This document shows positions 1 to 32,928 of a DNA stretch of 32,928 nucleotides, piece by piece. A program made the position numbers and the translations under genes. The notes under the pieces were generated by a model. The model saw only the letters and a program-made list of their open reading frames with translations. It had not been told where the DNA came from and did no database searches. Position 1 is the first letter of the stretch; each line of letters starts with the position of its first letter. The stretch is from Thermoplasmatales archaeon (GTDB taxonomy: Archaea > Thermoplasmatota > E2 > DHVEG-1), in assembly GCA_023128855.1 (NCBI GenBank), contig JAGMDE010000002.1:1-32928 (forward strand), given 5' to 3'.

Positions 1-2
1 AC

Positions 3-1388
3 GAATCAGTTGAGCTTGCTAAAGGACGAGCTTTTGGAACTAAAGGGGAACACAAAGCAGCAGATATACTTCTTGAGAATATGACAAAATTAGGACTTTA
101 TGCTTGGAAAGAGCAAATCCAAAATATTCCAAATAAGCCAGATTATTCAGAACTAACACATGGATATCAGGTGTCAGACTACAAATTAAAAATCACAAAT
201 ACAACCAGTGGACATGTGGAATCTGTTGATTGTCAAATAACTCTAGTAAAGTTAGAATCTCCACAGCATGGACAAGTAAATTATTTCAACTTTAGTGGAC
301 TCAAGATTAAAAAGAGACCCACAAAACCTCTTCAACGGATTAATGCTTTTATTGAAGATAAAAAAGGGGAGGATTATGTCCTCATCAAGGAACATGGTTA
401 TTTGGGTTTTTCTCGCAACCCTAATGCAACTTTCCCTATAGGTGTAAAAATACTCCATCGATTTTTTTACCCAATTAAACAAATAATGGTAGGACGCTTT
501 GGCGCATTAAGGAGGTTAGAGAAAGCAATTTTAAAAAAATTTTTTCCTAACTGTAAAGGTCTGATTATTTATGATTTTACTGATGATACTCGCGACATCT
601 CAGTTAAAGGACAGGCGGTGCCTAATATACTCATAAACGGGACAATAGGGAGAAAAATCGTTCAAGATACTGAAAATTATACTGTTGATTTTTATCTAAA
701 ACAACGTTACAATGAGTCAATAATTAGTTACAATGTGATAGGTCAGCTCAATGGAACAAATCCAAATAAAACGATTATTGTTGATTGTCTGTATGATTCA
801 GTATGGTGTCAGGGTACTGGCGATAGTGCTATTGGTATGGGAATTGTCATGGGTATTGCAAAATATTTTACTGATCATAATATCACACCGAAATATAACA
901 TTAAATTCATTGGTTTTGGCGGTGAAGAAACAGGATGCAGAGGGGCAAGATACTATGAGGCGGCTCATAAGGATGAAAATATAACACATGTAATTGACAT
1001 GAATCAAGTAGGATTCGATCAAAAAGATCCGCGTCTCACTCTTAATTTGATATGTAACAAATATAGTTTCATGAATGAAGTATGGAAGGTTGCAGAAAGA
1101 ACTGATTATGTAGAAAGAACAGGAAACACTAGAGACATAGCAAAGAGATGGTGGCCTGAGGGAGCCCCTAGTGATGATGCTACTTTTGGTCAGAATAGAC
1201 CAAATTGTAAGACTGTTTGTTTTCTAACTGATTTTCCATGGATATGGCATCATAGAGATGGCTTGAATCATACTGAGGGAGATGTTTTTAAATATTTTGA
1301 TCGGATATATACAAGTGCTACAGGTGAAATTGCACTAAATGTTACATTAGCCATAACTGTTGAGGAGGACAGGCTTAAAAGTAAGTAG
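3..1388 (+). CDS. M28-family / PA-domain peptidase-like secreted protein, paralog 1 (5' end lies left of the window)
   Basis: The frame is open from base 3. Residues upstream of the ATG at 81 (ESVELAKGRAFGTKGEHKAAD) align with the conserved N-terminal block of paralogs 2-4, so the gene is truncated by the window edge. M28-type motifs present: GTGDSAIGMG, GFGGEETGCRGA, IDMNQVGF, HHRDGLNHTEGD. Confidence 0.75.
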   Translation, partial: ESVELAKGRAFGTKGEHKAADILLENMTKLGLYAWKEQIQNIPNKPDYSELTHGYQVSDYKLKITNTTSGHVESVDCQITLVKLESPQHGQVNYFNFSGLKIKKRPTKPLQRINAFIEDKKGEDYVLIKEHGYLGFSRNPNATFPIGVKILHRFFYPIKQIMVGRFGALRRLEKAILKKFFPNCKGLIIYDFTDDTRDISVKGQAVPNILINGTIGRKIVQDTENYTVDFYLKQRYNESIISYNVIGQLNGTNPNKTIIVDCLYDSVWCQGTGDSAIGMGIVMGIAKYFTDHNITPKYNIKFIGFGGEETGCRGARYYEAAHKDENITHVIDMNQVGFDQKDPRLTLNLICNKYSFMNEVWKVAERTDYVERTGNTRDIAKRWWPEGAPSDDATFGQNRPNCKTVCFLTDFPWIWHHRDGLNHTEGDVFKYFDRIYTSATGEIALNVTLAITVEEDRLKSK

Positions 1389-1460
1389 ATTTAGAAAATG
1401 CCTATCTTATGGAATATTATAAAAAATATTATATATAAGTTGGTCCCATAACATATATTT

Positions 1461-3248
1461 ATGGCTTATGGGGGTAAAGATTTAACAAAAAGGCTGTTTG
1501 TACTAAGTGTTTTCATCTTATTAGTTGGAATTTCAATAATACCAAGTATAAATGGAAATGTGTCTGAAAATGGCGTTTATGATAAAGGAAATCAAGCAAT
1601 TGGTTCCTTAGAGGGTGATAATGGGCTTGATCTTCAATTCATTTATAATTTAACTGAGAATTTAAGCAATATCATATTTACTGAATATAACGAGTCTGCA
1701 GGTGAAATTGCTAAAGGAAGAGCATTTGGAACTAAAGGAGAACATAAAGCAGCACAAATGCTATTTGAAAATTTTTCAGATCTGGGACTCTATACATATT
1801 ATGAAAAATTAGAAAATACAAAAGAAAAACCTTATCTGGCTACTAATACAGATATTAATGAAAGAGGTTTAACAGTTATTGATAAAAATTCTCAATCTAT
1901 AACTAATGTCTCCGACTATTATATTTCTCCAAGAGTAAATCTGACTTATTTTAAGCTTTTTCTAGATGAATTTAAAGGTCAAAATCCAATAATTGGCACA
2001 ATTTTAGAAAAAATAATTACATCCTTCATTCTACGTAATAATGGAAGTTTTGATCGGAGATTTAATCTCTATGATTTTGACCGTTTGACGCATAATTTTT
2101 CATATAAAGGTTTAAAGGTGCTTCCAAAACCAACCTATTATTCATTAACAAAAGACATTATCCGATATTTTGATAATGATGAACCATTTGTGTATATCGA
2201 CAGAGATTATGAATTTACTAATTGGCCTCCTGCAGAACAGACAGTTTTTGATGGAATATTGTATGATAAGATTATTTCAAAGTTATTGGACGCATTCGGT
2301 GGACCAACTGAATATTTTATTTGGACTCTATTCCATCCGAATTGTAAGGGAATAATAAAATTTGATTCTAACAATGATGCCCATAATACTGGACCTTCTA
2401 CCTCATTTATTCCTGTAATTAGAGTAAATAAAACAGTTGGAGAAAAGATATATGATGACCCGGAAAATTATACGATAGATTTTTATCTCAATCAAAGCTG
2501 GAATGAATCTGTAGAAAGTTATAACGTAATCGGACAATTAAACGGAACAAATGAAGATGAAACAATAATAGTTTGTTCCTTATATGATAGCTGGTGGTGT
2601 CAGGGAACTGGAGATGCTGCAATTGGTATGTCCATGGTTGTTGCAATTGCTAAATACTTCAAAGAAAACAATATCGTGCCAAGATGTAATGTGAAATTTA
2701 TCGGTTTTTGTGGTGAAGAATATGGACTTAAAGGAGCCTTTCATTATGAGAATACTCACAAAGAAGAAAACATTTCATATATAATTGACTTAAATCAGAT
2801 TGGTTTTACACCTGTAGGACCTGAAGAACCTTACCTTAAATTCCAGATGTGGACAAATAATGAAGGATTAATTTCGACTTTGGATAAATTTCCTATTGAA
2901 AGCAATTATACAAATAGAACTGGGATAGAATATCAGTCAGTATTCGAATCTGAATCTGGACCGAGCAATGTACATCCATTTTGCCATAATATTACTAAAG
3001 GACGTAGAAAATGCGACACAATACTCGTTGTAAAAACAGGAGTTAAGGTTGATGGACCCAACTGGCTTGGTCACCATAAGGATGGAATAAATCATACACA
3101 CGGAGATTCAATTGATATTTTTAACTGGACAGATACCGAAGTAACCGGTGAACTTGCACTAAATCTTACAATATATTTTACTGTTGAAAAAGAAGATGAC
3201 CCTCCTGATAATAAATTTAAAAACCTAGCTTTAATTGCAAGGGATTAA
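1461..3248 (+). CDS. M28-family / PA-domain peptidase-like secreted protein, paralog 2
   Basis: 595-aa ORF with an N-terminal hydrophobic signal/anchor (RLFVLSVFILLVGISIIPSINGN). Conserved block TENLSNIIFTEYNESAGEIAKGRAFGTKGEHKAAQ. M28 motifs GTGDAAIGMS, GFCGEEYGLKGA, IDLNQIGF, HHKDGINHTHGD. I count 21 N-x-S/T sequons. Confidence 0.8.
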   Translation: MAYGGKDLTKRLFVLSVFILLVGISIIPSINGNVSENGVYDKGNQAIGSLEGDNGLDLQFIYNLTENLSNIIFTEYNESAGEIAKGRAFGTKGEHKAAQMLFENFSDLGLYTYYEKLENTKEKPYLATNTDINERGLTVIDKNSQSITNVSDYYISPRVNLTYFKLFLDEFKGQNPIIGTILEKIITSFILRNNGSFDRRFNLYDFDRLTHNFSYKGLKVLPKPTYYSLTKDIIRYFDNDEPFVYIDRDYEFTNWPPAEQTVFDGILYDKIISKLLDAFGGPTEYFIWTLFHPNCKGIIKFDSNNDAHNTGPSTSFIPVIRVNKTVGEKIYDDPENYTIDFYLNQSWNESVESYNVIGQLNGTNEDETIIVCSLYDSWWCQGTGDAAIGMSMVVAIAKYFKENNIVPRCNVKFIGFCGEEYGLKGAFHYENTHKEENISYIIDLNQIGFTPVGPEEPYLKFQMWTNNEGLISTLDKFPIESNYTNRTGIEYQSVFESESGPSNVHPFCHNITKGRRKCDTILVVKTGVKVDGPNWLGHHKDGINHTHGDSIDIFNWTDTEVTGELALNLTIYFTVEKEDDPPDNKFKNLALIARD

Positions 3249-4102
3249 ACAAACCCCTTAACAGAAAAAAGGGGAACATCTCTTTTAATTTCCTTTGGTA
3301 TTACAGGAGGTACTATTCGTGGTTTTACGATTTCTTCCTCTGGAATCCTCAGAGAAAGCAAATCATCCATTGTGATTTTCTTTTGTGGAAAATATTTAAC
3401 AATAGAGCTGTGAAAAACAACATTCTGAGGAAGAATTGGACCCCAAAATGGAATGATACCAAATTCATTTACACGAGTCTTAAAAAACCTGTTTAAGAAT
3501 AGTGATAATTTGAGAAGACCGAAACCATAGCCTATTCTAGCAGGTTTACGTCTATAGTTTTCAGGAGGATCAACACCGATAAACCTACAGATATTTTTTA
3601 CAACTTGATCTTGATTTTTTCTAAGTTCATTTATTGAATAAATAAAAACATTTTTTTTGCCGTAAAATTCATGCAATTTCTTGATATACAGTTCATAATC
3701 AAGTTTATCGAGATTCATATATTTATCAAGAAATCCTTGATAATCCAGCACGCCACCAACAGCAACATATTCAACATACCAGGAGATACGGCTGTCTTCT
3801 GCTTTTCTTGAGCCGAAAATGATTCTAGCTTTTGGAAATACTTTTTTTATTCTATCTAAACGTTTGAATCTGTCATCTTTCTTTGTAAACTGGTAAGTGT
3901 AGATATTTTCTTCAGAAATGATGTTTACTTTATCCTTACTTAGAACTTTAGTAAGTTTTTGTTTGATTTTTTCATAGTCAACTTCTTTTTTAAGGTTTAA
4001 TATGTCGTTAAAAGGAGATTTATAAAAGAAGTGCCAGAGATAATTTACATCTAAAAAAGGATATACATTCCACTGTAGAAATGTAGTTCCAGTTTTATGC
4101 AT
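3245..4102 (-). CDS. PAPS-type sulfotransferase (cytoplasmic)
   Basis: 5'-PSB P-loop HKTGTTFLQ lies directly after the first ATG, and a 3'-PB-like RKAEDSRISWY follows. The frame stays open upstream to 4138 and encodes TITNGEIVIHVG, the beta-strand that normally precedes the P-loop. The true start is therefore probably the ATT at 4135-4133, 7 nt after GGGGAG (see finding). The stop overlaps the stop of the convergent gene at 3245-3248. Confidence 0.7.
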   Translation of the reverse strand: MHKTGTTFLQWNVYPFLDVNYLWHFFYKSPFNDILNLKKEVDYEKIKQKLTKVLSKDKVNIISEENIYTYQFTKKDDRFKRLDRIKKVFPKARIIFGSRKAEDSRISWYVEYVAVGGVLDYQGFLDKYMNLDKLDYELYIKKLHEFYGKKNVFIYSINELRKNQDQVVKNICRFIGVDPPENYRRKPARIGYGFGLLKLSLFLNRFFKTRVNEFGIIPFWGPILPQNVVFHSSIVKYFPQKKITMDDLLSLRIPEEEIVKPRIVPPVIPKEIKRDVPLFSVKGFV

Positions 4103-4259
4103 ACCAACATGAATTACTATCTCTCCATTAGTAATGGTTTATCTCCCCAAGGCCAGAATTAATTATTGAAATAAAAATTTTTTCATTTTAATTAAAATTT
4201 AAAAATTAAGATGTTAAAAAGAAAAAGACAAAAATTATAAATGTTGTTATCTAAATGCC

Positions 4260-5117
4260 ATGAGTAATAAAACTAAAGAGGGAGCTAAAATAAAACAAAC
4301 AGAATTTATTCAAAAGAGAGACTGGGACATATTAATCATCCTTGATGCTTGCAGATATGACATTTTTAAAGAAATGTCTCAAAAGATACTAGGGAAAAGT
4401 AAAGTAACAAAGATGATAAGTCCAGCAACTCAGACAGTTGAATGGCTTGATAAAACATTTAAAGAACAAGATTTCTCAGATGTTATTTATGTTTCCTCAA
4501 ACCCTTTTGTAAATTCAAAAGGAATAATACCTGAACAGGGTGGTTATTCTTTTAATGGAAAAAATCATTTTAAAAAAATAGTTGACGTTTGGGACACAGG
4601 TTGGAACCCAGATATCAGTACAGTTCATCCTCTTGATGTAAATAAAGCAGCAATCGTATCAATGGATGTCCGTCCAAAGTTTAGATACATAATCCATTAT
4701 ATGCAACCGCATTCCCCTTACATTTTCTATGGTGGTCTAAAGACACATATGCATCCAGTTCAGAATATGCAAAAAAATCTAAATCCACCAACAGATTTGA
4801 GCATCTTTTCAAAAATAGCAAATAAGTTTCTTTCACAGGAAACTATATGGAAAATTGGTAAAAGTCTAGGTAGACCCCCAACATGGGATCTAGGTAAATT
4901 ATGGTTTAAATATGGTCGAGAAGGTATAGAAAAAGGGTATAGAGAAGATTTGAAATTGGTTCTCAACCATGTTAAAAAATTAATTAAATTATACCCTAAA
5001 AAGAAGATAATTATTACTGCGGATCATGGAGAGAGATTAGGAGAAAAAGGCAATTACGGCCATGGTGGTAAAAGAGATAAAGTTGTAATTGAAATTCCGT
5101 GGTTGGAATTTGATTAA
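4260..5117 (+). CDS. alkaline-phosphatase-superfamily metalloenzyme (phosphodiesterase / PglZ / sulfatase-like), no signal peptide
   Basis: N-terminal metal-ligand motif ILDACRYD, candidate nucleophile region SPATQT, HYMQPHSPY, and C-terminal ITADHGERLGEKGNYGHGG (DHG...HG motif of the AP superfamily). Divergent from the sulfotransferase across a 157-nt AT-rich spacer. Confidence 0.5.
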   Translation: MSNKTKEGAKIKQTEFIQKRDWDILIILDACRYDIFKEMSQKILGKSKVTKMISPATQTVEWLDKTFKEQDFSDVIYVSSNPFVNSKGIIPEQGGYSFNGKNHFKKIVDVWDTGWNPDISTVHPLDVNKAAIVSMDVRPKFRYIIHYMQPHSPYIFYGGLKTHMHPVQNMQKNLNPPTDLSIFSKIANKFLSQETIWKIGKSLGRPPTWDLGKLWFKYGREGIEKGYREDLKLVLNHVKKLIKLYPKKKIIITADHGERLGEKGNYGHGGKRDKVVIEIPWLEFD

Positions 5118-5192
5118 TAATTTTGTTTTTTTATTTATAGATGCTTATTATAAGGAAACATTTATTAACATTCAAAGTAACAATATAAATTA

Positions 5193-6746
5193 ATGAAATT
5201 AGTTAATAATAAACTTAAGTGCGGAATCACTCTAATTGTATTCTTTTTGTTATTAAATTCCTTTGTTTTTCAAGGACTAGGAGATAATGGTTCGATAATA
5301 AAAAATTCAGATTATGAATATAGTTACGAATTTTTAGATTTAAAATATATTTACAATATAACTGAGAATCTAAGCAATATCATTTTTACAGAATATAACG
5401 AATCTGCTGGTGAAATAGCAAAAGGACGAGCATTCGGAACAAAAGGCGAACATAAAGCAGCACAAATTTTATATGATAACTTTACAGCTTTAGGGCTTTA
5501 TACATACTATGAACAAATAAATAATACAGAACAATATCCAGAATTAACCCATGAGTTAGAAATTAGCGACTATTTTGTAAAGATAGATGAAAAAGAAATT
5601 GAGTCGTATATTGCACCAGTATGGTTTGAAACTTCTGAAAACGATTATTCCTTAAACTACACATATAATTATTCAAACCTTAAAGTTATAAAACCAAAAA
5701 TAAATCCTATAATATACCTTTTAAAACAAAAAATTAAAGGGACACTTGAGCCTTTTGTAATTATTTTAAAAGATAGGGCTTTTTATCCACATAATCCTTT
5801 AGGCAATATTTCATTTCTTAACAACTTTAAATTCAAATTTTATGTAATCCGCCAACTGCAATGTGCCATTCCCATTTTATACTCAATGCTTTGGGAAAAT
5901 TATCTAGATTATTTTAAAGGATTAATTTTGTATGATTTTTTTAATGAAGATGTTTATGATATGAACCTTTTGAAGTACGCAAACTGTGTTCCTTTCATTT
6001 ATATTAATAAAAGCTGTGGTAAAGAGATTCTTGAGAATATCGATAATACAAGAATCGATTTTAAATTAAGCCAACAGTTGAATACTTCAGTTATAAGCTA
6101 TAATGTAATTGGGCAAATAAATGGAACTTACGAAAATAAAACAGTTATTGTTGATTGTCTGTATGATTCTTGGTGGTGCCAGGGAACTGCAGATTCCGCA
6201 ATTGGTATGTCAATGGTGGTAGCAATTGCTAAATACTTCAAAGAAAACAATATCACCCCAAAATACACTATAAAATTCATTGGATTTTCAGGAGAAGAAG
6301 CAGGTTTGCGGGGAGCAAAATATTATGCATCTTCTCATCTTGATGAAGATATTGTTTATATGATTGATTTAAACCAATTAGGTTTTAATCAAACTGATCC
6401 GAAACTTGTGTTGAATATAATTGGTAATGATGGGGAGTTTTTAGATGAAATTGAAAATGTATGCAAAGATTCAAATTATGCAAATCGTGTTGATAGCTCT
6501 ATTGGTCTCGACCATATTTTGATAAAAAAAGGTATTCCAATTCCAAGTAATCCAATGCCTTTTGCTGATACCCATCCAGATTGCAAAGTTTTATGCTTTT
6601 TAAAAGACAATGGATGGACGCTTCATCATAGGGATGGTTTAAACCATACAGAAGGAGATGTTTTAAAATATTTTGATCCTGAAGATGTTAATGTTACCGG
6701 TGAAATAATATTAAATGTTGTAAAATATCTAACGACAGATTTTTAA
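5193..6746 (+). CDS. M28-family / PA-domain peptidase-like secreted protein, paralog 3
   Basis: Signal peptide MKLVNNKLKCGITLIVFFLLLNSFVFQG. The 35-aa block TENLSNIIFTEYNESAGEIAKGRAFGTKGEHKAAQ is identical to paralog 2. Motifs GTADSAIGMS, GFSGEEAGLRGA, IDLNQLGF, HHRDGLNHTEGD. The C-terminus is nearly identical to paralog 4. Confidence 0.8.
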   Translation: MKLVNNKLKCGITLIVFFLLLNSFVFQGLGDNGSIIKNSDYEYSYEFLDLKYIYNITENLSNIIFTEYNESAGEIAKGRAFGTKGEHKAAQILYDNFTALGLYTYYEQINNTEQYPELTHELEISDYFVKIDEKEIESYIAPVWFETSENDYSLNYTYNYSNLKVIKPKINPIIYLLKQKIKGTLEPFVIILKDRAFYPHNPLGNISFLNNFKFKFYVIRQLQCAIPILYSMLWENYLDYFKGLILYDFFNEDVYDMNLLKYANCVPFIYINKSCGKEILENIDNTRIDFKLSQQLNTSVISYNVIGQINGTYENKTVIVDCLYDSWWCQGTADSAIGMSMVVAIAKYFKENNITPKYTIKFIGFSGEEAGLRGAKYYASSHLDEDIVYMIDLNQLGFNQTDPKLVLNIIGNDGEFLDEIENVCKDSNYANRVDSSIGLDHILIKKGIPIPSNPMPFADTHPDCKVLCFLKDNGWTLHHRDGLNHTEGDVLKYFDPEDVNVTGEIILNVVKYLTTDF

Positions 6747-6792
6747 TGATTAAATACAAATATTTTCATTATATTTCTCTTTATTTACAAAT

Positions 6793-6817
6793 GCGGATAT
6801 GATCTAGTGGTTATGAT
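6793..6817 (+). pseudogene. tRNA-Gly 5' fragment (positions 1-25: acceptor 5' strand plus complete D-arm), A5 variant
   Basis: gcggatatgatctagtggttatgat matches the first 25 nt of the tRNA at 13793 exactly (25/25). Homology stops at the position 25/26 boundary. Confidence 0.85.
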
Positions 6818-6985
6818 TTAAGTAAGAATTGTTAAAATTTAGATAGTATTATGGATAGGTTTTTTCTAAAAACCTCTTTTTTCCTATTTTTTTATTTGAC
6901 ATTGTCCTCATTGTATAAACTAAGATAAAAGTTTATATTAAAATAAGATATTATGGATTTATTATTCTTAAAGAGGTGCATAAAA

Positions 6986-9040
6986 ATGGGAAGTAGATTG
7001 TTTAATAAAGGTTTAGTTTTTGTCATAATATTTTTGTTTGTTGGAGCTAGTGTTGGTGTTTGTAACTTTAATAAAACAAAATGGACTTTAACCGAAAGTG
7101 AAGGATGGGACGATATTACTGTTAGTACTTGCAACTGTGAAAAAAACAAACCAGCTATTATTGATGGTGAGGATTCGACCTCTAAAGGGCTTACTAGTGA
7201 AGATATAGCCGCTTTGCAGAAACAGGCAGAAATCGAGGGGTGGACATATACTGTTAGTGAAAATCCAGCTACAAAATATTCTATAGATGAGTTATGTGGA
7301 TTAGTTGAGCCTGAGGACTGGTGGGTTGGAGCCGAGTTTGATCCATGTTTGCCCGCTGGCGCATTACCAGATTCTTTTGACTGGCGTGTGGTAGCTGGTG
7401 GTTTACCTCCAGTAAAAAATCAGGGAGGATGTGGAAGTTGCTGGGCTTTTGGAACAATTGCCCCTTTGGAATGTAATATAAAAATTGTTGATGGTGTAAC
7501 AGACGATCTTTCAGAGCAATGGCTTGTCTCTTGCAACGTAGATGGATATGGCTGCAGTGGTGGCTGGTGGTGCCATGAATATTTTATATTAGATGGAAAT
7601 AAGGCAGATCCATGTGGTGATTCCGGAGCTGTTTTAGAGGAATATTTCCCATATGTTGCATATGACGCGCCATGTAATTGTCCGTATCCACATGACTATT
7701 TCATTGATGATTGGGCATATGTTGGTCCGATAAATGGTGTTGCCACAGTTGGACAAATAAAACAGGCAATCTATGAATACGGTCCAGTGTCAGTTGCTGT
7801 ATGTGTGAACTCGGCTTTTCAGGGCTATTCTGGTGGAATATTCAGTGGTCCTAGCTGTGGTAGTATAAATCATGCTGTAGCTCTTGTTGGATGGGATGAC
7901 AACCAAGGAACAAACGGCGTATGGTTTTTACGTAACTCTTGGGGATCTGGTTGGGGAGAAGGTGGATACATGCGTATTGAATATGGTGTTAGCAGTGTTG
8001 GATATAGAACAGTCCGGGTTGATTACGGTGGTTTTCAAAACTACCCGCCAAATGTACCAAGCAATCCTGATCCAGAAGATGGAGAGACTGGTGTAAAAAC
8101 TTGGGCTGATTTGAGCTGGACTGGTGGGGATCCAAACTATGGTGACACAGTTACCTATGATGTGTATTTTGAGAAAGGCGATTCCACACCAGATGTATTG
8201 GTATCAGATGATCAACTAGAAACCACCTATGATCCTGGAACAATGGATTATGACTCACATTATTACTGGCAGATTATTGCAACAGATGATCTTGGAGAAT
8301 CTACAACAGGTCCAATATGGGATTTCACCACTCGTTCACCACCCAATAATGCTCCATATGAGCCTAGTAACCCTAGTCCAGCCGATGGTGCAATAGACTG
8401 TGATATTGATATTGATTTCAGCTGGACAGGTGGAGATCCTGACCCTGATGATACTGTTTTTTACGATGTTTATTTAGATGCAAATAATCCTATTCCAACT
8501 ACTTTAGTTTCTGACGATCAAACAGAGACTACATTTGACCCAGGGACTCTTAATAAGGGTATTACTTATTATTGGAAAGTTCATGCTAAAGATAACCATA
8601 ATAGGGTAACTCGTGGACCTGTTTGGCATTTTACTACCGAAGAAGAACCGCCGAATGAACCACCAAATCCGCCAACTATTACAGGTGAGACAAATGGACA
8701 AACTGGAGTAACTTATGATTATAACTTTATTTCAACTGATCCAGAAGGTAATTTTATATCCTATTTTGTCAACTGGGGAGACGATACAACTAGTGATTGG
8801 ACTGAATTTGTATTCTCAGGAACTACAGTAACGTTATCAAAAACTTGGAGTACAGACGGAATATTTACTATTCAAGCAAAAGCAAAAGACATAAATGGTG
8901 CTGAGAGCGAATTGGGAACACTAACAGTTACAATGCCACGGAACAAAATAATTAACAGACCATTCCTACAGTTCCTAGAGAATCACCCAAATATGTTTCC
9001 GATCCTACAAAAACTTCTTCATAGATTAGGACTAAAATAA
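6986..9040 (+). CDS. secreted papain-like (C1) cysteine peptidase with 2 Fn3-like modules, a PKD-like domain and the FPxLxxLL C-terminal tail
   Basis: Catalytic motifs QGGCGSCWAFG, INHAVALVGWD and NSWGSGWGEGGY. I prefer the ATG at 6986 (AGAGGTG SD 7 nt upstream, then signal peptide MGSRLFNKGLVFVIIFLFVGASV) over the ORF-track start at 6953. PKD-like segment YFVNWGDDTTSDW...AKDINGAES. Tail FLQFLENHPNMFPILQKLLHRLGLK. Confidence 0.85.
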   Translation: MGSRLFNKGLVFVIIFLFVGASVGVCNFNKTKWTLTESEGWDDITVSTCNCEKNKPAIIDGEDSTSKGLTSEDIAALQKQAEIEGWTYTVSENPATKYSIDELCGLVEPEDWWVGAEFDPCLPAGALPDSFDWRVVAGGLPPVKNQGGCGSCWAFGTIAPLECNIKIVDGVTDDLSEQWLVSCNVDGYGCSGGWWCHEYFILDGNKADPCGDSGAVLEEYFPYVAYDAPCNCPYPHDYFIDDWAYVGPINGVATVGQIKQAIYEYGPVSVAVCVNSAFQGYSGGIFSGPSCGSINHAVALVGWDDNQGTNGVWFLRNSWGSGWGEGGYMRIEYGVSSVGYRTVRVDYGGFQNYPPNVPSNPDPEDGETGVKTWADLSWTGGDPNYGDTVTYDVYFEKGDSTPDVLVSDDQLETTYDPGTMDYDSHYYWQIIATDDLGESTTGPIWDFTTRSPPNNAPYEPSNPSPADGAIDCDIDIDFSWTGGDPDPDDTVFYDVYLDANNPIPTTLVSDDQTETTFDPGTLNKGITYYWKVHAKDNHNRVTRGPVWHFTTEEEPPNEPPNPPTITGETNGQTGVTYDYNFISTDPEGNFISYFVNWGDDTTSDWTEFVFSGTTVTLSKTWSTDGIFTIQAKAKDINGAESELGTLTVTMPRNKIINRPFLQFLENHPNMFPILQKLLHRLGLK
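8057..8638 (+). repeat. two tandem ~92-aa Fn3-like modules inside the C1 peptidase gene (period 306 nt)
   Basis: Module 1 (8057-8332): PSNPDPEDG...LSWTGGDPNYGDTVTYDVYF...YYWQIIATDD...GPIWDFTT. Module 2 (8363-8638): PSNPSPADG...FSWTGGDPDPDDTVFYDVYL...YYWKVHAKDN...GPVWHFTT. Confidence 0.7.
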
Positions 9041-9165
9041 AATATTTGTTAACCTAATATCTCTTTCTTCTTTTTTTAAAAAATTTTCTGTGTACAAAAA
9101 ATGAAAAAGATATAAATCATATGCTTTTATCAATAAAAATCTGTTATATTATTAACCTGTAAATT

Positions 9166-9237
9166 GCGGGTATGATCTAGTGGTTATGATAGTGGCTTCC
9201 CAAGCCACTCACCCGGGTTCAAATCCCGGTATCCGCA
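9166..9237 (+). tRNA. tRNA-Gly (anticodon CCC), copy 1, G5 variant
   Basis: Hand-folded cloverleaf. Acceptor GCGGGTA/TATCCGC (G5-U68 wobble). D-arm ATCT-AGTGGTTA-TGAT with G18 G19. Anticodon stem GTGGC/GCCAC with loop TTCCCAA. T-arm CCGGG-TTCAAAT-CCCGG. Discriminator A. 72 nt, no encoded CCA, no intron. Confidence 0.93.
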
Positions 9238-9266
9238 TGTTACTAAAGAAAGGAGAGAGGTTGTTT

Positions 9267-11147
9267 TTATATTAGTTCTAGTAGTCTGGCAAATACTGGA
9301 AATCTATCTAGTAATCCACTAATTAATCTAAATTGAACTGGTCTGTAAACTGGTTTGTTCATTGGATCGATACCATCTTCTGCAGCAAGTGTTGGATCGC
9401 CAAATAATGACCACTCGAGCATTGTTTTCCAATCTGACATTTGAAAACCAGATGAAAATGTGTTGTAATAAGCTGAAATGCTGTTCCCCCATACATCTCC
9501 AAATATCTTTGTGCTAACAAGTTCCTCAAATGATTTGACTTCCATCCATCCAGTGGTTCTAGCTACAATATCTGTTCCGGTAGCTCCATAGCTGATACCT
9601 GATGCTGAATAAACTGCAATGCCTCCTCCGTCTTTCTTGTTAAGATTTTTCCAGCTGAAACAGGTATCTGACTCCGAGTATTTGCTATTTGAACACGACT
9701 TATAAACGCAGACAGGATATTTCATAGGGTTTATCACTAAATATAAGTCAAAATCAAGGTAGAGAAATCCTGTGTAAGGTGAAATCAATGTTTTAGCAGG
9801 AACCCAAGTTTCCTTATCTTTTGGTGGATGTGTCGCAATACTAGCCCAGCTACCATGTCCACAAAAATCAACAAAATCTACTCCGCTTCTGAAACCAGCT
9901 CCAATATTTGGCTTTGTTAAAGTCTCATCTGATGCCCATAAACGAGTTGCAGTATATCCTGGTAGTTTGGTTAATACAACTGTGTTAGCATATTCACCTT
10001 CATTGATACTATCCCCAGTAAAAGAATCTCCCCCCATTTGAAGGATCTTATTGATCATTTTGTTGTGATCTTTATACCAGATTATTTTGTCTATTACAAC
10101 ATTTAATTCATTAACATTGTTACATGGAATTTTTCCAAGATAAACATCTGGATGAACGTCTATATCAGCCATATCTCCAGGAAACTCTGCAAATTTACCG
10201 TCCTCATCAACATCCCAATCTGAAAATCCCATAGTGCTATTATAGATATCTGCAAAGTAAAGATCGCTTGGGAAATAATCTTCATATTCATCAGATTTAA
10301 TCCATGCCTGTCTTACCGGAAATATCTCTTCACCTTCAACACCAGCACCAATAAGAATTACGTATGTAATACCCCATGTTTCAATTGCATCTTTAATATA
10401 GAATTTTATATCTTCTTGCTCGTCAACACCAACACCAGATGGGATTTCATCAAGTGTTACCATAACTGTATTAACTGGTGGAGACAAATCATTTTTATAA
10501 TTAACTAGTCGTTGTAATGCTCCCTCAAACTCAGTTGGTGTTAATATCAACAGGTCATACTCACTAGGAAAAGTAATAGGACTTGCTGGTGGTGTGTAAT
10601 CTACTTTAATTGTAACAAGTTCTGAGTATAAAATTAAGTTTTCCTGTGGTTTATATTGGATCGGTTGAATTGGAATAGTAAGAAAAATAACTCGTTCTCC
10701 ATCCTTAAGTCCAGCTCCAGTTCTGTAACCATATCGTTGTTCTGGATAGATGTCAATACCTAAATATGAAATTTCTTTTTCAGAATTTTTTACATTCATC
10801 GTAATTATAGAATCCGGGTATACTTCGGGTGAGAGTCTAACAGGCTTAGAAATTTTCTTTTCGATAGTATTAGAAAACGTGACCTCAACATTATCAATTA
10901 TTGTTCCTAACGGAAAAGTATAAACTTTTGTAACAACCGGTAATGTTGGTTTACCTGTTTCCCAAGAATTAGTTGTAGCTTCTTCAAGTTCAATTAAAAC
11001 ATAATCCTGTTCTTCATTTATTATTGGTTGTGAAAAAATAATTGTTTCAGATATGAAATCTTCTTTCTCGCTTTCGTTTACGGCAACAGCTCCTAGTCCA
11101 CTAATGACTAAACTTAATAGTATTAATAATGTTATTATTTTCCTCAT
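9267..11147 (-). CDS. secreted C25-like (gingipain/clan CD-like) cysteine peptidase with FPxLxxLL C-terminal tail
   Basis: I prefer the ATG at 11147 (GGAGGC SD 8 nt upstream, signal peptide MRKIITLLILLSLVISGLGAVA). Motifs YVILIGAG, DLYFADIY, a His motif FCGHGSW and a downstream KSCSNS Cys candidate. Tail FRLISGLLDRFPVFARLLELI. The family call rests on motif resemblance only. Confidence 0.55.
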   Translation of the reverse strand: MRKIITLLILLSLVISGLGAVAVNESEKEDFISETIIFSQPIINEEQDYVLIELEEATTNSWETGKPTLPVVTKVYTFPLGTIIDNVEVTFSNTIEKKISKPVRLSPEVYPDSIITMNVKNSEKEISYLGIDIYPEQRYGYRTGAGLKDGERVIFLTIPIQPIQYKPQENLILYSELVTIKVDYTPPASPITFPSEYDLLILTPTEFEGALQRLVNYKNDLSPPVNTVMVTLDEIPSGVGVDEQEDIKFYIKDAIETWGITYVILIGAGVEGEEIFPVRQAWIKSDEYEDYFPSDLYFADIYNSTMGFSDWDVDEDGKFAEFPGDMADIDVHPDVYLGKIPCNNVNELNVVIDKIIWYKDHNKMINKILQMGGDSFTGDSINEGEYANTVVLTKLPGYTATRLWASDETLTKPNIGAGFRSGVDFVDFCGHGSWASIATHPPKDKETWVPAKTLISPYTGFLYLDFDLYLVINPMKYPVCVYKSCSNSKYSESDTCFSWKNLNKKDGGGIAVYSASGISYGATGTDIVARTTGWMEVKSFEELVSTKIFGDVWGNSISAYYNTFSSGFQMSDWKTMLEWSLFGDPTLAAEDGIDPMNKPVYRPVQFRLISGLLDRFPVFARLLELI

Positions 11148-11252
11148 AATTTGATGCCTCCGCATTATACATAAAGAGTGAAGTATATAAATCTTTATTT
11201 TCAAGTATTTCCAGTTTAAAAATAAGTGATTTATCAAATGAGAATATGGTGT

Positions 11253-11293
11253 TTCTTAAGCCACTCAGCCTGGTCAAAATCCCGGTATCCGCA
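11253..11293 (+). pseudogene. degenerate tRNA-Gly 3' fragment (positions ~32-73)
   Basis: ttcttaagccactcagcctggtcaaaatcccggtatccgca matches the 3' 41 nt of the tRNA at 35/41 positions. The anticodon is changed CCC->CTT and the T-loop TTCAAAT is changed to TCAAAAT, so it is non-functional. The trailing tgtt matches the trailer of copy 1. Confidence 0.8.
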
Positions 11294-11330
11294 TGTTTAT
11301 TAACTAATTAATTTATTAAGGGAACGCGAG

Positions 11331-11888
11331 GTGATTTCGTTGAGTCTATATATCTCAGATAAGATAAAAATGATAAATGATAATTTGTTAAAAGGTTTAG
11401 ATGGTAAAGACATTGAATCTCTCGAGGCTGCCAAGCCTCCTCTTGAACAATTGACTAATCATATTAGGGAATCTCTACAAGGCAATCTACGTGAATCTGT
11501 TAAAGAGCTTATTAAGAGATTAAAGAGAGATGATCAAATAACTGGTGAGGATTTAAAAACAATTGAGAAATGGATGGTTGGGGATGCTGAATACTATACC
11601 AAGATTGAAACCAATTTTCAAGATTGGGTTAATGAGTGCAAACGATTAAGCAATCTAATAGGTGGTTATAGTTCAGAGACTTATATTGAAAATGAAAGTT
11701 CGTTGTTCACCCTCAATGCTTTATTAATAGATTTGAAATTTACTTTGGAAGATGTAATTCGTTATGTTAGTTTCTCAAACCGAGTTAAGAATTTCATGAG
11801 ATCTGCTAGCTCGGGCACAATTAGCAGCGAAGATAAAAAAGTATTAGCTGACTTAATTGAGCGGCAATTATATTCTGAAGATTTCTGA
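11331..11888 (+). CDS. hypothetical cytoplasmic helical protein
   Basis: Long ORF with no signal peptide and no motif I recognise. The start is ambiguous: GTG 11331, in-frame TTG 11340 just after GAGGTGA, or ATG 11370. It lies between the two tRNA-fragment-bounded blocks. Confidence 0.55.
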   Translation: MISLSLYISDKIKMINDNLLKGLDGKDIESLEAAKPPLEQLTNHIRESLQGNLRESVKELIKRLKRDDQITGEDLKTIEKWMVGDAEYYTKIETNFQDWVNECKRLSNLIGGYSSETYIENESSLFTLNALLIDLKFTLEDVIRYVSFSNRVKNFMRSASSGTISSEDKKVLADLIERQLYSEDF

Positions 11889-11999
11889 ATATTTACGTGA
11901 AGTCATTCTAAATTCTCTTATGAAAAAGAAAATTGAAAAACAGTATGCTCCAACGTAACAGATTTTAAAAACAAAAATCATATTTATCTCCTTACTTTT

Positions 12000-12023
12000 G
12001 CGGGTATGATCTAGTGGTTATGA
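12000..12023 (+). pseudogene. tRNA-Gly 5' fragment (positions 1-24), G5 variant
   Basis: gcgggtatgatctagtggttatga matches the first 24 nt of the tRNA at 9166 exactly (24/24). Homology is lost from position 25. Confidence 0.85.
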
Positions 12024-12166
12024 ACAAACAAAAAGCTCGCAAAAAAAGTGGTGGGATTTTTGACTAAATTACTAAAAGCCATTTTTATTGTTCTTGGCAA
12101 ATCGAGTTTTTAAAAATATTTATATATAAAGATAACAATATATATTATACTGGTTAGTGAAAATAG

Positions 12167-13744
12167 ATGATTAGGAATAGTTTGTCTAGAAAAGGCTTGG
12201 TTCTGGGAATAATAATCTTGTTTATTGGAATAAGTGTTTTACCGAATATAAGTGGCGGCATCGGAGAAATGAACTGTGTAAACAATGATTTTGGATGTAG
12301 ATCAACCAGCTTTATACCTAATGAAAGTGTATTGGATATCGACTATATTTACAATATAACTAAAGCATTAAGTTATATTATCTTTACCGAATACAACGAA
12401 TCAGCAGGAGAAATTGCAAAAGGAAGAGCTTATGGAACTAAAGGTGAACATCGTGCCGCTAAACTATTACTTGATAATATGACTGACTTAGGGCTTTACA
12501 CCTATAAAGAACAAATAAATAATACAGAAAAATACCCATATTTAACACATGAAATTGAAATTGTTGATTATTATGTTAAAATAGACAATGAGACTGTTGA
12601 TTCTTATATTGCACCGGTATGGATCAAAAACTCTGAAAATAATCATGATTTAAATTATACTTATAATTATAGCAATTTAAAAGTAATTGAACCTCCTCTT
12701 TTTCCAAATTTATATATGATTAAACAAAAAATAAAAGGAGAATTAGAACCTTTTGTAATATTACTAAAAAATAAAGCTTTTTATAATGATGATACTATCG
12801 TAGAGTATTATCCATTTTTAAATAATTTTTATGTAAATTATTATATGATTAGAGTGAGACAGAAAATTGCTACAATAGCATATTCATGGTTATGGAATAA
12901 ACATATGGATTACTGTAAAGGGATATTATTGTATGACATGAATGATAGCTGCTATGATATGAATCTTTTAAAAAATACGAATCGTATGCCATTTATTTTC
13001 ATAAATGGAACTATTGGTAAAAAAATATTAGAGGATTGTGAAAATACTAGAATTGATTTTAAATTAGAGCAAAGATTGAATACTTCTGTTATTAGTTACA
13101 ATGTAATCGGGCAGCTAAATGCTACTGATTCAGATAGTGCAACTATAATTATTGACTGCCTTTACGATTCATGGTGGTGTCAAGGTACTGCAGATGCGGC
13201 CATCGGAATGGCAATGGTAATGGGAATTGCAAAATACTTCTGTGATAATAATATCAAGCCTAAATATAACTTGAAATTTATTGGATTTAGTGGTGAAGAA
13301 CATGGTTTTTGCGCTGGATCAAACTATTATGAAAATATACATAGCGATGAAAATATAAAATATGTTATTGACTTGAATCAACTTGGTTTTTGGCAAAAAA
13401 ACGATGAATTAACACTTAATATTATCTGTAATAAAATAGGTTTCCTAAGTGAAATATGGAAAATAGTAAAACAAGCAAATTATGGAGAAAGAGTAAATAG
13501 CTCAGATAAAGCAATGCCCATTTGGGTGAAGAATGGCGGCCCAAGTAATTCTGGACCTTTTGCTACTAATAGAAGAGATTGTAAAACAGTTTGTTTTTTA
13601 AAAGATGGTGGCTGGAAATTTCATCATAGAGACGGTTTGAACCATACAGAGGGTGATGTTTTAAAATATTTTGATCCAGAAGACGTGAATGTAACTGGCG
13701 AAATAATTCTAAACGTTGTAAAATATTTAGTGACTGATTGGTGA
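12167..13744 (+). CDS. M28-family / PA-domain peptidase-like secreted protein, paralog 4
   Basis: Signal peptide MIRNSLSRKGLVLGIIILFIGISVLPNISG. Conserved N-terminal block IIFTEYNESAGEIAKGRAYGTKGEHRAAK. Motifs GTADAAIGMA, GFSGEEHGFCAG, IDLNQLGF, HHRDGLNHTEGD. Closest to paralog 3. Confidence 0.8.
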   Translation: MIRNSLSRKGLVLGIIILFIGISVLPNISGGIGEMNCVNNDFGCRSTSFIPNESVLDIDYIYNITKALSYIIFTEYNESAGEIAKGRAYGTKGEHRAAKLLLDNMTDLGLYTYKEQINNTEKYPYLTHEIEIVDYYVKIDNETVDSYIAPVWIKNSENNHDLNYTYNYSNLKVIEPPLFPNLYMIKQKIKGELEPFVILLKNKAFYNDDTIVEYYPFLNNFYVNYYMIRVRQKIATIAYSWLWNKHMDYCKGILLYDMNDSCYDMNLLKNTNRMPFIFINGTIGKKILEDCENTRIDFKLEQRLNTSVISYNVIGQLNATDSDSATIIIDCLYDSWWCQGTADAAIGMAMVMGIAKYFCDNNIKPKYNLKFIGFSGEEHGFCAGSNYYENIHSDENIKYVIDLNQLGFWQKNDELTLNIICNKIGFLSEIWKIVKQANYGERVNSSDKAMPIWVKNGGPSNSGPFATNRRDCKTVCFLKDGGWKFHHRDGLNHTEGDVLKYFDPEDVNVTGEIILNVVKYLVTDW

Positions 13745-13792
13745 ATGTTAAATACATTTATTTTAATTCAATTTTTCATAAAACATTAAATT

Positions 13793-13864
13793 GCGGATAT
13801 GATCTAGTGGTTATGATAGTGGCTTCCCAAGCCACTCACCCGGGTTCAAATCCCGGTATCCGCA
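13793..13864 (+). tRNA. tRNA-Gly (anticodon CCC), copy 2, A5 variant
   Basis: Identical to copy 1 except position 5 (A instead of G), which gives a Watson-Crick A5-U68 pair. Same cloverleaf, 72 nt, no CCA. Both copies are preceded by taaatt. Confidence 0.93.
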
Positions 13865-13877
13865 TAGCTTATTTTAA

Positions 13878-15599
13878 TTAACTATATGGATTACGTTTAG
13901 GTCGCCAGTCGAAATTAATGTAAGGAATCTTTCTATGACCAATATGTCCTTTGATTATTTTTGGTAAGAGTCGTGGCCAGTCATCCCAGTAGTTATTTTT
14001 CCACTTAGTTAAAAAAGCATTGTAAATATATGCTTGTTTGGAGTTATTAATAAAATTGTTATTAGTGATCTGGTTTTTGTTTGATTCAGCTATTTTTATT
14101 CCTATGCTGTTGTTTCTAATTGTGTTTTTTCCATTGATGATATTACTGTTTGATGCGCCCCTAAGATAGATCCCGCATTCTCCATTATCACTTATTATAT
14201 TTCCTGTGATTTTTGAAAAATCACAGCATTGCATCTCTAAGCCAACAGCGGTATTCATCTTGACAGTATTTCCTATTATTTCATTGTTATTTATCCAATG
14301 TGCATAAATTCCTTCTCGATTATTCTGGATGATATTATCTTGTACGATACTCCAGGCATCTTCATAGGCATAATTCAAGAAAAGCCCAATATCATTATTT
14401 TGAATTATGTTATCACGAATTGTTGCATTTGATCTTAAAGTAAGGGTCTTTATCCCAGCATTAAAAGACTGATTTCCACTATTTTGGACTGTAAATCCAG
14501 ATATTCTTACCTGTGGCTCGGAGATTGTTATTACATCTCCGACACCGCCTCCATCAATTATTGTGTTAGATCTATCTTCTCCATCTATTTTGACAGATTT
14601 GTTTACAATGAGGTTTTCATTATAAGTTCCATTCATTACATAGATGGTATATCCTGGGTAGACTTCATTAATAGCCTCTTGAATGGTTTTATAAGGATAC
14701 TCCTTGGTACCGTTCCATGGTCCTGCTGTATTGTCATCATCGACATAGGCAATTGGAAATTGACCGTAAACGCCTGTCAAATAGAATGATTTCTTTTCAA
14801 TGCCACATTCACCATATTTAATATTAAACCAACCCTCGTTCTGCAATTCTGGCCCCCAACTATTTTTAATGATCCAATATCCAGGGTCATCATTATAGCC
14901 CATTATACAAACATAATGTGGGCCCCTTGCAGACCCCCGCCTATGTTGATAAATTCCTTTCTTATATAACGCGAAATCTTCATAGACGAGAAAGTAGGTT
15001 GGAACAGGTCCATTTGTAATTAGTGCAGTTTTAATAACTTCTATATCTTCTGGAAGATAATACCAATCTGAGATTTTTACAGTTCTGTTTTGCCAATCTG
15101 GAGATGTTGTGTTTAAGGGATATTGATATTTATCACGCGGATATGGCCAACATGCCTCATCTGGCATACCATGCTCTTTTAGAAATTTAGTATCAGTTTC
15201 AGGATAAGAACCCCAATCAATTACACCTCCACTAAAAAAGAACAAATGAGCCTCAGAGAGGTCACACCCAAAAGGATAACCAACTTCAATCTGAACCATT
15301 GCTTCAAGGGCAGAGGTCAAAGCAAATGATTCACAACTAGGATAGGCATATTGATTTTTTACTGGCGTCGAAAAATCAATATCACCAGGAATACCATATC
15401 CATTTTCGTCTAAATCAGCAGAGCGCCAACTAAAATATGATGGAAGATCGTCCAATGGTTCTAAATTGATGATTTTTCCTTGTTGAGTTGGTTCTTCAAG
15501 TTTTTCTGATGCAATTTTTATTCCGCTTACAACAGGAAAAATAATGCTTCCAAGTAAAAGAGTTGCAAAAAATATAGATATTAAAGTATTTACTTTCAT
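13878..15599 (-). CDS. secreted papain-like (C1) cysteine peptidase fused to a right-handed parallel beta-helix (NosD/PbH1-like) domain
   Basis: I prefer the ATG at 15599 (GGAG SD, signal peptide MKVNTLISIFFATLLLGSIIFPVVSG). C1 motifs NQYAYPSCESFALTS, HYVCIMGYND and KNSWG. C-terminal half has GTYNENLIVNKSVKIDGEDRSNTIIDG followed by repeated N-rich beta-helix rungs. No FPxLxxLL tail. Confidence 0.8.
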   Translation of the reverse strand: MKVNTLISIFFATLLLGSIIFPVVSGIKIASEKLEEPTQQGKIINLEPLDDLPSYFSWRSADLDENGYGIPGDIDFSTPVKNQYAYPSCESFALTSALEAMVQIEVGYPFGCDLSEAHLFFFSGGVIDWGSYPETDTKFLKEHGMPDEACWPYPRDKYQYPLNTTSPDWQNRTVKISDWYYLPEDIEVIKTALITNGPVPTYFLVYEDFALYKKGIYQHRRGSARGPHYVCIMGYNDDPGYWIIKNSWGPELQNEGWFNIKYGECGIEKKSFYLTGVYGQFPIAYVDDDNTAGPWNGTKEYPYKTIQEAINEVYPGYTIYVMNGTYNENLIVNKSVKIDGEDRSNTIIDGGGVGDVITISEPQVRISGFTVQNSGNQSFNAGIKTLTLRSNATIRDNIIQNNDIGLFLNYAYEDAWSIVQDNIIQNNREGIYAHWINNNEIIGNTVKMNTAVGLEMQCCDFSKITGNIISDNGECGIYLRGASNSNIINGKNTIRNNSIGIKIAESNKNQITNNNFINNSKQAYIYNAFLTKWKNNYWDDWPRLLPKIIKGHIGHRKIPYINFDWRPKRNPYS

Positions 15600-15887
15600 T
15601 TTTAATGTCTCCAAGTTATATAATATTTATAATCAAAGTCATATTTAAATTTATAGTTTTTATTTTATTTTATTTTAATAACGTTTATGATATCTGTGGC
15701 TGTGGCCTAGCTATATTGATAGTATCAATTAGTAACGAGTTCTCCGCCGTCTACATGCTTCTCGCCATTTTGTATTGATTTCTTCCATGTATCCAATGGC
15801 AAGGTATTTGTCTAAGTCTCTATTCGTGGTAAGTAAAATTTGAATTGGTGGCTTTTCTCCTGTTGGAAAGTAGCCCTTATACTAATT

Positions 15888-15913
15888 CCCTGTGTTCAAA
15901 TCCCGGTATCCGC
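15888..15913 (+). pseudogene. tRNA-Gly 3' fragment (T-arm plus acceptor 3' strand)
   Basis: The last 21 nt (15893-15913, gttcaaatcccggtatccgca) are identical to the tRNA 3' end. Two mismatches in the 5' T-stem strand lie further upstream. Confidence 0.75.
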
Positions 15914-15940
15914 ACCCATTAAAAATATAAATGTTCTTTT

Positions 15941-16789
15941 TCACTGTGGTGGTTTATAGTTATATTTTTCAATAATAAGCTTCTCTTTTTCAGCAACTAA
16001 ATTAATTGTTTCTTCGTCGTAATAGTAACTTGCTTTACTATGTTTAGAAACATTTGTTTTACCGCCGCCTCGAATCTGATTCTTTGTCTCTTCATCAAGA
16101 TCATATCCAAATTTTTCAAGCATTTGAATGAAGTCATTTTCAAGTGATTCGGTCTTTATTGTAAAATCCAAAATATTGTTGGTTTTATCGAATTTTCTTA
16201 ACTCTTCAAGAGTTTTTATACCCTTGAAGTTTTTTGTTTGAAAAAAATCCTTCATGAAAAAATAACAATATCTATAAGTCATAAGACCCGCAAATTCACT
16301 AATGAAGCTTTCAGAATACCCTTCAAAAAAATCCTTGAATCGTGAAGGATTATACATTAATTTTAACCACTTTCGAAAATTTTCTGGACTTTGATTATCT
16401 TTATATGTATCAATCCAGAGATATGTTGGCTTTTTTATCTCATTTTTTATGTGAGACCACATATCACCTAATTGAAAATTATTTGAATTATATGGGCTAT
16501 ACTTGGATCCTACTTTATATTTAAACAACTCTGAAAATTTTTGATGATCTCGGACAATTACTCTTCCACGTACTTCTCCATCATTAATACATCCAAAGGC
16601 CCATAATGAGACGTACCAATCCCAAGGGTTTCTAATAGATCCGCAAATTGACTTTTTTGTTTCAAAATTTTCAAGCCAATTATGTTTTCCGATTTGCTCT
16701 CCACCTATATGTTTAGATAACAAGGATGCTATATGTGTACAAGCAGTTTTATGCATCTGTAGGTAAATCATTTTATCTGTTACAAACAT
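15941..16789 (-). CDS. sulfotransferase (family-2-like), cytoplasmic
   Basis: KMIYLQMHKTACTHI matches beta-strand plus 5'-PSB loop, and SIRNPWDWYVSLW matches the RNPxxRxxSxY-type 3'-PB motif. No signal peptide. Confidence 0.65.
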   Translation of the reverse strand: MFVTDKMIYLQMHKTACTHIASLLSKHIGGEQIGKHNWLENFETKKSICGSIRNPWDWYVSLWAFGCINDGEVRGRVIVRDHQKFSELFKYKVGSKYSPYNSNNFQLGDMWSHIKNEIKKPTYLWIDTYKDNQSPENFRKWLKLMYNPSRFKDFFEGYSESFISEFAGLMTYRYCYFFMKDFFQTKNFKGIKTLEELRKFDKTNNILDFTIKTESLENDFIQMLEKFGYDLDEETKNQIRGGGKTNVSKHSKASYYYDEETINLVAEKEKLIIEKYNYKPPQ

Positions 16790-16869
16790 AATTTCATACC
16801 TGTTTTAACGATATTCATTATTTAATCCAAGAGGAGAATGAATTTTCTCATTATTTTTAAGCTTATGGT

Positions 16870-16929
16870 AAAAAACCATTAGATATCTATGGGTCTGACT
16901 AATTAGTCAGGATTTCTTGTCTAATTAGC
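16870..16929. repeat. left arm of an imperfect inverted repeat containing a perfect 16-nt palindrome
   Basis: aaaaaaccat (16870-16879), 13 nt, gtCTGACTAATTAGTCAG (palindrome 16895-16910), then a second box ttgtCTAATTAGc (16917-16929). Confidence 0.7.
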
Positions 16930-16985
16930 ATAAGCGCGTTAGTCAAGATTGGCTTTGCTCTTATAATCTTTTTTGCTCTTAAAGT

Positions 16986-18140
16986 CTATTTTACAAGAGA
17001 TAACAATCTCATTAGTAATGGAAAATGTTCTAAAAACCTCAACAAGTAGGAACTATATGATGCTATATCCTTTTGTATAGTTCTAGGTTTTGAGTTTGGC
17101 CATTGCTCTATCAAAGGACACATATCCTTGTTATCCCCACCTGGTATCTCATACGGTGTGTCCCAAATACCCTTAAACGGTTTCTTCTTAGCATCTGGAT
17201 ACCTTTCTTCATAATCACTCCAGTAGTTACCATACTTGCCATCATCCCAGGTATTGTTATATTCATCATTGGCATTCCGTGTGTTGTTTATGAAGTTGTT
17301 ATGATAAATGATGTTGTATTTGCTGAATCCAACGAGTTGTATGCCATTCTTGTTGTTCCAGGTGATGGTATTTCCAGTGATGATGTTGTTGTTGCTGAAA
17401 TATGCGAGCCCTATGCCATAATCATTGTTTGAAATGTTGTTACCCGTGATAGTGTTGTTGCTGGAATCATAGAGATGTATGCCATGCATGTCTTTCGAGG
17501 TAATGTTGTTACCCGTGATGGTATTGTTACTGGAAAAAGCTAATGAAATGCCATTCCAATAGTCGTTCATGATGTTGTTATTTGTGATGGTGTTGTTGCT
17601 GGAAAACCATAAGTAAATGTCCATGATGCAGTTGTTTAAGATGTTATTACCTGTGATGGTATTGCTGCTGGAATTTATGATACCTATACCCCAACTGTTG
17701 TCCAAGATATTGTTGCCAGTAATAGTGTTATAGTTTGAATTTATATAAATACCAGCCTCACCATATCGTATCGTAAACCCGCAGATATTCACATTATCAG
17801 CAGTAATATCGATAATTAACCATTGAATCAACTCAATAACAGTTGTGTCTCTGTTCTCACCAATCAAATTTATCGTTTTATTTATAACCACACGCTCATA
17901 ATATGGCGAGCTATCATCATAGACATATACAGTATCCCCATCATCTGCGTCATCGATTGCATCCTGTATCTTTGTATAGTTATCCTCTCCGCTACCACCT
18001 ACATACAAGGTTTTACCACGACTAAGTGTAGATGGCTGTTCTTCTTTTGATATGCTAACATTATATCCAAATACTATTGGAGATATTGTTGAAACGATAA
18101 ACAGGATTATTATTCCAATTGCAGGGATGTTTTTATTCAG
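16986..18140 (-). CDS. secreted right-handed beta-helix (NosD/PbH1-like) protein with FPxLxxLL tail; probable non-canonical CTG start
   Basis: The ORF-track start at 18008 is a TTG. The frame stays open to 18155 and encodes a typical signal peptide (NKNIPAIGIIILFIVSTISPIVFG) upstream of it. GGGAGGT (18154-18148) sits 7 nt before the CTG at 18140. The body has ITGNNI-type repeated rungs. Tail YLLRFLEHFPLLMRLLSLVK. Confidence 0.65.
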   Translation of the reverse strand: MNKNIPAIGIIILFIVSTISPIVFGYNVSISKEEQPSTLSRGKTLYVGGSGEDNYTKIQDAIDDADDGDTVYVYDDSSPYYERVVINKTINLIGENRDTTVIELIQWLIIDITADNVNICGFTIRYGEAGIYINSNYNTITGNNILDNSWGIGIINSSSNTITGNNILNNCIMDIYLWFSSNNTITNNNIMNDYWNGISLAFSSNNTITGNNITSKDMHGIHLYDSSNNTITGNNISNNDYGIGLAYFSNNNIITGNTITWNNKNGIQLVGFSKYNIIYHNNFINNTRNANDEYNNTWDDGKYGNYWSDYEERYPDAKKKPFKGIWDTPYEIPGGDNKDMCPLIEQWPNSKPRTIQKDIASYSSYLLRFLEHFPLLMRLLSLVK

Positions 18141-18231
18141 AAGTATTACCTCCCTCTATACAAATATCTATACACCAGATGATATATAAATTCTACCCCC
18201 ATAAATCTCAAAAATAGTTAACTTTATATAT

Positions 18232-18300
18232 TTGACCAATTAGCTTTTGACTAATTAGTCAGACTCATCTATTACTTATGATAAGAAGGGATGGTTTTTT
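18232..18300. repeat. right arm of the inverted repeat (mirror of 16870-16929)
   Basis: ttgaCCAATTAGc (18232-18244), tgactaattagtcagac (18248-18264, exact reverse complement of 16893-16909), 26 nt, then atggtttttt (18291-18300, reverse complement of aaaaaaccat). Confidence 0.7.
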
Positions 18301-18342
18301 AAACGGTTTTGTAATTTTAAAATGTAGAGAAGAGGTGTTTTA

Positions 18343-18489
18343 ATGCTCAAAGGAAAGGTTGTTATTAATTTTGAGTACGATGGAGTAAAAGAATGTAGTT
18401 GGAATATACAACAAGAAGGCGAGGATAAGTTAGATAACGAGAATTTAATTTACCTCCTTCAACATGTCGCTGGCGAGTTAATGCCTTAA
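18343..18489 (+). CDS. small hypothetical protein (48 aa), below the ORF-track size cutoff
   Basis: ATG preceded by GAGGTG. Product is MLKGKVVINFEYDGVKECSWNIQQEGEDKLDNENLIYLLQHVAGELMP. No recognisable family. Confidence 0.3.
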   Translation: MLKGKVVINFEYDGVKECSWNIQQEGEDKLDNENLIYLLQHVAGELMP

Positions 18490-18530
18490 AATTGTAATAA
18501 TTTGTCATCTACGTAAGAGGAGATATAAAA

Positions 18531-18719
18531 ATGGTGAAGGTTGGAGATAGAGTAGAATTAATTCAAACAGATGATACAATGACAGATTTAAAACCTGGAG
18601 CAAAGGGAACTGTCTTTAAGATTGATGATGAACAAGAACTTATCTGGGTTAATTGGGATAATGGAGAACAATTAGCTTTACTTGCAGGGATTGACAAATT
18701 TAAGATAGTAAAGAAGTAA
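18531..18719 (+). CDS. small SH3-like protein, DUF4314-like
   Basis: AGAGGAG SD upstream. GDRVELI...PGAKGTVFKIDDEQELIWVNWDNGEQLALLAGIDKF matches my recollection of the DUF4314 pattern (GdrV...G..GtV..iDd.g.i.V.WDnG..l.l). Confidence 0.55.
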   Translation: MVKVGDRVELIQTDDTMTDLKPGAKGTVFKIDDEQELIWVNWDNGEQLALLAGIDKFKIVKK

Positions 18720-18774
18720 CTATAATAGAACATTTTCTCATAAGTTTTATAAAAACATACATAATCTTACTATC

Positions 18775-19485
18775 ATGACTCGAAATTTATTATTAATTAG
18801 TAATTCCACTCTTCATGGAAGTGGATATTTAGATCATTGCGCAGATGAAATCAAAAAAATTTTAGGTGATAAAAAAAACGTTCTTTTCATCCCGTATGCA
18901 CGTCCCAGCGGAATTACTCATGACGAGTATACAAAAATTGCTCGAGAACGATTTGAAAAAATGGGTTTTAAATTAAAAGGAATTCATGAATCTAAGTCAC
19001 CTAAAGATGCTGTAAAATCCGCAGAGTCAATATTTATTGGTGGTGGGAATACATTTGTTTTACTAAGCGGATTGTATAAAGCAGATATTTTAGATGAAAT
19101 TCGAAATAAGGTAAAGAGTGGTGTACCTTACATTGGGACAAGTGCCGGATCAAATGTTGCATGTAAAAGTATCAAAACAACAAACGATATGCCTATTGTA
19201 TATCCTCCATCATTTGATGCGTTAGGTCTAGCTCCGTTTAATATTAATCCTCATTATCTTGATCCAGATCCTACTTCAAAACATAAAGGAGAAACCAGAG
19301 AAACAAGGATAAAAGAGTTTCATTTTTTCAATAGTGATTACGTTGTTGGACTGCGTGAAGGAGCAATGCTTCATGTTATCGGAGATAAGATTACTTTGAA
19401 AGGTACTACTGGCGCTAGGATTTTCAAGGATAATATGGAACCAAAGGAGTATAAACCTGGTGATTCGTTGGATTTCTTACTTTAA
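18775..19485 (+). CDS. pepE: dipeptidase E (peptidase S51, alpha-aspartyl dipeptidase)
   Basis: Collinear with E. coli PepE: LLLISNSTL, FIPYA, IFIGGGNTFVLL, YIGTSAGSNVA, TTNDMPIV, FDALGLAPFNINPHY, HKGETRETRIKEF. Confidence 0.88.
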   Translation: MTRNLLLISNSTLHGSGYLDHCADEIKKILGDKKNVLFIPYARPSGITHDEYTKIARERFEKMGFKLKGIHESKSPKDAVKSAESIFIGGGNTFVLLSGLYKADILDEIRNKVKSGVPYIGTSAGSNVACKSIKTTNDMPIVYPPSFDALGLAPFNINPHYLDPDPTSKHKGETRETRIKEFHFFNSDYVVGLREGAMLHVIGDKITLKGTTGARIFKDNMEPKEYKPGDSLDFLL

Positions 19486-19514
19486 CGATAAAATTCATAA
19501 CACATAACTTGTTT

Positions 19515-19566
19515 CAAATATGTTTCCGATACTACAAATATTGTTACAGTGATTAGGGCTATAGAA
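19515..19566 (+). pseudogene. orphan relic of the FPxLxxLL C-terminal tail coding segment
   Basis: caaatatgtttccgatactacaaatattgttacagtgattagggctatagaa aligns with 8988-9040, the 3' end of the C1 peptidase gene. The first 16 nt are identical and identity is roughly three-quarters overall. It reads NMFPILQILLQ*LGL*, with a TGA where the intact gene has AGA, and no ORF lies upstream. Confidence 0.6.
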
Positions 19567-19582
19567 CAGTCCTTCTCTTTTT

Positions 19583-20605
19583 TTAAAATAAGGTTTTTTG
19601 TTTCATCATCTGGTCAATGTTTGAATATTTTGCGAGAACAGGTTCTACACGTTCTTGTGTAAATTGATGTCTATCACAAAGTATCTTTAAAACAGCTTCT
19701 TTATCTGGACCTGGCCAGTTTAGAGAATAATCATCAGTAACCTTTGGCTCTAAGAATATCTTTCTAATCTCTTTAATTTCATTTGAAGTTGGTAATTTAT
19801 CAGATGAAATTGTCGCTATTGCGTTTTCAACATTACCATTCTTTTTAATCAGATTTAAACTTTTTTTGGGACCTATGCCCTTAATTCCATCGTTAAAATC
19901 AGTTCCAATAAGAATCGCCATATCTACCAGTTGTTTTTGTGTGATACCTAGTGATTTGAGATTTGTTTTCAATCTAATCTGTCTAATATGAACTTTTACA
20001 TAGGCTTCTTTACCAGGTAGTTTACGTCTTCCAGAGGATGTAAGATTTCTAACTAAAACTGGAGTACCAAGTAATATGCAGTCATAATCCTGTGATCCAA
20101 CTGCAAAAGCATCACCTTTTTTTACCATATAGCTTGCCTGCGCCTCACCCTCAGATGGTGCCTGAATATATGGTATGCCAAGGGCATCAAGTAGTTCTTT
20201 GCTCTGCTTGATGATTTCATCTGTTACTCTAGATGTTTGTTGGGCTTTTATTCTAGCTTTTTCAAGATCTCCTTTTTCAAGTGCTTCTTTCCATTCTTTT
20301 TCAGCTAATTCTTTTCTTTCTCTTCGTTCTGCCAGTGTTTTTGCCTTCAAAGGATGAGGTTTTCCATCAAATGAATATACAGGTCGAATTTTAGCTTCAA
20401 CAAGATTTGCAGTTCTATGAAAAAGACCTGAAATGTGTGAGGTTATTTCGCCTTTGGAATTTTTCAAAGGTGTTCCATCTCTCTGTCTTATACTTGATAA
20501 AAACTGATGTAAAACATTGTGAGCATCGATAACAATTACTCTGTCATGTAAATCCTTAAATGAAATCTTTTCCCATCTGAAGAGATCCCCAATATCAACT
20601 CCCAT
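19583..20605 (-). CDS. fen: flap endonuclease 1 (FEN1)
   Basis: MGVDIGDLF..., VIDAHNVLHQFLSSIRQRDGTPL, ITSHISGLFHRT, PVYSFDGKPH, and an H3TH region GTDFNDGIKGIGPKKSL. I prefer the ATG at 20605; the 47-aa N-terminal extension in the ORF track runs through the divergent promoter. Confidence 0.9.
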   Translation of the reverse strand: MGVDIGDLFRWEKISFKDLHDRVIVIDAHNVLHQFLSSIRQRDGTPLKNSKGEITSHISGLFHRTANLVEAKIRPVYSFDGKPHPLKAKTLAERRERKELAEKEWKEALEKGDLEKARIKAQQTSRVTDEIIKQSKELLDALGIPYIQAPSEGEAQASYMVKKGDAFAVGSQDYDCILLGTPVLVRNLTSSGRRKLPGKEAYVKVHIRQIRLKTNLKSLGITQKQLVDMAILIGTDFNDGIKGIGPKKSLNLIKKNGNVENAIATISSDKLPTSNEIKEIRKIFLEPKVTDDYSLNWPGPDKEAVLKILCDRHQFTQERVEPVLAKYSNIDQMMKQKTLF

Positions 20606-20729
20606 CTTAACATTTTTTATAATGATTAAGTCCTTAAAAACATATTCTAATTTAATTGATAAAGTCTTTATTTTATAGATGATTTTATATATAAGTCTCA
20701 TTTTTCTGAGACACGGGAATATAACAGAT

Positions 20730-21929
20730 ATGAACAACAAGAACAAAATTCTATCAACAGTTGGAATTTACCATGGTTTCAATGATGGAGCAGTAGTCAT
20801 AATACCAATTCTATTTCCTGTTTTCAAAGTATTATTCAACCTATCCTACACCCAAATAGGAATTATTACAGGTGGAGGGCTTTTAATAACACTAATAACG
20901 CAAATTTTTATTGGATTATTATCAGACAAGAAAAACCGTAGAATGATTCTTTCACTAGGTGTACTATTTTTGAGTGCTTCATTATTATTACTAACTCAAA
21001 TTCAGGGTTTCCTAACATTATTAGTCTTTATCTTTCTATTGAGATTTTCTGCTGGTTTTTTTCACCCTGTTGGAATTGGATGGATATCAAAAATATTCAA
21101 AAAAGAAAAGCTCGACTGGGCAATGGGCATGCAAAGCGCTCTAGGAGATTTTGGTGCATTTATTGGTATTTTAACAACCGCGTTTATTGTTGATTTCAGA
21201 GATTGGTCATACCCATTCTACGTATGGGCAATAATTGGAATCTTTTGTTTATTTACAGGCTTGTTACTAACACGAGGTATTAAAGAAGACATAACAAATA
21301 ATGAAAAAAACAAAAAGAAAAAAATAACTTTTAAAGAAAAATTAGTAGAAGAAAAAGAAATTTTGAAGGCGGTTAAATTTTTTATACCCGGATTAATAAT
21401 TAGCGGGTCCGCTTGGGGAATTGTTGTAAGCTATCTTCCATTATTACTGGATGAGAAAACAGTTTTATCATTATCGATGATTGGAGTGGTTGTCTCAATT
21501 TGGATAGGTGTCGGAACAATTGTATGTCTCTTTTATGGAAAAATTATATCATTCTTTGGACGTAAAAAAGTGATAATTTTCTCATACATAGGTATGGGAT
21601 TGATGGGATTTGCTCTATCAATATTTACAGAAGTATTTATCTTAATTATAATCATGATAATATTGGGAATATCAACATTTCTTACATATCCAGCAATTTT
21701 TTCCTATGTTTCTGAAAAAACAGATGAGGCTTATGAGGGGAAAGTCTTTGGATACCTCTTTACCGTTCAACTCGGCGGTGGCACATTCCTTCTGTTTATT
21801 AGTGGTGTCACATCTGATATTTGGGGAATTTGGACACCGTTCTTCATACTAGGCGTTCTAAGTATCTTGATTTCAATATTATTAATTGGTAATCAGAAAA
21901 AACTTATGCCTGTTAAAACATTGGACTAG
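20730..21929 (+). CDS. MFS transporter
   Basis: About 12 hydrophobic segments with a central charged loop, and MFS motif A-like GLLSDKKNRRMIL. I prefer the ATG at 20730. Confidence 0.75.
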   Translation: MNNKNKILSTVGIYHGFNDGAVVIIPILFPVFKVLFNLSYTQIGIITGGGLLITLITQIFIGLLSDKKNRRMILSLGVLFLSASLLLLTQIQGFLTLLVFIFLLRFSAGFFHPVGIGWISKIFKKEKLDWAMGMQSALGDFGAFIGILTTAFIVDFRDWSYPFYVWAIIGIFCLFTGLLLTRGIKEDITNNEKNKKKKITFKEKLVEEKEILKAVKFFIPGLIISGSAWGIVVSYLPLLLDEKTVLSLSMIGVVVSIWIGVGTIVCLFYGKIISFFGRKKVIIFSYIGMGLMGFALSIFTEVFILIIIMIILGISTFLTYPAIFSYVSEKTDEAYEGKVFGYLFTVQLGGGTFLLFISGVTSDIWGIWTPFFILGVLSILISILLIGNQKKLMPVKTLD

Positions 21930-21969
21930 TAGCGATACTTTTAAAGAAGGAAATTGCATTGCGGAAACG

Positions 21970-22878
21970 ATGAAACGAGACCTTATTTCAATGCTTGATG
22001 TTAAAGATGATTTAGAAGATATTATAGATTTAGGAATTCAACTTAAACGAAAATCAAAAAGTGGTATCTCAATCGAAATGCTAAAGAGAAAAACCCTTGG
22101 AATGATTTTTGAAAAGTCTAGTACTAGAACTAGAGTTTCTTTTGAGGTTGGAATGACTAAACTTGGTGGTCATGCGGTATTTCTTTCAAAAGATGATATT
22201 CAACTAGGTAGAGGAGAAACAATCGAAGATACAGCTCTTGTACTATCTAGATATGTTGACATTATAATGTTTAGAGCTATGAGCAATAAAGCTATGAAAG
22301 AACTGGCAAAACATGCAACGGTTCCTGTAATATCAGGTCTTGATGATAAGGAACATCCATGTCAGGTTGTTACCGATTTAATGACAATTAAAGAGCATAA
22401 AGGAAAATTGAAGGAGCTGAACTTTGTTTATCTTGGAGATGGAGGCAACAACATGTCACATTCATATCTTCTTGGTTGCGCAATTGCAGGAATGAATGTA
22501 AAAATTGTTGCTCCAAAACAATACTGGCCAGATGATTACTATGTAAAAGAAGCAAAGAAGTTTGGTACAAAAATTGAGGTTACTGACGTTGTAGAAGATT
22601 CAACTAAAGATGCAGACATAGTTGCAACAGACACCTGGGTTTCAATGGGTGATGAATCTGAAAAAGAGAAACGAATCAAAGCTTTCGAAGGATACACCAT
22701 TGATAAAAAATTAATGAGCCACGCTAAATCTGATGCGATTTTCTTACATTGCCTTCCTGCTTATTATGACTATGAAGTTACAAAAGAAGTTGCACATGGA
22801 AAGCAATCTGTAATTTTTGATGAAGCTGAAAATAGAATGTGGGCTCAGATTGCAATTATGGTAACTCTTTGTAAATAA
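21970..22878 (+). CDS. argF: ornithine carbamoyltransferase
   Basis: FEKSSTRTRVSFE, HPCQ, DTWVSMG and HCLPA signatures. I prefer the ATG at 21970 (MKRDLISMLD). Confidence 0.85.
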   Translation: MKRDLISMLDVKDDLEDIIDLGIQLKRKSKSGISIEMLKRKTLGMIFEKSSTRTRVSFEVGMTKLGGHAVFLSKDDIQLGRGETIEDTALVLSRYVDIIMFRAMSNKAMKELAKHATVPVISGLDDKEHPCQVVTDLMTIKEHKGKLKELNFVYLGDGGNNMSHSYLLGCAIAGMNVKIVAPKQYWPDDYYVKEAKKFGTKIEVTDVVEDSTKDADIVATDTWVSMGDESEKEKRIKAFEGYTIDKKLMSHAKSDAIFLHCLPAYYDYEVTKEVAHGKQSVIFDEAENRMWAQIAIMVTLCK

Positions 22879-22897
22879 AAGAGAAAGAGAGTTGTAA

Positions 22898-24709
22898 TTA
22901 GATATTAAATATTCTACTGAATAATTGTTCTAACATTGGGAAATGAGACAACAGTTTTTCAAAGATGTTTAATTCTCTGGTTCTTGGTGTTGTTAATATA
23001 ATATGAATAATTTCATAGTCACTTGGATCATCTTTATTTTCAATTTTTATTTCTCCTGTGAATGTCTGATCTTTTTCCGATGGTGCTGTACATATCATAT
23101 CTACCTCAACTCCATCATCCTCGGGTGTTAAATCATTGCCACCAATTGGTGAAAAGACCCATCCTCCCCAGTCAGGCCATTCAGTTACTTCCCAGTCAAG
23201 CTCAGAACCAGATGCTCCAATATTTTCAACAGTAAAGCTATCTGTAATAGTTTCTCCAGGATTTATACCAACCCACCAGAATTCATGGTCTTCAACATTT
23301 AAATCAGGATCTTCTGGTATATATTCCCCTGTCAAAGCCTTAATACAGAAGTTTGCAGTTCCATCCCAAGATGGATTAGAGAAATCATAATAATATAGAT
23401 CATCCCAAGTCGATCCATCCTTATAATAACTCTCTCCCGGATCTGCATCAGATTCAACAGTGACACGTGCGGATGCTCCCAAAAGAACAGGAACTTCTGA
23501 GGTTCTATCAATTGGTTGTCCTCCAGAAGATAGGGATAGATATATGTAAAAATCATCTTGACTTGTTACTTGAACGGGGTCGTTAAGATAAATTGTGTGA
23601 AATCCATAGTAATCTATATTTCCAGTTTCTGTAGATTGAAGGTTTTGTAGCTGCCCGCTAGTAAAATCATCGTAGATTTTTACTTCATAATCGACATCAT
23701 CTTCTGAAGTAAAGAAGCTTACAGCAACAATTGCTTCAGTTGATTCTGCTGTAAATGCATTGAATGCTTCAGAATATTCTGTAATTGTGTCACGCCATCC
23801 GTGATAATCATGATAGTAAATTGTGTCAAAGGGTTCATATTCTACACCTTGCATTGATACAGCCCCCATTTCCGGGTGTTGACCACACCATTTATCATAA
23901 TATGAAATCCAGAAATAACCTTCTTCTCCAAAGTCTATTCCCCAACTATTTTTACATAGCCATGCGCCAGGTTCAGGCGCTTGGGTATTTTTGTTATCAT
24001 CCCAACCACAAATAGCAACAGCATGATTAGGGGGATCAGAAGTTTCTGGAGGTTGATAATGCGAATTAGATTCATAGTCAAAAAAGCCCCAGCACATTGC
24101 TGTACCAATAACACCTTCTGACATTAACTTATATTTGATTGTATTAATATTGCTAAGGTCAGTTCCTGCAACATAAAATTCAACATCCATTGGATAATAA
24201 TGATGATAGCTTGGATCGTCTCTATCACATGGAATTTCAATGTTCTCATATGGTGCATCTTCCTCTCTTACAGCACCTTCTCCTCGGACAAGATAAGCTG
24301 ATGTGACCATATAGTCACCACCCCAGTGTGGATCAAGTCCTCCCCCACCAGGGTCATCGTCATTATTATGGGTGTTAAAACCATTCCACCAGTCAAGATG
24401 TGCTTCTGAAAGATCAGGTTCTCCTGTTTCACCTGCGGCATCCCAATTACCAGTCATTAGCAGATTTCCTTCCATGGAAGCCATTGCTCCATGAGTCCAA
24501 CAGGTTCCATATCCTCCTTGATCTCTAACTCCTGTCACATAATTATTCCCACCGACATCTCGTAAATCATAAGAGCTTGGTGGATCTCCCATAGATGAAC
24601 TTGCTGCTTTTTCTTTAGTAACAAAAACATTTGCGCTTGTAGGTATCACTAATGCAATGCTAATTAATGTAGCAATCAAAAGCTTCACAAAAATTCTATT
24701 CCTATTCAT
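22898..24709 (-). CDS. secreted papain-like (C1) cysteine peptidase with C-terminal beta-rich domains and FPxLxxLL tail
   Basis: GGGGGT SD and a signal peptide. C1 motifs [26 protein letters not shown] and [16 protein letters not shown]. Tail [22 protein letters not shown]. Confidence 0.85.
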
Positions 24710-24730
24710 TTTATTTTACCCCCATTAAAT

Positions 24731-24824
24731 AGTTAACAGATGTTAACTACTTTGATGTATATAAATTTTGGTAGTAATAAATATGTTATCAAAACAGGTA
24801 ACATACGTTATCTATTACGGTAAC
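24731..24824. promoter_or_regulatory. operator-like palindrome array in a divergent promoter
   Basis: AGTTAAC-agat-GTTAACT (24731-24748), GTTATC-aaaaca-GGTAAC (24785-24802) and GTTATC-tattac-GGTAAC (24807-24824). The last two are 22 nt apart start to start. Confidence 0.45.
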
Positions 24825-24866
24825 TTTATATTATGAAATTCATTATCTGGCCACAGGGTGATTGTA

Positions 24867-25682
24867 ATGAAAAAAATATATACAATAATAATTGCAGCAA
24901 TTCTATGTGCAACAATTCTATGCGCAACAATTACAAGTTGTTCTGCGAAAGTTAGCATAAATACCGAAACTTTAGGAGATGAGTGGACAGGATATATAAG
25001 AATCGAAGGAAAAGATGATATAGTATGGGCTGACGTCGTAACCGTCGATGAGACATATTTTAACGCAAAGAATGTAGATACCGGAGAAATTGAAGAGTAT
25101 TATATCTCGTTCCCAAGTGTATTGGGAGCTTTGGTAGAAGCCTCAGATATTGGTAGTTTTTATATTTTTATTGAATATTGGCCAGCTTGGGATGCATTTC
25201 TTGTAAAAACAATAGGAGATGATTCTGACTGGTGGCACTATCTAGTTGATTATGAAGTCCCTATGGTCGGTACAGGAGATTATGAATTAACAGAAGATGA
25301 TGAAGATATATTATTTGGTTATCTAGAACAATGGGAAGTAAATGTATTAAAAATATCACTTGATAAAGAGGTAGTAAAGAAAAACGAAGAGTTTACGGTA
25401 ACGATAACCAACCTAAGTGATGGTGCAGTTGAAGGAGCAACAGTTTACATAAATTCAGAAACTTACACAACAGATGAAAATGGGGAAGTAACAGCAACCA
25501 TTGGAACAGTTGGATCATATAAAATATATGCAGAAAAGGAAAATCACGTTAGATCTGAAAAATTAGACATTTATGTAAAGGTAAAAAACACTCCAAAACG
25601 TGTAAAAATAATACTAAACTTCTTAGAAGTATTTCCCAAGCTTGAGAAGTTGCTTCAGCCTTTATTAAATTTCTATATGTAA
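24867..25682 (+). CDS. small secreted protein: DUF4430-like beta-grasp domain, Ig/CarboxypepD_reg-like domain and FPxLxxLL tail
   Basis: I prefer the ATG at 24867 (AGGGTGA SD, signal peptide MKKIYTIIIAAILCATILCATITSCSA). WWHYLVDYEVPMVGTGDYELTEDDEDILFGY resembles the DUF4430 C-terminal pattern. VEGATVYINSETYTTDENGEVT is typical of a CarboxypepD_reg-like fold. Tail IILNFLEVFPKLEKLLQPLLNFYM. Confidence 0.6.
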   Translation: MKKIYTIIIAAILCATILCATITSCSAKVSINTETLGDEWTGYIRIEGKDDIVWADVVTVDETYFNAKNVDTGEIEEYYISFPSVLGALVEASDIGSFYIFIEYWPAWDAFLVKTIGDDSDWWHYLVDYEVPMVGTGDYELTEDDEDILFGYLEQWEVNVLKISLDKEVVKKNEEFTVTITNLSDGAVEGATVYINSETYTTDENGEVTATIGTVGSYKIYAEKENHVRSEKLDIYVKVKNTPKRVKIILNFLEVFPKLEKLLQPLLNFYM

Positions 25683-25712
25683 AAGAGATTCAACTATCTC
25701 TTTTCTATTTTT
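25682..25712. terminator. hairpin plus T-run between convergent genes
   Basis: aaagagat-tcaact-atctcttt (8-bp stem, 6-nt loop) followed by tctattttt. It lies between the stop at 25682 and the purP stop at 25732. Confidence 0.35.
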
Positions 25713-25731
25713 AGAGAGAATCTATAACAAA

Positions 25732-26799
25732 CTATGTAAGAATTTCATTTAAAAGATTCTTTTTTGCAGCAAACTTAATTTCCTGAGCTATTCTCCTACC
25801 AGTTGAAAGATCAGGTTGAATCATCTCAGAATAGGGCGATCCTGCAATATAAGGATTTGTCCCAGCAACAATTCTAGAAGAAATCTCAAAGACTCTAAAC
25901 TCCAAATCCTCAGTTACCACAGTTTCCAAACAAAAAGATCCTATCATTCCGCCAAATAGCTTCAAAGATTTTTCAACAACTGCTTCACCCATTTTAAAAA
26001 CTTTAGGAAGAAGAGACTCACGCATAACAATAGGAATATTACCAGTTACAACAAATGTTGGATGAATGCCAAGTTCTTCAAGTTCAGCAATTGAGCCAAG
26101 TCTTTGAACTTCATCAATGGTTGTTTCATCACGTCTATCCATAGAAAGAAGCTGAAGACTGCCTTTACTAAGCTTGTATGCGTTATCTTGAATTGGAGAA
26201 TAAAAATAATGAATGTAATAACGAGTGCCCATAACAAACTCTTGGATAATGTAAGATTTTCCCTTTTCAATTCGTTTTTTAAATTCATCATAGGTTTTTG
26301 CTATGAAAAAACCTTTACCACCCTTTGCACCATGATATTTCACAATAACAGGTTTATCAATATTCTTGGGGTCTTTGATTTCCTTAGGCATTACAAGGCC
26401 AGCGCCTTCGAGCCATTTTCTCTCCATGTTTCTATCAGATTCCCACTTGAGAACATCTCTATTTCCAAATGTTGGAAGATCAAGTGTTGAAAATTTATCT
26501 GCACCTAGATATTCAACAAAAGAGCCATGAGGGATAACGATAGCGTTTTTTTCTCTCAATTCCTCTGTAAATTTTAAAATATCTTTGTAATTATCAACAA
26601 TAAGAAACTCATCTGGTTTACCTAATGGAAAAGCATCATAAAATTTCTTTTTTTCACCGACTGAAATACCAATTGTCTTGAGTCCTTCTTTTCTTGCACC
26701 ATTAAAAATCTGAAGAGAAGAATGAGAACAGACAGTGGCTATTCTAAGGTTTTTTTTATCGTAAGATGTAAGCATGTCGTTTACATTTATTTTGGTCAT
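25732..26799 (-). CDS. purP: 5-formaminoimidazole-4-carboxamide ribonucleotide (FAICAR) synthetase, ATP-grasp, archaeal PurP
   Basis: IATVCSHSSLQIFNGARKEGLKTIGI, KFYDAF...DEFLIVDNY and ATP-grasp-type segments resemble methanogen PurP proteins over the full length. Confidence 0.85.
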   Translation of the reverse strand: MTKINVNDMLTSYDKKNLRIATVCSHSSLQIFNGARKEGLKTIGISVGEKKKFYDAFPLGKPDEFLIVDNYKDILKFTEELREKNAIVIPHGSFVEYLGADKFSTLDLPTFGNRDVLKWESDRNMERKWLEGAGLVMPKEIKDPKNIDKPVIVKYHGAKGGKGFFIAKTYDEFKKRIEKGKSYIIQEFVMGTRYYIHYFYSPIQDNAYKLSKGSLQLLSMDRRDETTIDEVQRLGSIAELEELGIHPTFVVTGNIPIVMRESLLPKVFKMGEAVVEKSLKLFGGMIGSFCLETVVTEDLEFRVFEISSRIVAGTNPYIAGSPYSEMIQPDLSTGRRIAQEIKFAAKKNLLNEILT

Positions 26800-26865
26800 A
26801 ACGGCGACACCCTTACACCCCTTGAATAACCATAACTATTTTAATAGTTTCGATGTGTTTGTTTA

Positions 26866-27333
26866 TTATTTGCCAAAGTAAGCTCTTACTTCCTTTCTTG
26901 TTAAAATAAAGAGTGAAGTTGGTATTAAAAAAATCAAAAATATGTAACCTATGTATTGAAAGCCTGTTTGAATATCTGTAAAGATATTGTCAAAAGATTC
27001 ATTTATTATCATTATTCCTACCATATAAATTCCAAGAAATACATGATATCCTAAGAATGATGAAAACATTATCCCGATAAGCCATGACCATTTTTTATTG
27101 AATAACGTCCCGTAAGATGATACAGCTGATAAAATTATTATGCCTAAATATAGCAGCAAATATAAAATAAAACTATAAGAGATGTATAGATCCAATTCAG
27201 ATATTGAACCGCTATGAAAACTCAATGTATCTAAGTATCTAAGGGTATGGATAATTAGTATGCCGGAAAATATTATGCTTATTCCAATCCATAAGATTAA
27301 TAAAATATAGATATTGGTTGGTTTTTTTTCCAT
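26866..27333 (-). CDS. hypothetical integral membrane protein (about 4 TM segments)
   Basis: 155-aa ORF with four long hydrophobic stretches. No family recognised. Confidence 0.5.
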   Translation of the reverse strand: MEKKPTNIYILLILWIGISIIFSGILIIHTLRYLDTLSFHSGSISELDLYISYSFILYLLLYLGIIILSAVSSYGTLFNKKWSWLIGIMFSSFLGYHVFLGIYMVGIMIINESFDNIFTDIQTGFQYIGYIFLIFLIPTSLFILTRKEVRAYFGK

Positions 27334-27656
27334 TTTTTCCCTCCTTTCTAAAAACCATATGTTTTTTTAGAAATTATATTTTTGGATATTATTGTCAAGA
27401 TATCCGGTAACATTTGTACAACAACCCTTTAAAAGCAAGAAAACAAACCTTTAATTGATAACAATGTTAATTGTAGGGCAAGTATCCAGTAAAGAAGAAG
27501 CAAACGAGATTACTTTTATTGCTAAACTTTTCGTAGTTGGACAACGTGCAAGATTTCTTGCCCATCAGAAAGACAAAAATAACGATTAAATCCTTTTTTT
27601 GTTATATTTTATTCAATAAACTTTATTTACCCGTTGTTAGTTAAAAAATTACAACG

Positions 27657-29078
27657 GTGATTAAGCTGGTCAATCTAAGATTTTATGGGGGAATCAATGA
27701 GATAGGTGGAAACAAGATTCTCCTTGAAGACAATGATACAAAAATATTCTTAGATTTTGGCATGAGTTTTAGTAGGCGAGAAAAATATTTTGAAGAGTTT
27801 TTACGACCGAGAACTGCAAATGGCATTGGCGATTTTCTTGAAGTGAATCTAACACCTGATATATCTGGTATTTATCGTGAAGATCTTTTAGAACATCTAG
27901 GCAGAAAACCAGAAAATCCAGTTGTACAAGGAGTGGTTTTGTCTCATGCACATGCTGATCATGCAAATTATATTTCATTTCTTCACAAAGACATCACAAT
28001 CTATTGCGGTGAAACATGTAAATACATCCTTGAAGCAGTTGACGAGCAAACCCAGAGAGATCTTGAAAATGAGGTTTTAAACTTTAAAATTCGACCGCTT
28101 TACAATAAGGATAGGAAGAATCCTCCTATAAAGCGACAAATTAATACTTTTAGAACTGGGGATAAATTTAAGATTGATTCGCTAGAAATTAAGCCTATCG
28201 CAGTAGATCACAGTGTCCCCGGAGCATATGGATTTATAATCTATACATCTGAAGGAGCTGTGGTTTATACTGGTGATCTACGGATGCATGGAACACATGC
28301 ATATATGACAAAGGAGTTCATCAATGCCTCCAAAGAGGTTAAACCAATTGCAATGATAACAGAAGGGACGAGGATAGATCTTAAAAAAACCGATGAATCT
28401 GAGCAGAAGGTTTACAACGATTCAAAAAATGAGTTATCTAAAAACAAAAATCTATCAATTGTTGATTTTAACTTCAAAGATGTGGATCGATTTACCACAT
28501 TTTATAAGATGGCTAAAGATCTGAATAAAAAGCTTGTAATTAGTTTCAAACATGCATGTTTTCTTGAGAGATATCACAGGGATAAAAAACTTAGAACACC
28601 TGATAGCAAAGATAATCAAATACTCTTATTGAAACCTAAAAGACTAACTGGAACATATATAGATGAGGATTACACAGATTGGTATATTAAAAAACGTCTG
28701 AATTATCCAAATATTATCCTTGCTGAAGATATAGCTAGGAACCCGAGTAAATATGTGGTTGTTTTGAACTTTTATTATTTCAACATGCTCGTTGATTTAA
28801 AACCTAAAAATGGGACATACATTCATTCACTATCTGAACCGTTTAACGAAGAAATGGAAATATCATATGAAAGGATGAATAACTGGCTGAATCATTTTGA
28901 TGTAAAATTTGTCCAATCGCATTGCTCTGGACATATTAGTGGACCGGATTTATATGATTTAATCGAGACCATTAATCCAAAAAAGGTATTTCCTATTCAT
29001 ACAGAACATCCAGAAATGTTCAAAAAGTTAAATATGAATGTTGAAATTGTAGAAGAAGGAAAAAAATATGAGACATAG
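27657..29078 (+). CDS. metallo-beta-lactamase / beta-CASP ribonuclease, RNase J-like
   Basis: GTG start. N-terminus FYGGINEIGGNKILLED..KIFLDFG, HxHxDH motif VLSHAHADHANY, downstream DHS and a C-terminal HCSGH. About 470 aa with no KH domains. Confidence 0.65.
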   Translation: MIKLVNLRFYGGINEIGGNKILLEDNDTKIFLDFGMSFSRREKYFEEFLRPRTANGIGDFLEVNLTPDISGIYREDLLEHLGRKPENPVVQGVVLSHAHADHANYISFLHKDITIYCGETCKYILEAVDEQTQRDLENEVLNFKIRPLYNKDRKNPPIKRQINTFRTGDKFKIDSLEIKPIAVDHSVPGAYGFIIYTSEGAVVYTGDLRMHGTHAYMTKEFINASKEVKPIAMITEGTRIDLKKTDESEQKVYNDSKNELSKNKNLSIVDFNFKDVDRFTTFYKMAKDLNKKLVISFKHACFLERYHRDKKLRTPDSKDNQILLLKPKRLTGTYIDEDYTDWYIKKRLNYPNIILAEDIARNPSKYVVVLNFYYFNMLVDLKPKNGTYIHSLSEPFNEEMEISYERMNNWLNHFDVKFVQSHCSGHISGPDLYDLIETINPKKVFPIHTEHPEMFKKLNMNVEIVEEGKKYET

Positions 29079-29643
29079 TTTATTGATTAAAACCTCTGGT
29101 TTTTGTGGAGTTACTCTCCCAATTTTTACATTTTTATTCATATTACGTTCAATGAGTCGAGTTACAGGTTTTAGCTGGACTGAAAACGCGATAAGTGATC
29201 TTGGAAGAATCGGTTATGGCACTTCTTATTTTAACTTTGGATTAATTATAATTGGAATTTTACTTCTAGTTTTTTCAATTGGATTAAATCTTGCATTAAA
29301 GACCCAAAGGGTTGGACCAACTGTTTTTGCGTTAAGTGCAATTTATCTGGTAGGAGTAGGTATTTATCCACTACCAACCTCTGAACATATAGATCTATCA
29401 GGGTTGTTTTTTATTGCATTTACCTTTGGTTTTTTAGTATTTGGGATTAAAAATTATAAAAATCAAGTTGATTTTTTGAAAAAAATGGGGGGTTTTGCAT
29501 TAATTGTTGTTGCATTTGCAGCAATTGCACCAATTTCTTTGATTTTTGTAAGTGGAATTGCTATTCCTGAGGCGATGATGCTATTTCCTGGGTTTATTTG
29601 GTGTTTCGTTTTTGGAATTTACATGATTTTATCCAAATTTTGA
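29068..29643 (+). CDS. DUF998-like membrane protein
   Basis: Six hydrophobic segments and AISDLGRIGYGTSYFNFGLIIIG, which resembles the DUF998 signature. Overlaps the preceding gene by 11 nt. Confidence 0.45.
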   Translation: MRHSLLIKTSGFCGVTLPIFTFLFILRSMSRVTGFSWTENAISDLGRIGYGTSYFNFGLIIIGILLLVFSIGLNLALKTQRVGPTVFALSAIYLVGVGIYPLPTSEHIDLSGLFFIAFTFGFLVFGIKNYKNQVDFLKKMGGFALIVVAFAAIAPISLIFVSGIAIPEAMMLFPGFIWCFVFGIYMILSKF

Positions 29644-29756
29644 TACAAAATATGACATTTGTTTTATATATGACGTTAACTTATTGGAATAAAGAAAACT
29701 GTATAAACCTTAAAAATATTGTAAAATAAACTTTGAGTTTATCTGGGGGAGTGAAT

Positions 29757-30836
29757 ATGCCAGATCTTTACAAATATAGTAAAAAGAAGGATGAACAAAC
29801 CATGATAGAAACAGATACAGGTAAAAGAAAAAAAGAACAATTCGTTGAAAATCTTCGTGAAGGAGATGTAGTTAACGACCTTTATGCTGTTAAAATAAAA
29901 AATCCTCCACGACCCTATAAGAGAGGAACATGGTTTGGCCTTGTTGCAACAGATAAAACAGGTGAAATCAGCGTAAAATTCTGGGGCGGTGATAACAAGG
30001 AGCGTGTTAAGAGACTTTATGATAGTTTCAAAGTCGGTGATGTTATCCAAGTAAGACTTGGAAACGTAGAGATTTATGAAGATAAACCCCAGATATCTAT
30101 TAATGAAACCGTTGGTGGACTTAGAAGATGCAGTCCGAACGAGTATGATGTTAGAGATTTCATTCCGTCACTTGATGATAAAAAAATAAAGGAGCTATTA
30201 GAAGTAATAAAAAAGGATATTGCTAGTGTTGAAAACGCTCAACTTAAGACTCTTCTCAATCTGTTTTTTAATGATTCTGATTTTGTGAAGGATTATTCTC
30301 ATTCTCCTTCTGCTATTACTCATCATCATAATTATGTCGGTGGAAATCTTGAGCATGGTGTTGGTGTTGTTAGACTTTGTAAAAATATTTGTGAGATGTA
30401 TGAGAATATCAACAAGGATTTAGTAATAACTGGTGGAATTCTTCACGACATTGGTAAAATCAAGGAGTATAAAGTGGGGGCAGCTATTGATAAAACTGAT
30501 GAGGGGAATTTTATCGGCCATATTGTAATGGGCGACAGATGGATTCGGGAAAAAATAGGTGAACTTAGAGAGAAAGGAAAAGATTTTGATCAGAATCTTG
30601 AGGATAAGTTATGCCACATCATGCTTAGTCACCATGGAAAGTACGAGTTTGGTTCACCACGTATGCCAAAAACCATTGAAGCTTGTATTGTTCATGCAGC
30701 TGATTTGATGGATTCACAGGTTAAAAATTTCATTCAAACTATTGAGGAAGGTAGAAAAACTAGTGAGGATGAATGGGCATTTATATGGGATTCTGATGTT
30801 GGTATGAAGAGATCAATGTATCTAGGTGAGGATTAG
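29757..30836 (+). CDS. OB-fold plus HD-domain phosphohydrolase/nuclease (YhaM-like 3'-5' exoribonuclease family)
   Basis: I prefer the ATG at 29757 (GGGGGAGTG SD). N-terminal OB-fold-like segment DVVNDLYAVKIKN...ISVKFWG. HD motifs HHHNYVGGNLEHG, GILHDIGK and LSHHG. Confidence 0.7.
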   Translation: MPDLYKYSKKKDEQTMIETDTGKRKKEQFVENLREGDVVNDLYAVKIKNPPRPYKRGTWFGLVATDKTGEISVKFWGGDNKERVKRLYDSFKVGDVIQVRLGNVEIYEDKPQISINETVGGLRRCSPNEYDVRDFIPSLDDKKIKELLEVIKKDIASVENAQLKTLLNLFFNDSDFVKDYSHSPSAITHHHNYVGGNLEHGVGVVRLCKNICEMYENINKDLVITGGILHDIGKIKEYKVGAAIDKTDEGNFIGHIVMGDRWIREKIGELREKGKDFDQNLEDKLCHIMLSHHGKYEFGSPRMPKTIEACIVHAADLMDSQVKNFIQTIEEGRKTSEDEWAFIWDSDVGMKRSMYLGED

Positions 30837-30841
30837 ATTTT

Positions 30842-31012
30842 ATGAAGAAAGATATGGTTAAAATTCTCTGCTGTCCAACATGCAAAGGTAATTTAGAATT
30901 AGACATTAAAAAAGAAGAAAAAGGAGAGATCATCGAAGGTAGTTTTACTTGTAAAAAGTGTAATTGTGATTATTCGATAGAAGATGGAATTCCTAATCTT
31001 TTACCGAAATAA
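30842..31012 (+). CDS. Trm112-family zinc-ribbon protein (methyltransferase activator), 56 aa, below the ORF-track cutoff
   Basis: KILCCPTCKGNLEL...FTCKKCNCDYSIEDGIPNLLP. Two CxxC pairs and the terminal dGIPnlL motif are typical of Trm112/UPF0434. Confidence 0.75.
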   Translation: MKKDMVKILCCPTCKGNLELDIKKEEKGEIIEGSFTCKKCNCDYSIEDGIPNLLPK

Positions 31013-31027
31013 GACAAGAATTTATTT

Positions 31028-32065
31028 TTATGATGAAGCTTGCTTTTCAATATTGTAAAGGCAGAACGGATCAGAATGAAGCTTTCCAGCGGTTGAAATA
31101 GAAACAGCCGCACAACCACCTTTGCAGCTTTTACCATGTTTACAATCAATACAGTTACCCTTTAGTTGTTCTTTTGAAAAATTTCTATTAAAAGCACAAA
31201 AACTAGAATCATTCCATATTTCCTTGATGCTTTTTTCCAGAATATTACCCTGAACAAAATTATCAGGTAGAGATAAACATCCAATAACGTTGCCATTACT
31301 CTGGATACCAAGAACACTCATGCCAGCTTGACACCCTTCCCAACGAGGAGAGAGCATAACATTGGGAAGAACCTTTGAATGATATCCTATGCAATGTGCA
31401 CCCATAACTGGTAGTTTTTCTATGCCATACTTCTTCCTACTGGTTGCAATAAACAAGGCAAGAGAGTAAAACTCTTTTTCAGTAAGATGAAATTTCTTTG
31501 GAAAACGACCAATCGGATCTGCTATCTGAATCTGCCAAGCTATATTTCTGTTTAGAATGAAGTTTTTCATATCGGGTATTTCTTTAAAATTTAGTTTATG
31601 AACCGTTGTGATAACGCTGGTGGGGATATCTGCAGTTCTAAGCAATTTTAAAGCATTCATACATCTATCAAAACTACCTTTGACGCCTCTTATTTTATCA
31701 TGGGTTTCAGCTGTAGCACCATCGATACTAACAGTTACTGCATATGGCTGAAGAGGTTTAATCTTCTTAACGATCTCATCATTAATGTTATAACCATTTG
31801 ACATAACTGTAAAATTCATTCCATAATCTTTGATTGCTTTCATGATTTCATACCAATCTTTACGTAAGAATGGTTCACCGCCCATACATGTAACCAATCC
31901 ACAGCCAAGCTCAGATAAATCCTGGAAAAGTTTTTTCATTTCATCAAATGATAACTCATAATCTCTGGTTTTACCTGCTGATGACCCGCAGTGCATGCAA
32001 TTCATATTGCATTCAAGGGTTAGTTCAATAACAGTAGAATAAGGAACAAGTCTTTTCTTAAACAT
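31028..32065 (-). CDS. radical SAM enzyme with C-terminal SPASM domain
   Basis: CNMNCMHCGSS (CxxxCxxC), GGEPFL, and a C-terminal Cys cluster GCQAG...GCLS...CIDCKHGKSCKGGCAA...DPFC typical of SPASM auxiliary clusters. Confidence 0.85.
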   Translation of the reverse strand: MFKKRLVPYSTVIELTLECNMNCMHCGSSAGKTRDYELSFDEMKKLFQDLSELGCGLVTCMGGEPFLRKDWYEIMKAIKDYGMNFTVMSNGYNINDEIVKKIKPLQPYAVTVSIDGATAETHDKIRGVKGSFDRCMNALKLLRTADIPTSVITTVHKLNFKEIPDMKNFILNRNIAWQIQIADPIGRFPKKFHLTEKEFYSLALFIATSRKKYGIEKLPVMGAHCIGYHSKVLPNVMLSPRWEGCQAGMSVLGIQSNGNVIGCLSLPDNFVQGNILEKSIKEIWNDSSFCAFNRNFSKEQLKGNCIDCKHGKSCKGGCAAVSISTAGKLHSDPFCLYNIEKQASS

Positions 32066-32113
32066 CCCAAATCACTCTCAAAATAAGGAAAGAGAAGGTT
32101 TTTATATTATATT

Positions 32114-32332
32114 TTATAAAAACCTACCCATCTGAATGAAATCATTTATACTGCCACCAGCATAACGCGATCCATTAGATGCAATATTTTGTAATATTAC
32201 TATTGCAAAGAATGCGAATAAGCTGGCAATCACTATATTTTTCCTTGATTTCACGGCCATGGATATTTCACTCTTTCCCAATTTTAGCATTTCGCCTGTC
32301 TCATTTAACAGACTGTTTAGTTTTGCGTTCAT
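32114..32332 (-). CDS. small single-pass membrane protein (72 aa) immediately upstream of the radical SAM gene
   Basis: I prefer the ATG at 32332 (AT-rich TATA-like sequence and AAGGT upstream); the longer ORF-track start runs through that promoter. One hydrophobic helix (IVIASLFAFFAIVIL) followed by NIASNGSRYAGGSINDFIQMGRFL. Confidence 0.4.
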   Translation of the reverse strand: MNAKLNSLLNETGEMLKLGKSEISMAVKSRKNIVIASLFAFFAIVILQNIASNGSRYAGGSINDFIQMGRFL

Positions 32333-32487
32333 GTTTTTCGACCTTGCCAATATATTATAAATTTTTAGTATATTTAAATATGGTGTTATAAATATCACAA
32401 AAAGACGATATTTTGTTATATATGGAACATATGGCACAAAAAAATAGCATTTACAAGAATATTTTACTATGAACAACAACAAAAAAT

Positions 32488-32928
32488 TTAATTTTTCATG
32501 AAATTTCTTATATCTTTAATAATATCGTTTGATTCATCAATATCTCTAATATACTTTTTAAAACGCGGAGCTCTATTATCTAGAATGACAGCTACACCAC
32601 GATCTTTTTCATCGCGGATAAGGCGACCAATAGATTGTAGAAGCTTTCTAGCAGTAGGTGCCTCAACTGTGTACTCCCAACCTTTTCCAAACTTAATATC
32701 ATAATACCTTTGAAGTCCTCGTTGTCGAGCAGTTGGCTTAGGATAGGGAATACCAACGATTGCTGCTATCTCTAATTGTTCAGCTGGAAAATCCATTCCC
32801 TCGCTTATTCTACCACCAATCACAGAAAAAAGAGCAGCACCTTCACCATCTTGATTGCCGTGATCTTTAAAATTAGAAACTAATTCCATCAGAGCTGTTT
32901 GAGACATCTCCCGCTCTTCAAAATAGAT
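32488..32928 (-). CDS. XPD/Rad3-family (DinG-like) helicase, C-terminal part; 5' end lies right of the window
   Basis: GRISEGMDFP, IVGIPYP and motif VI-like QSIGRLIRDEKDRGVAVILDNR. The frame is open upstream of the ATG at 32907 to the window edge (IYFEEREM). Confidence 0.8.
   Translation of the reverse strand: MYFEEREMSQTALMELVSNFKDHGNQDGEGAALFSVIGGRISEGMDFPAEQLEIAAIVGIPYPKPTARQRGLQRYYDIKFGKGWEYTVEAPTARKLLQSIGRLIRDEKDRGVAVILDNRAPRFKKYIRDIDESNDIIKDIRNFMKN

Follow-up and report, generated by a model that had tools for sequence, protein, structure and literature searches.

A 9-kb cluster of tRNA-Gly(CCC) genes, tRNA fragments and secreted peptidase genes as a probable integration hot spot in a Thermoplasmatota archaeon

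A 9-kb cluster in the genome of an uncultured Thermoplasmatota archaeon from sediment is, in our judgment, probably an integration hot spot at tRNA-Gly(CCC), shaped by repeated insertion, decay and gene capture. The tRNA-Gly pair would have served as a landing pad, the tRNA fragments around it would be scars, and the secreted protease genes captured cargo. Hot spots with gene capture are of a known kind; what is new is a type of insertion at the tRNA 5' part that comes without an integrase. We analysed the whole stretch of 32,928 nt that contains the cluster (the window) together with loci fetched from relatives (L numbers); the host relatives look like Thermoprofundales / Marine Benthic Group D, Thermoplasmatota.

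Organization of the cluster

Using ARAGORN and Rfam, we found two tRNA-Gly(CCC) genes in the window, which are spaced 4.6 kb apart and differ only at position 5 (G or A). A blastn-short search of the window with the tRNA as query recovered four fragments on the same strand (E 1e-6 to 1e-9) and no fifth fragment in the 33 kb, the next match having E>=0.4. The four fragments are far beyond chance, and within the window they are confined to the cluster. The tRNA-derived pieces and the genes around them are, in order:

5193-6746, +, M28 peptidase paralogue (M28b; Pfam Peptidase_M28 3e-20)
6793-6817, +, 5' tRNA-Gly(CCC) fragment, positions 1-25, A5 type, attL-like scar (25/25 against the gene at 13793, E=1.8e-9)
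6953-9040, +, secreted papain-family C1 peptidase with PKD-like repeats (Pfam Peptidase_C1 3e-46, weak PKD_4)
9166-9237, +, intact tRNA-Gly(CCC), G5 variant (ARAGORN; Rfam 63.4 bits)
9267-11147, -, secreted C25 (gingipain-like) peptidase (Pfam Peptidase_C25 5e-40)
11251-11293, +, degenerate 3' tRNA-Gly fragment, ~positions 30-72, old attR scar (89% over positions 37-72, 11258-11293, E=1.7e-6)
11331-11888, +, 185-aa ORF from the ORF list, between the 3' fragment (11293) and the 5' fragment (12000)
11942-11999, +, ancestral promoter flank of tRNA-Gly (likeness to flanks of intact tRNAs in L059 and L037)
12000-12023, +, 5' tRNA-Gly(CCC) fragment, positions 1-24, G5 type, attL-like scar (24/24 against the G5 gene, E=6.9e-9)
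12024-12095, +, probable degenerate iteron arm and T-run (best nhmmer match of the window to the arm profile, correctly placed and in register, E=0.25)
12167-13744, +, M28 peptidase (M28a), paralogue of 5193-6746 (Pfam Peptidase_M28 5e-15)
13793-13864, +, intact tRNA-Gly(CCC), A5 variant (ARAGORN; Rfam 66 bits)
13878-15599, -, secreted C1 peptidase fused to NosD/beta-helix (Pfam Peptidase_C1 1e-27, NosD 1e-22)
15732-15881, -, pseudogene remnant of the Int(C) N-terminus of an SSV-type (suicidal) tyrosine integrase, ~50 codons (HMM and blastp)
15888-15914, +, 3' tRNA-Gly fragment, last 21 nt exact, attR scar (blastn 15894-15914, E=4e-7)
15941-18008, -, two further inserted genes (282-aa and 340-aa proteins) between the 3' scar and DUF4314
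18531-18719, +, DUF4314 gene, ancestral neighbour directly downstream of tRNA-Gly(CCC), from its position in 22/47 informative species representatives

The two genes, the four fragments and the position-5 difference had been described in an earlier note made from the sequence alone, and ARAGORN, Rfam and blastn-short agree with it, except that the last fragment, placed there at 15888-15913, ends at 15914. The four intervals between a fragment and an intact tRNA measure 2348, 2015, 1769 and 2023 nt, with lengths and gene orientations as claimed in that note, and the order 5' fragment, gene, tRNA, gene, 3' fragment is present twice. Each interval holds one gene, from a different family each time (C1+PKD, C25, M28 and C1+NosD/beta-helix); Pfam agrees with the families first proposed, the PKD match being weak. 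The 185-aa ORF had gone unmentioned; it has no Pfam match and no homologue in any fetched locus. The C1-PKD gene, between the 5' fragment and the intact tRNA, has a GC content of 0.40 compared with 0.333 for the window, and the C25 gene, between the tRNA and the degenerate 3' fragment, encodes 626 aa as called in L001 and L002. The peptidase genes would be either cargo that was captured or paralogues of local origin, and nothing in the window now looks capable of moving on its own.

DUF4314 lies 4666 nt from the tRNA in the window, compared with 25-74 nt in 22 of the 47 informative representatives. The 282-aa and 340-aa genes are missing at this position in 22 relatives; the longer product is a NosD/beta-helix protein (Pfam NosD 9e-30), and the shorter looks sulfotransferase-like by eye. 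The scar at 15914 does not adjoin DUF4314, and the 2.6 kb in between are unexplained by the integration history proposed here.

The 3' fragments as scars of SSV-type elements

The reading of the 3' fragments as attR scars left by elements with an SSV-type ("suicidal") integrase is well supported. The attP of such an element, lying inside the integrase gene, recombined with tRNA positions ~30-72, and the product reads intact tRNA, element, Int(C) and then 3' tRNA fragment. Contrary to the earlier note, which saw no integrase, an Int(C) remnant of ~50 codons is present at 15732-15881. It is the top match of an integrase-family HMM in the six-frame translated window (E=0.029, 9.9 bits; next match 0.89), which is statistically weak taken alone. 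In blastp against the 121-member integrase family, the remnant gives 86 alignment rows from most members, the best with 40-46% identity and E=1.5e-6; the matches listed fall in the N-terminal region of these members, right behind the tRNA-encoded residues where present. The reverse strand of the fragment at 15888-15914 reads CGYRDLN and is continuous in position with the remnant.

The degenerate fragment at 11251-11293 carries 6-8 substitutions, and its likeness to the tRNA extends by eye back to ~position 30, the same extent as that of the att repeat in L036. Its end at 11293 is not accompanied by any trace of Int(C), and no Int(N) trace was found behind either intact tRNA in the window. Both 3' elements would have decayed, with one secreted peptidase gene surviving of each; the younger, at 15888-15914, would have kept ~50 Int(C) codons and the older none. 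The C1+NosD gene would be what is left of the cargo of the younger one.

Intact split-integrase elements occupy the same tRNA in L036 and L125, and L036, L043 and L125 carry 3' fragments only. In L036 (Thermoplasmatales SG8-52-3), the order is tRNA-Gly, Int(N), 3.4 kb of cargo, Int(C) and a 43-nt repeat of tRNA positions 30-72. This Int(N) has 70 aa, the last 17 of which are the reverse translation of the tRNA; it gives a marginal match to the antitoxin-type (CcdA) family and may be a ribbon-helix-helix domain. Int(C) has 286 aa (Pfam Phage_integrase 2.5e-14). Rejoined, the L036 integrase has 329 homologues at E<1e-5, those with a source name being from Thermoplasmatota or Thermoplasmatales, and in several of them the N-terminal residues are those encoded by tRNA 3' halves, the anticodon loop of Gly(CCC) being among these. 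L125 reads DUF4314, degenerate 3' fragment with a ~15-codon Int(C) stub, second 3' fragment with full Int(C), and secreted PKD protein. The window has the same layout at 13878-15914, with the C1+NosD gene in the position of the PKD protein relative to Int(C). Viral contigs yielded no free element with an attP.

SSV2 reportedly uses tRNA-Gly(CCC) likewise. SSV-type (suicidal, type I) integrases are known from SSV1/SSV2 of Sulfolobales and from pT26-2 and pTN3 of Thermococcales (PMC8371274; PMC7253208). Such an integrase gene contains the attP and is split into int(N) and int(C) when the element enters a tRNA gene; the tRNA is restored intact at one end of the element and leaves a partial repeat at the other. 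L036 has all these features at tRNA-Gly(CCC), and the window retains the fragment and the Int(C) stub. The present case differs in that the window elements have decayed to one cargo gene each, and in its host, a mesophilic Thermoplasmatota lineage that is missing from the passage of the integrase table in the 2021 review (PMC8371274).

Insertions at the 5' part of the tRNA

Among the options of the earlier note, serial insertion at the two ends of tRNA-Gly with later decay to cargo is essentially what we see. On the 3' side it is borne out by the Int(C) remnant and the elements of L036 and L125; on the 5' side the insertion is shown and no integrase can be assigned. The 5' fragments mark insertions: the empty site reads PepD, tRNA and DUF4314 in L011, L035 and L051, compared with a filled site in L083, which reads PepD, promoter with positions 1-24 and arm, 3.7 kb, tRNA and an apparent DUF4314 start. 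In L109, a 5' unit, one secreted GH39-like/PKD gene (+ strand) and the tRNA together take up <2 kb. Both L083 and L109 have 5' fragments only, without 3' fragments.

At least 40 other 5' copies with the same end point (24/25) occur in related Thermoplasmatota. The break lies at 24/25 in all 5' fragments found among species representatives and metagenomes, followed by at least five unrelated right-hand sequences; the exact 24-mer searches required nothing past position 24, and divergence starts only after 24/25. The 5' unit of ~180 bp consists of a tRNA-type promoter, tRNA positions 1-24/25, an arm of 12-nt iterons and a T-run. The arm is conserved in many units, with iteron number and orientation varying. 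In the window, 12024-12095 resembles the L024 and L093 arms by eye, and an arm is absent behind 6817. T-runs lie behind both window fragments, as they do behind the conserved arm in relatives, which makes a captured tRNA promoter driving the peptidase genes, another idea of the note, unlikely.

M28b and its 3' flank border the first 5' fragment on the left, which is the host side. The second fragment, together with 11942-11999, matches the upstream flank and start of intact tRNAs in L059 (88% over 83 nt, E=2e-25) and L037 (85% over 78 nt). Because this flank is orthologous to those of the intact tRNAs, fragment 12000 marks the ancestral tRNA position. DNA was inserted at the fixed point 24/25, with duplication of positions 1-24/25 and of part of the upstream flank. 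The left junction thereby keeps the old promoter with a 5' fragment, and the intact tRNA comes to lie at the right end of the insert. Each tRNA-Gly would then be bracketed by direct-repeat scars of two insertion kinds.

No recombinase could be linked to the 5' junctions, and a reverse-strand ORF spanning the 5' unit has only ever 47-82 aa. The sole integrase seen near a 5' fragment, in L047, is from a family that adjoins tRNA-Asn(GTT); the other 5' units have no integrase nearby. Some units stand in housekeeping surroundings at a distance from all tRNA-Gly genes, and the DNA between a 5' fragment and the tRNA can contain ordinary metabolic operons.

She and co-workers reportedly described 'gene capture' in archaea, in which integrated elements at tRNA genes decay. 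As in such cases, tRNA-derived direct-repeat pairs bound segments without an integrase and the cargo becomes resident; the cluster differs in its one gene per segment, its use of both tRNA ends and its cargo of secreted peptidases. The term itself is used in PMC8371274. Integration of pTN3 takes place in the 5' half of tRNA-Leu; the stretch in common is 41 bp long (positions 2-44), and the integrase of pTN3 itself is split across the site (PMC5495485; PMC8371274). There too a tRNA gene is hit in its 5' part, a 5' fragment stays with the old promoter, and the tRNA, once restored, is parted from the promoter that it had originally. In contrast, the repeat here comprises 24-25 nt and adjoining upstream sequence, it has no integrase halves at its sides, and its right arm consists of an iteron block and then a T-run.

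Alternative explanations

The ~180-bp unit could also be the recombination site of a cassette system that is still active, resembling integrons or cis-mobilisable elements (CIMEs) and akin to the tRNA-guided cassette exchange among the options of the earlier note. Short cassettes without an integrase, holding secreted hydrolases or toxin-antitoxin pairs, would be inserted, excised and shuffled at tRNA-Gly by a recombinase acting in trans, and this would diversify the secreted enzyme set. We give this an outside chance. Relatives do contain unit-cassette-unit arrays without an integrase; a PemK toxin-antitoxin cassette is found in L016 and L119 (81.5% identical to each other), two small genes in L071, and a ParE toxin gene beside a single unit in L038. 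M28/PKD genes adjoin units in L087 and L094, and intervals made up of one secreted-hydrolase gene occur in L109 and in the window. Across species the units are conserved but not their surroundings, and variable iteron number and orientation would be as with protein-binding sites. The 5' fragments are perfect despite diverged flanks, which for 6793-6817 are only 69-78% identical. However, no recombinase was identified and no circular or empty-site forms were seen, gene content does not differ between two strains at 99.8% identity, and the arms in the window are degenerate (12024-12095) or absent (after 6817). Moreover, genomes have only 1-4 units, some among core genes, and the association with secreted proteins (15/40 units) is not clearly above chance in peptidase-rich genomes.

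Two known systems resemble such an arrangement. CIMEs of Streptococcus arise by tandem accretion of att-flanked, integrase-less elements beside integrative elements; they share with the cluster att-bounded arrays without recombination genes and successive site-specific insertions at one gene end, but are bacterial and have a known cognate integrase, whereas mobilisation here is putative. Integron cassette arrays likewise consist of short, often single-gene units between a repeated site, with toxin-antitoxin cassettes as in the relatives. Unlike them, the cluster has no intI gene, attI site or common promoter; its genes stand in both orientations with their own promoters, and the repeat is tRNA-derived, not an attC hairpin.

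Duplication is itself part of the preferred explanation. The stretch 5346-6817 is 69% identical to 12344-13817 over 1504 nt, and the match ends exactly at tRNA position 25, so that the M28 peptidase gene and the tRNA 5' part form a block present twice. Each 5' fragment carries the position-5 base of the farther tRNA, a crossed pattern that the earlier note had recognized without its cause: the M28+tRNA block is duplicated and fragment 12000 lies at the ancestral tRNA site. In att-by-att recombination with a crossover 3' of position 5, the left scar would hold the resident allele and the restored tRNA the incoming one. Local segmental duplication, deletion and gene conversion alone, with tRNA fragments as break-point by-products, would draw on this block, on the four M28 paralogues in the window and on the likeness of the flanks upstream of 5' fragments and intact tRNAs. 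This purely local reading is already disfavoured and improbable: dozens of unrelated loci share the 24/25 break but not the sequence to its right, the 3' fragments coincide exactly in extent with the integrase att site, one of them abutting the Int(C) remnant, and the four interval genes come from different families.

That the 5' fragments are expressed small-RNA genes or split-tRNA halves, with promoter, 24-25 nt, trailer and T-run terminator, is quite improbable too. The promoter-like flank and T-run are conserved around units in many species, some units are apparently syntenic, and in type II units, as in the unit at 12000, a short stretch farther downstream can base-pair with the 5' strand of the acceptor. 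Fold z-scores of -1.2 to -2.1 are nevertheless unremarkable, there is no Rfam match, and a 12-nt iteron trailer of variable number and orientation is unlike a conserved RNA fold. Split and tri-split tRNA genes occur in Nanoarchaeum and Caldivirga, one Caldivirga gene being split near position 25, and they resemble the units in having separate 5' tRNA pieces with their own promoter. Here, in contrast, intact tRNA-Gly(CCC) genes exist, and the sequences after the 5' fragments and before the 3' fragments show no complementarity, leaving no leader and trailer that could pair.

A single module of ~4.4 kb (peptidase, tRNA-Gly, peptidase) that split and replaced a resident tRNA-Gly, put forward in the earlier note as a 4-kb element, would account for the twofold order and for 5' (1-25) and 3' (~30-72) pieces that are nearly complementary parts of one tRNA. 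It is very unlikely and unneeded, with the two fragment types independent in relatives (5' only in L083 and L109, 3' only in L036, L043 and L125), the SSV-type att duplication accounting for the 3' piece, no gene common to both "modules", and a 3' fragment in the second set that does not adjoin the ancestral downstream gene.

A contig chimeric at the repeated tRNA sequences is scarcely credible even for a metagenome-assembled genome whose counterparts in two other assemblies begin near 8700, inside the C1-PKD gene, since these repeats have only 24-79 nt and both records reproduce the order to their right. Left of ~8700, the arrangement is supported by this window only. From 8703/8718 to 23744, including five of the six tRNA-derived pieces, it is found in L001, which is 100% identical to the window, and in L002 (GCA_030640375.1), which is 99.77% identical.

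Intact and partial tRNA-Gly(CCC) copies in the window

The earlier note had described two intact tRNA-Gly(CCC) genes accompanied by four partial copies in the same orientation, and ARAGORN, Rfam and BLAST searches bear this out. The two intact genes, 9166-9237 and 13793-13864 (ARAGORN, Rfam), differ solely at position 5, which is G in the 9166 gene and A in the 13793 gene (G5 and A5 in the following). A short-word BLAST search of the 33-kb window with the tRNA-Gly query returned exactly four extra pieces, all on one common strand, and no further piece with an E-value below 0.4:

6793-6817: 5′ fragment, positions 1-25, 25/25 identical to the A5 gene (E=1.8e-9)
11258-11293: 3′ fragment, positions 37-72, 89% identical (E=1.7e-6); by eye, similarity reaches back to about position 30
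12000-12023: 5′ fragment, positions 1-24, 24/24 identical to the G5 gene (E=6.9e-9)
15894-15914: 3′ fragment, the final 21 nt of the tRNA, exact (E=4e-7)

Our ORF and Pfam results agree with everything reported before on interval lengths, gene orientation and peptidase families. The last 3′ fragment ends at 15914 instead of 15913, and the stretch from the 11293 fragment to the 12000 fragment holds a 185-aa ORF that is absent from the earlier note. The gene at 5193-6746, the nearest one upstream of the first 5′ fragment, is one of four M28 peptidase paralogues within 14 kb (81-1388, 1461-3248, 5193-6746 and 12167-13744; 65-78% identity in stretches), which represent a local gene-family expansion.

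The gene order from ~8700 to 23744 was found again in two public records, one 100% identical and the other, the MAG GCA_030640375.1, 99.77% identical. An assembly artefact is unlikely to account for the tRNA cluster in the part covered by the window and these two records. Both other contigs start at ~8703-8718, inside the C1-PKD gene (6953-9040), so that the join to the left part rests on the window alone. Near this point the GC content falls from ~0.42 to ~0.34, and it may be a junction that varies between strains or a place of recombination at the shared C-terminal PKD region. The GC content of the C1-PKD gene itself (0.40 compared with 0.33 for the window) is only a hint of foreign origin, since another C1 gene in the window reaches 0.38, and we did not adopt this idea. 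The protein encoded by 6953-9040 ends in a motif of the type MPRNK..(P)F..LE.FP..FP.L..LL, as do the products of 9267-11147 and 16986-18008 and proteins of three loci from relatives (L016, L024 and L109). The motif terminates many secreted PKD, peptidase and beta-helix proteins in the clade and may be a sorting or anchoring signal.

Variable surroundings of tRNA-Gly(CCC) in related genomes

Searching one genome per species for exact copies of the 24-nt 5′ segment gave 66 blocks. All except one, which is labelled as a Spirochaetia bin, carry labels of Thermoplasmatota-type or unclassified uncultured archaeal MAGs, including Marine Benthic Group D SG8-52 and SM1-50. Many relatives share the order tRNA-Gly(CCC), DUF4314, then usually S51 peptidase, FEN-1 and ornithine carbamoyltransferase, an order clearly syntenic with the right half of the window. 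DUF4314 lies 25-74 nt downstream of the tRNA in 22 of the 47 informative intact tRNA-Gly(CCC) genes and 0.4-3.5 kb away in another seven, while the remaining 18 are followed by other content. This spread shows that the surroundings of the tRNA vary among members of the clade. With 4666 nt between the tRNA and DUF4314, the window is a heavily occupied example of this region. We class the cluster as a hot spot of integration at tRNA-Gly(CCC) where genes were captured, a kind of feature known from archaea, and for the window the previous emphasis on a novel mechanism was too strong.

3′ fragments and split integrase genes

An intact element is present in a relative (SG8-52-3, locus L036). It consists of the tRNA, an ORF for the N-terminal part of an integrase, Int(N), 3.4 kb of small genes, an ORF for the C-terminal part, Int(C), and a 43-nt copy of tRNA positions 30-72. 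The 70-aa Int(N) ORF lies on the strand opposite the tRNA, and its final 17 residues, CEYRDLNPGKWLGKPLS, are the reverse translation of the tRNA. Int(C), an ORF of 286 aa, starts with LNPGKWLGK and matches Phage_integrase PF00589 (2.5e-14, Pfam). This is the arrangement of an SSV-type (“suicidal”) integrase element, in which the integrase gene contains attP and is split into the halves int(N) and int(C) upon integration (PMC8371274). The rejoined L036 integrase has 329 homologues at E<1e-5, and those with a named source come from Thermoplasmatota or Thermoplasmatales. Among the homologues listed, the majority are Int(C)-sized and a few are full length. In several of them, the N-terminal residues correspond to 3′ halves of tRNAs read on the reverse strand, the anticodon loop of tRNA-Gly(CCC) (..CGRRDLNPSYKLGK..) among them. 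An int(N) abutting an intact tRNA, with its C-terminus encoded by the tRNA reverse strand, is found in L036 as well as in three other loci (L041, L020 and L050).

In the window, the tRNA at 13793-13864 pairs with the 3′ fragment at 15888-15914 and the tRNA at 9166-9237 with that at 11251-11293. The 50 codons directly left of the former fragment (15732-15881, minus strand) read YKGYFPTGEKPPIQILLTTNRDLDKYLAIGYMEEINTKWREACRRRRTRY. This stretch is the top integrase-family profile match in a six-frame translation of the window (E=0.029; next match 0.89), and pairwise comparison with 121 family members gave 86 alignments, the best with 40-46% identity and E=1.5e-6. The alignments listed map to the N-terminal region of the members, straight after the tRNA-encoded residues where these are present. 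Although the score alone is weak, the reading of 15732-15881 as a putative Int(C) remnant is convincing because position, strand and register fit: it adjoins the partial repeat, lies on the other strand and is read in the direction leading away from the repeat, as expected for an SSV-type element. The six-frame search with the integrase-family profile found no tyrosine-recombinase catalytic domain in the window. Given the ~50-codon remnant, the previous statement that no integrase is present went too far. No Int(C) remnant is present in the window beside the 11293 fragment, and no int(N) follows the two tRNAs of the window, where peptidase stop codons 14 and 30 nt past the tRNAs leave no space for it.

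Direct evidence for serial integration at tRNA-Gly(CCC) comes from another relative (L125) with tandem attR scars at 5780-6200. Here, DUF4314 is followed by a degenerate 3′ fragment with an Int(C) stub of ~15 codons, a second, intact 3′ fragment with a full Int(C), and a gene for a secreted PKD-domain protein. The C1/beta-helix peptidase gene of the window (13878-15599) holds the same place as this secreted-protein gene directly after the integrase. The 11251-11293 fragment has the same extent as the repeat of L036, carries 6-8 substitutions and shows no integrase trace; it would represent the scar of an earlier integration, with the C25 peptidase as surviving cargo.

We interpret the 3′ fragments of the window as scars of split-gene integrase elements. 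The 3′ side thus corresponds to a known mechanism in a new host lineage and extends split-gene (“suicidal”) integrases to a mesophilic lineage of Thermoplasmatota, which we did not find in the integrase sections of the review (PMC8371274).

5′ fragments mark insertions at a fixed point

Every 5′ fragment found (~15 copies in species representatives and ~24 in metagenomes) stops at position 24 or 25, and the sequences after the break are of at least five unrelated kinds. Since the searches required nothing past position 24 to 26, this common break point was not imposed by the query. At empty sites (L011, L035 and L051), the tRNA is directly bordered by a PepD-like dipeptidase gene on one side and DUF4314 on the other. 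At a filled site (L083), the same dipeptidase gene and a similar promoter flank are followed by tRNA positions 1-24, an arm sequence and 3.7 kb of unrelated genes, and the right end consists of a second promoter-like flank, an intact tRNA and the apparent start of DUF4314. Comparison of the filled and empty sites shows the 5′ fragments to be traces of insertion at a constant position in the tRNA.

In the window, the fragment at 6793-6817 pairs with the tRNA at 9166 and that at 12000-12023 with the tRNA at 13793. The 58 nt before the latter fragment are orthologous to the flank of intact tRNAs in two relatives (flank plus fragment: 88% over 83 nt in L059, E=2e-25; 85% over 78 nt in L037), so the 12000 fragment occupies a former tRNA site. 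It is what remains of the resident G5 tRNA in its ancestral place, and the region from 12024 to ~18300 is added DNA. The other att flanks of the window have no informative homologues among the fetched loci.

No integrase similarity was detected near the 5′ junctions, either in the window or in ~40 units from relatives, and two candidates were rejected. A reverse ORF of these units (..VENNAEIL..ITTRSYP..), considered as Int(N), has 14 matches of 47-82 aa and none of full length among 5.8 billion proteins, which with only 14 matches is weak evidence; moreover, part of the ORF is the tRNA promoter flank, and no Int(C) lies upstream of intact tRNAs. The second candidate was a tyrosine recombinase encoded 228 nt from a 5′ fragment (L047), whose homologues adjoin tRNA-Asn(GTT) and have no tRNA-Gly fragment in their contigs. 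It belongs to a second tyrosine-recombinase family (370-410 aa; L121, L122, L123 and L047), which in L121 is arranged head-to-tail with tRNA-Asn(GTT). L122 and L123 contain reverse-strand tRNA-like sequence at the spot matching the tRNA-Asn of L121, and the tRNA of L123 is apparently split by ~230 nt. A distantly related 391-aa recombinase (L020, 2716-3891) has a C-terminus that reads like a tRNA reverse strand. A search of viral contigs for free attP-bearing elements gave nothing relevant; the two matches obtained were phage tRNA arrays.

The closest precedent is pTN3, which targets the 5′ half of tRNA-Leu, shares 41 bp with it and splits its own integrase gene (PMC5495485; PMC8371274). As in the window, a direct repeat of the 5′ part of the tRNA is formed and an intact tRNA is located at the far end of the insert. 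In contrast, the pTN3 insert is flanked by integrase halves, which the 5′ junctions of the window lack. The 5′ side is a new variant with a missing enzyme, characterized by a break point at 24/25 nt, by iteron arms and by the lack of an integrase.

5′ units and iteron arms

In related Thermoplasmatota, 5′ units of ~180 bp are present in one to four copies per genome. They are composed of a tRNA-type promoter flank, tRNA-Gly positions 1-24/25, iterons, the sequence ATTTTCCACGGACTC..ATAAAA..CC and a T-run. The 12-nt iterons, (A/T)TCGACGA(A/G)AA, follow many 5′ fragments in relatives in two to five copies, direct or inverted. The units are distributed as follows:

Relatives: L016, L018, L019, L024, L038, L055, L071-L075 and L076-L120
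Window: possibly 12000-12095

The best match of an arm profile in the window, 12051-12092, is located directly past the 12000 fragment and in register (E=0.25), which is only suggestive of an arm copy. Some units sit among housekeeping genes (TFIIB/Alba; GatDE/glutamine synthetase). The idea that iterons are integrase arm sites was dropped, as none occurs near the integrase genes of L036, L124 and L125.

Two 5′ units enclose a PemK-type toxin-antitoxin pair in L016 (2947-4055) and L119 (5900-6775; 81.5% nucleotide identity between the two) and two small genes in L071 (7024-8160, reverse strand), while L038 carries a ParE toxin gene (4477-5139) beside a single unit; no integrase is present at these four places. 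A lone secreted glycosidase gene lies between unit and tRNA in L109, and M28/PKD genes adjoin the units of L087 and L094. The unit-cassette-unit arrays, together with the cargo next to the units of these other four loci, would be compatible with an active cassette system: the 5′ unit would be the recombination site of an undescribed archaeal system, in which a trans-acting protein inserts and swaps short integrase-less cassettes at tRNA-Gly(CCC), with secreted peptidases or glycosidases, or toxin-antitoxin pairs, as their content. The protein could be the N-terminal domain of the integrases, which we take to be a ribbon-helix-helix domain, or another recombinase. We consider such a system improbable; if real, it would be a way for sediment Thermoprofundales to shuffle their extracellular hydrolase repertoire. 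Integrons differ from the window: they combine intI, attI, a common promoter and promoterless one-way cassettes with attC hairpins, whereas the window has no integrase, genes in both orientations and a tRNA-derived repeat. The description of a CIME-like array, with att-bounded segments that lack recombination genes, holds for the four intervals of the window as well as L016, L071, L109 and L119.

Neither a split tRNA nor a structured small RNA is a likely explanation for the fragments. Two intact tRNA-Gly(CCC) genes are present, and the complementarity of trailer and leader is no better than that of shuffled sequence. Likewise, the folds of 5′ units do not exceed those of shuffles, no match to Rfam was obtained, and iterons vary in number and orientation.

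The crossed position-5 variant

Each 5′ fragment carries the position-5 base of the distant tRNA gene. The segments 5346-6817 and 12344-13817 are 69% identical over 1504 nt, with a constant offset of 6998, and the similarity ends exactly at tRNA position 25. It runs collinearly through gene, spacer and tRNA start, as in a segmental duplication. The 6793 fragment is the tail of a second “M28 gene plus tRNA-Gly(A5)” block and therefore matches the distant tRNA gene. Pure local duplication cannot explain the cluster, since dozens of loci share one break point and the Int(C) stub would also be unaccounted for.

An att-by-att exchange with the crossover 3′ of position 5 would leave the resident base in the left scar and give the incoming base to the restored tRNA, and would thereby produce the crossed pattern in both sets. 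Divergence of the flanks has reached 22-31%, yet the two 5′ fragments themselves are perfect copies, which would point to either recent cutting or maintenance by selection or gene conversion.

Of the scenarios put forward in the earlier note, repeated integration at both ends of the tRNA followed by decay is largely right in view of the Int(C) remnant and the filled and empty sites, except that no enzyme was found for the 5′ side. A module that replaces the resident tRNA is not needed, as 5′-only and 3′-only states exist in relatives.

Thermoprofundales (Marine Benthic Group D) count among the chief degraders of protein in marine sediments, and their secreted peptidases draw interest (PMC6461988). 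The locus shows that at least part of the peptidase set resides in DNA that was brought to a single tRNA gene or rearranged there, and mobile elements can thus add to and reshuffle this repertoire. It also reveals a second type of junction, located in the 5′ part of the tRNA, that lacks an integrase and bears a conserved iteron arm; the enzyme behind it can now be searched for.

Additional sequence features around the array

A 14-bp perfect palindrome, TGACTAATTAGTCA, within a 33-nt inverted repeat occurs at 16893-16910 and 18246-18266, upstream of the minus-strand genes 15941-16789 and 16986-18008, and looks like a shared operator. Within a NosD/beta-helix gene, a 69-nt periodic repeat (17309-17739) corresponds to one beta-helix turn per unit; part of 14066-14147, inside the C1/beta-helix gene, matches it as well. 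The array is flanked by 3245-4102, which shows weak Pfam sulfotransferase matches, and 15941-16789, which by eye only resembles the former in its HKT(G/A)xT N-terminal motif. A similar gene is located near the PepD gene in L071.

Follow-up and report, generated by a model that had tools for sequence, protein, structure and literature searches.

Several ways of sorting a protein, or of holding it at the cell surface, by its C-terminus have been described. The eukaryotic GPI signal is composed of a small omega residue, a small residue at omega+2, a spacer and an uncharged hydrophobic C-terminal stretch, and is processed by a C13 transamidase. The tripartite signals (PGF-CTERM, PEP-CTERM, LPXTG, GlyGly-CTERM, MYXO-CTERM and Loki/Heimdall-CTERM) occupy the extreme C-terminus of proteins with signal peptides, are lineage-restricted, occur in each genome on numerous paralogous carriers with unrelated domains, and are processed by an archaeosortase, exosortase, sortase, rhombosortase or myxosortase. 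The T9SS C-terminal domain (Por_Secre_tail), on which PorU of the C25 family acts, is a beta-sandwich of ~75 residues that needs an outer membrane, and the dockerin is a Ca-binding duplicated loop-helix of ~60 residues. Finally, E. coli PBP5 is a Sec-exported enzyme that an 18-residue amphipathic helix at its C-terminus holds on the outer face of the cytoplasmic membrane (PMC2909392). Such in-plane anchors, PBP6 and DacD included, constitute a functional class rather than a homologous family.

Here, we explore a C-terminal tail encoded in a stretch of 32,928 nucleotides (the window; GCA_023128855.1, JAGMDE010000002.1:1-32928), which belongs to the MAG of a sediment archaeon in Thermoplasmatota, a relative of Thermoprofundales (MBG-D). 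The tail matches no sorting signal catalogued in Pfam or NCBIfam, and is most likely a module, specific to its lineage, for surface retention or sorting that does not span the membrane.

Five tails in the window

The first-pass annotation reported the same tail on five proteins with unrelated domains, and this is borne out by the translations, in which each tail is at the extreme C-terminus and ends at the stop codon, and by Pfam, which shows different upstream domains (Table 1). Of the five, the interval that it assigned to the tail, 8950-9350, takes in only two, those with which the C1+PKD and C25 genes converge. As it also stated, no tail is detected on the M28 paralogues or on the C1/beta-helix fusion (13878-15614). 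Signal peptides had been assigned to all five proteins. Four of them are clear and ATG-initiated, but the beta-helix protein needs a non-canonical start: the codon at 18140, where its signal-peptide-like segment (18140-18066) begins, is CTG, and the first canonical start, TTG at 18008, is downstream of that segment. The tail of the C1+lectin-like peptidase is kept in its orthologues in >25 Thermoplasmatota MAGs.

Table 1. Tails of the window and the genes that carry them.
Feature	Coordinates	Strand	Sequence or domains	Remarks	Basis
C1+PKD protein tail	8933..9037	+	MPRNKIINRPFLQFLENHPNMFPILQKLLHRLGLK	long form, P-x-x-F-P present; tail HMM score 66.3, match ends 5 residues before stop	translation
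C1+PKD carrier gene	6953..9040	+	papain-family C1 peptidase + PKD domain	signal peptide from ATG 6986	Pfam, translation
C25-like peptidase tail	9270..9362	-	MNKPVYRPVQFRLISGLLDRFPVFARLLELI	short form; tail HMM score 39.4, match runs to stop	translation
C25 carrier gene	9267..11147	-	Peptidase_C25 (gingipain family)	signal peptide MRKIITLLILLSLVISGLGAVAV	Pfam, translation
NosD/beta-helix protein tail	16989..17093	-	SKPRTIQKDIASYSSYLLRFLEHFPLLMRLLSLVK	tail HMM score 39.3	
NosD/Beta_helix carrier gene	16986..18140	-	parallel beta-helix protein		Pfam, translation
C1+lectin-like peptidase tail	22901..22990	-		tail HMM score 41.4	translation
C1+lectin-like carrier gene	22898..24709	-	Peptidase_C1 + Lectin_like	signal peptide	Pfam, translation
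DUF4430/CarboxypepD_reg-like protein tail	25590..25679	+	TPKRVKIILNFLEVFPKLEKLLQPLLNFYM	tail HMM score 29.7	
DUF4430-like carrier gene	24867..25682	+	small secreted protein; CarboxypepD_reg / DUF4430 matches weak	signal peptide MKKIYTIIIAAILCATILCATITSCSA	Pfam (domain matches)

Distribution and conservation

Searching a profile of 12 tails against 1.84 billion cluster representatives gave 427 matches at E<=1e-3; among the best 150 of these, every match lies no more than 12 residues from the C-terminus. Tail HMMs were also run in a six-frame scan of 26,408 ORFs from the window and 248 fetched loci (2.46 M residues). They match 133 ORFs, all with the match ending less than 20 residues before the stop (0-4 residues before it in 102), against a single match among the reversed ORFs. 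Therefore, the similarity is not chance. No internal tail was found among the 150 best representatives or the 133 six-frame matches, and a signal-peptide-like N-terminus is present in 72 of the 95 tail-bearing representatives that look full-length, while some of the other 23 resemble, by appearance alone, N-terminally truncated calls of extracytoplasmic-type domains. The tail is thus restricted to the extreme C-terminus in these searches, and its carriers are mostly signal-peptide proteins, as the first-pass annotation had described for the window.

The tail occurs almost exclusively in Thermoplasmatota MAGs according to the genome scans, with multiple copies per genome, frequently in tandem arrays; arrays of 3-5 tail genes bring together differing enzymatic domains. 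The carrier domains, among them PKD, beta-helix, beta-propeller, FG-GAP, CBM96, BNR and C1/C11/C13/C14/C25 peptidases, are diverse and typical of surface or extracellular proteins. It should be noted that the 82 analysed loci were chosen for having tails, which biases the frequencies among secreted proteins.

The consensus is [MTI]-P-[KR]-[NST]-[KR]-x(4-8)-F-L-x-F-L-E-x-[HF]-P-(x-x-F-P)-[IL]-L-[RQ]-x-L-L-G-L. Canonical tails end in …LLGL, whereas those of the window end in …GLK, …ELI, …LVK, …FNI and …FYM. The F-P core is kept in 265 of 266 distinct tails, of which 88% have the basic linker, 86% a D/E immediately upstream and 85% a K/R at P+3 or P+4. Along the linker, 154 tails have P in 143, K/R in 143, N in 111 and K/R in 142 at the successive positions, and the Asn is missing in three of the five window tails (TPRTRE, TPKRVK and SKPRTI). 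Mean pairwise identity is 59% for the tail versus 38% for the adjacent PKD domain, and 58% for the linker in the PKD+tail alignment.

The PKD domain directly precedes the tail in 34 of 72 carriers, about half, as would be the case if the tail had no function of its own and were inherited in a shuffled PKD+tail cassette, or had arisen by chance. Such an origin is very improbable and is strongly disfavoured by the carriers in which the tail follows C25, beta-helix, lectin-like/Ig or DUF4430-like domains, by a conservation above that of PKD, by the strict terminal position and by the reversed control.

Comparison with described sorting signals

Against NCBIfam, the isolated window and canonical tail peptides had no match at E<=10; against Pfam, they matched no sorting-domain model, and only weak, unrelated hits to Importin_rep_6 and LRR_At5g56370 were returned. 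Short sorting domains are nevertheless detectable, as proved by a positive control in the same search: a gene adjoining a tail gene (L085 3-2765) ends in a classical 26-residue tripartite signal, …DTPGFELILVVCALILVLFRKRKRK, which NCBIfam recognises as Heimdall-CTERM at 27.6 bits (cutoff 24). The candidate undescribed signal of the first-pass annotation is thus absent from both libraries, and since a genuine tripartite signal of the PGF type and a tail gene share one contig, the tail is a separate system.

The best 19-residue Kyte-Doolittle window of the tail reaches only 0.3-1.3, so that no TM segment is present, and of its 22-27 residues 4-7 are charged and one or two are proline. The basic residues stand before the hydrophobic part, in the P-[KR]-N-[KR] linker, and none are clustered after it. 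Both observations agree with the annotation that the tail is no transmembrane anchor. A conventional C-terminal TM anchor or a described family (PGF-CTERM, PEF-CTERM, Loki/Heimdall-CTERM, LPXTG or T9SS CTD) would have the C-terminal position, the signal-peptide carriers and the hydrophobic character in common with the tail. This reading is hardly credible, being contradicted by a hydrophobicity far under TM level and by the lack of any match in the model libraries.

Like the tripartite signals, the tail is found at the extreme C-terminus of signal-peptide proteins with unrelated domains, many in a genome and restricted to one lineage. Unlike them, it has neither a hydrophobic TM helix of ~20 residues after the motif nor a trailing basic cluster, it matches no curated HMM, and gene-neighbourhood clustering around tail genes revealed no recurrent partner and no dedicated enzyme gene. 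The T9SS C-terminal domain, for which ~70-100 residues of beta-sandwich are expected, is unlike the tail, which is a predicted alpha-hairpin of ~25 residues (25-35 in all) in an archaeon and has no Pfam match to Por_Secre_tail (PF18962/TIGR04183); nor does the tail match the dockerin in sequence or Dockerin_1 (PF00404) in Pfam. However, the tail carriers resemble T9SS cargo in including C25 gingipain-like, PAD_porph, BNR and PKD proteins, and bacterial homologues of the C1+lectin-like carrier have a dockerin or a Por_Secre_tail domain in the very position of the tail (PF00404 matches homologues L037 and L051, and the Por_Secre_tail model also matches bacterial homologues). This positional correspondence further supports a putative sorting or anchoring role. 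The first-pass annotation had read the tail as a recognition tag for attachment, secretion or processing by a sorting enzyme; the sorting or anchoring part gains support here, while the neighbourhood search offers no conserved partner as the enzyme.

Predicted fold and possible modes of retention

AlphaFold2 predicts the tail as a helix-turn-helix: in a 126-residue PKD+tail construct, one helix covers residues 100-108 and the other 114-123, with pLDDT of 76-79, compared with about 98 for the neighbouring PKD domain. Together with a hydrophobic moment of 0.43-0.63, the model agrees with the amphipathic helix-turn-helix suggested earlier. An exported-type protein whose terminal ~20-30 residues are predicted to be amphipathic and helical, with no TM span, has the makings of an in-plane membrane anchor. 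As in PBP5, PBP6 and DacD, there is an N-terminal signal peptide, and a short amphipathic segment (the last ~20 residues in those proteins) follows a folded domain. In contrast to those anchors, with which it has no sequence similarity, the tail consists of two short helices round a conserved Pro turn, has a conserved basic motif ahead, and is common to hundreds of unrelated proteins of one lineage with a sequence conserved beyond physicochemistry; its own membrane binding is hypothetical.

We tentatively propose, as a reading somewhat short of probable, that the tail is a C-terminal surface-retention module specific to the Thermoprofundales-type secretome. The carriers would be exported by Sec via their N-terminal signal peptides. 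Over their last 30-35 residues, a basic linker, P-[KR]-[NST]-[KR], would lead into a small alpha-hairpin of amphipathic character (F-L-x-F-L-E as helix 1, a turn with Pro, and [IL]-L-[RQ]-x-L-L as helix 2), which is too short and polar to span the membrane and may hold the protein non-covalently at the outer cell face. The hairpin could lie in the membrane interface, like the C-terminal amphipathic anchor of PBP5, or it could dock, dockerin-like, on a conserved surface receptor through its free C-terminus and a hydrophobic face that is conserved. Either mode would keep extracellular peptidases and binding proteins cell-associated in the sediment. A rough Wimley-White interfacial energy, from side chains only, is +0.7 to -4 kcal/mol and near zero for the window tails (+0.7 to -2.2), a value that is favourable only with coupled helix formation; therefore, lipid binding alone would be weak unless so coupled. 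The conserved polar residues (E, H, R and G) and the linker motif show more sequence specificity than is usual for generic lipid-binding helices, which points to a protein partner or a processing enzyme and weighs against the retention reading.

Such an enzyme is the core of a second, somewhat unlikely reading, in which the tail is a sorting signal that can be cleaved off and does not span the membrane. A peptidase or transpeptidase outside the cytoplasm would read the hairpin and cut the [KR]-[NST]-[KR] linker, and the mature protein would be released or transferred to a lipid or glycan acceptor, by analogy with PorU on T9SS C-terminal domains and the C13 transamidase on GPI signals. The linker is as conserved as the helices, and the conservation of the tail above the neighbouring domain suggests a single shared recognition partner. 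Terminal position on many unrelated secreted carriers per genome is a hallmark of known sorting signals (10.1101/2023.06.07.544157), and the candidate enzymes, clan CD peptidases of families C25, C11, C13 and C14, are abundant in these genomes, some of them bearing the tail themselves (PMC6461988). The likeness to the GPI signal extends to a small or Asn residue, a spacer, a moderately hydrophobic C-terminal stretch with no basic tail, and the presence of clan CD peptidases; N/S/T/D with A two positions later resembles an omega site, and the canonical K-N-K-A fits omega/omega+2. However, the hydrophobic stretch of the tail contains conserved E, H and R and two prolines, the spacer is shorter, and the window tails with no Asn at the motif position do not suit a cut there, which is itself hypothetical. 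Moreover, no candidate enzyme has conserved linkage or a one-per-genome pattern in the neighbourhood clustering, and established small sorting signals all use a TM helix for membrane hold. A non-enzymatic anchor fits the data at least as well as an enzymatic sorting tag.

A more specific proposal, which we consider unlikely, is that the tail is the signal of an undescribed archaeal sorting pathway that needs no membrane-spanning segment, in which an extracytoplasmic clan CD cysteine peptidase of the C25, C11 or C13 type would bind the hairpin, cleave [KR]-N-[KR] and link hydrolases to a surface lipid or glycan. If true, this covalent pathway would do in archaea what PorU/T9SS or GPI transamidation does elsewhere, and would attach dozens of secreted hydrolases per cell in a lineage that ranks among the most abundant archaea of sediments.

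Still more doubtful is a role in protein-protein assembly, in which hairpins would bundle mutually or on a scaffold into multi-enzyme complexes, maybe released, or in which a PDZ-type protease, for quality control or processing, would read the …LLGL-COOH end. Neither a scaffold nor a cohesin-like partner came to light, the terminal residues vary in the window genome, and 10-18 additional residues after the match are tolerated on some tails. On the other side, the hydrophobic face is conserved, as are the …LLGL end of canonical tails and, in most six-frame matches, the exact terminal position; some bacterial homologues have a dockerin in the tail position, and the arrays combine tail genes with different enzymatic domains.

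A common C-terminal tail on five secreted proteins

Five proteins encoded in the window, with otherwise different architectures, end in a common segment of about 25-35 residues with the core FLExFPxLxxLL, termed the tail here. All five tails quoted in the first-pass annotation are present, and every one extends to the stop codon. The domains upstream of the tail, described there as unrelated, are confirmed as such by Pfam, and the reported lack of the tail on the four M28 paralogues and on the C1/beta-helix fusion was likewise confirmed. As for the N-terminal signal peptides claimed for all five carriers, they are clear in four, while the beta-helix carrier has its first canonical start only downstream of the segment. 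In the latter gene, a textbook signal-peptide segment, LNKNIPAIGIIILFIVSTISPIVFG, precedes that start (TTG 18008), and CTG is found at 18140, preceded by GGAGGT, where the paralogues have ATG. Both public assemblies agree on this region; either the start codon has mutated or initiation is non-canonical. The coordinates are collected in the table.

Coordinates of the tails and of the other features discussed
Feature	Source	Position	Strand	Remark
C1+PKD tail	window	8933-9037	+	ends at stop codon
C25 tail	window	9270-9362	-	ends at stop codon
Beta-helix tail	window	16989-17093	-	ends at stop codon
C1+lectin-like tail	window	22901-22990	-	ends at stop codon
DUF4430/CarboxypepD_reg-like tail	window	25590-25679	+	ends at stop codon
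Start region of beta-helix gene, with signal-peptide segment	window	18008-18155	-	
M28 aminopeptidase paralogues	window	81-1388, 1461-3248, 5193-6746, 12167-13744	+	four genes
Sulfotransferase gene	window	3245-4102	-	
HKT(G/A)T gene	window	15941-16789	-	
Alkaline-phosphatase-superfamily gene	window	4260-5117	+	
Radical SAM/SPASM region	window	31028-32065, 32114-32482	-	
PKD-type protein with classical signal	L085	3-2765	+	positive control
Tail gene	L085	2797-3783		
PKD protein with truncated tail	L196	3631-4152	+	
C25, PAD_porph, BNR, PPC/PKD row	L129	5311-16378		
Small signal-peptide/TM family	L185	3282-4049	+	
Small signal-peptide/TM family	L232	4790-5623	-	
Small signal-peptide/TM family	L232	7478-7999	-	

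Physical nature of the tail and comparison with known sorting domains

Behind the basic linker (P-[KR]-[NST]-[KR]), the tail continues for 22-27 residues, of which 4-7 are charged and one or two are prolines. The highest Kyte-Doolittle mean over 19 residues is 0.3-1.3 in this segment, well below the threshold of about 1.6 for transmembrane (TM) segments, in agreement with the earlier statement that the tail is not a TM anchor. Both halves are amphipathic (hydrophobic moments 0.43-0.63). The helix-turn-helix proposed from the sequence was also predicted by AlphaFold2, run on the window PKD domain plus tail with a 35-sequence alignment: the PKD sandwich is confident (pLDDT about 98), and the tail forms a helix at 100-108, a short turn and a second helix at 114-123 (pLDDT 76-79). 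Among the same 35 proteins, the mean pairwise identity is 59% for the tail and 58% for the linker versus 38% for the PKD domain. Constraint on the tail is therefore stronger than on the adjacent domain, and it is sequence-specific.

The tail is not a catalogued sorting domain: the isolated tail peptides, both window and canonical, gave zero NCBIfam matches and only two weak, unrelated Pfam matches (Importin_rep_6 and LRR_At5g56370, E 0.01-0.13). This is not a failure of sensitivity, since a positive control was detected: a large PKD-type protein of locus L085, on a Thermoplasmatota MAG contig, exceeds the cutoff of the 26-position NCBIfam Heimdall-CTERM model and ends in …DTPGFELILVVCALILVLFRKRKRK, a classical PGF + TM + KRKRK signal. 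Its gene lies directly beside a tail gene. Consequently, a classical tripartite (archaeosortase-type) signal coexists with the tail on this contig as a separate system. When PDB sequences were searched with the profile of the tail, only chance-level matches came up (E>1), and the full-text literature yielded nothing relevant on the motif or on CTERM in connection with Thermoprofundales. Within the libraries and literature covered, the tail is thus undescribed. A conventional TM anchor and the catalogued sorting families are effectively ruled out by the hydrophobicity, the lack of Pfam and NCBIfam matches and the L085 control. The tail is of the same general kind as other C-terminal sorting or anchoring modules, but it differs from the known ones in having no TM helix and in carrying its basic motif in front.

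Size and specificity of the tail family

Five window tails and seven from database matches were combined into a 12-tail profile. An exhaustive search with this profile covered 1.84 billion cluster representatives without taxonomy labels, and 427 proteins matched at E<=1e-3. The best 150 of these 427 all match 0-12 residues from the C-terminus, as the first reading would have it. Some of the sequences were supplied by a word-indexed protein search, which is poorly suited to a 30-residue motif inside long proteins: a 31-tail alignment yielded 249 candidates and one match, and a PKD+tail query seven matches.

The canonical consensus is [ST]-M-P-[KR]-N-[KR]-A-I-N-T-P-F-L-x-F-L-E-N-H-P-x-x-F-P-[LI]-L-R-Q-L-L-G-L, the long form with P-x-x-F-P. 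A short form has a single F-P (…F-L-E-R-F-P-x-L-x-x-L-L…) and accounts for four of the five window tails, and a third variant reads …I-P-R-T-R-A-x4-W-F-L-E-R-F-P-M-L-E-R-L-L-x-L-L-R. The F-P core is kept in 265 of 266 distinct tails, with D/E just before it in 86%, K/R three or four residues past it in 85%, and the basic linker in 88%. We abandoned the idea that each genome has its own tail dialect, which would have pointed to co-evolution with a single receptor, since long and short forms occur side by side in several MAGs.

Specificity was assessed on 26,408 six-frame ORFs from the window and 248 fetched loci, which had been chosen for having tails. The tail HMMs match 133 of these ORFs, all ending less than 20 residues from the stop; internal occurrence, which would have spoken against a C-terminal signal, was found in none of the 133. 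Only one match was obtained with reversed ORFs, and a chance origin of the tail is effectively ruled out. Tandem arrays of three to five tail genes are frequent. One PKD protein, in locus L196, ends in …VPRTRTLSYHRLLRTFPNA*, an apparently truncated tail that may stem from decay of the copy or from a frameshift.

Among representatives of at least 200 residues with an initial Met, 72 of 95 have a signal-peptide-like N-terminus; some of the other 23 resemble extracytoplasmic-type domains whose calls are truncated at the N-terminus. The Pfam domains in the 72 carriers include PKD (34), NosD/beta-helix (6), beta-propellers (3) and rhodanese (3), together with FG-GAP, CBM96, BNR, LamG and peptidases C1, C11, C13, C14 and C25. 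For example, locus L129 has genes for a C25 peptidase, PAD_porph (Porphyromonas-type peptidylarginine deiminase), BNR and PPC/PKD proteins in a row, with tails on all except the C25 peptidase; we take this set to resemble the gingipain/PPAD cargo of the T9SS in Porphyromonas.

Taxonomic range

Genomes were scanned with degenerate DNA patterns. The pattern for E-N-H-P-x2-F-P-x-L-R-x-L, applied to one genome per GTDB species, matched at 44 places, about 30 of them in Thermoplasmatota MAGs; CSMAG_2652 alone has 11 matched loci and at least 14 tail ORFs. The scattered bacterial matches are about as many as we estimated to arise by chance, and only one of them, a 61-residue ORF of Aureimonas, matches the tail HMMs, weakly (18.5 bits). 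Among the matches listed for the short-form pattern, Thermoplasmatota MAGs are again enriched and those elsewhere mostly have no tail-HMM match; apart from Thermoplasmatota loci, the HMM-confirmed ones listed comprise four short ORFs of low score, three of which are in bacterial MAGs. In an Altiarchaeota-labelled MAG (L105), a canonical tail is carried by a protein that shares 94% identity with one of the Thermoplasmatota MAG CSMAG_2652; its contig, of 2.7 kb, is therefore probably misbinned. A Heimdallarchaeota-labelled MAG (L101) has a canonical tail on a low-coverage 3.2-kb contig.

Putative function

In more than 25 other Thermoplasmatota MAGs, orthologues of the C1+lectin-like carrier retain the tail, though diverged. 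Its bacterial homologues (L035, L037, L049 and L051) are similar from residue 1 to about 460-528 but not beyond: those in Ignavibacteria and Zixibacteria end in Dockerin_1, and those in Cloacimonas and Calditrichaceae in the T9SS Por_Secre_tail domain. The archaeal tail thus occupies the position where bacteria place surface docking or sorting modules, and the pattern is consistent with inter-domain transfer of the catalytic cassette followed by a swap of the targeting module.

The best-supported reading of the tail is a surface-retention or sorting module, in view of these bacterial end modules together with its strictly C-terminal placement, its lineage-restricted occurrence, the signal peptides of the carriers and the many unrelated carriers in a single genome. 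To this extent the proposal of a tag for surface attachment, secretion or processing stands, but no recurrent partner gene accompanies it: neighbour clustering around the tail genes of 34 fetched loci and the window gave no recurrent non-tail gene, except for one small family inside tandem tail-gene arrays. Its members have a signal peptide, a helical region, two or three C-terminal TM helices and no Pfam match. Found in two loci only, they are too few to be called a partner and constitute a weak lead.

As to mechanism, we tentatively favour non-covalent retention by an amphipathic hairpin, giving it somewhat less than an even chance. The hairpin would act in the membrane interface, for which E. 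coli PBP5 (PMC2909392) offers a model, or on a conserved receptor. The side-chain-only Wimley-White interfacial energies of the window tails are near zero, so binding to lipid would require coupled folding of the tail. The main rival, which we regard as rather unlikely, is a cleavable signal: a clan CD peptidase acting outside the cytoplasm would recognise it at the conserved [KR]-[NST]-[KR] linker. Such cleavage is favoured by how strongly the linker and the polar residues are conserved; however, the neighbour clustering revealed no enzyme in the 35 sources, and the tail lacks the membrane-retaining helix that, as far as the available descriptions go, is present in all described small C-terminal sorting signals. 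A role in assembly or PDZ recognition seems improbable.

Retention by the tail would bear on how an uncultured sediment archaeon keeps its extracellular peptidases and their products close to the cell, and the tail offers a testable handle on whether enzymes in sediments are retained or released. Should there be a processing enzyme, the tail would represent a new class of sorting signal, without the TM helix common to the described small C-terminal sorting domains. As it is probably common to a large fraction of the predicted secretome, it could also mark the surface or secreted proteome of the lineage in metagenomes, and its profile might be turned into an entry of Pfam or NCBIfam.

Source lineage and other genes in the window

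The window (32.9 kb, G+C 30-38%) is identical to contig DAOWJJ010000062.1 of MAG GCA_030640375.1 and contains archaeal housekeeping genes (FEN-1, OTCase, PurP-like, beta-CASP RNase) amid many secreted hydrolase genes. The nearest relatives of its C1+lectin-like peptidase are in Thermoplasmatota MAGs, including SG8-52-3, SM1-50, M11B2D and 3300003432D, which were assigned to Thermoprofundales (MBG-D), a group held to degrade detrital protein via extracellular C1, C11, C25 and M28 peptidases (Zhou et al., PMC6461988). These archaea are among the most widespread of marine and estuarine sediments.

The four M28 aminopeptidase paralogues have near-identical blocks in common, such as IIFTEYNESAGEIAKGRAFGTKGEH, which suggests recent duplication. 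Three further genes lie amid those of the secreted peptidases: one of the sulfotransferase family (Pfam Sulfotransfer_1/3), one that encodes a similar N-terminal HKT(G/A)T motif and has no Pfam match, and one of the alkaline-phosphatase superfamily (sulfatase/PglZ-like). The three may be linked to surface or glycan modification. In addition, a radical SAM/SPASM-domain gene (Pfam) adjoins small ORFs, and this region could be a peptide-maturation locus.
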